Assembly (NCBI GenBank): GCA_951406725.2
Contig: OX597816.1
Coordinates: forward strand, 28,892,001-28,956,000
Reading direction: 5' to 3'
DNA: 64,000 nucleotides
From: Octopus vulgaris
Taxonomy: Eukaryota
Made by a program: the position numbers and the translations under genes. Numbering within the stretch: the first letter of the stretch is position 1; every line of letters begins with the position of its first letter. Below, piece after piece: positions 1 through 64,000 of the stretch. The notes beneath the pieces were generated by a model. That model searched no databases and had not been told where the DNA came from. It was given only the letters and a program-made list of their open reading frames with translations.

Positions 1-362
1 CTATCTGAAAGTTTTGGTTTGCTTCCGGAGTTTTGTTTCGACAAGGAGGCTCTTCCCCCTTTCTCAAAGGCTGTCTTTACTTTCGAGATAGTACTTCTTG
101 ATACAGCAAACATTTCGGCTGTTTTCGTTACGCTAGCGACTGACATATGAGCACCAACAATTTGACCTCTTTGAAAGTCCGGTAGATCGATCATTTTAAT
201 GAATTACCTTTTTGTGATGATATCTGAAAAGAAAGAGCAATTTTAGCAAAACATTAAGGAACACTAATAATAAATTAAAAAAAACAAAAATAAACAAGCT
301 TTTGACGGTTGTATAGATATTCCAAAATTATGATGCTATGATGCTAGGTGTTTCCATTATTT
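1..362 (-). mobile_element. Tc1-family DNA transposon, 5' part (transposase N-terminus runs off the window)
   Basis: Minus strand from ATG at 194 reads MIDLPDFQRGQIVGAHMSVASVTKTAEMFAVSRSTISKVKTAFEKGGRASLSKQNSGSKPKLSD, the paired-like HTH plus the (degenerate) GRPR-like linker of Tc1 transposases. Partial TIR-like sequence aggtgtttccattattt at ~347-362. Confidence 0.85.
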
Positions 363-680
363 ATGGTTAAATATGCATAAGATCGAGCGACATTGTGCAA
401 CAGATATTCAACCAATATTTCCAAAATATACACAGCCGAATGTGAATACATATTTATCCATTGTACCCACGTGTATGTTACGAGCAGTACCGCAGAAAAC
501 TGCAGTATTCGATCAGGGAGTAAATTATAATTTCAAATTAATAACAAAAGGGTAGAATTTATTAAATTAATTAATTGATAAATCAATTAATTAATAATTT
601 TACCAAGTAGATCGGTTCGTTAAACTAACCTTTATAAGTAAAATTTACCCCGAGCACTTTCAAATTTTATATTGGAAATG

Positions 681-740
681 CAACACGGATGAGGAAATGT
701 AAGTAATTAAATACTTTCATCTCGAAACGCGTCTTTGGCT
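681..740 (+). ncRNA. Degenerate minimal hammerhead ribozyme motif
   Basis: caaca-CGGAUGA (one mismatch to CUGANGA)-hairpin-GAAACGCGUC. Stem I pairing is decayed. Confidence 0.45.
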
Positions 741-1523
741 AATCGGAGTCGTGTTGATTCATTATTTTTCTTTGTGCCTATGTAAAAAAGTGTGTCACTG
801 TCTGAGAGATTCTTACGTTAGTAGAAAAGGAAATTTTAACTCCTATTTCTAAATTCGGTATGTGGTCAAGAAATTAGCTAACCCCCTAATTATAATTATG
901 TTTATAATTATAGAATATTTGTATAATTTTAACTATACAGGAATGCATACAAAAACATTATACCTAATCGGAACGAAGTCTTTTCACTTTGGAACTGAGA
1001 ACATTTTCAATATAATTATGAAACGTCAATTCTCAGATATTACTCCTTTGCTCCGATTAGGTAGTGTGTTGTTCGCTATGGACACACATAATAAAGTTAG
1101 TCACTTATAAAAGCCTCATAAAATACCATACATATATTTAATAGCTATGAGCAAATGTTACTGGCGAAAAATGTACGAAGTTGGTTAATTTACCGAGTTG
1201 CAACTGGCTATAAAAATATGAGTTATTGATATTCTTATCATTTGGAAGTAGGGACAAATGTAGAAGTGTTCAGCATAAGTAGTAGAAAAAATTCATTAGT
1301 TCGTCGATGACGACTCATGCCATTAATGGTTAATGTGTTTCACTGAAATGTGCATATGGCCTGACGGAAAGATCGAGAGAAAATCACAATAGTATTGAGG
1401 ACGAACATCGATATTTGAACGGGGATGTGTATGTGTGTGTGTAAATTTATAATTATAATTATGATTAAGGGTACCAGATAGTCCCGGCTAGAAATAAAGT
1501 TTAAAAAATACTCAAAAAATATA

Positions 1524-1662
1524 CAGGATTGGCTGTGTGGTAAGTAGCTTGCTTACCAACCACATGGTTCCGGGTTCAGTCCCACTGCGTGGCACCTTGG
1601 ACAAGTGACGTCTGCTATAGCCTTGTGAGAGGATTTGGTAGACGGGAACTGAAAGAAGCCCG

Positions 1663-1724
<62 letters not shown>

Positions 1725-1954
1725 GCGCGTGTATGTTTCTGTGTCTGTGTTTGTCCCCCTAGCATTGCTTGACAACGGATGCTGGTGTGTTTATGTCCTC
1801 GTCACTTAGCGGTTATGCAAAAGAGATCGATGGAATAAGTACTGGGCTTACAAAGAATAAGTCCCAGGGTCGAGTTGCTCAACTAAAGGCGGTGCTCCAG
1901 CATGGCCGCAGTCAAATGACTGAAACCAGTAAAAGAGTAAAGAGTAAAGAGTAA
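1524..1954 (+). mobile_element. tRNA-derived SINE family A
   Basis: A-box-like tggctgtgtggtaag, B-box-like ggttcagtccc, internal (TA)n, (AAAGAGT)n tail; at least 10 homologous copies in the window. Confidence 0.9.
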
Positions 1955-2333
1955 ATAAGCCACTGTATCACTCAAAATTCAACAAGCTGACGAAATAGAG
2001 GAGCGTGTAGAAAGCCAAATGAATTGTCAGTTATACCTATATAAAACGCTTTCAAACTCTTAGAAAATACTCTTAATCCTCATCAGTGGGTGTCGTTGCC
2101 TGGGGTTACACTCATTGCCCGTTTCGTCATGCTTGTAAAAACTTTTATCGTTCACTTCTATGGGTATATTTGCTTGTTAGTTTGTTAAATTTTCAGAGAT
2201 ATTGTGGTTTATTTGAGTACGCTTCATCTCTCATTTCCAGCAACACTGGTGCTAACTGGTACCATTAATTATAATTATATATATAATTATAGTTTTATAT
2301 ACACTTACTCTTTTTATATGCTTGCAAGCCCCT

Positions 2334-2339
2334 TATTAC

Positions 2340-2405
<66 letters not shown>
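2334..2405. repeat. (TTA)n microsatellite, target/tail of the adjacent retrotransposon
   Basis: Direct reading. Confidence 0.95.
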
Positions 2406-3165
2406 GTTTTTTTCCTTCTTTCTTCAAATTTTCTTCCGTTTCTCGCCGAGTGTTTTCCATACACCTAGGGCAGAGAAGGGCATTGTATGCATTCCCAGAT
2501 TACACGCGCAAATTCACAGATAAAATATGTATTTAAAAATTAATAAATAAATAAATTCATGGATGGATGTTATTTTCACAGCGATAGTTCTCTTCTCAGT
2601 ACATGAGCCGTTCCAGTTAATACGATTTTTTGCACTTCCTGTAGGGATGGTAAGTCTGGAATCATTTTCAAATAGGTTTCAGTGCCTTTTTTTTATCATT
2701 CCTAGAGATCCTACAATCACTGATACTGTAGTCGCCTTGAGATGCCACATTTTTTTCAATTTCCATTAGCAGGTCTTTATATTTACTAATCTTATCAAAT
2801 TCTTTCGCCGCTATATTGTGATCACAGGGAATATTCATGTCAATTAATAAACACATCCTTTTGTCTGATCTTTTATAATGATATCCGGTTTATTGGCTTT
2901 TATAGTCCTATCGGTCTGCACGGGGAAGTCCCATAGAATCGACACATTTTCTCCCTCAGTCACAGCTTCAGGATGATGTTTATACCATTTGACAGCGGTT
3001 TTGATTTTATAATGCCGACATATTGTCATGTGCAAATATTGGCCGACTCTGTCATGTCTTGCTTTATATTCTGCAAGTGCTAAGACTGAGATTAGGTGGT
3101 CTATTGTTTCAATCTCATCGTTACAGAATCGGCATTTTGAGTCAGCTCCATTTTTCATCCATTTT
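2406..3165 (-). mobile_element. 5'-truncated non-LTR retrotransposon, R4/Dong-type (zinc knuckle plus restriction-like endonuclease), frameshifted
   Basis: Joined frames give CRFC..ETIDHL, RHDRV, LWDFPVQTDRTIKANKPDIII, LIDMNIP..KEFDKISKY, VIVGSLG, TAHVLRRELSL* (stop ~2576). 3' UTR runs to 2406. (TAA)n on both sides. Confidence 0.88.
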
Positions 3166-4381
3166 TATTATTATTATTATTATTATGATGATGATGATCA
3201 TGATGATGATGATGATGATTGATGATGATGATTATTATTATTATGTATTATTAATAATATATTTATTTTGTTTTTGGATTTGGTTTGAGAGTTTCTTTAT
3301 GTGAGTTCGTGTGTTGAAGCATATTCTTTTGTGTCTGGGGAGAGTCATTCTCTTTTAGTACCTCGTAATTTATTTTTCTAAAATTTTCGTTACGTCTTGC
3401 AAGAGTCAAAACTATTGAAAAGGTTGCAAGACGCAACGAAAATTGTTTTAAAATAAAGGAGGAAATAGGTAGAAATTTTACTGGCGAATGTGTTAAATTA
3501 TAAGGCACTAAAAGAGAATGACTCTCCCCAGAAACAACAGTAATTTATTTATGTATAATTATACACTTCTATCGTTTGAAATTGGCGCTAGTATTTCAAC
3601 GATTTTAACAAGCATAATGAAGCGGATATTCGTTTAACCCCATGCAGCGAGACCCTCTCATGAGGATTAAGAGTATTATGTTGGTGTTCGAAATACCGTG
3701 ACATGAGTATAATTGAAAATTCATTTCCGTCTTTACCCTGCAATGGAAGGTTGGCTTTTTACTTGCTCCCCAATTCCATCAGCTTGTGGAATTTTTAGTG
3801 ATATTATAACTTATTTGAGTATCCTTAGATAAGCTTTTATACAAATAATAAATATCAGTTTAGCTGTCCGAGATTTTATGAACTATGTAAGCTAAACTCT
3901 CTCGCTTCCTCTCTGGACCGGCGCGTTTCTATCAAGAACGTAAATAAAACTTATTGATTTTTTTTTTCTGCCAGTTAAACCTGCCATGCAATTTCTGTAT
4001 ATAACCGTTCTCAATAGTGTTGCAAATTGCATTATACATTCAATTTCTCCCCCTCTCTGTTTCACACACACACACACACACTCCATCTCTTTCTCTCTCG
4101 CTCTATTTCACATATATACACACATATTCATACTTACGTACACACACACACACACATACGAAAGCTCACCTGTGGATAAAATAAGAATGTGAAATGATAT
4201 TTAGGTGTGCTACTAACGTGGTTAAAGAGGGGTGAAGTTTCTTGACAGAAAGGTGATTAGCTGGTTAAAGTGGACGTAAATATGTGGGTTGAGACCCTAG
4301 TTTGCCGCTTTGGTGTTTCATCATTGATTAAATAGCATTCATATTTGCGCATATTTACATGACAATAAACATAAATATATA

Positions 4382-4549
4382 TTTCCTTTCTACTCTAGGC
4401 ACAAGGCCCGAAATTTGGGGGGAGGGGGACAGTCAATTTGATCGACTTCAGTATGCAACTGGTACTTAAATTATCGATCACGAAAGGTTGAAAGGCAAGG
4501 TCGATCTCGGCGGAATTTGAACTCAGAACATAAAGGCTGACGAAATACG
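4382..4549 (-). mobile_element. SINE family B, variant 3' tail, 5'-truncated
   Basis: Shares the gagttcaaattccgccgag...gcctttca.cctttcg.g.tcgataa core; tail differs from the other copies. Confidence 0.8.
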
Positions 4550-4780
4550 TATTTCTTTACTACCCACAAGATGCTAAACACAGAGAGGACAAACAAGGAC
4601 AGACAACCGGATTAAGTCAATTATATCGACCCCAGTGCGTAACTGGTACTTAATTTATTGATCCCGAAACGATGAAAGGCAAAATCGACCTCGGCGGCAT
4701 TTGAACTCAGAACGTAGCGGCGGACAAAATACCACAAAGCATTTCGCCCAGCGGACTAACGTTTCTGCCAGCTCGCCGAC
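4550..4780 (-). mobile_element. tRNA-derived SINE family B (Nin/Deu-domain-like core)
   Basis: Head ggcgagctggcagaaacgttag, B box gagttcaaat, core gcctttcatc.tttcggg.tc.ataaattaagtaccag. Confidence 0.88.
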
Positions 4781-5085
4781 TTAACACATATGGAAATATT
4801 GTTTAATTTATAAAAGAATGACATATGGATAAATGTAAATGTTATGATAATTTATTGCTTTATGGCCGCTTTATAAAACAGCTGTCCTGTGCTGTTCATA
4901 ACTGAAGGGATTCGAGTGCATTTAGTCTAAAAAGAAAAGCATGGAACGGTTCTCTAAGAAACTCCATCCTCTGAGAAAATATGTTTGCATAATTCTTTCT
5001 GGAGTAGCAAAGCTTTGCATCCTTTATATGTACTTCAACTGTTCTGACTTGCAGTGTAATGTATATCTCACACATACACAGACGT

Positions 5086-5096
5086 ATATCTGTCTG

Positions 5097-5183
<87 letters not shown>

Positions 5184-5194
5184 GTCAGTCTGTC

Positions 5195-5245
<51 letters not shown>

Positions 5246-5248
5246 GTA

Positions 5249-5279
<31 letters not shown>

Positions 5280-5280
5280 T
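5086..5280. repeat. (TCTA)n/(TCTG)n microsatellite
   Basis: Direct reading; contains the left boundary of the large duplication. Confidence 0.95.
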
Positions 5281-6745
5281 TATTCATATATTTATGGATA
5301 GATAGAACGATATGCATTCATACCTAAATCCAGACATATATATGCATCTGCGTGTTTCTCTCTCTCTCCCTCTGTATGTACGTATGTGTATGTATGTGTG
5401 TGTTTCTCTCGTTTCTTTACTGTCATTGACTCTGCAAATTCCCCAAACATTACTCGCGGCATTAATAGTAAGATCTTTCTGTAAAATATTTTATATAGAA
5501 AGCAAATTCCGTTTACATTACTAAGTGGTAGCACTTAATATTTAAGTATCTGGAAAATTATTTAATATCTAGTAGATAGAAAATTCAAAGCAACTCGAAA
5601 AATACGATAATGGAAATCTAAATTGTTTGATGACCAATAATATTTGCTCTTTGCGATGTATGGGGAGACAAATTTGAATGATTTTGACTTCGTCCAATCT
5701 CCTTAACGTGATTGGAGACAAGCTGTAAATTTACAAAAGAATTAACGCTAAGATCGAGAAGCAGATAAATGGATATTTATTGGTAGGAACGACAAAATAA
5801 GGGTAACAATTACATATATATTGAGATTGCATCAACCTGACGTCTACGAAGCTAAATATGGAAACATATATTCAAAAATTGGGCACTTGAAATCTGCAAT
5901 AAAATATGATATTTGCTAAAGAAGTCTATTGTTCATAAAATGGGATATGGTTGACTGTTAAAACGTACTAAGGATTGCATGCATACATATGCACACATGC
6001 TCGCACACAGATACTCATAAACTCACCCTCACATATTTCTGGGCGTAAATTAGAAGATTTACAGAAAAATAGAATCAGATGTACAATCGGTAATGAACAG
6101 TTATGTTAAAAATTGGTAAGCTTACAAGAAATGAGTTTAAATTAAATGTCTTGGGTTTGTTGGTTTAAAATAAGGTAGCAGCTGACGTTAGAATTGAGTG
6201 GATTCGGATGGCAAACCTAATGAAATTATTTAAAAGATCACTTGGATATTTTGGGTAATATATTGGTAATATAACTAAATTTGAAGTGTAGTATAATTTC
6301 GTGTGCATGCCTAACTAAGGTTATACCTAATGGTTTACGCAAATTCTGTGTAAGACAATTTAAATTTGGTGCATATTAAGTAGCGAAGTTAATTCGTCTC
6401 AAATTTGTTGGTTTTAAACATTATAGAATTTTCTGGGGCAGGGTTTCTTGTTATCAAGATTCCAAGAATACTGGATTTATAATTAATTATGGTCATAGTT
6501 AGCAAGAATTTTTGTATCTACAGAAAATTCATTTTCGTATTATCGGGAGCAAAAGCATGGGTCACTGAAGGTATGCCTAAATATCAGTTCAACTTTAGTT
6601 AAAAGACAGAAACTAGCTTATATTCTTTTTCAAATTTTGAATGACACGCCACATCCGCATCATATCTGCAAACCCGCATCTTATTCATCACTTTATACTT
6701 TATAATGAGTGGATTTAAGAAAAAACATATATTATTTCTTTCATA

Positions 6746-7140
6746 GGCGCAGGAGTGGCTGTGTGGTAAGTAGCTTGCTTACGAACCACATGGTTCCGGG
6801 TTCAGTCCCACTGCGTGGCACCTCGGGCAAATGTCTTCTACTATAGCTTCGGGCCGACCAATGCCTTGTGAGTGGATTTGGTAGACGGAAACTGAAAGAA
6901 GCCTGTCGTATATATGTATGTGTGAGTGTTTGTGTGTCTGTGTTTGTCCCCCTAGCATTGCCTGACAACCGATGCTGGTGTGTTTATGTCCCCGTTACTT
7001 AGCGTTTCGGCAAAAGAGACCGATAGAATAAGTACTGGGCTTACAAAGAAAAAGTCCCGGGGTCGAGTTGCTCGATTAAAGGCGGTGCTCCAGCATGGCA
7101 GCAGTCAAATGACTGAAACAAGTAAAAGAGTAAAAGAGTA
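6746..7140 (+). mobile_element. SINE family A
   Basis: Full head ggcgcaggagtggctgtgtgg through gtaaaagagta tail. Confidence 0.9.
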
Positions 7141-8006
7141 TAGTGGGAGTTATAATCTGAAGGAGTGGAATAATCTTATATTACAATGAAGAAGCTAAAA
7201 GCAATTACATTTTATTCTAATTCTACCTTCAGTTGCAATATCTTTCAGCTTCAATATAAATGCCATTTTGTAACTAAGCAGGAAGAAACTAACGAAAAAT
7301 AATTTTTGCATCTAAAATTTACACAGAATATGCTGATTTTCTAAAACCCACTCCTTATGGGTTTGGAAAAGCATTAATTTTATCAAGGCCACCACCAAAA
7401 ATCCCTACCCACGCATTAATTTATCGGAAGCCAAAGCAAAAATAAAAATGAATAGAAACAGTTCAAATTTTTTGCAATTTTACATAGTTATACCATTTCT
7501 ATCATAAAACGTATTAGTGCTCACTTTGAAATTCGATAATTTTTTGCGTATTCTCTTTCCGCCTCCCTTCCTCTCTCCTCTTTCCCTTCCTATTCAACTA
7601 ATCACTTGGATACGTTATAGACGAGATAATCTAAGGAGAAACAAGCAGAATTAGATGTGTGAATTGCGTATGTTTCATATGTAGGATCACTTAAATGCCA
7701 GGCTATTTCATTGACATATGCACTGATTACGTTCCATGCAATGCAGACTGAAAGCTATATTTTTTTCAGTTATGCGTTCATAAGAATGAAAACATACCTA
7801 TCCGGGGTGCTTTTCTTAATCTGCATATAACCATATGACTCTGTGAGGATACTTAAGAAGAAGGAACACCGTCTCATCTCCCTATTGGTGTGTAGCTCTG
7901 ATACGAATGAACTGTAAGGAAACATTCATATACAGATGGACAAGAATGAAACAAATATACAAACACACACACATACATATATGAATTTGTATGGACGTGT
8001 ATATAT

Positions 8007-8237
8007 ATTTCTTTACTACCCACAAGGAGCTAAACACAGAGGGGACAAACAAGGACCGACAAACGGATTAAGTCGATTACATCGACCCCAGTGCGTAAAT
8101 GGTACTTAATTTATCGACCCCGAAAGGATGAAAGGCAAAGTCGACCTCGGCGGAATTTGAACTCGGAACGTAACGACAGATGAAATACGGCTACGCATTT
8201 CGCCCGGCGCGCTAACGTTTCTGCCAGCTCACCGCCT
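8007..8237 (-). mobile_element. SINE family B, full length with TSD
   Basis: Flanked by the direct repeat tggacgtgtatatata (~7992 and ~8240). Confidence 0.92.
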
Positions 8238-9105
8238 ATTGGACGTGTATATATACGTGTCTCGTTTCATGTGTATGATAGTGTATATTTCTGCACACAT
8301 ACACACTCGCAAGTACACACACGCACACGCAAGCACAAACGCACGCACACACACACGCGCGCGCGCGCACATATATATATATATATATATATGTTTCTTC
8401 TTTCACTCAAAATTAGTCTGAAGTTGTGTTTATTAAGTCTTGGGGTTAGAAATAATAACTAATTTATCACCTCGAGAAGTTTAGAAAAGTCATAATTAGA
8501 TCATGCCAGAGCTATATGTCCATTCAAGTTTACTCAACTTTTCTCCAAATTATAATTTCTTTTAAGCAAAATCGCTACTTCTAAAATCACTAGAAGAGAC
8601 CAGAATCGTGACTATATTAAATAGTAAAGCCAGTCGCTAAATCAAAGTGGTAGTTGAATGAAATTAGTAGTTTAACCCTAGGTAGATTACCCGCCACTCT
8701 GCACTCTCTAAATACAATATATTATTAGCAGGGAGATCGAATTCCTACCACACTCCGCAGGTATCTGGAAGCGAGATTGACTCAGTTTCGAGCTATTTGG
8801 CTAATTCTCAGTTCCGAGCATCTGTACGCTCGTGCGATAGCCAGAGTCCGCTAACGTTAACAATATATTGTAAACAAAGTGTTCATCAGATGAAGCATCT
8901 TCACTATACAAACGAGTGGGTAGTCTTTGCTGGTGAGGGTTTTACGAGGTCGCGGTGCAAGTCCTACCGCAAATTCTTTTTAGTCGACTTTTCACACATT
9001 CTAACAGGAGAAACGTTGAGTCTATACTTTGATGACATGCTAGTCTTAACACAGCAGAATATAAATGCACGCTCGCACATACACACACGCTTTTGTGTGA
9101 GGACG

Positions 9106-9167
<62 letters not shown>

Positions 9168-9459
9168 GCATGTATTGTATGTATGTATATATATATATAT
9201 ACACAAATATAAATATATATGTATGTATATATATATATATATATATAGACACGCACACACATATATGAATACAGGCACAGAGATATATGCACACATGCAC
9301 TGTGATAAGAAGAGAGCAGAAATCTTCACAGTACATCTTCACTTGCCCCTCACTGTTTCAGTGACAAGAAGTGGATCCAGAACGACTGAGATCGGTGGCG
9401 AGCGGTAGCAAGCCACGGCGTCTACAGTATGTAGAGGGGCGCCTTTAAAACCACCCTTT

Positions 9460-10139
9460 TTGATTCAGTCTTGTTCTAGTTAATAGTAGCACAAAGCACA
9501 CAGTTTGCCGCAAGATATCGGAGAGACGGAAAGGAATAAGAACAGCAGGTGCCGGAACAGGTGCTACTTCTGGATGTGACAAAGGAGAGAAGCTGAGGCA
9601 AGGATAAGCCAACAGAGAAAGCAATCAACAGCTGAGAATCCAACAGGTGTTACTATTCCGGGTCAGTGTAGACCTGGATAAAATAGAGGTTAAGTGGCGT
9701 ATCCACACACCTTCAAACACTTTAACCGCCATAGTAGGCCCCCTCTACCTGATAAGACTGGATGTAGGCCTTATGGATGTCAAAAAATTCGTTCCTAAAA
9801 TCGTCCCAAAGGATTTCTCTTCTCACGCAGAGTTTCTTTCCTCTCTGTTGGAGGCCCTATCTGTTGGAGGTCCTATCTGTTGATCATGAGGCATGGAGAT
9901 CCGTTTGTGATGGTGAAGTAGAGGTATCTTAAACCGAACGTAGGCGATGACAAGAAGAGTGTCGGTATCCAGTGTCTATCGTTTGGGGTTTCCTTCAGTG
10001 TCCCCAGTAACACATGATCTGCCTCTCTCGAATCGGTCTTATCGGCCATATCCAACCGCTTCGATGTGCTGGAGGCGGAGGAGGATGAGTATCTTCGATC
10101 CACACTGTTGATACGCCGTTATAAGCGAGTAAGCAATAC

Positions 10140-10140
<1 letters not shown>
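9460..10140 (+). mobile_element. Probable decayed 5' portion (UTR plus ORF1-like) of a non-LTR retrotransposon
   Basis: GC-richer island with broken frames (KLRQG*ANRESNQQLRIQQVLLFR...; SNRFDVLE, a motif common in LINE ORF1 linkers), a 16-bp internal tandem duplication near 9845-9880, ending in (CA)n. Confidence 0.4.
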
Positions 10141-10185
<45 letters not shown>

Positions 10186-12487
10186 GCTCACACAAACACA
10201 CACAATCACACACGCACATACGCTCACACAAACACACACACAAACACACACACAAACAAACACATGCACAGACGGATGCACACATATATATGTATGTATG
10301 TATATAAACACGCACGCACACACACACACACATATCAAATATATGTTCAGACATATATTAATGTAAATTTATATACATAGGAAATCGTAAAGATACACAG
10401 ATTTTTTTTGTTATGGGGAATAGGTTGCTGAGGAGAAAATCAGAAACTCCTGTGTAAAGTCTTTTCTTGAAACCACTTGCTTGAATGATACGAAGAGACT
10501 TTGGCATATTATGTGCTTTATCTTGCTTTACTTAACTCATATTGTATCAAAAATCCACAAATGATTAACATTAATTAATTACCATACTCATTTTCTGAAT
10601 TATATAGAGTAAAAGTAAGTGTTTTCTGTGTTGAAAATGATTTCATATATTTGCATAAGTTACTTAAATCGGTTACTATAACAGAGCGGTTTGTATATTA
10701 TCGACTCGGGAACCAAAAGGTAAAAAGATGTCTACATATGCGTAGATAGTTTTCATCTCGCATATACGAGCACAGCAGTAGTTTAACAGCATTGTCTGAG
10801 ACCTATATTGATTACACAATTTATAGCCTGATTGTGTAAATTTCTCAAATATACTCAATGACAGTAAGATAAATACCTACAGCACGTACATTCATATGAA
10901 AATATAGCGTCTAATGTTCTTTTTTCAGCAGCTCACTATCCACATATACTGATTTCTACATCATGAGTGTATTATTGCTGTGTATTGACTGCATTGTTTA
11001 TGAAGTGGGCCTTTTCACCAGTTATTGATCTGTAGTGTATTTATCGATATTTATTGCAGAATTGTTTTTCTTCATGTTGTTTTAATCATTTTACTAGCCA
11101 TTTACTATAGATCGTTTGTTGTTTCATTATCTTTTTACCTCTCTGCTCTTTTGCCTGTTTAACATAATGGCTGTAATTTCAATGAATTTTCCTGCTGTTC
11201 TAAATCGTCGATCAATGTTTGTATATTGTGTCCGTTAAAGCTGAATTTTTAGGTTGACATTCAATAACTTTGAATGTTCCAAACACTTTCATTAATGTTT
11301 CATAGAAAAAAAAGACCAATAAATAAAGAGAAGGAGGGAAAAATACGACAAAATGTATTTGTAATGGAATTATTATTTGCTGACTAAGGATTTTTCCCAT
11401 CACTAAATTATATTCTTCTACAATATTTTTTTTCCTGGCACAATAGTTGGTTAAACCTGCTCTTCTGTGAAACACCATAATTTGTTCTTTCACACGCAAT
11501 GAAGTCGGTTGATATTGAAGCAAGTAAACTAACCTCTTCATTTGGCAAATATTTGTTCTGAAATTCGAAATAAAGGGCTTTGTAAGCGATCTACCTTATT
11601 ATTTCTTTAAAAGAAGAATTAAAATAAATCTTAAACATAAAATTTAGGCGTGAACTATAATTAAATAATATATCACTGTCGCATGATTGTGTCAATTTTT
11701 AAATAACAATTTTTAAATCAATGCTCGGTTGCCGGTTTTATAGCGGTTCAAGGCATCGATAACGCATTAGAATTTCATGATGAATACACGTAGGTGCTTC
11801 GACACACACACATACACTCACACACACACATGGATATGCGTATGAAAGTATGCCCGCATCTATGTATGTGTTAGTTAAAAAGTAAAAAGTGGTGAATTTC
11901 CGTTTAATCGTTTGCCTTCAAACTATTTTCCCATTTAAAAACTCAATACATTGTAAATGCTTTAAAATAACGCCTAATAAAATAACATCAACCAATTTAA
12001 ATAAAATGAAATACCAAACACAAAGGTACTCTAGGTTATGTATTTATAATGAATAGATTAGATATAAGGATTAAATTTAACTACTGCAGTTTATAAAACT
12101 TTATAGAAAAATATGTTTTTAAAAATTTATATCCAATCCTTTTTATGTTAAAATTTCAAATATTTGTAATAACATAAAAAATAACAATTAGAATACGCTA
12201 ACAATATTTATCAGTAAAGCAGCTTATCTAATATACAACCTATGTAATATATAACGTATAATCCTAGCTTTATATACTTATGGATATACATACCTGAGTG
12301 TGTGTGGCTGTGTGTGAGTATATGAATGATCATATATGTCTATAAGGTCTGAAGATCGTGTAAAATAACGGTATATGATTTAGGAAAATTGGAGTATTTA
12401 CAGTGTCTCTGTTTGAAATGTCGATATTACTACGTTTAGCGAGGTATATTTATAAGTGTGTCTGTGTGTGTATTTGTATGTGTATAT

Positions 12488-12527
<40 letters not shown>

Positions 12528-13682
12528 ATCATTATGAGGATATATAAGCCTCTTATAGAGCTAGTTTTATCCAAGGTACACTGGTTTATATGATTCTTCA
12601 ATAAATTCATTATACAAATATCAAATATTAAGAAAATAGAGAGATAAATGGATATAAATTATTTTTAATTAATCAATTAAAAATTAATTTATATACATTA
12701 TATATCACCATTTTCTTATTTAATAATATTATATATATATATATATGTGTGTGTGTATGTGTGTATGCGTATACATATGTGTGTGTGTGTATGTGTGTGT
12801 GTATTTCAAATGATTGATGCGGAAGACGTAGTGTAACTAGAAACTTCCTTTAGCACAACAATCCTTTCGACTTCCTTCTGCACTGCTCCCTTGTGGATCT
12901 GAGAAGATGTAATGCCATCAGATACAATACACAGTTTAGAGAGCCTCACCAAGTGACATTGTTCAAAATTTAAAACATTTACTTTTAATTTTCAATTCAA
13001 GTTTTATGTTGGTAGTGTGTTGCTATTAGTTAACACACATTTTGTTGAATTGAGGAAAGTTATCATCTGGAAGTGTTTGATAAAACAATAAAAAATACAA
13101 AGAATCTAATGTAAATGAGGAGAAGGTGTTTATACTCGGAGTCATGAAGTGGTTGAAAGAGTCTAATATTCAGGGGCAGGAGTCCTTATGGCGGTGGATT
13201 GAAGGGGCCCTAAATCGAGTGGATACTTTATATATATATATATATAAATTATAAATATCATTGCAATACAACAGTATTATTTTCCAGCTAAATAGAGCAC
13301 CGTAAAGGTAGAATTATAAATAGGAAATAGTGGTACTACAAGGCACCAATGTCTGCTGGAAATAGCAATCGATAACCGTACGACTCTATGTAAAGCTTCA
13401 CTGAATGTATACAGGCAAAGATGTGTGCAGGTGCGAACATAGAACCTTTTCGTCTTATGTCCAGGAAGAACGCCGGATAAATTGACAATCTAGAGTTGAT
13501 AACCTAGTACTAGAGTTCTGGACTTTCCAGAATAATTTGTTAATGTAAATCTGGTTATTCTTCTTCAGCTAGATTCACTGAAGGCGGAATTTAAAATATC
13601 GGCTACATCAATGCCAGTATATTCACCTGATACACCTTGGCATAAACAGAACCGAGATCAGTGAAAAAGTTTTGTATTAGTA

Positions 13683-13912
13683 TCTATTATATAAAATCTG
13701 TTCTATCAATCTCTGTGTGTGTCTTCTAGGATCTCGGGCATCCTCCATCCGATTGCGCTCAAATTTAATGTGTAGATACCGACGGTATCAGGGCGTGTAT
13801 AATTCTTGAAAAATTACAAAAATCGATTCCAGGTGAGAATGCGATCGATAAAACCGTGGAAACGTGCATTTTCTCGCGCAAGTACATCACCTGTTGCGAT
13901 GTACTTACTGGT
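13683..13912 (+). mobile_element. Non-autonomous Helitron-like element (5' end clear, 3' end uncertain)
   Basis: A|TCTATTATATAAAA start, ccgattgcgctcaaattt motif, hairpin aagtacatc...gatgtactt followed by CTGG|T. Confidence 0.55.
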
Positions 13913-14231
13913 ACTTTAAACTCTTCGGTTGCATATTTGTGTGAATAAAATCGTCTTTCTTTGAAATAGAAAAAAATCTATCTTCATTTCTTCTTTTTCA
14001 AAGTTAGGTTAAATCAGTGTTTCTCAAAGGGGAGGCCTACGGCACGGTCGGACAAGTTGTTCTGAGAATATTTGGTTTAAATATTTGACAAGACAGCACC
14101 GTCTATTGGACGGGGACGTTTTGCTCGTTATAAATATAATTGCAATGCAATAGTATCATTTTCCAGCTAAATAAAGCACCGTAAAGGTAAAATTATAAAT
14201 AGAAAATAGTGGCACAACAAGGCTGCAATAG

Positions 14232-14447
14232 TACTCTTTTACTCTTTTACTTGTTTCAGTCATTTGACTGTGGCCATGCTGGAGCACCGCCTTTAATCGA
14301 GCAACTCGACCCCGGGACTTATTCTTTGTAAGCCCAGTACTTATTCTATCGGTCTCTTTTGCCGAACTGCTAATGACGGGGACATAAACACACAAGCATC
14401 GGTTGTCAAGCAATGCTAGGGGGACAAACACAGACACACAAACATAT

Positions 14448-14488
<41 letters not shown>

Positions 14489-14649
14489 TACGACAGGCTT
14501 CTTTCAGTTTCTGTCTACCAAATCCACTCACAAGGCATTGGTCGGCCCGGGGCTATAGCAGAAGACAGTTGCCCAAGGTGCCACGCAGTGGGACTGAACC
14601 CGGAACCATGTGGTTGGTTAGCAAGCTACTTACCACACAGCCACTCCTG
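14232..14649 (-). mobile_element. SINE family A
   Basis: Reverse complement of family A. Confidence 0.9.
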
Positions 14650-15008
14650 TATTTATAATTTTTATATAATATCTTTTCAGTGATCTCGGTTTTGTTTACG
14701 GCTAGACGTATCAGGCGAATATACTTGCATTGATGTAGCGGATAGTTTAAATTTCGTTTTCGGTGAATCTAGGTGAAGAAGACAAATGAGATTTACGTTA
14801 ACAGACGTATATTGGAAAGTCCAAAACTCGAGTACATCATATCTAACTGAAGAAGACTAAACTGATTTACGATAACAAACGTATTATGGTAAGTCTTCTT
14901 AAACGACATACTGGTCCTTCATCATCACGCTTCGATATTTGAATATACACACATATCCACATACATAGATGCATACATACATATGTACATATATATATAT
15001 ATAGATTT

Positions 15009-15181
15009 TTTTCTTTACTACCCACAAGGGGCTAAACACAGAGGGGACAAACAAGGACAGACAAAGGGATTAAGTCGATTACATCGACCCCAGTGCGTAA
15101 CTGGTACTTAATTTATCGATCCCGAAAGGATGAAAGGCAAAGTCGACCTCGGCGGAATTTGAACTCGGAAAGTAACGACAG
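15009..15181 (-). mobile_element. SINE family B, 5'-truncated
   Basis: Core and tail present, head missing. Confidence 0.88.
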
Positions 15182-15195
15182 TTATATATATACAT

Positions 15196-15268
<73 letters not shown>

Positions 15269-15357
15269 CATGGCCACAGTTCTGAGGGCTGAAACATATC
15301 AATGAATAAAAGAATATGCATTCGTACATATACGCATACATTCCTGCACAAAAACAT

Positions 15358-15407
<50 letters not shown>

Positions 15408-15935
15408 ACAGACTCCTTTTCAGACACGCATTAACATTCATTCTTAAGTACATAATTCATTTTCATTTTTTCTTTATCCTTGACGAAATGTCATGACTCA
15501 TCCTCCAAGCGAAGGCGTCTTTGGAAATTGCAACATCTGCATAAGATATATCAAGATAAATAAAACAAACACCTATAATCCACATTCTATCTGTAATATT
15601 GATATGTTACTTATCGGTGATTACTAAGCAACTGTACTGAAATTTAGGTATCATACCTTTTATCAATTACATTCTCGTATAGATGTATATATTTAAGCAT
15701 ATGTGCGTCAATGAATGCGTATTCATATTGTCTTAAGGATGTAAACATATATTTTACTTCATGTTATAAATATATGTATGTATTATGTATATACATATAT
15801 ATCTCTTCCCCGTACACATACTGTAGTTTTCTACTAATTAGGTGATTTCTTTCGGGGCCACAGTATTTGACTGAGCCAATTTGCTCATTGAGTCTGACTT
15901 TCGATAATCCTTTCGAATAAACATACATATATTAG

Positions 15936-16060
15936 CAATACGGTGTCCTTATAGATATTACCAATATGGTGCCCGATAGATATTACCAATATGGTGCCCG
16001 ATAGATATTACCAATACTGTGCCCTTATAGATATTACGAATATGGTGCCCGATAGATATT
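15936..16060. repeat. Minisatellite, ~5 x 25-26 bp (caatatggtgcccgatagatattac)
   Basis: Contiguous units without spacers; duplicated at ~28118-28242. Confidence 0.9.
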
Positions 16061-16942
16061 CTTTTTGGAACGCTTTCTTCTATAACTATGCCGATTCATC
16101 TAGCCTAAATCAGCAAGTGTTTTATTTCACTAATTTTAAGTAAGAGAAAATATCTTTTAACTACCAACGTAGTGACAATACGATCGCATTAAAACCAAGT
16201 ATACCTTATCCCACGTGGAATTCCTCTTGCACTATCCTGACTGTATTGATATCAATAGCCATGTATACAATACCGATGCACCAGTACGCCATTTAAGAAG
16301 ACGTTAGAACAATTCAAACTAAAATCTATTTCGGTGCCATGAAAACGGTCGTGATCGAAGCTGATTTCGAAGTAAACCCTTTAGGTAAAACAACGTCGAC
16401 ATTAAGCATCTTACTTTAAAGAGATGGCTCCCGTTCCTGACAATAATCAATCTACTCAAACATAGATAAATGGACAAAATCTTTCATAAGAGAGATCTGG
16501 AATAATGTAAACAAACCACTGCTGCCATCACTGAATTCTCGTATCTCACAAAGAGACAATTGTGGTATGCTTTTAGCTGAGACGTTTCTCAAAACCACAG
16601 TTCGTAAAAAGGCTAACTTGTTTTCAAAACTATTTTCGAGCGAGAGACTTTTCTGAACAAGATTATGGAAAAATCCAACTGGTCTTATATTGAGAGTGTG
16701 ATGTGGTGGGAGAGTACATGGAGCCATATCATGTTAATTACGGGAATATTAATAATCACCTATACATAAATACGTAAAGAACGCATAGTAGAAATCTCAT
16801 ATTAAACGAAAAGAAATTACTAAACGGAAGCAGCCTAGATAAAAAGCAAAATTTGACGAAAATATTAATAATCTGTGCCGCTATTAGCATGTTTGCTACT
16901 ATAATAATAACGCATTCACACCTCATCAATTATATCTTATGT

Positions 16943-17233
16943 GGAGGCACATGGCCTAGTGGTTAGAGCTGCGGACTCGCGGTCGAAGGAGACCGGGTTC
17001 GAATCTCAGACCGGGCGATGTGTGTGTTTATGAGCGAAACACCTAAGCTCCGGTAGAAGGTAATGGCGAATTTGTGTTGACTCTTTCGCCACAGCTTTCT
17101 CTCACTCTTTTTCCTCCTGTATCTTGCAGCTCACCTGCGATGGACCGGCGTCCCGTCCAGGTGGGGAACCTATACGCCAAGGAAACCGGGAAATCGGCCC
17201 TTATGAGCCAGGCATGGCTCGAGAAGGAACAAA
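16943..17233 (+). mobile_element. tRNA-derived SINE family C with 13-bp TSD
   Basis: A box tggcctagtggttag, B box ggttcgaatct; TSD attatatcttatg at 16929-16941 and 17236-17248. Confidence 0.9.
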
Positions 17234-17257
17234 CTATTATATCTTATGCAGAAATAA

Positions 17258-17357
17258 NNNNNNNNNNNNNNNNNNNNNNNNNNNNNNNNNNNNNNNNNNN
17301 NNNNNNNNNNNNNNNNNNNNNNNNNNNNNNNNNNNNNNNNNNNNNNNNNNNNNNNNN
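17258..17357. other. Assembly gap (100 N)
   Basis: Direct reading. Confidence 1.
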
Positions 17358-17371
17358 TATCTGTCAGTCTG

Positions 17372-17426
<55 letters not shown>

Positions 17427-17429
17427 GTA

Positions 17430-17460
<31 letters not shown>

Positions 17461-18926
17461 TTATTCATATATTTATGGATAGATAGAACGATATGCATTC
17501 ATACCTAAATCCAGACATATATATGCATCTGCGTGTTTCTCTCTCTCTCCCTCTGTATGTACGTATGTGTATGTATGTGTGTGTTTCTCTCGTTTCTTTA
17601 CTGTCATTGACTCTGCAAATTCCCCAAACATTACTCGCGGCATTAATAGTAAGATCTTTCTGTAAAATATTTTATATAGAAAGCAAATTCCGTTTACATT
17701 ACTAAGTGGTAGCACTTAATATTTAAGTATCTGGAAAATTATTTAATATCTAGTAGATAGAAAATTCAAAGCAACTCGAAAAATACGATAATGGAAATCT
17801 AAATTGTTTGATGACCAATAATATTTGCTCTTTGCGATGTATGGGGAGACAAATTTGAATGATTTTGACTTCGTCCAATCTCCTTAACGTGATTGGAGAC
17901 AAGCTGTAAATTTACAAAAGAATTAACGCTAAGATCGAGAAGCAGATAAATGGATATTTATTGGTAGGAACGACAAAATAAGGGTAACAATTACATATAT
18001 ATTGAGATTGCATCAACCTGACGTCTACGAAGCTAAATATGGAAACATATATTCAAAAATTGGGCACTTGAAATCTGCAATAAAATATGATATTTGCTAA
18101 AGAAGTCTATTGTTCATAAAATGGGATATGGTTGACTGTTAAAACGTACTAAGGATTGCATGCATACATATGCACACATGCTCGCACACAGATACTCATA
18201 AACTCACCCTCACATATTTCTGGGCGTAAATTAGAAGATTTACAGAAAAATAGAATCAGATGTACAATCGGTAATGAACAGTTATGTTAAAAATTGGTAA
18301 GCTTACAAGAAATGAGTTTAAATTAAATGTCTTGGGTTTGTTGGTTTAAAATAAGGTAGCAGCTGACGTTAGAATTGAGTGGATTCGGATGGCAAACCTA
18401 ATGAAATTATTTAAAAGATCACTTGGATATTTTGGGTAATATATTGGTAATATAACTAAATTTGAAGTGTAGTATAATTTCGTGTGCATGCCTAACTAAG
18501 GTTATACCTAATGGTTTACGCAAATTCTGTGTAAGACAATTTAAATTTGGTGCATATTAAGTAGCGAAGTTAATTCGTCTCAAATTTGTTGGTTTTAAAC
18601 ATTATAGAATTTTCTGGGGCAGGGTTTCTTGTTATCAAGATTCCAAGAATACTGGATTTATAATTAATTATGGTCATAGTTAGCAAGAATTTTTGTATCT
18701 ACAGAAAATTCATTTTCGTATTATCGGGAGCAAAAGCATGGGTCACTGAAGGTATGCCTAAATATCAGTTCAACTTTAGTTAAAAGACAGAAACTAGCTT
18801 ATATTCTTTTTCAAATTTTGAATGACACGCCACATCCGCATCATATCTGCAAACCCGCATCTTATTCATCACTTTATACTTTATAATGAGTGGATTTAAG
18901 AAAAAACATATATTATTTCTTTCATA

Positions 18927-19322
18927 GGCGCAGGAGTGGCTGTGTGGTAAGTAGCTTGCTTACGAACCACATGGTTCCGGGTTCAGTCCCACTGCGTGGC
19001 ACCTCGGGCAAATGTCTTCTACTATAGCTTCGGGCCGACCAATGCCTTGTGAGTGGATTTGGTGAGACGGAAGCTGAAAGAAGCCTGTCGTATATATGTA
19101 TGTGTGAGTGTTTGTGTGTCTGTGTTTGTCCCCCTAGCATTGCCTGACAACCGATGCTGGTGTGTTTATGTCCCCGTTACTTAGCGTTTCGGCAAAAGAG
19201 ACCGATAGAATAAGTACTGGGCTTACAAAGAAAAAGTCCCGGGGTCGAGTTGCTCGATTAAAGGCGGTGCTCCAGCATGGCAGCAGTCAAATGACTGAAA
19301 CAAGTAAAAGAGTAAAAGAGTA
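18927..19322 (+). mobile_element. SINE family A (duplicate of 6746-7140)
   Basis: Sequence identity. Confidence 0.9.
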
Positions 19323-20189
19323 TAGTGGGAGTTATAATCTGAAGGAGTGGAATAATCTTATATTACAATGAAGAAGCTAAAAGCAATTACATTTTATTCT
19401 AATTCTACCTTCAGTTGCAATATCTTTCAGCTTCAATATAAATGCCATTTTGTAACTAAGCAGGAAGAAACTAACGAAAAATAATTTTTGCATCTAAAAT
19501 TTACACAGAATATGCTGATTTTCTAAAACCCACTCCTTATGGGTTTGGAAAAGCATTAATTTTATCAAGGCCACCACCAAAAATCCCTACCCACGCATTA
19601 ATTTATCGGAAGCCAAAGCAAAAATAAAAATGAATAGAAACAGTTCAAATTTTTTGCAATTTTACATAGTTATACCATTTCTATCATAAAACGTATTAGT
19701 GCTCACTTTGAAATTCGATAATTTTTTGCGTATTCTCTTTCCGCCTCCCTTCCTCTCTCCTCTTTCCCTTCCTATTCAACTAATCACTTGGATACGTTAT
19801 AGACGAGATAATCTAAGGAGAAACAAGCAGAATTAGATGTGTGAATTGCGTATGTTTCATATGTAGGATCACTTAAATGCCAGGCTATTTCATTGACATA
19901 TGCACTGATTACGTTCCATGCAATGCAGACTGAAAGCTATATTTTTTTCAGTTATGCGTTCATAAGAATGAAAACATACCTATCCGGGGTGCTTTTCTTA
20001 ATCTGCATATAACCATATGACTCTGTGAGGATACTTAAGAAGAAGGAACACCGTCTCATCTCCCTATTGGTGTGTAGCTCTGATACGAATGAACTGTAAG
20101 GAAACATTCATATACAGATGGACAAGAATGAAAACAAATATACAAACACACACACATACATATATGAATTTGTATGGACGTGTATATAT

Positions 20190-20419
20190 ATTTCTTTACT
20201 ACCCACAAGGAGCTAAACACAGAGGGGACAAACAAGGACCGACAAACGGATTAAGTCGATTACATCGACCCCAGTGCGTAAATGGTACTTAATTTATCGA
20301 CCCCGAAAGGATGAAAGGCAAAGTCGACCTCGGCGGAATTTGAACTCGGAACGTAACGACAGATGAAATACGGCTACGCATTTCGCCCGGCGCGCTAACG
20401 TTTCTGCCAGCTCACCGCC
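20190..20419 (-). mobile_element. SINE family B (duplicate of 8007-8237)
   Basis: Sequence identity. Confidence 0.9.
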
Positions 20420-21286
20420 TATTGGACGTGTATATATACGTGTCTCGTTTCATGTGTATGATAGTGTATATTTCTGCACACATACACACTCGCAAGTACA
20501 CACACGCACACGCAAGCACAAACGCACGCACACACACACGCGCGCGCGCGCACATATATATATATATATATATGTTTCTTCTTTCACTCAAAATTAGTCT
20601 GAAGTTGTGTTTATTAAGTCTTGGGGTTAGAAATAATAACTAATTTATCACCTCGAGAAGTTTAGAAAAGTCATAATTAGATCATGCCAGAGCTATATGT
20701 CCATTCAAGTTTACTCAACTTTTCTCCAAATTATAATTTCTTTTAAGCAAAATCGCTACTTCTAAAATCACTAGAAGAGACCAGAATCGTGACTATATTA
20801 AATAGTAAAGCCAGTCGCTAAATCAAAGTGGTAGTTGAATGAAATTAGTAGTTTAACCCTAGGTAGATTACCCGCCACTCTGCACTCTCTAAATACAATA
20901 TATTATTAGCAGGGAGATCGAATTCCTACCACACTCCGCAGGTATCTGGAAGCGAGATTGACTCAGTTTCGAGCTATTTGGCTAATTCTCAGTTCCGAGC
21001 ATCTGTACGCTCGTGCGATAGCCAGAGTCCGCTAACGTTAACAATATATTGTAAACAAAGTGTTCATCAGATGAAGCATCTTCACTATACAAACGAGTGG
21101 GTAGTCTTTGCTGGTGAGGGTTTTACGAGGTCGCGGTGCAAGTCCTACCGCAAATTCTTTTTAGTCGACTTTTCACACATTCTAACAGGAGAAACGTTGA
21201 GTCTATACTTTGATGACATGCTAGTCTTAACACAGCAGAATATAAATGCACGCTCGCACATACACACACGCTTTTGTGTGAGGACG

Positions 21287-21318
<32 letters not shown>

Positions 21319-21376
21319 GCATGTATTGTATGTATGTATATATATATATATACACAAATATAAATATATATGTATG

Positions 21377-21421
<45 letters not shown>

Positions 21422-22308
21422 GCACACACATATATGAATACAGGCACAGAGATATATGCACACATGCACTGTGATAAGAAGAGAGCAGAAATCTTCACAG
21501 TACATCTTCACTTGCCCCTCACTGTTTCAGTGACAAGAAGTGGATCCAGAACGACTGAGATCGGTGGCGAGCGGTAGCAAGCCACGGCGTCTACAGTATG
21601 TAGAGGGGCGCCTTTAAAACCACCCTTTTTGATTCAGTCTTGTTCTAGTTAATAGTAGCACAAAGCACACAGTTTGCCGCAAGATATCGGAGAGACGGAA
21701 AGGAATAAGAACAGCAGGTGCCGGAACAGGTGCTACTTCTGGATGTGACAAAGGAGAGAAGCTGAGGCAAGGATAAGCCAACATAGAAAGCAATCAACAG
21801 CTGAGAATCCAACAGGTGTTACTATTCCGGGTCAGTGTAGACCTGGATAAAATAGAGGTTAAGTGGCGTATCCACACACCTTCAAACACTTTAACCGCCA
21901 TAGTAGGCCCCCTCTACCTGATAAGACTGGATGTAGGCCTTATGGATGTCAAAAAATTCGTTCCTAAAATCGTCCCAAAGGATTTCTCTTCTCACGCAGA
22001 GTTTCTTTCCTCTCTGTTGGAGGCCCTATCTGTTGGAGGCCCTATCTGTTGATCATGAGGCATGGAGATCCGTTTGTGATGGTGAAGTAGAGGTATCTTA
22101 AACCGAACGTAGGCGATGACAAGAAGAGTGTCGGTATCCAGTGTCTATCGTTTGGGGTTTCCTTCAGTGTCCCCAGTAACACATGATCTGCCTCTCTCGA
22201 ATCGGTCTTGTCGGCCATATCCAACCGCTTCGATGTGCTGGAGGCGGAGGAGGATGAGTATCTTCGATCCACACTGTTGATACGCCGTTATAAGCGAGTA
22301 AGCAATAC

Positions 22309-22362
<54 letters not shown>

Positions 22363-25300
22363 GCTCACACAAACACACACAATCACACACGCACATACGC
22401 TCACACAAACACACACACAAACACACACACAAACAAACACATGCACAGACGGATGCACACATATATATGTATGTATGTATATAAACACGCACGCACACAC
22501 ACACACACATATCAAATATATGTTCAGACATATATTAATGTAAATTTATATACATAGGAAATCGTAAAGATACACAGATTTTTTTTTTTATGGGGAATAG
22601 GTTGCTGAGGAGAAAATCAGAAACTCCTGTGTAAAGTCTTTTCTTGAAACCACTTGCTTGAATGATACGAAGAGACTTTGGCATATTATGTGCTTTATCT
22701 TGCTTTACTTAACTCATATTGTATCAAAAATCCACAAATGATTAACATTAATTAATTACCATACTCATTTTCTGAATTATATAGAGTAAAAGTAAGTGTT
22801 TTCTGTGTTGAAAATGATTTCATATATTTGCATAAGTTACTTAAATCGGTTACTATAACAGAGCGGTTTGTATATTATCGACTCGGGAACCAAAAGGTAA
22901 AAAGATGTCTACATATGCGTAGATAGTTTTCATCTCGCATATACGAGCACAGCAGTAGTTTAACAGCATTGTCTGAGACCTATATTGATTACACAATTTA
23001 TAGCCTGATTGTGTAAATTTCTCAAATATACTCAATGACAGTAAGATAAATACCTACAGCACGTACATTCATATGAAAATATAGCGTCTAATGTTCTTTT
23101 TTCAGCAGCTCACTATCCACATATACTGATTTCTACATCATGAGTGTATTATTGCTGTGTATTGACTGCATTGTTTATGAAGTGGGCCTTTTCACCAGTT
23201 ATTGATCTGTAGTGTATTTATCGATATTTATTGCAGAATTGTTTTTCTTCATGTTGTTTTAATCATTTTACTAGCCATTTACTATAGATCGTTTGTTGTT
23301 TCATTATCTTTTTACCTCTCTGCTCTTTTGCCTGTTTAACATAATGGCTGTAATTTCAATGAATTTTCCTGCTGTTCTAAATCGTCGATCAATGTTTGTA
23401 TATTGTGTCCGTTAAAGCTGAATTTTTAGGTTGACATTCAATAACTTTGAATGTTCCAAACACTTTCATTAATGTTTCATAGAAAAAAAAGACCAATAAA
23501 TAAAGAAAAGGAGGGGAAAATACTACAAAATGTTGGTTTTGTAATGGAATTATTATTTGCTGACTAAGGATTTTTCCCATCACTAAATTATATTCTTCTA
23601 CAATATTTTTTTTCCTGGCACAATAGTTGGTTAAACCTGCTCTTCTGTGAAACACCATAATTTGTTCTTTCACACGCAATGAAGTCGGTTGATATTGAAG
23701 CAAGTAAACTAACCTCTTCATTTGGCAAATATTTGTTCTGAAATTCGAAATAAAGGGCTTTGTAAGCGATCTACCTTATTATTTCTTTAAAAGAAGAATT
23801 AAAATAAATCTTAAACATAAAATTTAGGCGTGAACTATAATTAAATAATATATCACTGTCGCATGATTGTGTCAATTTTTAAATAACAATTTTTAAATCA
23901 ATGCTCGGTTGCCGGTTTTATAGCGGTTCAAGGCATCGATAACGCATTAGAATTTCATGATGAATACACGTAGGTGCTTCGACACACACACATACACTCA
24001 CACACACACGCATGGATATGCGTATGAAAGTATGCCCGCATCTATGTATGTGTTAGTTAAAAAGTAAAAAGTGGTGAATTTCCGTTTAATCGTTTGCCTT
24101 CAAACTATTTTCCCATTTAAAAACTCAATACATTGTAAATGCTTTAAAATAACGCCTGATAAAATAACATCAACCAATTTAAATAAAATGAAATACCAAA
24201 CACAAAGGTACTCTAGGTTATGTATTTATAATGAATAAATTAGATATAAGGATTAAATTTAACTACTGCATTTTATAAAACTTTATAGAAAAATATGTTT
24301 TTAAAAATTTATATCCAATCCTTTTTATGTTAAAAATTCAAATATTTGTAATAACATAAAAAATAACAATTAGAATACGCTAACAATATTTATCAGTAAA
24401 GCAGCTTATCTAATATACAACCTATGTAATATATAACGTATAATCCTAGCTTTATATACTTATGGATATACATACCTGAGTGTGTGTGGCTGTGTGTGAG
24501 TATATGAATGATCATATATGTCTATAAGGTCTGAAGATCGTGTAAAATAACGGTATATGATTTAGGAAAATTGGAGTATTTACAGTGTCTCTGTTTGAAA
24601 TGTCGATATTACTACGTTTAGCGAGGTATATTTATAAGTGTGTCTGTGTGTGTATTTGTATGTGTATATTGTGCATATATATATATATATATATATATTT
24701 AATCATTATGAGGATACATAAGCCTCTTATAGAGCTAGTTTTATCCAAGGTACACTGGTTTATATGATTCTTCAATAAATTCATTATACAAATATCAAAT
24801 ATTAAGAAAATACAGAGATAAATGGATATAAATTATTTTTAATTAATCAATTAAAAATTAATTTATATACATTATATATCACCATTTTCTTATTTAATAA
24901 TATTATATATATATATGTGTGTGTGTGTATGTGTGTATGCGTATACATATGTGTGTGTGTGTATGTGTGTGTGTATTTCAAATGATTGATGCGGAAGACG
25001 TAGTGTAACTAGAAACTTCCTTTAGCACAACAATCCTTTCGACTTCCTTCTGCACTGCTCCCTTGTGGATCTGAGAAGATGTAATGCCATCAGATACAAT
25101 ACACAGTTTAGAGAGCCTCACCAAGTGACATTGTTCAAAATTTAAAACATTTACTTTTAATTTTCAATTCAAGTTTTATGTTGGTAGTGTGTTGCTACTA
25201 GTTAACACACATTTTGTTGAATTGAGGAAAGTTATCATCTGGAAGTGTTTGATAAAACAATAAAAAATACAAAGAATCTAATGTAAATGAGGAGAAGGTG

Positions 25301-26409
25301 TTTATACTCGGAGTCATGAAGTGGTTGAAAGAGTCTAATATTCAGGGGCAGGAGTCCTTATGGCGGTGGATTGAAGGGGCCCTAAATCGAGTGGATACTT
25401 TATATATATATATATATAAATTATAAATATCATTGCAATACAACAGTATTATTTTCCAGCTAAATAGAGCACCGTAAAGGTAGAATTATAAATAGGAAAT
25501 AGTGGTACTACAAGGCACCAATGTCTGCTGGAAATAGCAATCGATAACCGTACGACTCTATGTAAAGCTTCACTGAATGTATACAGGCAAAGATGTGTGC
25601 AGGTGCGAACATAGAACCTTTTCGTCTTATGTCCAGGAAGAACGCCGGATAAATTGACAATCTAGAGTTGATAACCTAGTACTAGAGTTCTGGACTTTCC
25701 AGAATAATTTGTTAATGTAAATCTGGTTATTCTTCTTCAGCTAGATTCACTGAAGGCGGAATTTAAAATATCGACTACATCAATGCCAGTATATTCACCT
25801 GATACACCTTGGCATAAACAGAACCGAGATCAGTGAAAAAGTTTTGTATTAGTATCTATTATATAAAATCTGTTCTATCAATCTCTGTGTGTGTCTTCTA
25901 GGATCTCGGGCATCCTCCATCCGATTGCGCTCAAATTTAATATGTAGATACCGACGGTATCAGGGCGTGTATAATTCTTGAAAAATTACAAAAATCGATT
26001 CCAGGTGAGAATGCGATCGATAAAACCGTGGAAACGTGCATTTTCTCGCGCAAGTACATCACCTGTTGCGATGTACTTACTGGTACTTTAAACTCTTCGG
26101 TTGCATATTTGTGTGAATAAAATCGTCTTTCTTTGAAATAGAAAAAAATCTATCTTCATTTCTTCTTTGCTTTTCAAAGTTAGGTTAAATCAGTGTTTCT
26201 CAAAGGGGAGGCCTACGGCACGGTCGGACAAGTTGTTCTGAGAATATTTGGTTTAAATGTTTGACAAGACAGCACCGTCTATTGGACGGGGACGTTTTGC
26301 TCGTTATAAATATAATTGCAATGCAATAGTATCATTTTCCAGCTAAATAAAGCACCGTAAAGGTAAAATTATAAATAGAAAATAGTGGCACAACAAGGCG
26401 GTGCAATAG

Positions 26410-26625
26410 TACTCTTTTACTCTTTTACTTGTTTCAGTCATTTGACTGTGGCCATGCTGGAGCACCGCCTTTAATCGAGCAACTCGACCCCGGGACTTAT
26501 TCTTTGTAAGCCCAGTACTTATTCTATCGGTCTCTTTTGCCGAACTGCTAATGACGGGGACATAAACACACAAGCATCGGTTGTCAAGCAATGCTAGGGG
26601 GACAAACACAGACACACAAACATAT

Positions 26626-26666
<41 letters not shown>

Positions 26667-26827
26667 TACGACAGGCTTCTTTCAGTTTCTGTCTACCAAA
26701 TCCACTCACAAGGCATTGGTCGGCCCGGGGCTATAGCAGAAGACAGTTGCCCAAGGTGCCACGCAGTGGGACTGAACCCGGAACCATGTGGTTGGTTAGC
26801 AAGCTACTTACCACACAGCCACTCCTG
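26410..26827 (-). mobile_element. SINE family A (duplicate of 14232-14649)
   Basis: Sequence identity. Confidence 0.9.
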
Positions 26828-27188
26828 TATTTATAATTTTTATATAATATCTTTTCAGTGATCTCGGTTTTGTTTACGGCTAGACGTATCAGGCGAATAT
26901 ACTTGCATTGATGTAGCGGATAGTTTAAATTTCGTTTTCGGTGAATCTAGGTGAAGAAGACAAATGAGATTTACGTTAACAGACGTATATTGGAAAGTCC
27001 AAAACTCGAGTACATCATATCTAACTGAAGAAGACTAAACTGATTTACGATAACAAACGTATTATGGTAAGTCTTCTTAAACGACATACTGGTCCTTCAT
27101 CATCACGCTTCGATATTTGAATATACACACATATCCACATACATAGATGCATACATACATATGTACATATATATATATATAGATTTTT

Positions 27189-27344
27189 TTCTTTACTACC
27201 CACAAGGGGCTAAACACAGAGGGGACAAACAAGGACAGACTAAGGGATTAAGTCGATTACATCGACCCCAGTGCGTAACTGGTACTTAATTTATCGATCC
27301 CGAAAGTCGACCTCGGCGGAATTTGAACTCGGAACGTAACGACA
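27189..27344 (-). mobile_element. SINE family B (duplicate of 15009-15181, with a small internal deletion)
   Basis: Lacks the gatgaaaggcaaag segment present in copy 1. Confidence 0.88.
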
Positions 27345-27359
27345 GTTATATATATACAT

Positions 27360-27458
<99 letters not shown>

Positions 27459-27543
27459 GGCCACAGTCTGAGGGCTGAAACATATCAATGAATAAAAGAA
27501 TATGCATTCGTACATATACGCATACATTCCTGCACAAAAACAT

Positions 27544-27583
<40 letters not shown>

Positions 27584-29124
27584 TCACACACACACTCCTT
27601 TTCAGACACGCATTAACATTCATTCTTAAGTACATAATTCATTTTCATTTTTTCTTTATCCTTGACGAAATGTCATGACTCATCCTCCAAGCGAAGGCGT
27701 CTTTGGAAATTGCAACATCTGCATAAGATATATCAAGATAAATAAAACAAACACCTATAATCCACATTCTATCTGTAATATTGATATGTTACTTATCGGT
27801 GATTACTAAGCAACTGTACTGAAATTTAGGTATCATACCTTTTATCAATTACATTCTCGTATATATGTATATATTTAAGCATATGTGCGTCAATGAATGC
27901 GTATTCATATTGTCTTAAGGATGTAAACATATATTTTACTTCATGTTATAAATATATGTATGTATTATGTATATACATATATATCTCTTCCCCGTACACA
28001 TACTGTAGTTTTCTACTAATTAGGTGATTTCTTTCGGGGCCACAGTATTTGACTGAGCCAATTTGCTCATTGAGTCTGACTTTCGATAATCCTTTCGAAT
28101 AAACATACATATATTAGCAATACGGTGCCCTTATAGATATTACCAATATGGTGCCCGATAGATATTACCAATATAGTGCCCGATAGATATTACCAATACT
28201 GTGCCCTTAAAGATATTACGAATATGGTGCCCGATAGATATTCTTTTTGGAACGCTTTCTTCTATAACTATGCCGATTCATCTAGCCTAAATCAGCAAGT
28301 GTTTTATTTCACTAATTTTAAGTAAGAGAAAATATCTTTTAACTACCAACGTAGTGACAATACGATCGCATTAAAACCAAGTATACCTTATCCCACGTGG
28401 AATTCCTCTTGCACTATCCTGACTGTATTGATATCAATAGCCATGTATACAATACCGATGCACCAGTACGCCATTTAAGAAGACGTTAGAACAATTCAAA
28501 CTAAAATCTATTTCGGTGCCATGAAAACGGTCGTGATCGAAGCTGATTTCGAAGTAAACCCCTTTAGGTAAAACAACGTCGACATTAAGCATCTTACTTT
28601 AAAGAGATGGCTCCCGTTCCTGACAATAATCAATCTACTCAAACATAGATAAATGGACAAAATCTTTCATAAGAGAGATCTGGAATAATGTAAACAAACC
28701 ACTGCTGCCATCACTGAATTCTCGTATCTCACAAAGAGACAATTGTGGTATGCTTTTAGCTGAGACGTTTCTCAAAACCACAGTTCGTAAAAAGGCTAAC
28801 TTGTTTTCAAAACTATTTTCGAGCGAGAGACTTTTCTGAACAAGATTATGGAAAAATCCAACTGGTCTTATATTGAGAGTGTGATGTGGTGGGAGAGTAC
28901 ATGGAGCCATATCATGTTAATTACGGGAATATTAATAATCACCTATACATAAATACGTAAAGAACGCATAGTAGAAATCTCATATTAAACGCAAAGAAAT
29001 TACTAAACGGAAGCAGCCTAGATAAAAAGCAAAATTTGACGAAAATATTAATAATCTGTGCCGCTATTAGCATGTTTACTACTATAATAATAACGCATTC
29101 ACACCTCATCAATTATATCTTATG

Positions 29125-29414
29125 TGGAGGCACATGGCCTAGTGGTTAGAGCTGCGGACTCGCGGTCGAAGGAGAGCGGGTTCGAATCTCAGACCGGGCG
29201 ATGTGTGTGTTTATGAGCGAAACACCTAAGCTCCGGTAGAAGGTAATGGCGAATTTGTGTTGACTCTTTCGCCACAGCTTTCTCTCACTCTTTCCTCCTG
29301 TATCTTGCAGCTCACCTGCGATGGACCGGCGTCCCGTCCAGGTGGGGAACCTATACGCCAAGGAAACCGGGAAATCGGCCCTTATGAGCCAGGCATGGCT
29401 CGAGAAGGAACAAA
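29125..29414 (+). mobile_element. SINE family C (duplicate of 16943-17233)
   Basis: Sequence identity, same TSD. Confidence 0.9.
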
Positions 29415-30177
29415 CTATTATATCTTATGCAGAAATAAACACATTTATAAGAGATACTTCAACATGGAAAATTAGGACCCCGAGGAAAACTTTCACTACT
29501 ACAGGAGAATGTTCGAATAAGTCAATGTAAATCGCAAGTGTACTTCCAAAGCCCAGGCATTATACGGTGAGATGAGGAAGGAAAACAATACTGACTAGAA
29601 AGGCTCCCACTTAAGAAGACCCTGGTCAAAAATGTGGAATGAAAAACAGTAATTTCAAATTCAATGCATCCTTGGGAGAAAATGCCGTAACAATATCGAC
29701 AATAAAACATATAGAACTGACCCAGAAACATTCACTACAGCTGTAGGCGAACTACCTACTGGGATGGAACATGGATGAGACCAAGTTGGATAGTACAAGA
29801 GGCCGATATATTACAAAAACACATTATTATGCATATTCAAATAGAATATGGAAGATCAGATTGTATTACCAAATTCGCTTGCTACAATGAAGAATCTTGT
29901 GACCAAGAATGGAACCGCCGATATGACAGAAACGTATCGCTTGCCTAAACAAACCTGCTAACTGGTCACAAGCTGCATTAACCAATTCCTCTGGGGTTCT
30001 GCCGAACAACATTTTGATGCATCTCCAATGCAGTGACTATTTCAAAGGGAATATTCCCAAAAAGACTTTTTGTAATACTCTTCATTCTGGAAATATTTAT
30101 ATGATGACCTCCCGTACAAGCCCAAAACATTCGGACCAATATACCTTAAAGAAGACTATGATGAGGAAGTTGAACAC

Positions 30178-30677
<500 letters not shown>

Positions 30678-30689
30678 TTTATCTTTTAT

Positions 30690-31144
30690 ATTTTATCTTT
30701 TACTTCTCTCAGTCATTAAACTGAAGCTATGCTGGGGCCGCGCCTTATAGAACTTTTAATCGAATGAATCAATCCCAGTTCTGGTTTTCAAGCCTAGTAG
30801 TTATTATATCAATTTCTAATGCCGAACCGTTAATTTACGAGGACGTAATCAAACCAACGTCAATTTTCAAGTGGTGATGGTGGGAAAACACAGATACCCC
30901 CTACCCGACCCACGTACACTCATATATATATACGCACTCACATAAACAGACACGCACAAACACTGACTATTATAGATATGACGAACTTCTTTCAGTTTCC
31001 GTCGACCAAATCAACTCAAATCAAATCAAAGCTCGGCTCGAGACTATACTAGAAGACACTTGTCCAAGGTGTCAAGCAGTAGTATTTAACTTGAAACCAT
31101 GTAGTTTCGAAGCAAACTTGTTAGCACACAACCACGTAAGCGCC
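30690..31144 (-). mobile_element. Older diverged SINE family A copy
   Basis: Colinear degenerate match (cttctttcagtttccgtc, gaagacacttgtccaaggtg). Confidence 0.75.
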
Positions 31145-32469
31145 TACAAAAAACAAGACACTATGCATAATTATGTTTCCAGAAAACTTGAAGAGAACAT
31201 AGTACCGACATGAAATGTAACCTCGCTTGGTCTCGTGACCGCTACATTGCATCACACGTTGAAGGTTAAACAATTGTAGTCTATGTACAGGATGTTTGTT
31301 TACCTAGTAAACAAAAGTACCAGTGAAGCTCTTGGGTACGAAGATAAAACAGAAAGCGTAGATTTAGTAAAACAATAGATTAAGTTAAAGCATGAGAAAA
31401 AACTGAACAGCCATACTGATGTGGCGATTAAATTTACTTGTTAGTATAGTCACTGCTATGATCTCTTACTGAGATTTTACAACAAACTATTTTGCTTGTT
31501 GCACATCAGTGACCGATGGTGGATTTGTTTTCTATATATTGCTTGCTGGAGAGAACTCTGGCAACCTCTCTAGCGACCGGGTGTTCGCGACTGAGGATGA
31601 TTAAATCTAGCTCAGAAGCGAGTCGGTCTCGCGATGCTGTCTTCTACTGGAAAGTGATTGAGGTTCGCTCCCCTGTTTGCAAGATATACAGGGTGCACGG
31701 TGCACCTATAACCAGCTGGTGGAATATCTGCCGCGAGTCAAAACAGTAATAACACTACATATATATGCATCAAATTCTCTGAAAATTTCGAGGTTTCGAT
31801 TATTGTTGCTTAGAAATAGATGCTTTCTCGGGTGACACTTTCAACTAAAACTCAGTCTTATATAAACCGTATGACAAAATACAAAATAATGAAAATCTGT
31901 AATACATACTTAAAAAAATTAAACAATCAACACACAATTATAAAGGGCACTTAACATATTATTTCTAAAATTGCAGCTAAGAAAGATATTTTTTTTACTG
32001 TCACATTAAGAACTATATTCTAGCTCTATCTAGAGCTGGATATAAAGATAAAATAGATTGTATTAATAATCAGTTAAACGATAAACAGCAACTAGGGACT
32101 ACAAATAAAAAATCACTTGATGTATTAAAAAATAATTCCATTAACAAGAATGGGAAATCAATAATTCGTCATGTATCCACTCAAATACTTTTTTCTATTC
32201 TTTCAACTATTAGAAAAACAGTTCGCGCCTAATAAGAAATATTAGAAAGTGTTTAAGAAACAACCCATTTCATAATTTTATCTTCTTTAACTTATAAAAA
32301 ATCGTCATAATATCAATTATCAATAGAATTTCTAATCGTAATAATATTACTATTGATACTATTCCTATAACTGGTGTTACTACCGGTATTACTAAGCCTT
32401 GGTAATATATTTTCCATAATATCTATGACGATAATTACAACAATAATATTAGCTACTTTAATAATCGAC

Positions 32470-32470
32470 T

Positions 32471-32540
<70 letters not shown>

Positions 32541-32569
32541 ATTGCTGCTGCGACTTCCGCTTTTATTAA

Positions 32570-32640
<71 letters not shown>

Positions 32641-32752
32641 TCACTTCCGCTTTTATTACTACCACCACCACCACCACCACCACTACTACTACAACTACGA
32701 CGACGACGACTACTGCAAGTTTTACTACTACTACTACTACTACTACTACTAC
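32470..32752. repeat. Compound trinucleotide microsatellite (CTA)n(CTG)n(CCA)n(CGA)n
   Basis: Direct reading; internal duplication of the (CTA)n(CTG)n-acttccgcttttatta unit. Source of the poly-S/L/V ORFs. Confidence 0.95.
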
Positions 32753-33119
32753 CTTTGGACTTTATAATAATAATAATTAACATAATAATCATTAAAAGTA
32801 GATGGAATAATAATTCGAACAGCAATAACAATATAAGACCAAAGAAATTATGCAGCTGCTGAATAAAGACGTCTCGTTTTGAAATAATGTCTTTTGGCAA
32901 AAATAATTTGCAAATAATCCGTCCATACGCACCAAAATACAGACTAATATATAGGAGCCACATCTACAAAATTTAAACAAGGCTACTACAAACACATTTT
33001 TTTCTTTTAAACGTAAAGTAAATGTTACAATACATTCCTATCCAATCTTATTTCGGACTTAAACATAAAAATAAAAATATATTATAACATAAACATAAAA
33101 ATATATTCACTAGTCGCCA

Positions 33120-33312
33120 TGATAGATCGTTAGCCACTACACACATTTTTTCTCTCCTTGTTTCTCTCCTTGTTTTCTGTGTCCCTTTCTGTAGAAGAGC
33201 GTAGTCTCGAAACGTAAAAGAATTTTTCTATTCCTGAGCGTTATACTAATACATCTGTTTGTTTTGTACACCAACTGCCTTCGTCTTTTGTTTTTTTCGT
33301 AAACTCTCCCAA
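33120..33312 (+). mobile_element. Short pyrimidine-rich repeat carrying a degenerate hammerhead motif (33184-33220)
   Basis: cttt-CUGUAGA-a-gag(cgtagt)ctc-GAAACGUA-aaag; 3' part resembles 55085-55230 and 55610-55885. Confidence 0.55.
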
Positions 33313-33317
33313 CATAA

Positions 33318-33425
33318 ATATACAGTATGTTGGTTAGTTATTAGAAAATCTACACCCTATAAAGCCGGTAATAAATTTTGTATTTCATGTTTAATAGAAA
33401 GTTTAGGGACATTAGACTGTAAAAA
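33318..33425 (+). mobile_element. Remnant of a Penelope-like element endonuclease C-terminal region
   Basis: YTVCWLVIRKSTPYKAGNKFCISCLIESLGTL fits the W.I.....Y......CxxCLxE motif of invertebrate PLE-type GIY-YIG ORF ends, recalled from memory. Confidence 0.55.
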
Positions 33426-33506
33426 AACAAGAGGCAGTACCACAGCATATGACCATATAAAAACGCATACGCTATGCATTTGTGACCGACAATGTTTATA
33501 TAAATA

Positions 33507-33679
33507 GGCGTAGGAGTGGCTGCGTGGTAAGTAGCTTGCTTACGAACCACATGGTTCCGGCTTCAGGCCCACTGCATGGCACCTTGGGCAAGTGTCTTCT
33601 ACTATAGCCTCGGGCCGACCCAAGCCTTGTGAGTGGATTTGGTAGACGCAAACTGAAAGAAGCCCGCCGTATATATGTA

Positions 33680-33715
<36 letters not shown>

Positions 33716-33908
33716 TGTATGTATGTGTGTGTATATGTTTGTGTGTCTGTGTTTGTCCCCCAACATCGCTTGACAACCTATGCTGGTGTGTTTGCGTCCC
33801 CGCAACTCAGCGGTTCGGCAAAAGAGAACGATAGAATAAGTACTAGGCTTACAAAAAGTAAGTCCTATGGTCGATTTTATCGACTAAAGGCGGTGCTCTA
33901 GCATGGCC
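33507..33908 (+). mobile_element. SINE family A, 3' tail missing
   Basis: Family A head and body; internal (TATG)n. Confidence 0.9.
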
Positions 33909-33974
33909 AGATATTGGTTAAATATCGATATCTATTATTCTGCATTGGAAGGTAGTTGTGTACTTTACCCTTTG

Positions 33975-34560
33975 ACCAGTAGATTTAGAAAATACTTTTT
34001 TGTAACCAAACACTTTCAAACTCCGTATACTAGTAGAATGTGTAATATAAAGCATTTTTACTCTTAGCGTTTTTGAGAAAAGTTTATATTTACGAAATTA
34101 CTTCGTTTTAAAGTTGTCGTATTTCGGTAATTTCAACCAATCAATGACGTGTATTCAGCTGAATAAACTTACTGCTGTTGTTTGTCAACAACAACTTCCG
34201 GCGGTGTATATTTCGTTTGTCGCTGTTATTTATGACATATTTCATCTCAGTTACGTTTGTATGAATAAACGAATGTATCTGAAGCATGTTTACTTCATGG
34301 CACCACCATAATCATTTGTGCATTTCTACGGCTTTTAGTTTTTTTCCTGTTTTTCAGCTACTATTTTCGGAAAGACTTTCTTGCACCCCTACCCGTACCC
34401 TTCAATTTGTTCATTTTTCATTTTTTTTTTCCGTAACTCTAACCCTAAAACACGAACCCTAACCCTAAAACCTTAACCCTAAACCTATTCTTATTGTTGT
34501 AGTTTGCCACTTAACCGGAAGTAAACACTGCTGTATTAGACCTAACGTATAGTACTTTGC
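33975..34560. mobile_element. Unclassified interspersed repeat with telomere-like (AACCCT)n cluster, possibly Helentron-like
   Basis: aaccctaa repeats at 34435-34485; classification and boundaries are inferred. Confidence 0.35.
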
Positions 34561-36240
34561 AGCAGTGACCTCCAATTTTATTTTCGAGTAGTGTTCAGCG
34601 AAGGGCGGAAATGTGTATTGCATCGTCCCCCATTCAAGCAAGTACTTATTTTTATGGGAGAGAAAAATGTAACTGCAATTTTCTAAGCTCCAACGCAGTA
34701 GATTTCTCGGCTTTTATTGATAACGCTTGCTGAAAGCTGAAATTGTTTGCGCTGTTGCTGTGACTGATGTAGTTTTGTTCTCAGGAATATAAAATCTCTA
34801 TTGAAGTTTTTCTATATTTCATAGACGTAATCAAATTTGAAAGAAAACGAAAATACAAATATACCGATAAAACACTTTATCTACAACGTAATATTAACTT
34901 TCAGATGGCGGGAATTTAAAGTAATGGGATACTCTATACGGTTCTGTAATGTCATAAACATCCTCATGCAAATCATTCTGTAGGTTTCTTACAACATATA
35001 TGTGAGCGTGTTTGTACGTGTTTGTGTATATATGCATCATGTGTGCAAATTTGTGCGTATGTGTAAACATAATATGTCTTTAATAATGGTGTATGCATTG
35101 CAAATATATTTGATATGCATTTACATTGTTATATAATGAAGTTTTCCCCAACGCGTTATCATGATTAATGGAGATAACCTATTGTGATGTCCCATGAATA
35201 TGGAAGATTAAAGGGATAAATAATCAATAAAGCTATAAAAAGTACAAAACACTCTTCCTCAATACTGACTATAACTTTTCTATAACGAACAACAAATGAG
35301 CAATAGGTTTTACAAGTTTGGGCCATTATATGTTTATATTTACCAGTACGATGCTGTGAATAGCGTCTATCTATTTTTAAAGATGCCTGTTTTAATATAA
35401 AAATTATTCAACCCACGCGTCGTTTCTTTTAGAACTGAAAGAGCAAAAGCTACAAATTTCTAATAACATAATTTTATGGAACTATTTTATTCTTGTAGCG
35501 TGACAGTTTCAAGTCTTCACCTATGTCATTTGGTTTCATACGTGGTACAAATAACTTTATGTACTGAAATATGTGGAAAAAGGCCTTAACGTTTTACGGT
35601 TAGGAAGTAACCTGTTGACATAATTAAAAGGGTAAACGAGTATTGATGAAAATTTAGATTATGAGACATTCCTTTATTTTCTTTTTTTTTTTTGCCTGGG
35701 TTGTGCTCACAGCCTTCGAAGTCTCCACCAAGATGGATTATGTCGAAAATGACTCAGCATCTTGTTTAACGGATTCTACACGGTAAATTTGATTACTATT
35801 TCTTTGAATGTAATTCTTTCTTTCTATTATGCTCCTCGTAAATGGATTACGCTTCATAACCTGCAATAATTGCCTACTCTAATAATACACTTATATATAT
35901 AGTTAATGAAAAAGAGGCGGGCGCATTCATAACTGTGTGGTTAATATTGGTTTTATCGTAGTGATTTTTGTGCTGCATCCCAGAATACCACATTATTAAA
36001 ACGTCAAATATTTTCTCCCATTTGGTCAAATCTTTCGATATTTTTTAAGAAAAATTAGATACCCAGATGAACCGTCCGTAGTAGACTTAATCTATAACAT
36101 TGTTGAAAACCTAGACATTGAGTATCTTTCCCAGTCCCACTCATTTCTAAGCTCAAGTCAAATGTAACTCATTTGTACTCTCTCTAGACAGGGAATTTTC
36201 TAAACTGTCCTTCAATTTTGTTCTTGGTCCTCTGATTAAA

Positions 36241-36431
36241 CCGCTGGTATTTCGTCTGCCGTTACGTCTTCAGTTCAAATTCCGCCGAGGTCGACTTTGC
36301 CTTTCATCCTTTCGGGGTCGATAAAATAAGTACCAGTTACGCACTGGGGTCGATGTAACCGACTTAATCCCTTTGTCTGTCCTTGTTTGTCCCCTCTATG
36401 TTTAGCCCCTTGTGGGCAATAAAGAAATAAA
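36241..36431 (+). mobile_element. SINE family B, 5'-truncated
   Basis: Core and tail match. Confidence 0.88.
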
Positions 36432-37356
36432 TATATAAAGTAAATACAAAAAGTAAATTTAAAATACTAACTTATTTATAATGAATATTCCTAGTTATCG
36501 AAAATGACTTGTATTTTTATTGCGAGGCAAACGCACAACTAAATTTAGAAATAGCTCATTTTTTTTGGCCTGACTCGCAACGACAGGTCACTGACCCCAA
36601 AAGTAAGTGTAAGCATCTGTATCCTCAACTACATCTTCAGAGCTGCTAAATATAGCAGCCAAATATTCATTAAATTTCATTTTACCGGATTGAAAATAGA
36701 CAATATCGGAGAATGTAACTTTAGATTTACAATGGTGTAGGCAGACACTAGACTACTAGGAAGTTTTATTTTCTTTTTTAAGTTAGAAAGAGATGCGTGC
36801 ACATCATACTCCTTCTCGTTCTTACAGCGGACATCCATTGGCTATATACATGTACAATCATTTTAGCTAGTATAAGTATACAGTATTTTATCACAGTGCC
36901 ACACAAGCTGGTTTATCTCTACAACGTAAACAGTACTCTGGATGTGTTCATTAAATCATGGTTTCTGACTTTGAATGAGGACACTTTACCAGCGTCTGCG
37001 CCAAGGAACTACTGCCGGAAAATTCCACCTTGTGAATATAGAGGATACTTAATTTCCCAGGCCTCATTTAAATGATGTGGAACACATCTTTCAACTTACA
37101 TACACTTACATAAACACACACATGCATAGGAATTGAATGTAAATATTTGCAATAAATATCAATATTCGTAATCGATTCGGCTGAATTAATGCCTCCTTAG
37201 ACAAACCTTGTTTTTCACAGTGTTGGATGAACCAAAGATAGTTTCTCTGTTAATCAGGAAATGTAGGGCAGCTTTTAATATCAGTATCGAAAAAAAAAAA
37301 AACAGTGCTATCGACAATTAAACAACTTTCTTTCTCTGCGGATTATTTATCTTAAT

Positions 37357-37690
37357 TCTTTTATCTTTTACTTGTTTCAGTCAATACATATCGCCCTGGT
37401 GAGTTTTAGTCGAACGAATCGACCTAAGTAATGAATTTTTGAAGAAGTTGTACTTATTTTACCGGTGTCTTTTTCCCGAAACTCTAACACTAAGTTACGG
37501 GGACTTAAACAAATCAAAACCAGTGGTGGGAGACAAGCACAGAAATATCAAAACACACACACTTATGTGTATATGCCCGGCTTTTTTCAGTTTTCGTTTA
37601 ACAAGTCAACTTATTAGGCTTTAGACGGTCGGCTTCGAGCTGTGATAAAAGACACTTCCCCAAGGTGGAACTCAGCGGGATTGAACTATT
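37357..37690 (-). mobile_element. Highly diverged SINE family A copy
   Basis: ttttacttgtttcagtca, taagttacgggga and aagacactt.cccaaggtg motifs in order. Confidence 0.7.
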
Positions 37691-38188
37691 AACCACTCAG
37701 CTGCGTCCGATTGGGTATGAAATTTAGGAAAGATTGAGATTCAGGGGACTCATAGAGATATTAATTCTAATGAATTATGTATATATTTTGCGCATAATGT
37801 ATGCAGTTAGTCAGCCATTCGTCTGTTTTCATTAACAGAAATGTTAACTATAAGGATAAACCATATGGATCTATTCTGCTACAGATGTGTATATTTTTCT
37901 AATTTCTATATTCCGCTTCTTCTATATCTCGTTGTCTCCTATTCGACAATACAAATCACTGCTACAAAAGTACATACATCTCCTTATATACATCCCTGTC
38001 TTCTACAAATATTGGGTTTTTACATGTAAATCTTCTAAGATAAGTTGACAAATTTAATAATCTGCCAACTCATCGAGCATGCTTATTTCTATATTTTTGT
38101 TTATGAGTCATATCTGCCCAATATAAGCCAAACAAACTTCGACGTAAGATAGGGATAGATAAAAGAAAATATTACAATTGTAGTTATA

Positions 38189-38612
38189 TTGGTTTGTCCG
38201 GAAAGTTCGTTCCGATTTTTAAAGGAAAGAAAAAGGTCAATAAATACTTGCCATTACATTTTTAATCAACAAAATGTGAACCATTTTGTTGCACACTGCG
38301 TCTCCATGTTTCCTTTAACTTGAAAATACCCTCTTCCCAGGGTGGGGTAACACATCCTAGCCGAGCTGCAGCAATTTTTGCCTGGTTTCTAAACCATCAA
38401 GTACCGAAAATGAACATTCTTATCCTCCATTTTAAAGGGTTACAGAATTAACACAGGTTATAGGAACATAAAACTTCTTCTACGAAAAGATAGCTTAAAC
38501 TGTGCTCTAAATGGAGGTATAGTCAAATCCTATTTTATGGACTGAACCATGTTCTAAAATAAGTCGAAAAGTAAGCTAATATAAATCGGCACGAACTTTC
38601 CGGACAACCCAA
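38189..38612 (-). mobile_element. Internally deleted mariner element
   Basis: ~30-bp TIRs ttgg(g/t)ttgtccggaaagttcgt(g/t)ccgattt with TA flanks; minus strand keeps MEDKNVHFRYLM (N-terminus) and WEEGIFKLKETWRRSVQQNGSHFVD* (C-terminus). Confidence 0.92.
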
Positions 38613-38696
38613 TAGTTTTAATGAAAATGAAAATCTTCCATAATTTTTGTTCTGAACACGCGTTTAATTTATCTATTTGGTGTAATATAATTGTTT

Positions 38697-38892
38697 CTAA
38701 TTTTGGCACTAAGCTAGAAAATTCGGTGTAAGATGTAATTCGTTTGTATCGACCCCAATTTTCAACAGCTACTTATCTTATTTACCCCTAAATAATGAAA
38801 TGCAAATTTGTCCCCCGCGAAATTTGAACTCAGAACTCAGAACTCAGAACGACGGAAGAATTGCCGCTAAGGATTTTGCCAGTTCACCGCCT
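38697..38892 (-). mobile_element. Diverged SINE family B copy
   Basis: aatttgaactcagaac, ttttgccagttcaccgcc. Confidence 0.7.
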
Positions 38893-39161
38893 TATTTGGT
38901 GTCCTAAGGTGACAAGTAGTGGGGTTGATTTAATCGGCTTATCCTCTCACCCGAAATTCGTGACCTGAGTTAAAATTCCACCGAAATCAATTTTGTCTCT
39001 TGTCCATTAGGATAAAATAAGAGCAATTTCAGGGTTTAAAATCACCGAAATTGCTGGCCTAGTGTTAACATTAAAATCAATACCTTACGAGTGTTAATTT
39101 TATCCCGTCGACGTAACAGTGTAACATTCAAAACACTAGCATTAATTATGATATGTATATA

Positions 39162-39361
39162 GGCGCAGGAGTGGCTGAATGGTGAGAAGCTTGCTTATCA
39201 ACCACATCGTTCTGGGTTCAGTCCCACAGCGTGGCATCTTGTGCAAGTGTCTTCTACTATAGCCTCGGGCCGACCCGAGACTTGTGAGTGGATTTGATAG
39301 ATGAAAACTGAAAGAAGCTCGTCGTATATGCATATATATATATATGTGTGTGTGTGTGTGC

Positions 39362-39423
<62 letters not shown>

Positions 39424-39627
39424 ATGTATTTGTGTGTCTGCGTTTGGTCCCTCACAATCACTTGATAACCGATGTTGGTGTGTTTACGTCCCCGTTATTT
39501 AGCGATTCGGCCAAAGAGACTGATAGAATAAGTACTAGGCTTATAAAGAATAAGTGCTGGGGTCGATTTGTTCGACTTAAAAGCGGTGCTCCAGCATGAC
39601 TGAAACCAGTAAAAGAATAAAAGAATA
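39162..39627 (+). mobile_element. SINE family A
   Basis: Head to tail match. Confidence 0.9.
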
Positions 39628-39800
39628 TGTACCTCAATGTATACAATCTTGCATATACTCCAACGTTCTCACCAAATTTTGTTTATGTTGTTTTTTGGTC
39701 CCAACTAGCCTTGATGGAGTACAATAGATCACAAAGCAAGTTCAAACAAATTCCTCGACTTAATATAGAAATATGCAATAATATAAAGTGCGTTTTGTTT

Positions 39801-40024
39801 TTATATTCCTACAATGGCTGATATAAGCGAATATGTTGCTTGATATATCTTGTAGTTTTGATAAAAAAAAGGAAGGGGTCTACATAGCTTCGAAGTTTTT
39901 AAAAAGCTAGGTAAAGTAGATATTCGTAAAATGGGAAAAATAACATTTGCAGTTGCGTCGTTTACACCATTATCACCACCTGCATTTTTAAATAGTTCTA
40001 TCGTAGTCATTCCGGTTAAATTTC
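39801..40024 (-). pseudogene. Possible terminal coding exon of an unidentified (decayed?) gene
   Basis: Acceptor tgtttcag|G at 40025/40024, phase 1, open to the stop at 39801 (GNLTGMTTIELFKNAGGDNGVND...). No recognisable homology. Confidence 0.3.
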
Positions 40025-40424
40025 CTGAAACATCAAATCAAATATGATGACTTTTGACTTACAAAGTTACATTCATAATACGTATATTTCACTGCGATGC
40101 GATTCCAGAGAGATAGTAAAATATACTATCGCAGAATATATCCAGCCAGACTTTTGAAATTTAACTAGCATGATTAATTGCATTATTTCGTGGAAATATT
40201 ACAATTACTAGCGGTACATCAGCATGGCAAGAGTTTTAGGGCTCAAACTTATAAAATAATAAATTCAGAATAATTCAGCTGCTAATTCACATACGCATAT
40301 TACAAATAACCATGCTCAATCCTTCCTCTCTAGAACACACACTCAAAACAACTTACTTTTGAAAACAGAAATAATATATTTCTAAATTTCTCAGAGAGAT
40401 TTATGCAGTAGCATCACGATAAAG

Positions 40425-40744
40425 TGATAGTATGTTGTCAACTTAATGTGACAGTCGCATAAAAGGGAGGAATGCTACTGTTATAGCCCTAGGAAACACC
40501 GTTTCCTGATGGTCTTGACACATTTCCTGTGTCCTTATGGTGGCTTCTCACCAACGTTCCCACCAACTTCCTGTGTCCTGGATGCTGGCTTTGCTAGGTG
40601 GAGGTGCTTATCACCACTTTGAAAACATATAAGGACACAGAAAACGTGTCAAGTCCAACAGGAAACGGTGTTTCCTAGGGCTAAAAAACTGTAGCGCTCT
40701 TCCATTTTATGGGACTGTTACATTAAGTTGACAACATTCTATCA
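40425..40744. mobile_element. Foldback/MITE with ~110-bp imperfect terminal inverted repeats
   Basis: 40425-40538 is the reverse complement of ~40628-40744 (e.g. agccctaggaaacaccgtttcctg / caggaaacggtgtttcctagggct). Confidence 0.85.
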
Positions 40745-41057
40745 ACTTCCTTTTGTTATTCATCTTCATCATCCCTATTCTTCTCCTCATCATCATTATC
40801 CTCCTCGCCCTCACCTTCTTTTCACACAACATTATCTCAGCAGCAGAAGTACACACTCCGTCAATATTATGAACCATCCTCCAACCCTCCTCCTTCGCTA
40901 CCACCTTTTCATCGTTCTGGTATAATATGTTGCCAAGAACGATAATGCTCTAGTCTATTCTATGCAGTATTATTTCAATGCAATTTGTGCAGTACTATAT
41001 CAGTTGACTTTATTCGGCTTGATTTGATCTCTGCTTTAAAGGTATAAAAATACTCAC

Positions 41058-41102
41058 CTAGAGATTGTGACCGAGGTGTTTTTATTGATGTTCTTGTCGT
41101 TA
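41058..41102 (-). pseudogene. Possible 45-nt phase 1-1 exon (TTRTSIKTPRSQSL)
   Basis: ttaacag| acceptor after a T-rich tract, consensus ag|gtgagt donor; in frame with the 40024 exon. Confidence 0.3.
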
Positions 41103-41232
41103 CTGTTAATCCAAAATAAAATTTGAATGAAACAGAAATGTAAGTAATGACAATACAAGCACTACTGTTATGATTTATTTTCTGCATAGTTTATGTAACT
41201 GTCTATATATATTAGGCCTTTGGTATCTTTAA

Positions 41233-41459
41233 GGCGGCGAGCTGGCAGAGACGTTAGCACGCCGGGCGAAATGATTAGTGGTAGTTCGTCAATCTTTACG
41301 TTCTGAGTTCAAATTTTGCCGAGGTTGACTTTGCCTTTCATCCTTCTGGGGTCGATAAATTAAGTACCAGTTGCGTAATGGGGTAGATGTAATCGACTTA
41401 ATCCGTTTGTCTGTCCTTCTTTGTCTCATCTATGTTTAGCCCCCTTTGGGCAATAAAAA
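41233..41459 (+). mobile_element. SINE family B, full length
   Basis: Head ggcggcgagctggcag to tail. Confidence 0.9.
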
Positions 41460-44144
41460 GTTTAATATCTTTAGGACTGTCCAGCGTATTATTAGGGGTT
41501 ATTTAATTGCTGTTTTTATCAGGTCGTTGCTGTTAAATTTGCGTCAAATTTACTCATAAAAAACATACTGAAAATATGAGAGAGGTACCAAAATGATTCT
41601 GACATGACATTTATTTCATAGATACTCATCTGAAAGACCATGTGAGGATGTTTAGGGAAATGTACATCCCATGTATCATCCCTTCACCTGGTCATTGTAA
41701 GCCATTAACCGTAGCAATTCCGCAGCATGTATTTGGATAAGTGCTCCTGGAAAAGATAACAAATGCTTTCTTATTTTTTGCTGACGAGTGTCATAAATTT
41801 CAAATAAAGAAAATCCCGTCTGTTACATTACATCCACAGGATACATGGATGACTTTTGACTTACAAAGTTATATTTATAATACGTATATTTCACTACGAT
41901 ACATCAGGTTGACCTGTCTCCTATGGCTTACATATTATTCCAGAGAGATAGTAAAATATACTATCGCAGAATATATCCAGCCAAACTTTTGAAATATAAA
42001 CTAGCATGATTAATTGCATTATTTCGTGGAAATATTACAATTACTAGCGGTACATCAGCATGGCAAGAGTTTTAGGGCTCAAACTTATAAAAGAATAAAT
42101 TCAGAATAATTCAGCTGCTAATTCACATACGCATATACAAATGACCTCTCTAGAACACCCACTCACTGATTTTTCTTCCTTTTCACATCGTATCCACAGT
42201 TATTGAAATGCATTTTCAAGTCCACAGCTCTCGTAAAGCATGCAAAGATTATAGACGGTAACACTTCATGTAGAGTCGATCAGTAAAAAAGGAAAAATAA
42301 TAATTAAAAATGTGGAAACCGCGATATTAACTCAGAAATGACACAAGACACAAAACATATTGTTGGCTACTCCGCTTGTTCTATCCCTCACCGCTGTTGT
42401 TTATGGTGGTGCTAAACATTGATTAATACCATTAGAAACTATAACTTTTTGACAAACATATTGGACTCATGTACACACAATAAGTGTCCATCAACAAACA
42501 ATCTTTGCAGTTCAGTTTCCCAGTAGAAATATTAAGTTATCTTTCTAAGTTAATTCACTGAATTGTATAGAGATAATATAAGGCTAATATTTGCATATCT
42601 AATTTAAAGTCTCGTTTAAAGCCAGCCTGAAAATATGAAAAGCATGCTTAGGGTGACCTAGATGTCATGCAAGTGCTTTCAATAGATCAAATATTAAAAA
42701 AATTATCCAAGGGGTAGGTGGTATGCTACATCTACTATTTAGAAATGTTACAAATATAAATTACGTTGTAAGGTAATTGTATAAATTATTTAATATTGCT
42801 TTGAAGAGAAATAATTTTTGCTTTGTTTTACAATTGTATAGTTTACTAATCAAAACAAAAAAGAGGACGGGTTGGTGTTTATAGTTATTAGCATTATCAG
42901 CTATGTAAAATATTAAAGCAGGGAAGGACTACAAATTTGCGGCACCAAATAATCATTTCACAGTTCAGTCACCATGATCGACTGAAATGCTCTCTACCAA
43001 CGATTTTAAGCTCATCAATTCCCATAGAAAACAGAAATTGAATACGTAATCAATCACTGAAAACAGACAGATAGATAGGGAGACACATAGCGATTACCTC
43101 TTATCATATCAGCCATCTAACTTCTCATCTGGCATCTAACATAATTTTCAATGCAATTCAAACTGCATATGCTTATTTTGTAGTGCTTTGTTTAAAACCA
43201 GAAAATAAAATGATTATATAAAAATTAACAATTTTGATTATTGCGACATTTTCAAGATAAAGCTTCAGGAGCTCTGGTATCTATATATTTGTAAAATAAG
43301 TTTGAAAGTGAAAATTTGCATTTGATATTTATATTTTTTAGCACATTTTGTACATTTAATTATCAAATGGCGTAGGAAAATTAATTTATTTAATTTCAAT
43401 GAAAAGATCGTGCATGAGATTTTGTTTTACATTTGTATGTTTTATATTAGATGCTTTCCTAAAAAGAAATGTATCTTTGACGCCAGAATTAGATGTACTG
43501 TAGCATTACTTTGCAACGCGTTACAAATTAGCATATGAAATCGGTATTCTAATGTAATTAAGATAAAAGAAAACGCATTTCTGAAATAATTTCTCTAAGG
43601 TAACATATGTTAAATAAAATTAACGTAAAATAATAGATGAATAAACTTTGACATATTAAGCTTATTGCAAATAATTAACATTTCATATTAAAATATACCA
43701 TCTTATGCATCATCACCACGAAATGATCGATGCATTGACGCGTGCGTGCTGCGTTTACTTTCAGTATTAATCCACATCTTATTCAAATAATCTTAGAGAT
43801 AGTATTTATATGAGAGTTATCTTTTCCTCGATACTAAGTGCAATAAAAGTGGTGGTGATTTACAATGAAAACATGTAACATAAAATGACGTCCTTCCGTA
43901 ATCGCATGAATATCAACCTTTCTTTGTATTCGGCATCATCAAGCAAGTATTGAACCCAGTTAGTTCCCAACCTCTTTTATTTTCCTTCTATTCCATTGTA
44001 AAACATTATATACTTATCAACTGCGAATACTCTACAATATATACAAAATCATATACAACTGCCTGAGTGTGAGCGTAGCTTCTGTGATTTTCCATTTTTT
44101 GGAGCAATTTCCCTTTATTCAATGTTTTTTTTTTGCACACCGTT

Positions 44145-44213
44145 TTGTCTTAATAACTGATGAGATGCCGGAGCAGACTTCAGGCCCGGTATCAGAAACT
44201 TTTATTATGACAA
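44145..44213 (+). ncRNA. Hammerhead-like motif with collapsed stem III
   Basis: Stem I ttgtcttaataa/ttattatgacaa, CUGAUGA, stem II gatgccgg/ccggtatc, a-GAAA, then only ctt. Confidence 0.55.
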
Positions 44214-44305
44214 CCAATTAAGTGTCACATATATCTATAAATAAATTCCTCTATTTTACATAATATCGACGTCTCATTCAGACTTTTGTTGCCATATCAT
44301 TATTA

Positions 44306-44366
<61 letters not shown>

Positions 44367-45367
44367 TTGACTCATTTTCAGAACATCATGGAATCCTTAT
44401 ATCATGCCCAAACGTTGGAAAATAAATGAAATGTCAAGGTATGAACGGAGCCTTTGTCGATGGATCAAAATGAAACAGATATTCAATCCTCGGGCAAACA
44501 GATCTAAAAACCATACGTCATACATCTTCATTCTTTTTAAACGCTATACTTCTAGAATATTTTTAACATTCTCTCCATCAAATCACATACAACGATATAC
44601 ACTTGGCATACAGTTCTCATACGAAATGTATTCAGTCATCTCGTTTTCAATGGGATCATAATCCAGTGGTGCGCTTAACGAACGGAATGTGACTTATATG
44701 CATGTGTGAATAAAGTTGATATGGGGAATACTGTCTTAAGTGCAGTGAAGATGTGGAAGATATGCCGGGATTTATGCATAGAAACTCCTAGCAAGAAGCA
44801 CGTTTATGTAAAGAACTACTCTCACTCCTGAATAAGGAAAGTCGGAAACTCCCTATAAAAATCGGAACCAGATGCTGCCACATCTTAATACATAAAGGCC
44901 CCCGACCCGCATCATTTAAATATCTGGTCAAAGGAGTTCAGAAGTATACATATTGTATATGTGCATATATTCTAAAGACACGTGAGAGAGACTATTATTA
45001 TGGCAAGAAACACAACCGACTGCAACAGCGTCAAACTATCTCATTTATCAAATATTAATTACTTAACAAGAGCTGAAGTGACAGTAGCAACATCGGTTAT
45101 TCGTGTTAATGACTATTGTTCACAATATAAAACAGCCAGCACACACTTTTCACAACCGAAACAGGAAAAGAGACACCTTCCAAAAATATATATATGGCCA
45201 CTAAAATACAGATAATTCCCATTTAGTACTTAGTCGGAAAATATTGTCACACGCAAAACCATACCAATGAAATAGTTACTTCTGCCAGCTTTGTGTCAGT
45301 AAATCTTCTCACATGTTCGAATTTAGGAATCAGATGCTAAATATCGAAACTTTGAATTAGTGTATTA

Positions 45368-45747
45368 CTAGCAGTATCGCCCGGTGTTGCTCGGGTTTGT
45401 TTTGACCCTTTAGAATTAAAATTTTTAAAAAGTTAAAATCGTGCATTATGTAACTTGTTATTCTCTTTAAGTGAACATTTTTCTGGTTGAAATACACCGA
45501 AAAATGGCGACACAGAAGTCAAAAAATCTTTAAAAATAGGGATCTTCATTGAAAAAAAACACACCTTTTTGATGTAAATAATTTTTGGTGTTAACATGGT
45601 CCGATTTGAATTTTTTCTTCTACGAAAGGAAGAGCAAGCCTTCTATTATACTCGCAATTTTGGTCAACTTGCGCCGCAGGTTCTCAGAGGAGATTGTGTC
45701 AGTTGAAGGCTACCAAACAGACAACCTCAGCTTTATATATAGAGAGA
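45368..45747 (-). mobile_element. Complete non-autonomous Helitron
   Basis: Minus strand A|TCTCTCTATATATAAAG ... hairpin cccgagcaacaccggg ... CTAG|T; no TSD. Confidence 0.9.
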
Positions 45748-47397
45748 TTGCAAACGCGAAATCATCAAAACGCTGTCATTTCAAAACTATAGTTTTTTTT
45801 TTGTGAGATAGCAGTGCATCACACCGAGCATATTATTAGGATATCACTGTGTGTGGAAATAAATATAGGGAGGAGGAGCTTTAATATGTTTGTGTGTACG
45901 TGTGTGTTTGGGTCTTGGTGGCTTGGACATTGAAAGGTGATGTGAGGAGCAGAGCTGTGTGTGAAGGATATGCTTCACTGAAGCTGACACGCACCCAGAT
46001 ATTTCTTTGTTTAGAGGTTGCTATAGAGGCAGTAGTGGGTTGAAATAATGTACCCTTTTTTTGAATAGGCTGGACCGTGACTGGGAGATTTATGATATGC
46101 ATTAGCAACACCATTTCAGATGTGAGTGTTAGATTCCCTCGTAGCATTCAACTGAATTGTATAAACCGTTAATGATTATTAATGCGGTAAGGAGAAAGAA
46201 TCTTCTGAACGTGTCATTATTTATTTATTCATTTTTCATTGTTGCATGTCGTCAAACACGGAGGTGAAAAATTCCAAATAATCCGTTCCATATTTCATTT
46301 AAGTTTTTATGTTCAGCAGTTGTTTCCGTGGGAGAAAATGTCGCAATTTTATAACGAATTAGCATATATATAGAATATTTTAGTGTGCCGTTATATATTC
46401 ACTATACCACATTTTTTACTGTCCGATCTCTTCTCCTCATGAGTGTTTTATTGTATTTCCTATTACTCTGTGTGTCCTTTTTATGCATGATATTTCGCTC
46501 TCTTTCGTTTCAAACATTTTACATATCACACGAACGTCCTTTGCGCCGTAAATAATATTTCTGTGTATGTTGGCTTCAATAGAATATATTATTTAACTTT
46601 GCACATGGATCTTATCGTTTATTACACATTTTTTTACATGACGATAGGATAGGTGCTTTCATAACGTTTTGAGGTATTTTTCCCCTTTCCACACAAACTA
46701 TAAATCATTTCTAGCCCAGCTTATGAGCAAGGGAGCATCTGTGATGAAAAGACTTGCTTACTTTAATTTCTCTCTACTTTTATCGCTTCCTTTGTCTCTT
46801 TCCAGCTCCCTCTCTCTTTCTGACTATTTCTTCCTCTGCCAGCTTTTCTATCTACCTCTCTCCTTTACTCTCTCGCTCTCTTTCTCTCTCTGTATGTACA
46901 TAGCACCACAAATGTATGTATAATATAAATTCAATGCTACAAGTCTGGGCGTTGATATTTATATGGTTAGAAACTTCTGGGCTATAAAACTTTTTCAACG
47001 ATTAAAATGTTTGTTAAACATGAACATTTACATTACATTTCTTTAGGTTTGCTACCAGCAATTATTAGGTGTGTCATTTCTTTATGTCTACAAATTAGCG
47101 CAATGGAACACAACGATAATATTAGTATATTTAACTTCCTTTCTTTTTCGTCACTAGCTTGTGTATCACAAACAACTCGAGTTGTTCACACAGTGAGTTC
47201 TAGGATTTTATAATCTATTTTGTGCTTTTCGATAGACGCATTCACGGCTATGCTGCAATAAGTTACATGTGAAAATATAATGTAAGACTAAAATTACTTT
47301 GTTAGGTAGTGGGTTAATCAAACTTAATTCGTTACGATAGCAAAGCTCGATACTGGTTAGGGTATAAATATTAAAATCCCTTAATTACCAATTATTC

Positions 47398-47497
<100 letters not shown>

Positions 47498-48027
47498 AAA
47501 TAATGAATATATTGAAAGTGAGTGTTCGCTCTAGTGGTAGCCAAGGATGAGATTCTGTATATTATTTCAATTGAATTGATCACAGAGATGTTAGTTGTCA
47601 GTCATCATTGCAGCAAATTATAAAACACGTACGCAGACATATATATATATTTGCTATTTCATCTTTAAATATGAAAAATTAAATTTATTAGGTTTTTATT
47701 ATATGTGCATATACATTTATTTATAGAGATTATTTTAGATCTTAATTATAATATTTATATATTTTCATTGATAATTTATATATATTAGTCATTTTTAAAT
47801 ATTTATGTAATTAGATATAGACTAATACCGATATTAGATTATGCGTGGGTTTCCAACCTTATAAATTAAAATTAATATTTAACATTATAATCGATTTTGA
47901 TATAATCATAAATGTTAAGTTCTATGTTTCTAGTTTGATAATAGAGTTTATTATAAGTAAAATTATCATATTATTTATATCTTAAAAATATTGTTTAAAT
48001 ATTTCTGATTATATTTTAGATATTTCA

Positions 48028-48100
48028 ATCACCTGAAGATTGACTGTAACCATAACTCGAATTATTACGAATTGGACAGCCATGAAACGATCGTAGTGTT
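48028..48100 (+). ncRNA. Minimal type I hammerhead ribozyme
   Basis: aucac-CUGAAGA-u-ugacugu...acagcca-u-GAAA-CGAUCG-UA|gugtt; palindromic stem III; predicted cut after 48095. Confidence 0.7.
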
Positions 48101-48394
48101 TTACTCATTATCTTTTATTAAACTTTTAATAATTTTGATATATATTTAAAATAATATAAATTAATTAATTTTATGTATTGGCTTAAGCTTTTCGTTGTTT
48201 GATTTGCCTAATAGTGGTTTTATCTCTAATTTAATATATATATATATACATACATGAACACTACGCTACACTATACACACACACACACACACATTTGTTG
48301 TATTTCGGGATGTTAATTTTTTGTCCCAAGTAAACAAGCATTATATATTCGTTCTTCACTCGTTTATTACTGTTCTTATTCTAACTCATCTCCA

Positions 48395-48441
48395 TTGCCC
48401 GGAAATCTTTCGTCACACATTTGTGACCACTTCAGCGACAC
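48395..48441 (-). ncRNA. Variant minimal hammerhead motif
   Basis: ugucg-CUGAAGU-g-gucac(aaaugu)gugac-GAAA-GAUU-UC|cgggca. Confidence 0.55.
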
Positions 48442-48750
48442 TTTCCGTCTTCGTATGCTCTCTTGCTGCGCTTAATCCATTTTTTCCTTCTTTATTAGTG
48501 CTTTTGTTCGTTTAGGGGACTCGTCAAGACAAAATCAAAATGATAAAAACCGAACATTCCTTTGTTCATTTATGGGATTCGGATAATTTTTGCTTTCTTT
48601 GGAAGAGGAGAATAATATATTTTGTGATTCTGGAAAAAAGAGTGACGAGAGAAAGATAAGTAATGAGGGGGAACATAGATACCGAAAAATGTTTCATGGT
48701 AATCAAGAAAGAGGAAGAAAAGTAAAGTAAAGGATGGGGAAAGGATAGAC

Positions 48751-48805
<55 letters not shown>

Positions 48806-49655
48806 AAGAGAGCGCGGGAGGTTTCTTTTCAATTTGATGTGTCAGCCCATTGAAATTTTATTACAAAGCATTTTTCTTTTTTTACTTAATTTTTTCTCTT
48901 CCTCCTTTACCCTTATCAACATATTTGTAAATAAACACATTTTTCACAAAGGGCTAGATGACCTTTCAAGATCTTAATTTCGGAAGTACGACGGGAAAGA
49001 TAAGAAAAGATAGGAGAGTGCAGTCATCATTGAAAAGAAGAAAAGATCAAAGGCCTATGAAAATGCATATTCCATTATTCATGTTTTGGCAAGTCCTATA
49101 TTCTGTGTAATTCCATGTTTTGCACCAATAAACGTTAATTATTAGTACAACCTTCATAAATTAGGAAAGTAAAGACAGAATATAAAAAGTAATTTGAATT
49201 GATAATGTTTGGTTTTCAGTCTACTCTCTATGTACATTTAGTCGGACACCATATATATATATTGTATATTTAGCAGGATATAAATTATGTAACAAAGCAG
49301 AGCTTGCTTAAATATATTTTTGAGTATCATTAAGCCTTTCGTAGGATTTCTTCATTTTTTGTTTGCTTGCTTGGGAATTTCTGACAGCCTCCTTTTACTC
49401 AATATATAATATCTGTACACCACTTCAAGCACTTTATGCATACATACATACATACATACATACATACATACATACATACATACATGCATACATATGTATA
49501 TATTATATTATATATATATATATATATATACAAAATCAGAAAATGGAGAAATACATCTAAATCATTAATCAACTACCAGATAATACCCAATCACATACTT
49601 TATTGAACTTTATTGAACCACTACATAAGAACATTAATATATATATATATATATA

Positions 49656-50449
49656 TACAAGTAATAAGAGAGAGACCACACGTGGTCACTCTAATGCTAG
49701 AAATAGATCGGCAAAGGGAATCCACCACTAAAGAATTGTTCTCAAGCATTAATTCAACGCTGGACAAATGAAAAATAACGAAAAAATAGATTAACTCTAT
49801 ACAATTGTTTCATCGTTAATAGATTGTGTAATTTTACTTACGTAATCATTTTCGAATCCTCAGTAGAGTATATCAAAAATATAATTCGCTGAATCGAACG
49901 CCAAAATCCATACAAAGCCGAGCAAAGGCAAACGGCACAGCCGATTATATTTGCAGTTATGTTCAAATATCCTCATTTTTGGCGCGTTGAAAATACAGGA
50001 TGTAAATACTACCCCAGTAATTTACTGCCGGTTTGAGAACATATTAATTTTAATTAAAATCACAATAAGGGTGAAAAAAATTGAATATTAATTAATAACA
50101 TCAATTTAGAACACCAAGTGGCCTAGCGTAAAAAATGATTATGTAAGTAAAATTACATAATCTATTAACGATGAAACAATTGTATAGAGTTAATCTATTT
50201 TTTCGTTACTTTTCATTTGTCCTGCCCGCTTACATTCTTGGCGTGTTGAATTAATGCTTGAGAACAATTCTTTAGTGGTGGATTCCATTTGCGGATCTAT
50301 TTCTAGCGTTAGAGTAACCACATGTGGCCTCACTCTTATTACTTGTATTAATTATTTTTACTGTATCCCAGTTTTTTTTACGCTAGGCCACTTGGTGTTC
50401 TAAATTGATGTTATTAATTAATATTCAATTTGTTTCACCCTTATTGTGA

Positions 50450-50458
<9 letters not shown>
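49656..50458. mobile_element. Hammerhead-containing non-coding element as two inverted, circularly permuted copies between (TA)n tracts
   Basis: 49656-49852 is the reverse complement of ~50132-50347; ~50050-50135 is the reverse complement of ~50373-50458. Confidence 0.8.
49794..49869 (-). ncRNA. Minimal type I hammerhead ribozyme, core motifs intact
   Basis: ACUCUA-CUGAGGA-uucg...cgau-GAAA-CAAUUG-UA|UAGAGU: perfect 6-bp stem I, palindromic stem III, GUA triplet; predicted cut between 49800 and 49799. Confidence 0.8.
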
Positions 50459-50491
<33 letters not shown>

Positions 50492-50506
50492 GTGTGTGTG
50501 TGTGTC

Positions 50507-50539
<33 letters not shown>

Positions 50540-50823
50540 CATATATATATGCATATATATGTATATATATATATTTATGTATATAAATATATATACATAT
50601 ATATATATACGCATACACACACACACGCACTCACACACATATATGTATATGTGTCGTTCAATGCTCGAAATGAGGAATAGAGAGCTAACAACTGTTGAAG
50701 GGTCATTTTGTGTGTTACTTGTACAGTTTTCTATTTCTTCTCTCTGCGCATTGAACTAATTTGTTTTCCTATTTCATATTGTATGCTGTTTACTGTCGGT
50801 GACGTCATGTACCCATATACACA

Positions 50824-50926
<103 letters not shown>

Positions 50927-51041
50927 TCATATATATATGGGTACAGGACGTCACCAACAGTAAACAACATGAAATACGAAAACAAATGAGTTGATAAACA
51001 AAGGAAAGAAACAAATAGAAAATAGAAGTAACGCAAAGAAC

Positions 51042-51112
<71 letters not shown>

Positions 51113-51463
51113 ATAAACATGCAATATGTTTGTTATTGAGGTTTTGAGATAAAGGTCCACAATATGTGAATTAGAGTTTATATTAATACTTGTGATATTA
51201 GTCGGTACTAAAAGTAATAAAATCCTGGGTATAAATCGAGATACATTATTATTTTCCGTTACTTTTTGCTTTTTGAGTTGCTGAAACCCTGCGGGATGAG
51301 GGGAGAGGGTTAGGGTCAGTCCCTTAATCTAATTGGTCATCTATTGCTTTGAAAGTCCATAACTTTGTTATGATTGTTTAATGGATAACCAATGGCATAA
51401 ACAACAAAGCAGGCCAAAATAGGCAAACATATATATATATATATATATACGTATGTATGTGTA

Positions 51464-51528
<65 letters not shown>

Positions 51529-51846
51529 ATATATATGTGTGTGTGTGTTTATTCCTCATTTGCATAAATTTTCATTCCTACAAAACTAAAATCCCCTTAA
51601 GCTAGATTGCTTATTTAAATTCCACTATTATTTCTCTTTTGAAAATTCTCTTTTCTCTATTTGCACTTTATCTACTACGAATAATATAATAAACCTAATA
51701 ATAATATTAATAACTGATTTCGTTGTATGCATATACATATGCATATGTATATATGGTTATGTACTTTTGTATATATATATGCATATGTAGGAATGTTTAT
51801 ATAAGTATGTATTTATATCTATAACTTAACCTTATGAACTTTCTAA

Positions 51847-51962
51847 ACTCCCTGACGAAGCCCAGAGCTACACCCATGTACCTCAGTGTTATCTAGCAAA
51901 TACTTCAGTTCACTGAAGGGATGGAAGGGCGGTATTGTGACCCCTTGGCTGAAACAGCTGTA
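51847..51962 (+). ncRNA. Hammerhead motif with long stem II; 3' strand of stem I missing
   Basis: acucc-CUGACGA-agcc...(~85 nt)...ggcu-GAAA-CAGCUG-UA. Confidence 0.6.
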
Positions 51963-52765
51963 ATAATCTATTCTCCTTTCTATGTTCTACGTTATATATT
52001 CTAATAATTACTCGTATATACAGAGACGTATATGTGCGTAAAGCATGATATGTTATATATGTATGTATATTATTATAATTGTCTTTTTAGAAAATAAATA
52101 GACGCAGTATAATGTCGAAAAGTTGATGAATACCACCTCTTGAGTCCTTTATTTTCTTATTGCCGTTTATATTAAAGTTAAAACAACTTTTCACCCTCGC
52201 CCATGTATTGCATTCAGTAAGGTAATTGCCAGGCAATAAAAAAATACTTGTGTATTAATAATTGGGTATTCTACAAGCAGTATATTGGATAGATATTATC
52301 CCTTACTTTGTTGGATTCAGAACCTCTCTCTTGTGTTTTATATATAATTATAACGATATAATTATAATTATGGGCACTGGAGGAACAATGCCTATCCTTG
52401 AGACAGACGTCAAAGAACTATAAACCACTTTGTATTTGTATTTGCACTCAATTACTACAAGCCTGAATTTGGGGAAAATGGATGAAAATAATTTCGTAAA
52501 ACTTTTGTTAAAATTAAATATTCAGACCTGTGGTTTAGTACTCAGCCTACATCAGAAGGATATAGACTATTGATGAAAATAGTGTATTTATTATTAAACC
52601 AGAAGTCTGAAGCTTTAGGGTTAACCATTTTTTACGAGGTATTTCTTATCCATTTTTCTCGCATTCAACTTTGTGATAATGGAGGGCAAATTCAAATTGG
52701 TTTATATCTAGCATATGCACTGTTGCTTCAGTCCCCTTAATTATAATTATATCTTCATAATTCTA

Positions 52766-52896
52766 GAAACACACAAAAGCCGTTCGATTCACTTCAACAT
52801 TTAAGTTTAATTTGTCAAAATATTTTCGTCGCTATAAGACCGCGACCTGTTCACTGACAAAAATCCGTGCTGAATCGAACGGCTTTTATGTGTTTC
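52766..52896. mobile_element. Short element with 26-bp inverted ends enclosing a hammerhead-shaped fold (minus strand)
   Basis: gaaacacacaaaagccgttcgattca / tgaatcgaacggcttttatgtgtttc. Confidence 0.7.
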
Positions 52897-53032
52897 TTAA
52901 ATGGCTTACAAACACCTTCCACAGTTCATAATTCTATATTTATATATTGATTTTACCTGTATGGTTTTTATTATATGCTGGCTACTGATAAATCATTAAT
53001 TTTTTTATGATTTTTACCATTATGTATGTTTG

Positions 53033-53081
<49 letters not shown>

Positions 53082-53088
<7 letters not shown>

Positions 53089-54257
53089 AATAAAATAGAA
53101 CATATGCATATATATAAACATATATGTACGTACCTACCTCTACATGTACATATACACGCATATATGTGTACAGGACACCAGAAAGACGTCGAACACATAG
53201 AGAGACGAAAAACATAGACACAAACCAAGGAACAGGACAAGCAAAAAAAGAAAAAAAGAGATACAGGACAATAAGCACAACGAAAAATCCCCTTCTTCAG
53301 TCGCTAAGGTTTCATCTACTCTACGTTTCGAAGGATAAAAGCGAGACGTATACTTCGAAGAAACTTCCTTCCTGCGAAAAGCAAATCAATTAAAATTCTG
53401 AGATCTTTTCGCAGAGGGGTAAAAAAATGGTAAAAAAAGCAAGACGGTAACGACAGTACAAACATATAAACAGTAAAAAAAAAAAAAAATTGTATATAAA
53501 CAGTTGAAAAATAAATATATAACAGTGAGAGACAGGACAAGGAGAACAAGATAAGAAGGGCTGTTTACGCCAGACGAAAAAAGTAATGCAAACGCTGGAT
53601 TATAGTGGACGACGAGAGAGAAAGAATGTCGACCAGTGGCCTTAGAAGGCGGGCGAGAAAAACAGGATAGCAGTTACGACGGAAGTATCGTCGCAGATGG
53701 ACGACGGGAATGGGGGAGGAGGAGCAAGAGGAAGAGAGAGAAGAAGGGGAATGGTGCGAGGAGACCATGAAGAATGGTGAGGGGGAGAGAGAGAATGAAG
53801 AATGAGAGAGAGAGGAAGAGACAAGTTAAGTGAGGGAAAAAGGACGAAAAAGGGAATGGGAGAGAAAGAAAGAAAGATGCAGAGTCGCGTGAGAGTTAAT
53901 ATCAAGGCTAACTTGATAAACAGAACAATCTTACTTAATAGGGTGCGTGCGTTTAGTCGTATAATATGTTAATAAAATAGAACATATGCATATATATAAA
54001 CATATATGTACGTACCTACCTCTACATGTACATATACACGCATATATGTGTACAGGACACCAAAAAGACGTCGAACACATAGAGAGACGAAAAACATAGA
54101 CACAAACCAAGGAACAGGACAAGCAAAAAAGAAAAAAAGAGATACAGGACAATAAGCACAACGAAAAATCCCCTTCTTCAGTCGCTAAGGTTTCATCTAC
54201 TCTACGTTTCAAAGGATAAAAGCGAGACGTATACTTCGAAGAAACTTCCTTTCTGCG

Positions 54258-54261
<4 letters not shown>
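53082..54261. mobile_element. ~1.2 kb non-coding element with ~300-bp terminal direct repeats, inserted in (TA)n
   Basis: 53082-53380 is nearly identical to 53964-54261; purine-rich spacer; (TA)n on both flanks. Confidence 0.8.
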
Positions 54262-54317
<56 letters not shown>

Positions 54318-54368
54318 TCAATAAATGGTGGGGTTGTGTTGACCGCACGTGGAGAAATGATAAGTAAG

Positions 54369-54735
<367 letters not shown>

Positions 54736-54755
54736 CATATACATACATACATACA

Positions 54756-55047
54756 TGCGCAAAGGCCCAGTGGTTAGGACAGAGGACTCGCCATCGTAGG
54801 ATCGCGGTTTCGATTCCCAGAGCGGGCGTTGTGTGTGTTTATTGAGCGAAAATACCTGAAAGCTCCACGACAGGTGGTGGTAATCCCTGCTGTACTCTTT
54901 CACCACACTTTCTCTCACTTTTTCGTCTGTTGGCCTGCTCGCTTAGCCAGCGGGGTGGCGTCATTCGAAGGCTAAAACAATGCGAACGTATTGTGACCAG
55001 CGATGTGTAGCAACATCTGATGGTCTGGTCGGTCACGTGATCACGTG

Positions 55048-55048
<1 letters not shown>
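54756..55048 (+). mobile_element. tRNA-derived SINE sharing the family C head, with a different 3' half
   Basis: ggcccagtggttagg / ggtttcgattcc boxes, tgtgtgtttattgagcgaaa; ends ggtcacgtgatcacgtga. Confidence 0.85.
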
Positions 55049-55086
<38 letters not shown>

Positions 55087-55248
55087 GCCTTATGTTGGAC
55101 CATAAATCCCTACGCGTGTTTTTCTCTCCGTTTCTCCCCGTGTTCTTTCCATTCCTCGCGCGCGTTAACTTAATACACCGGCTTGTTCCTTCACCTGTCT
55201 TCGTCCATTGTTTACTGTAAATTAGAACTATATGCATACATACATACA

Positions 55249-55282
<34 letters not shown>

Positions 55283-55609
55283 CATACATACATATATATA
55301 TATACATACGTAAATCACGAACGATGTTAATGGGTGCTCAACACCGCATTGGTGGATATCATATGTTATTTGTGAAACAAGGCTACCCAATATGCGATCA
55401 GTAACGCACATGTGTAGGTAGACACACAATAGGCACCCACTCCTACCAAAATTCTTAATATAAATTCTTTGTATGACCTTAAACGATACTAGGCCCAACC
55501 ACACACATAGATAAACAGCCACAAACACACACACACACACGTGCTATCATTACACACATACAAAGACCTGCGCGCACGCACATACCCGCACATCACACAC
55601 ACACACACA

Positions 55610-55885
55610 CACCTCCTTCTCTTACACTCTCCTCTCTTTGAAATAAATTTTTCTTCGCCTATTCCATTCCGGTCATTTCAATATGTGACCGCGTGTGTAT
55701 CGTTGGCGATTTTCTTTCTCCGCCTTCCCTTCTTTGGACATTTTCTATACTTCTGATGAAGAGCTCCGCTCGAAAGGTGAAATTATCTTTCTTTCCTTTC
55801 CTTTCCTGGGCGCCTAATAGCACTGTACTTATTCCACATCCTCGCGTTGTTGTTTTTTCATGCCTGTTCATGTTTGGATTAACTA
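55610..55885 (+). mobile_element. Short pyrimidine-rich repeat with hammerhead-like core (55749-55785), ending in (TA)n
   Basis: CUGAUGA-a-gagc(ucc)gcuc-GAAA; cleavage-site region decayed (ggtga). Confidence 0.6.
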
Positions 55886-55898
55886 TATATATATGATA

Positions 55899-55999
<101 letters not shown>

Positions 56000-58600
56000 G
56001 ATAAAGAGATAGCGGGGGAGAGATACCTAGAAAGATAGAGTGAGACATGCCGATATATGTTAATTGTGTGTATGGAAATATGTATATATACGTACATATA
56101 CCAGCATACGTCTACGCAAGCACATACACGCACACTCACACGCGCGCGCACACACACACGCATATAGGCATTACTACATGGATATTTTCTTATATAGATA
56201 TGTGTCATTATATGTGGATTATTTGTGTGTGCTTGTGCGAGTGCCTGTTTGTGTACGTGCGGGCATTTAAAAGCCTGATGGTTGGATAAATTTATCTACG
56301 TAATATAGCATTGGTTGTATCTCTTCATATCAAGAAGTGTGCAATTTTTGTGATATGTGAAGTATCAATGTTCTTGGACCCATATTTATACACGATGGTT
56401 GACCGTATATTTTACGTGGGACGAATTCAACCCTTATATCATTGGGCTACACTCGTCACTTGTAGAAGATACTTGTAATAAATATCACACACTAGTGACG
56501 AACTTGTGAAACTCACGTACACACCGACCCGCCCACACACACTCACACACATATACTTACTTATTTTCTCATACATGTATGTGTGCGGAAGGGAAGTTGT
56601 TTTTTGCTAATCTCCTAGTTCTAAATTGCGAAAATATTTTGAGAACAATTGAAAGCGAGATATAAAAGAAATATCAATGGATGTGATATGATTTTTTGTT
56701 ACGTAGACATGGTGGAATATAATAACTTGAGTCCATTATATATTTAACAAATATGACTAACATTGAACAATAGAAAAATATGTTCAGAAATGCTTTTACA
56801 CACAATATCAATTAAGCTAAAAGATTCATGATATTTACCGGTGTTATATTCAATTCTTCATGGGAGCGATGTTGTTGAAGCCTTTTTCAACTACAATTGT
56901 CTAGCATACATGCCTTTTTTAATAATCACTAATAGAAATTGAAATTCTATAAAAAATGCAAGTCATTAATTTATTATTATGAATTGGACAATTAAATATC
57001 GAGCAATCCTATTAAAACTTCATATACTAATATAATAGAGTAATTTACTACATTTTGAATTCGTACCGTGCTCAGTCGGATAACATTTTCAATCAGAAGC
57101 CATGTAGCGATGTGTAACATTCTATAAATATAGCTTTCTTTCGACATTATCAATGGAGACTTTATCTCGTATGATATTTTTTTTTCATTATATTCCAACA
57201 TAAATCAGTTGTGAGTTTACTGGAAATTAATTTTCGTTATTTACTTTTTCGTGATGTAATAGATTGATGCAGTCATTTAGAAGCCTTTTATTGATAGCTA
57301 TGCCTTTTGATGCTCATTCTAGTTTAGTTCCATTTATATTTTTTTAAGAGAACATTCGCAACTTAAAACGTTTAGGGAAGGTATTTACATCACTGAAACT
57401 ATTTCTTTGTACTTATGAACATATCTTTCCGCTTTGATAACTGTCTAATATTTACCCAATATTAGGAGCATTAAAAATTACTTGAGAATCTATATCTAGT
57501 TCCTGTTTAATTCTTAGTCATAACAGTGGGTCATGACCTACGAGAAAGATGAAGTTGCAGTGACTGCTTTTCCATTTGAACCTGCCTGTTTTTAAAGTTT
57601 TAAAAATATTTGCAGTGAATACCAGCGATTTGGCGTTCTGAAGAGAGAGAGCGAATGGGAGAGAAAGGGGCCGAGAGAAATGGAGAGAGAGGACGAGGAA
57701 GAGAGAGGGGAGTGAAAGAAGGGGGGTGTTTGTGTGTGAGAGAGAGAGTGTGTGTATGTTAGAGAGAGAGTATGTTTGTGTGAGAGAGAGAGAGGCTGTA
57801 TGTGTTTGTGTGTGTGAGAGAGAGAGAGTGTGTATGTGTGTGTATGTGTGTGTGCGTGTGAGAGAGAGAGAGAGAGCGAAATATATAACGTTATTAGGGA
57901 CAGCTTTTCACATATGATGACAGGCAGATAAGGCCTGATACTTCTCGGGGATGGTCAAAGTGAGACGTTTAAGTTGATAACCTCTGTTAATCACTCGGAT
58001 TACCTTTGTTGCATACAAAGGCGTTTTCATATGTGACTGTACGTACGTCGAAAGGCTTATACGAGTGTTGAAGACGAACAGCAAATGATCAGAGATAAAA
58101 TAATTTCTAAGATGAAAACGAAAGCTATGTTTTAGAAGCAGATATAGTTATGTTAACTACTTCAACATTCCTGGAATGGTCATAGAATAATGCAACACCC
58201 TGTGCCGGTAGCGCTAACGAGCAATTTAATGATCTGATTCACTACAAAAGTAGAAGATCAGATATATTTCTCTTCAAAAGATTGTTGGCTGTATTACGTC
58301 TATAAAACGAGATTTGATATTTATGTACTTATTGAGGGAATTTCAAAAACTGTGTCTAAGTTCTATGTGAGTAAATCCTAGAACTAAGGAGATGTGAAAA
58401 GTTACATCAATAAACGCTTAATTTGCTTTAAAAGATATAGTTTTAAAGAGACCACATATACACCAAGAGAGAAATGTGGTAGTAATTATTGAATACTCAG
58501 GTACACTAAGGTTTCCAAAAGATCGAAAGAAAGTTTTCTTGTACCTCCTACTGCAATTGTCCTATCTGATTATAAAACAAACAAACAAAAATACACTATA

Positions 58601-58775
58601 GGCGTAGGAGTGGCCGCGTGGTAAGTAGCTTGTTTACCAACCACATGGTTCCGGGTTCAGTCCCACCGCGTGGTACCCTGGGCAAGTGTCTGCTACTATA
58701 GCCTCGGGCCGACCAAAGCCTTGTGAGTGGATTTGGTAGATGGAAACTGAAAGAAGCCCGTCGTATATATATATG

Positions 58776-58838
<63 letters not shown>

Positions 58839-59055
58839 CTGTGTTTGTACCCCCAACATCGCTTGATAACCAATGCTGATGTGTTTGCGTCCCCGAGACT
58901 TAGCGGTTCGGCAAATGAGACCGATAAAATAAGTACTAGGCTTACAAAGAATAATGGGGTCGATTTGGTCGACTAAAGGTGGTGCTCCAGCATGGCCACA
59001 GTCAAAATGACTGAAACAAGTAAAAGAGTAAAAGAGAGTAAAAAGAGTAAAGAGT
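58601..59055 (+). mobile_element. SINE family A
   Basis: Head to tail match. Confidence 0.9.
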
Positions 59056-59262
59056 ATACAAACTATACAACCTATAGTAGACATACCTCATTAGGCAAAT
59101 TTTTTGATGGTGTTTTATTTATCATTGTTGATGATGCCGAATATGCGACAAAAGATAGAGTGCTTCAAGCAATAATATTTCTATCGGTGTTTCTCCCCTG
59201 CTCAAATTTTGATAAAAAACACACACATGATCAATTTTACATTTACTGTGCATATATTATCA

Positions 59263-59664
59263 TATGGCTCAGAAACCTGGACGTTATCAAAGAAGCTTGA
59301 GAGGCGGTTGGATGGAACCTACACTCACCTCCTTATGAGAGCTCAAAATCTCTCGTGGAAGCGCCATCCAACCAAAATGCAAATATAGGGGAAACTACCA
59401 CCTGTGTCATCTCTCGTGAAAGGTAGGAGAGTCCAGTTTGCTTGACATTGTTGTAGAGCTGAAAAAGAGGTAATTTCTACTCTTCTCCTCTGGATGCCAT
59501 CTACTCGCCATACCAGAGGGCGCACACTCTCCTACCCTGATGTAATCTCCAGGGATACAGACATCCAGCAACAGGAACTCCGTAATGCCATGATGGACTG
59601 TGAAGTCTGGCGTAGCATGGTAAATTCCATTGTCTCGACCACGGTCGAACAATGATGATAATGA
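59263..59664 (+). mobile_element. 5'-truncated RTE-clade LINE 3' end
   Basis: YGSETWTLSKKLERRLDGTYTHLLMRAQNLSWKRHPT...RRVQFA*HCCR...AMMDCEVWR...; two internal stops; (TGA)n-like tail. Confidence 0.88.
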
Positions 59665-61148
59665 CCAAACGCTTTCTTCACCACATTTAAATATGATACA
59701 ATGTGGCTTAATTGCTATTTCTTGAAGATCTAGCAACTACGTAGTAGCTCACTCATGTACAAATTACCTTAATGTTTAATGACTTCTCATTTGATGGACA
59801 TAAGCGATATCCCCTTATTTAGGACGTTCAAGATGTCATTTCGTGTGAACAGCGTAATCTTTAAGGCTTTCGGAAACTTTGAGGAGATATAAATTTGAAG
59901 ACATGAATTTATATGCGTTGTTTAAAGACCAGTAGTTATATATCACATAAATGATAGTACGATTGCGTGTGACTTAGAGATCCATTGTTATAAGCAGACC
60001 ATGCTTCCGTCGTTCTGACAACCATGTTACTTCTTGTGAAGAGCAATTTTTCAGACCATTTCGTGTAGTAATAATATCTAAATTTGCTGTGCAGTTAGTT
60101 ATAGAAGGCCTTGATATCACTGTGTTAACCAAATGGTAATAAGGTGGACTTGACAGAGCGCGAATTATTTTCTTATACCCGTATTTTTACTTGTGTACAG
60201 TGTTCTATTTGTGAGAGTTAAAGAGGGTACTTCTATTACATATATTTCTGTATATACGTTTTTTTTACGTTTGGCAAGAGTGAGAGACAATGTGATTTGG
60301 GTCTATGTCGTATATAACAGTAACTGCACAATAATTTCTGATGCAAAATATGCTGCTTTGTGATCTCTGTAGTGCGTTTATTTGTACTATTTTCAGAGTC
60401 TGCAGCAGATAAATGATGAGGTAGTTGAACTGAACAGACAGAAAATCATAACAAACATATTTATTACATGCGAATGTTTTTACTTCTAAATATTTCCTTC
60501 GATGGTCATTAGTTTCGCAATGTCGGATAATTATTGCAGATAAGTGGTGTAAAAAAATGTTTGCTGGATACTTAATGTGTTTGGAGTGAATCCTAATAAA
60601 CAAAATATCAAAATATAAAGAAGGAGATAATAATTATATTTTCAATCTATTCCATGCAGTGATATTAATGTACGCACATGTAACTTGATGTCTACACAAG
60701 AAATATTGGAGTGGACTAGTTACCATGGAAATTCGTATCTGGTCAGTATAGTAGCAACTATATAAAATCTTCAAAAGGCTGGCAAAGTTATCTTAGTAAT
60801 ATAAGATTTATGCGTTCTGTCGAACATTCAATTAATCCCAGGGAGAAAAAAATAGATATCAACCAGAATATTAATAGCGTATATTGTGAAGAAAATTGAC
60901 TTTTGTCAATAGAATAAATTAAAAATATAAAACTTTCACCATGAAATATTGATTAAGGAATTTTAGCCCCGAAAATATGTAATTTTTGCTGATCTCACTT
61001 CACTACCTTTAACGTATCCAGAATTCATTAAACATTTCTCATCATGTTATACAAATGAATTATAGTGTTCCCGGTTTCATAATCAATATTCCAGGCAAAA
61101 CAAAAATGATGGCAAAAAAATATATAGATGTGGAAAAACAATAGTTAT

Positions 61149-61364
61149 GCAGAATCGTTAGCACGCCGGGCGAAATGCGTAGCTGTATTTCGTCTGCCGT
61201 TACGTTCTGAGTTCAAATTCCACCGAGGTCGACTGTGCCTTTCATCCTTTCGGGGTCGATAAATAAAGTACCAGTTTCACACTGGGGTCGATGTAATCGA
61301 CTTAATCCCTTTGTCCTTGTTTGTCCCCTCTGTGTTTAGCCCCTTGTGGGTAGTAAAGAAATAT
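61149..61364 (+). mobile_element. SINE family B
   Basis: Core and tail match. Confidence 0.9.
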
Positions 61365-61645
61365 ATATAATTGTAGATAAACTCTATACCACAGCATACG
61401 CGTAAAAATATTACGTATATACATACATACGTGCATACATGCATATATGCATTCGGATACACGCATACACACACGTATATGCATTTATGTGTATGAGTTT
61501 ATTTGTGTATTAGTCAGCATTACGAAGTGTTTTACAGTGTAAGATGATTTTGTAATAGCCTTACTGATGTATTAGAGTACACGAATAATACAATAACTTG
61601 ATTTACGTTTATGAACTTGCTTTGCAAGATTCCTGATGTGAAGTG

Positions 61646-61947
61646 TTATATTTTGGGACAGTCATTTTTTTCCTTGCCAAATAAAGACACAAAGTATAAC
61701 TGCGTTCTTCACTTGTTTATTATTGTTCTTAAGTCCGCTGTTTGGAGATCTTTCGACACAGATCTGTGATCTTTTTGGCGATTCTTCCATCTACGTGTAT
61801 CCTCCTGTTCCGTTTAGTCCATTAGAATAGACGAAAGTTTTCCAGACAATGAAATTAAGAAGAACAATAATAAATGAGTGAAGATCGAAGTATATATTGT
61901 GTGTGTGTTCATTTGGCAGTAAGATAAATGACCATCCCGAAATATAA
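61646..61947. mobile_element. Inverted pair of a short repeat related to the 48301-48520 element
   Basis: cttcacttgtttattattgttctt / aagaacaataataaatgagtgaag arms. Confidence 0.65.
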
Positions 61948-62034
61948 AAATACAATAACGTGAGACTTCCACAATATTACCTCAAGAACCAACGTAGAAA
62001 GTAAACGAAAGTATATTTTTCTCACATAGAAATA

Positions 62035-62184
62035 TTGGTTTCAAATTTTGGCAGCAGGCCAATAATTTCGGGTAGGAGTAAAGTCGATTACATCGATACC
62101 ACTGCATAACAGGTACTCATTTTATTGATCCATAGATGGTGAAAAGTAAAGTCGACCTCAGCGTGATTTGAACTCAGAACGTAA
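62035..62184 (-). mobile_element. Diverged SINE family B fragment
   Basis: aagtcgattacatcga, aaagtcgacctc, tttgaactcagaacg. Confidence 0.75.
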
Positions 62185-62682
62185 ATCTTAGTTAGAAACA
62201 TTAGAAATGCTGGTGTGTCTTTTTAGTTCTTGGCCATTGCTATGTATTCTGGAGATTTATGGGTTTAGAATGTAGTTCTTTATGTAGGCTTATGTGAAGA
62301 AGGAGGGAAACAGCGTAGGTGTGTGTATGAACATTTGTGTGAGTATGTGGTTGTGTGTGTCATGAGAGAGAAAGAGACTGTGTATGTGCGCGCGCCCAGG
62401 CCCACGCCTACGCGAGTGTGTGGTCTAGCGTATCTGTTCGTGTAGTTGAGTTTCCGTAAGTGTGTGTGTTCGTATGTGTGCGTGAACGTTTGAGTGTTTA
62501 TTTTTTATGGTATTCCAGCTTTGCCGCTGTAAAGCGGCTCAGTCTCATGGAAAACTAAGACGCATAATGCTGCTGAACATCAAAAACAAGACACACATGA
62601 AAATCAGGCAGCACAAAAAAACCAAATATACTGAAGAACACAATCTCACCACATGAGATGAAAGGTCCAGACTTATAGAATA

Positions 62683-62912
62683 AGGCGGCGAGCTGGCAGA
62701 AATGTTAGCACGCCGGGCGAAATGCTTAGCAGTATTTCGTCTGCCGTTACGTTCTGAGTTCAAATTCCGCCGCGGTGGACTTTGCCTTTCATCCTTTCGG
62801 GGTAGATTAAATAAGTACCAGTTACGCACTGGGGTCGATATAATCGACTTAATCCGTTTGTCTGTCCTTGTTAGTCCTCTCTGTGTTTAGCCCCTTGTGG
62901 GTAGCAAAGATA
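62683..62912 (+). mobile_element. SINE family B with 14-bp TSD
   Basis: TSD tccagacttataga at 62666-62679 and 62916-62929. Confidence 0.92.
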
Positions 62913-63221
62913 AGATCCAGACTTATAGAGCTCATCCAACAAGAACGCCACCACGTAAACCATTCTTGTAAAAAACACTTTAGCCAAAAGTTAAAGTGAA
63001 TGAGGCAACAACAGGGAAAAGAGCATGGGAAAAAACCAAAGCGGATCCCTAAACAACATCGCCGGATATTAATATTGGATTGTAGGCTGCCAGGCGATTT
63101 CAACGAACGCCGATACACTCACTCACACAGGAAGGAAAGAACACCTATCCACACACATCTACACACACACACCATGCATACACACGTACACACAGAGGCA
63201 TGCGTATATACCCGCACACAA

Positions 63222-63452
63222 GGCGGAGAGCTGGTAGAAACGTTAGCACCTCGGGCGAAATGCTTAGCGGTATTCCGTCTGCCGTTACGTTGTGAGTTCA
63301 AATTCCGCCGAGGTCGACTTTACCTTTCATCCTTTCGGGGTCGATAAATTAAGTACCAGTTACGCACTGGAGTCGATGTAATCGACTTAATACCTATGTC
63401 TGTCCTTGTTTGTCCCTTCTATGTTTAGCCCCTTGTGGGTAATAAAGAAATA
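63222..63452 (+). mobile_element. SINE family B with 17-bp TSD
   Basis: TSD gtatatacccgcacaca at 63204-63220 and 63454-63470. Confidence 0.92.
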
Positions 63453-64000
63453 GGTATATACCCGCACACACACACACACATACATCCATGGTAAAAGATC
63501 CACAAGTACACACACTTCATACCTTCACAGTCTCATGATCTTACAAGCACGCACACACACACACACATCCTGGAATATACTCAAATAAATAAGAAAACAC
63601 ACGTTCACTCACACACATACGAACATACACTCTCATTAACAGAACCAACTCACTCACACGAGCACACTAGAACACACATTGGCACACGCACACACTCACA
63701 CACACACACACACACACACAAACACATAAACATGCCTGCAGGCGCAGATGCTCAGACACACGCGCCGGACATATAGATGCCCACACTCGAGCACACAGAC
63801 GCTCACACGCGCACATGTCTTGTTCGTCCGCTTCACCTCCTCCACCTCATATAATATCTACACCCTAAGCCCATAAATCTTCAGCAGACATGAGGCTGAC
63901 CAAGACCTGAATCGACAAACGGCTGAACCCTTAAAGAGGTCACGGATAGCAAGAGCACTCCTATCCACAAACACAAACACGCATTCAAGAAGTCACATGG

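Follow-up and report, generated by a model that had tools for sequence, protein, structure and literature searches.

Animal non-LTR retrozymes are described as non-coding, low-GC units, each with a single type I hammerhead whose stem III is palindromic, and they form large dispersed families with head-to-tail closure in which solo or partial copies are common (PMC7229834; bioRxiv 10.64898/2026.07.22.740005). Retrozyme-like repeats have been reported in molluscs and many other invertebrates, and the retrozymes of mussel, coral and axolotl are expressed as circles (Cervera 2020, PMC7229834). Based on co-occurrence and pLTR homology, and mainly in vertebrates, Li 2026 relates the animal retrozymes to the pLTRs of Penelope-like elements (PLEs) and argues that the animal non-LTR retrozyme is a non-autonomous PLE (bioRxiv 10.64898/2026.07.22.740005). 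The insertions of endonuclease-bearing PLEs are known for a head-to-head inverted, 5'-truncated copy, microhomology or a palindrome at the junction, an extension at one end only, an AT-rich or (TA)n target and an intact hammerhead near the 3' end (PMC3846280, PMC8557442, PMC11167929). Head-to-head is the most frequent PLE junction, joined by microhomology (Arkhipova 2013, PMC3846280), and truncated PLEs with hammerheads on opposite strands 100-700 bp apart have been reported (Cervera 2014). The inverted 5'-truncated copy, the one-sided tail and the (TA)n bias of PLEs are also described by Craig 2021, as is the target-site duplication of Naiads, likewise unreadable in (TA)n (PMC8557442). Short non-coding derivatives with pLTRs and head-to-tail copies are known from the non-autonomous Chlamys PLEs, for example MRC1 (Craig 2021, PMC8557442).

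For cephalopods, the O. vulgaris repeat paper gives 31 recently active Penelope-like families, and the giant squid genome paper, in its available text, counts 235 hammerhead-1 matches and presents no analysis of them. Our literature search turned up no cephalopod retrozyme among the papers listed; the supplements of PMC7229834 and Li 2026 may list the family described below or its host. The search on Penelope and twin priming found no paper on the PLE mechanism, judged by title. In L1 twin priming, reportedly set out by Ostertag and Kazazian in 2001, two cDNAs are said to be primed on opposite target strands and joined head-to-head with microhomology, the two pieces lying next to each other in a single RNA that ends in poly(A). 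The two arms of the locus analysed here differ from such inversions in that they overlap by ~280 nt and have no poly(A).

We analysed a 64-kb stretch of O. vulgaris DNA (the window), which is AT-rich and dense in microsatellites, with a GC content of 27-44%. The region 49640-50470 was used as a blastn query against the whole window. This search uncovered two inverted arms built from the segments A, X and B, a linker (L) and a hammerhead (HHR). The features are as follows, with the basis of each in parentheses.

49637-49657, no strand: left (TA)n target run, whose last 3 nt the minus arm also has at its 3' end (sequence)
49655-50135, minus strand: long arm B-X-HHR-A, 481 nt, with its 5' end within the T-run where L and B meet and its 3' end at the end of A (blastn)
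49655-49799, minus strand: segment A of the minus arm, 3' of the cleavage site and without a 19-nt piece of the plus arm (blastn)
49794-49869, minus strand: type I hammerhead motif with putative activity (descriptor match and fold)
49853-50050, minus strand: segment X, single copy here (blastn)
50051-50135, minus strand: segment B of the minus arm, with an AT-rich imperfect palindrome mid-segment (blastn)
50130-50135, no strand: head-to-head junction, an A6 run with a 4-nt microhomology of both 5' ends
50132-50348, plus strand: short arm, 3' hammerhead half and segment A, without CUGAGGA; site at 50184/50185 (blastn)
50349-50373, plus strand: linker L, 25 nt, a sequence of the family and not specific to the locus (run contigs)
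50374-50458, plus strand: segment B of the plus arm (blastn)
50457-50489, no strand: right (TA)n target run, then more microsatellite (sequence)

The minus arm (50135-49655) reads B-X-HHR-A and the plus arm (50132-50458) reads partial HHR-A-L-B. Blastn and the sequence agree on this order, on the A-run shared by the arms and on the (TA)n at both outer ends, all as given in the initial annotation. On the A side, 49655-49852 (minus strand) matches 50132-50348 (plus strand) in 187 of 217 columns (E 3e-74), and the arms differ there by 11 substitutions in 198 aligned bases and a single 19-nt indel. The two copies of segment B, 50051-50135 and 50374-50458, match at 84 of 85 positions (E 7e-38). No third copy of the element was found by blastn within the 64-kb window. 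The 5' ends of the arms meet in the A6 run, to which the minus arm contributes T6 and the plus arm A4, with 4 nt common to both. The outer 3' ends of both arms enter (TA)n and have 2-3 nt in common with it; because both element ends lie inside (TA)n, a target-site duplication is not readable. Together, L and B (110 nt) form an extension at one end only, similar to a PLE tail, although the tails in print measure 30-40 nt. The GC content of the element is 33%, below 45%. Within 49655-50458, no frame that starts with ATG exceeds 49 aa; the element has no protein-coding capacity, as had been claimed before, and A-L-B-X holds no ORF remnant. A 10-nt tandem duplication is located at 49598-49618, ~20 nt left of the (TA)n target, and no match to it was seen in the right flank.

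To characterize the hammerhead, we used a type I descriptor consisting of the core, a U-H site and a stem I of at least 5 Watson-Crick pairs. Across both strands of the window it gave one match, with C3 at 49863, G12 at 49811 and H17 (A) at 49800, while 30 block-shuffled windows gave 0.03-0.07 matches each. The descriptor assigned the following parts.

49869-49864 with 49799-49794, minus strand: stem I, 6 bp
49863-49857, minus strand: CUGAGGA core half
49856-49812, minus strand: stem II, 45 nt, with U·U at its base
49811-49808, minus strand: GAAA, then the palindromic stem III
49800/49799, minus strand: predicted cleavage, after A 49800

The predicted site is the one already proposed in the initial annotation. 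Stem I and the palindromic stem III are present in the centroid structure, and the 90-nt hammerhead region folds no better than shuffles (z -0.72). Stem II is closed by U·U, not G-C, and the conserved G10.1-C11.1 pair, which PLE hammerheads mostly retain (Cervera 2014), is missing. Rfam at the gathering score had no match over the full 64 kb, and at E up to 5 its 18 matches in 49500-50600 were all microsatellite noise and included no hammerhead. In a relative in the public run X6 (record 18 and a loose end), the core half is CUGAUGA, stem I shows a compensatory change, the site is GUC and the base of stem II is fully paired over 5 bp. Compared across these copies, the motif is a real, conserved hammerhead layout, and self-cleavage of the copy in the window is putative. 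A palindromic stem III marks hammerheads that act as dimers (Cervera 2014), and the hammerhead here would act as a dimer in tandem transcripts. The locus holds one complete and one half hammerhead on opposite strands and no consecutive complete pair; with only one complete motif, it could not release a monomer alone. We also tried a minimal hammerhead through the first GAAA (49853), which was rejected since the sequence after this GAAA offers no U-H site for which stem I would match. Further CUGAUGA...GAAA cores with a well-paired stem II are located at 44157 and 55753 (both plus strand); neither passed as type I with the descriptor, and both could be PLE hammerheads in decay.

We then turned to public sequencing runs. 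Among the 24 runs listed, 20 contain part of the stretch and none is recorded as RNA. Contigs of four of these 24 were aligned to the element: two DNA-type runs (X1 and X3) and two runs (X6 and X9, with 9 and 25 contigs) guessed as 'RNA?', which serve as sequence evidence only and are proof neither of transcription nor of silence. The family contigs aligned numbered 497 in X1 and 601 in X3, most of them 90-99% alike and carrying two species labels. The repeat family is large, high-copy and dispersed.

The structure of the repeat unit can be read from these contigs. Record 17 of X6 (555 nt, depth 8.5) reads A-L-B-X-HHR-A; in sense, it consists of 50335-50378, 50129-50027, 194 unaligned nt and 50139-50266. 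This contig gives a unit length of 538 nt, and the arms in the window give 506 and 525 nt. Its X is less than 85% alike over the 194 nt, and the whole closure path rests on this one contig. The copy begins inside A, which indicates that B is not a fixed terminal repeat, and a unit that closes on itself at 506-538 nt leaves no room for an ORF. The adjacency of B and X was also found in X1 record 4, X3 record 13 and X9 record 23, and A-L-B was colinear in X1 records 5-8, X3 record 16 and X9 record 28. X1 record 5 is identical to 50281-50383, showing that the plus arm is present in real DNA. A second family 3' end, inside B, enters a microsatellite in both X1 and X3 (loose end 50066). The permuted ~0.5 kb unit proposed earlier is borne out in that it closes at 506-538 nt and its 5' ends vary between copies; a tandem of two hammerheads was not seen in the aligned contigs, in which all pieces are shorter than two units. 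The possibility that B is the terminal repeat of a longer coding element with fixed ends does not hold for these copies.

The same contigs bear on a different reading, in which the arms are end fragments (pLTR and tail) of a long coding PLE and the 0.5 kb unit is only a minor internally deleted subfamily. In both DNA runs, the summed contig depth, which is not a copy number, is ~16 times lower in X than in B, in line with this reading; most copies could stop in B, have another X, or lead into other, possibly coding, sequence. The reading is also favored by X6 and X9 contigs that have only the hammerhead region in common with the element, followed by at least 200 nt of unlike sequence, and by an unrelated metagenome contig with the same hammerhead layout beside an 867-aa ORF whose Atlas neighbors include RT-bearing clusters. 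However, each of the two blocks B-X-HHR and A-L-B is found colinear in several contigs of the family under both species labels, one contig closes the loop in 538 nt, A-L-B-X lacks an ORF remnant, and only 1% of the aligned material of X1 and X3, from contigs that are short, continues into unlike sequence. We consider it improbable that the arms derive from such a coding element.

At the loose ends 49813, 50171, 50201 and 50237 (X1, X6 and X9), only the hammerhead region is common, followed by at most 255 nt of unlike sequence; these contigs represent related hammerhead families and may be the ends of coding PLEs. Homologues of the element were found neither in the metagenome contigs, nor in the viral contigs, nor in the prokaryote genomes scanned. 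A gapped hammerhead pattern search identified two metagenome loci that have only the searched motif in common with the element. The first (L001) carries a type I hammerhead at 21-83 (minus strand), downstream of the 867-aa ORF at 480-3081 (minus strand), with a palindromic stem III as in the element. This ORF has no Pfam match, and its Atlas neighbors (0.94-0.97) include clusters with RVT_1 in 16-48% of members; hammerhead and ORF together are probably an unrelated PLE. The second (L002) carries the end of L001 beside a short hexamer repeat.

We analyzed the joints between family segments in the run contigs. Among the 13 joints listed, seven were head-to-head by strand, one was inverted without a given polarity, five were colinear or same-sense, and none was clearly tail-to-tail. 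The inverted joints listed (run contigs) are:

49727/50335, head-to-head joint
49757/50244, head-to-head joint
49791/50192, head-to-head joint
49821/50159, head-to-head joint
49883/50219, head-to-head joint
49913/50107, head-to-head joint
49979/50210, head-to-head joint
49886/49942, inverted joint, polarity not given

The 5' ends at the listed joints are scattered from unit position 8 to 504. Three of the seven head-to-head joints form near-perfect palindromes, which could have arisen by artefactual fold-back; PLE junctions can be palindromic as well (Arkhipova 2013, PMC3846280). The joint 49913/50107 has a depth of 544 in X1 and 2646 in X3, whereas the remaining pieces listed have ~7-46 in X1 and 38-78 in X3; under both species labels, its depth is roughly 40-50 times that of single-locus-like contigs. 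This suggests that the inverted insertion itself was multiplied, alone or inside another repeat. Two joints, 49791/50192 and 50026/50191, lie 7-9 nt downstream of the position where cleavage is predicted, hinting weakly that some cDNAs may terminate close to a 5' end made by self-cleavage.

These joints are also relevant to whether the inversion arose after insertion, through recombination or repair between two nearby insertions, or is a fold-back of the assembly. The differences between the two A segments are in line with such an origin, as are the flaws of the assembly, which has a 12-kb duplication at an N gap in the window, and the fact that no listed contig is shown to span 50130. On the other hand, arms this divergent are not a fold-back, the contig identical to 50281-50383 places the plus arm in DNA, and junctions of this kind recur in many further copies of the family. 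A later inversion or an assembly error is therefore very unlikely. The gap in divergence between A and B was considered as a sign of two templates and dismissed, as it is not significant (Fisher p 0.12); this also speaks against a later inversion. The duplication in the assembly is a 12.1-kb direct one (5179-17257 and 17358-29438, 98.8%) flanking a 100-N gap, and is likely a haplotype or assembly duplication.

Taken together, we think that the locus is probably one insertion of a non-coding hammerhead repeat, a likely non-autonomous Penelope-like derivative copied in trans by a PLE RT-endonuclease. The inversion is likely the usual inverted, 5'-truncated PLE-style insertion in (TA)n. A special template switch, as invoked by the initial annotation, is not needed, since published PLE insertions are as a rule inverted in this way. 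The single PLE protein examined in vitro cleaves and extends the two strands of AT-rich DNA, initiates at two internal positions of the RNA that delimit the tail, and works with RNA that is uncleaved (Frangieh 2024, PMC11167929). This agrees with two cDNAs that start at the ends of A and B and are joined through their A- and T-runs. Several points speak against a non-autonomous PLE: the 110-nt extension, the drop in depth from B to X, the closure by one contig, the three palindromic joints, the U·U stem II and the lack of a readable target-site duplication. With Pfam, an RT or GIY-YIG family was found in none of the 72 window frames scanned (162 candidate frames), with one weak sub-threshold match. 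Likewise, neither these frames nor the metagenome, viral and prokaryote collections scanned yielded an autonomous PLE with ends matching the element.

The starting RNA of the insertion would be a head-to-tail transcript with the hammerhead uncut, longer than a single unit and comprising at least B-X-HHR-A-L-B (~610 nt). The transcript would then be bound by a PLE protein acting in trans, which would nick both strands of the (TA)n run. Two cDNAs would be primed at two internal starts, the end of A and the end of B, and the 110-nt L+B tail, present on a single side, would result from the start at the end of B. Synthesis would halt after 481 and 327 nt, and the 3' ends of the two cDNAs (A-run and T-run) would anneal over 4 nt, with fill-in giving the inverted pair. 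In an alternative last step, one cDNA would fold back at the same 4-nt microhomology, which is close to the self-priming proposed by Arkhipova 2013 (PMC3846280). We hold the version with two cDNAs to be somewhat better than an even bet, with the fold-back behind it as a serious second.

Both arms cross the cleavage site intact, which indicates that the template was not a cleaved linear monomer and was either an uncleaved multimer or a religated circle. If a single molecule served both arms, it held at least B-X-HHR-A-L-B. The multimeric side of the template proposed earlier, a circular or multimeric RNA, agrees with the uncut site in both arms. The circle specifically has so far found no support: neither arm outruns a single unit, the aligned contigs show no tandem of two hammerheads, and none of the runs that contain the element is recorded as RNA.

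A reading that differs only in the template is that a hammerhead-processed circular RNA of ~0.5 kb was copied. This would be a true retrozyme cycle, in which a tandem transcript undergoes double self-cleavage and ligation and is reverse transcribed by a PLE or LINE protein. The crossing of the cleavage site by both arms and the permuted 5' ends among copies fit a circle. Folded in silico, a 525-nt circle beats shuffles (z -2.8), as does the 506-nt version (z -2.4), but two of seven control stretches of the window also reached z -2.4 or lower, so these scores are weak. X at 49974-49991 is complementary to A at 50233-50250 in an 18-nt helix; its score was reached by one of 200 shuffles, and the pairing was found after looking. 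The two B copies carry the same three alleles, which are missing from most of the aligned family contigs, and this suits one template. However, neither arm is longer than one unit, the short contig pieces contain no two-hammerhead tandem, stem II is non-canonical, and the unit exceeds the 170-400 nt of known animal circles (Cervera 2020, PMC7229834). In vitro, PLE insertion had no need for cleavage in the one PLE tested (Frangieh 2024, PMC11167929), and eight of nine Xenopus retrozyme dimers were uncut (Li 2026, bioRxiv 10.64898/2026.07.22.740005). An uncleaved tandem transcript accounts for the same sequence, and a circle is allowed and not required. We regard the circular template as possible but doubtful. 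It is still less likely that the family is active as a retrozyme whose circular RNA of ~525 nt folds into a rod, which would exceed the verified animal circles in size and likely be the first in a cephalopod, with head-to-head insertions that can be re-mobilised as composites, as the depth of the joint 49913/50107 would suggest. If that were true, the family would be a natural ORF-free substrate for studying how PLE proteins build inverted insertions.

Compared with animal retrozymes, the unit of 506-538 nt falls within the size range of 51-972 bp given by Li 2026 (bioRxiv 10.64898/2026.07.22.740005) and is larger than the circles of Cervera 2020. The locus differs from them in its 45-nt stem II with a U·U base and in having an inverted rather than a tandem partner. 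Li 2026 terms retrozymes active when two or more consecutive units have complete hammerheads (bioRxiv 10.64898/2026.07.22.740005), and the locus has no such pair. It differs from endonuclease-bearing PLEs in the lack of an RT/GIY-YIG ORF and in the length of its extension (110 nt versus 30-40 nt), and from the Chlamys PLEs in that those are green algal and belong to a clade mostly without canonical hammerheads (Craig 2021, PMC8557442). On sequence features, the locus would best be called a dispersed, inverted derivative of the animal non-LTR retrozyme type.

Both the class and the architecture are already published (Cervera 2020; Arkhipova 2013; Craig 2021; Li 2026), and knowledge of the retrozyme and PLE classes themselves is unchanged. 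The locus adds a family to the link between animal retrozymes and PLEs: an invertebrate repeat whose unit is of the retrozyme type shows the inverted insertion style of PLEs. As a young family with many head-to-head junctions, it can be used to test twin priming against fold-back, a question listed as open by Craig 2021 (PMC8557442).

Elsewhere in the window, a 106-aa frame without a Pfam match is located at 2844-3164 (minus strand). Its motifs are presumably those of the C-terminal zinc-knuckle and restriction-like endonuclease of R4/Dong-type LINEs.
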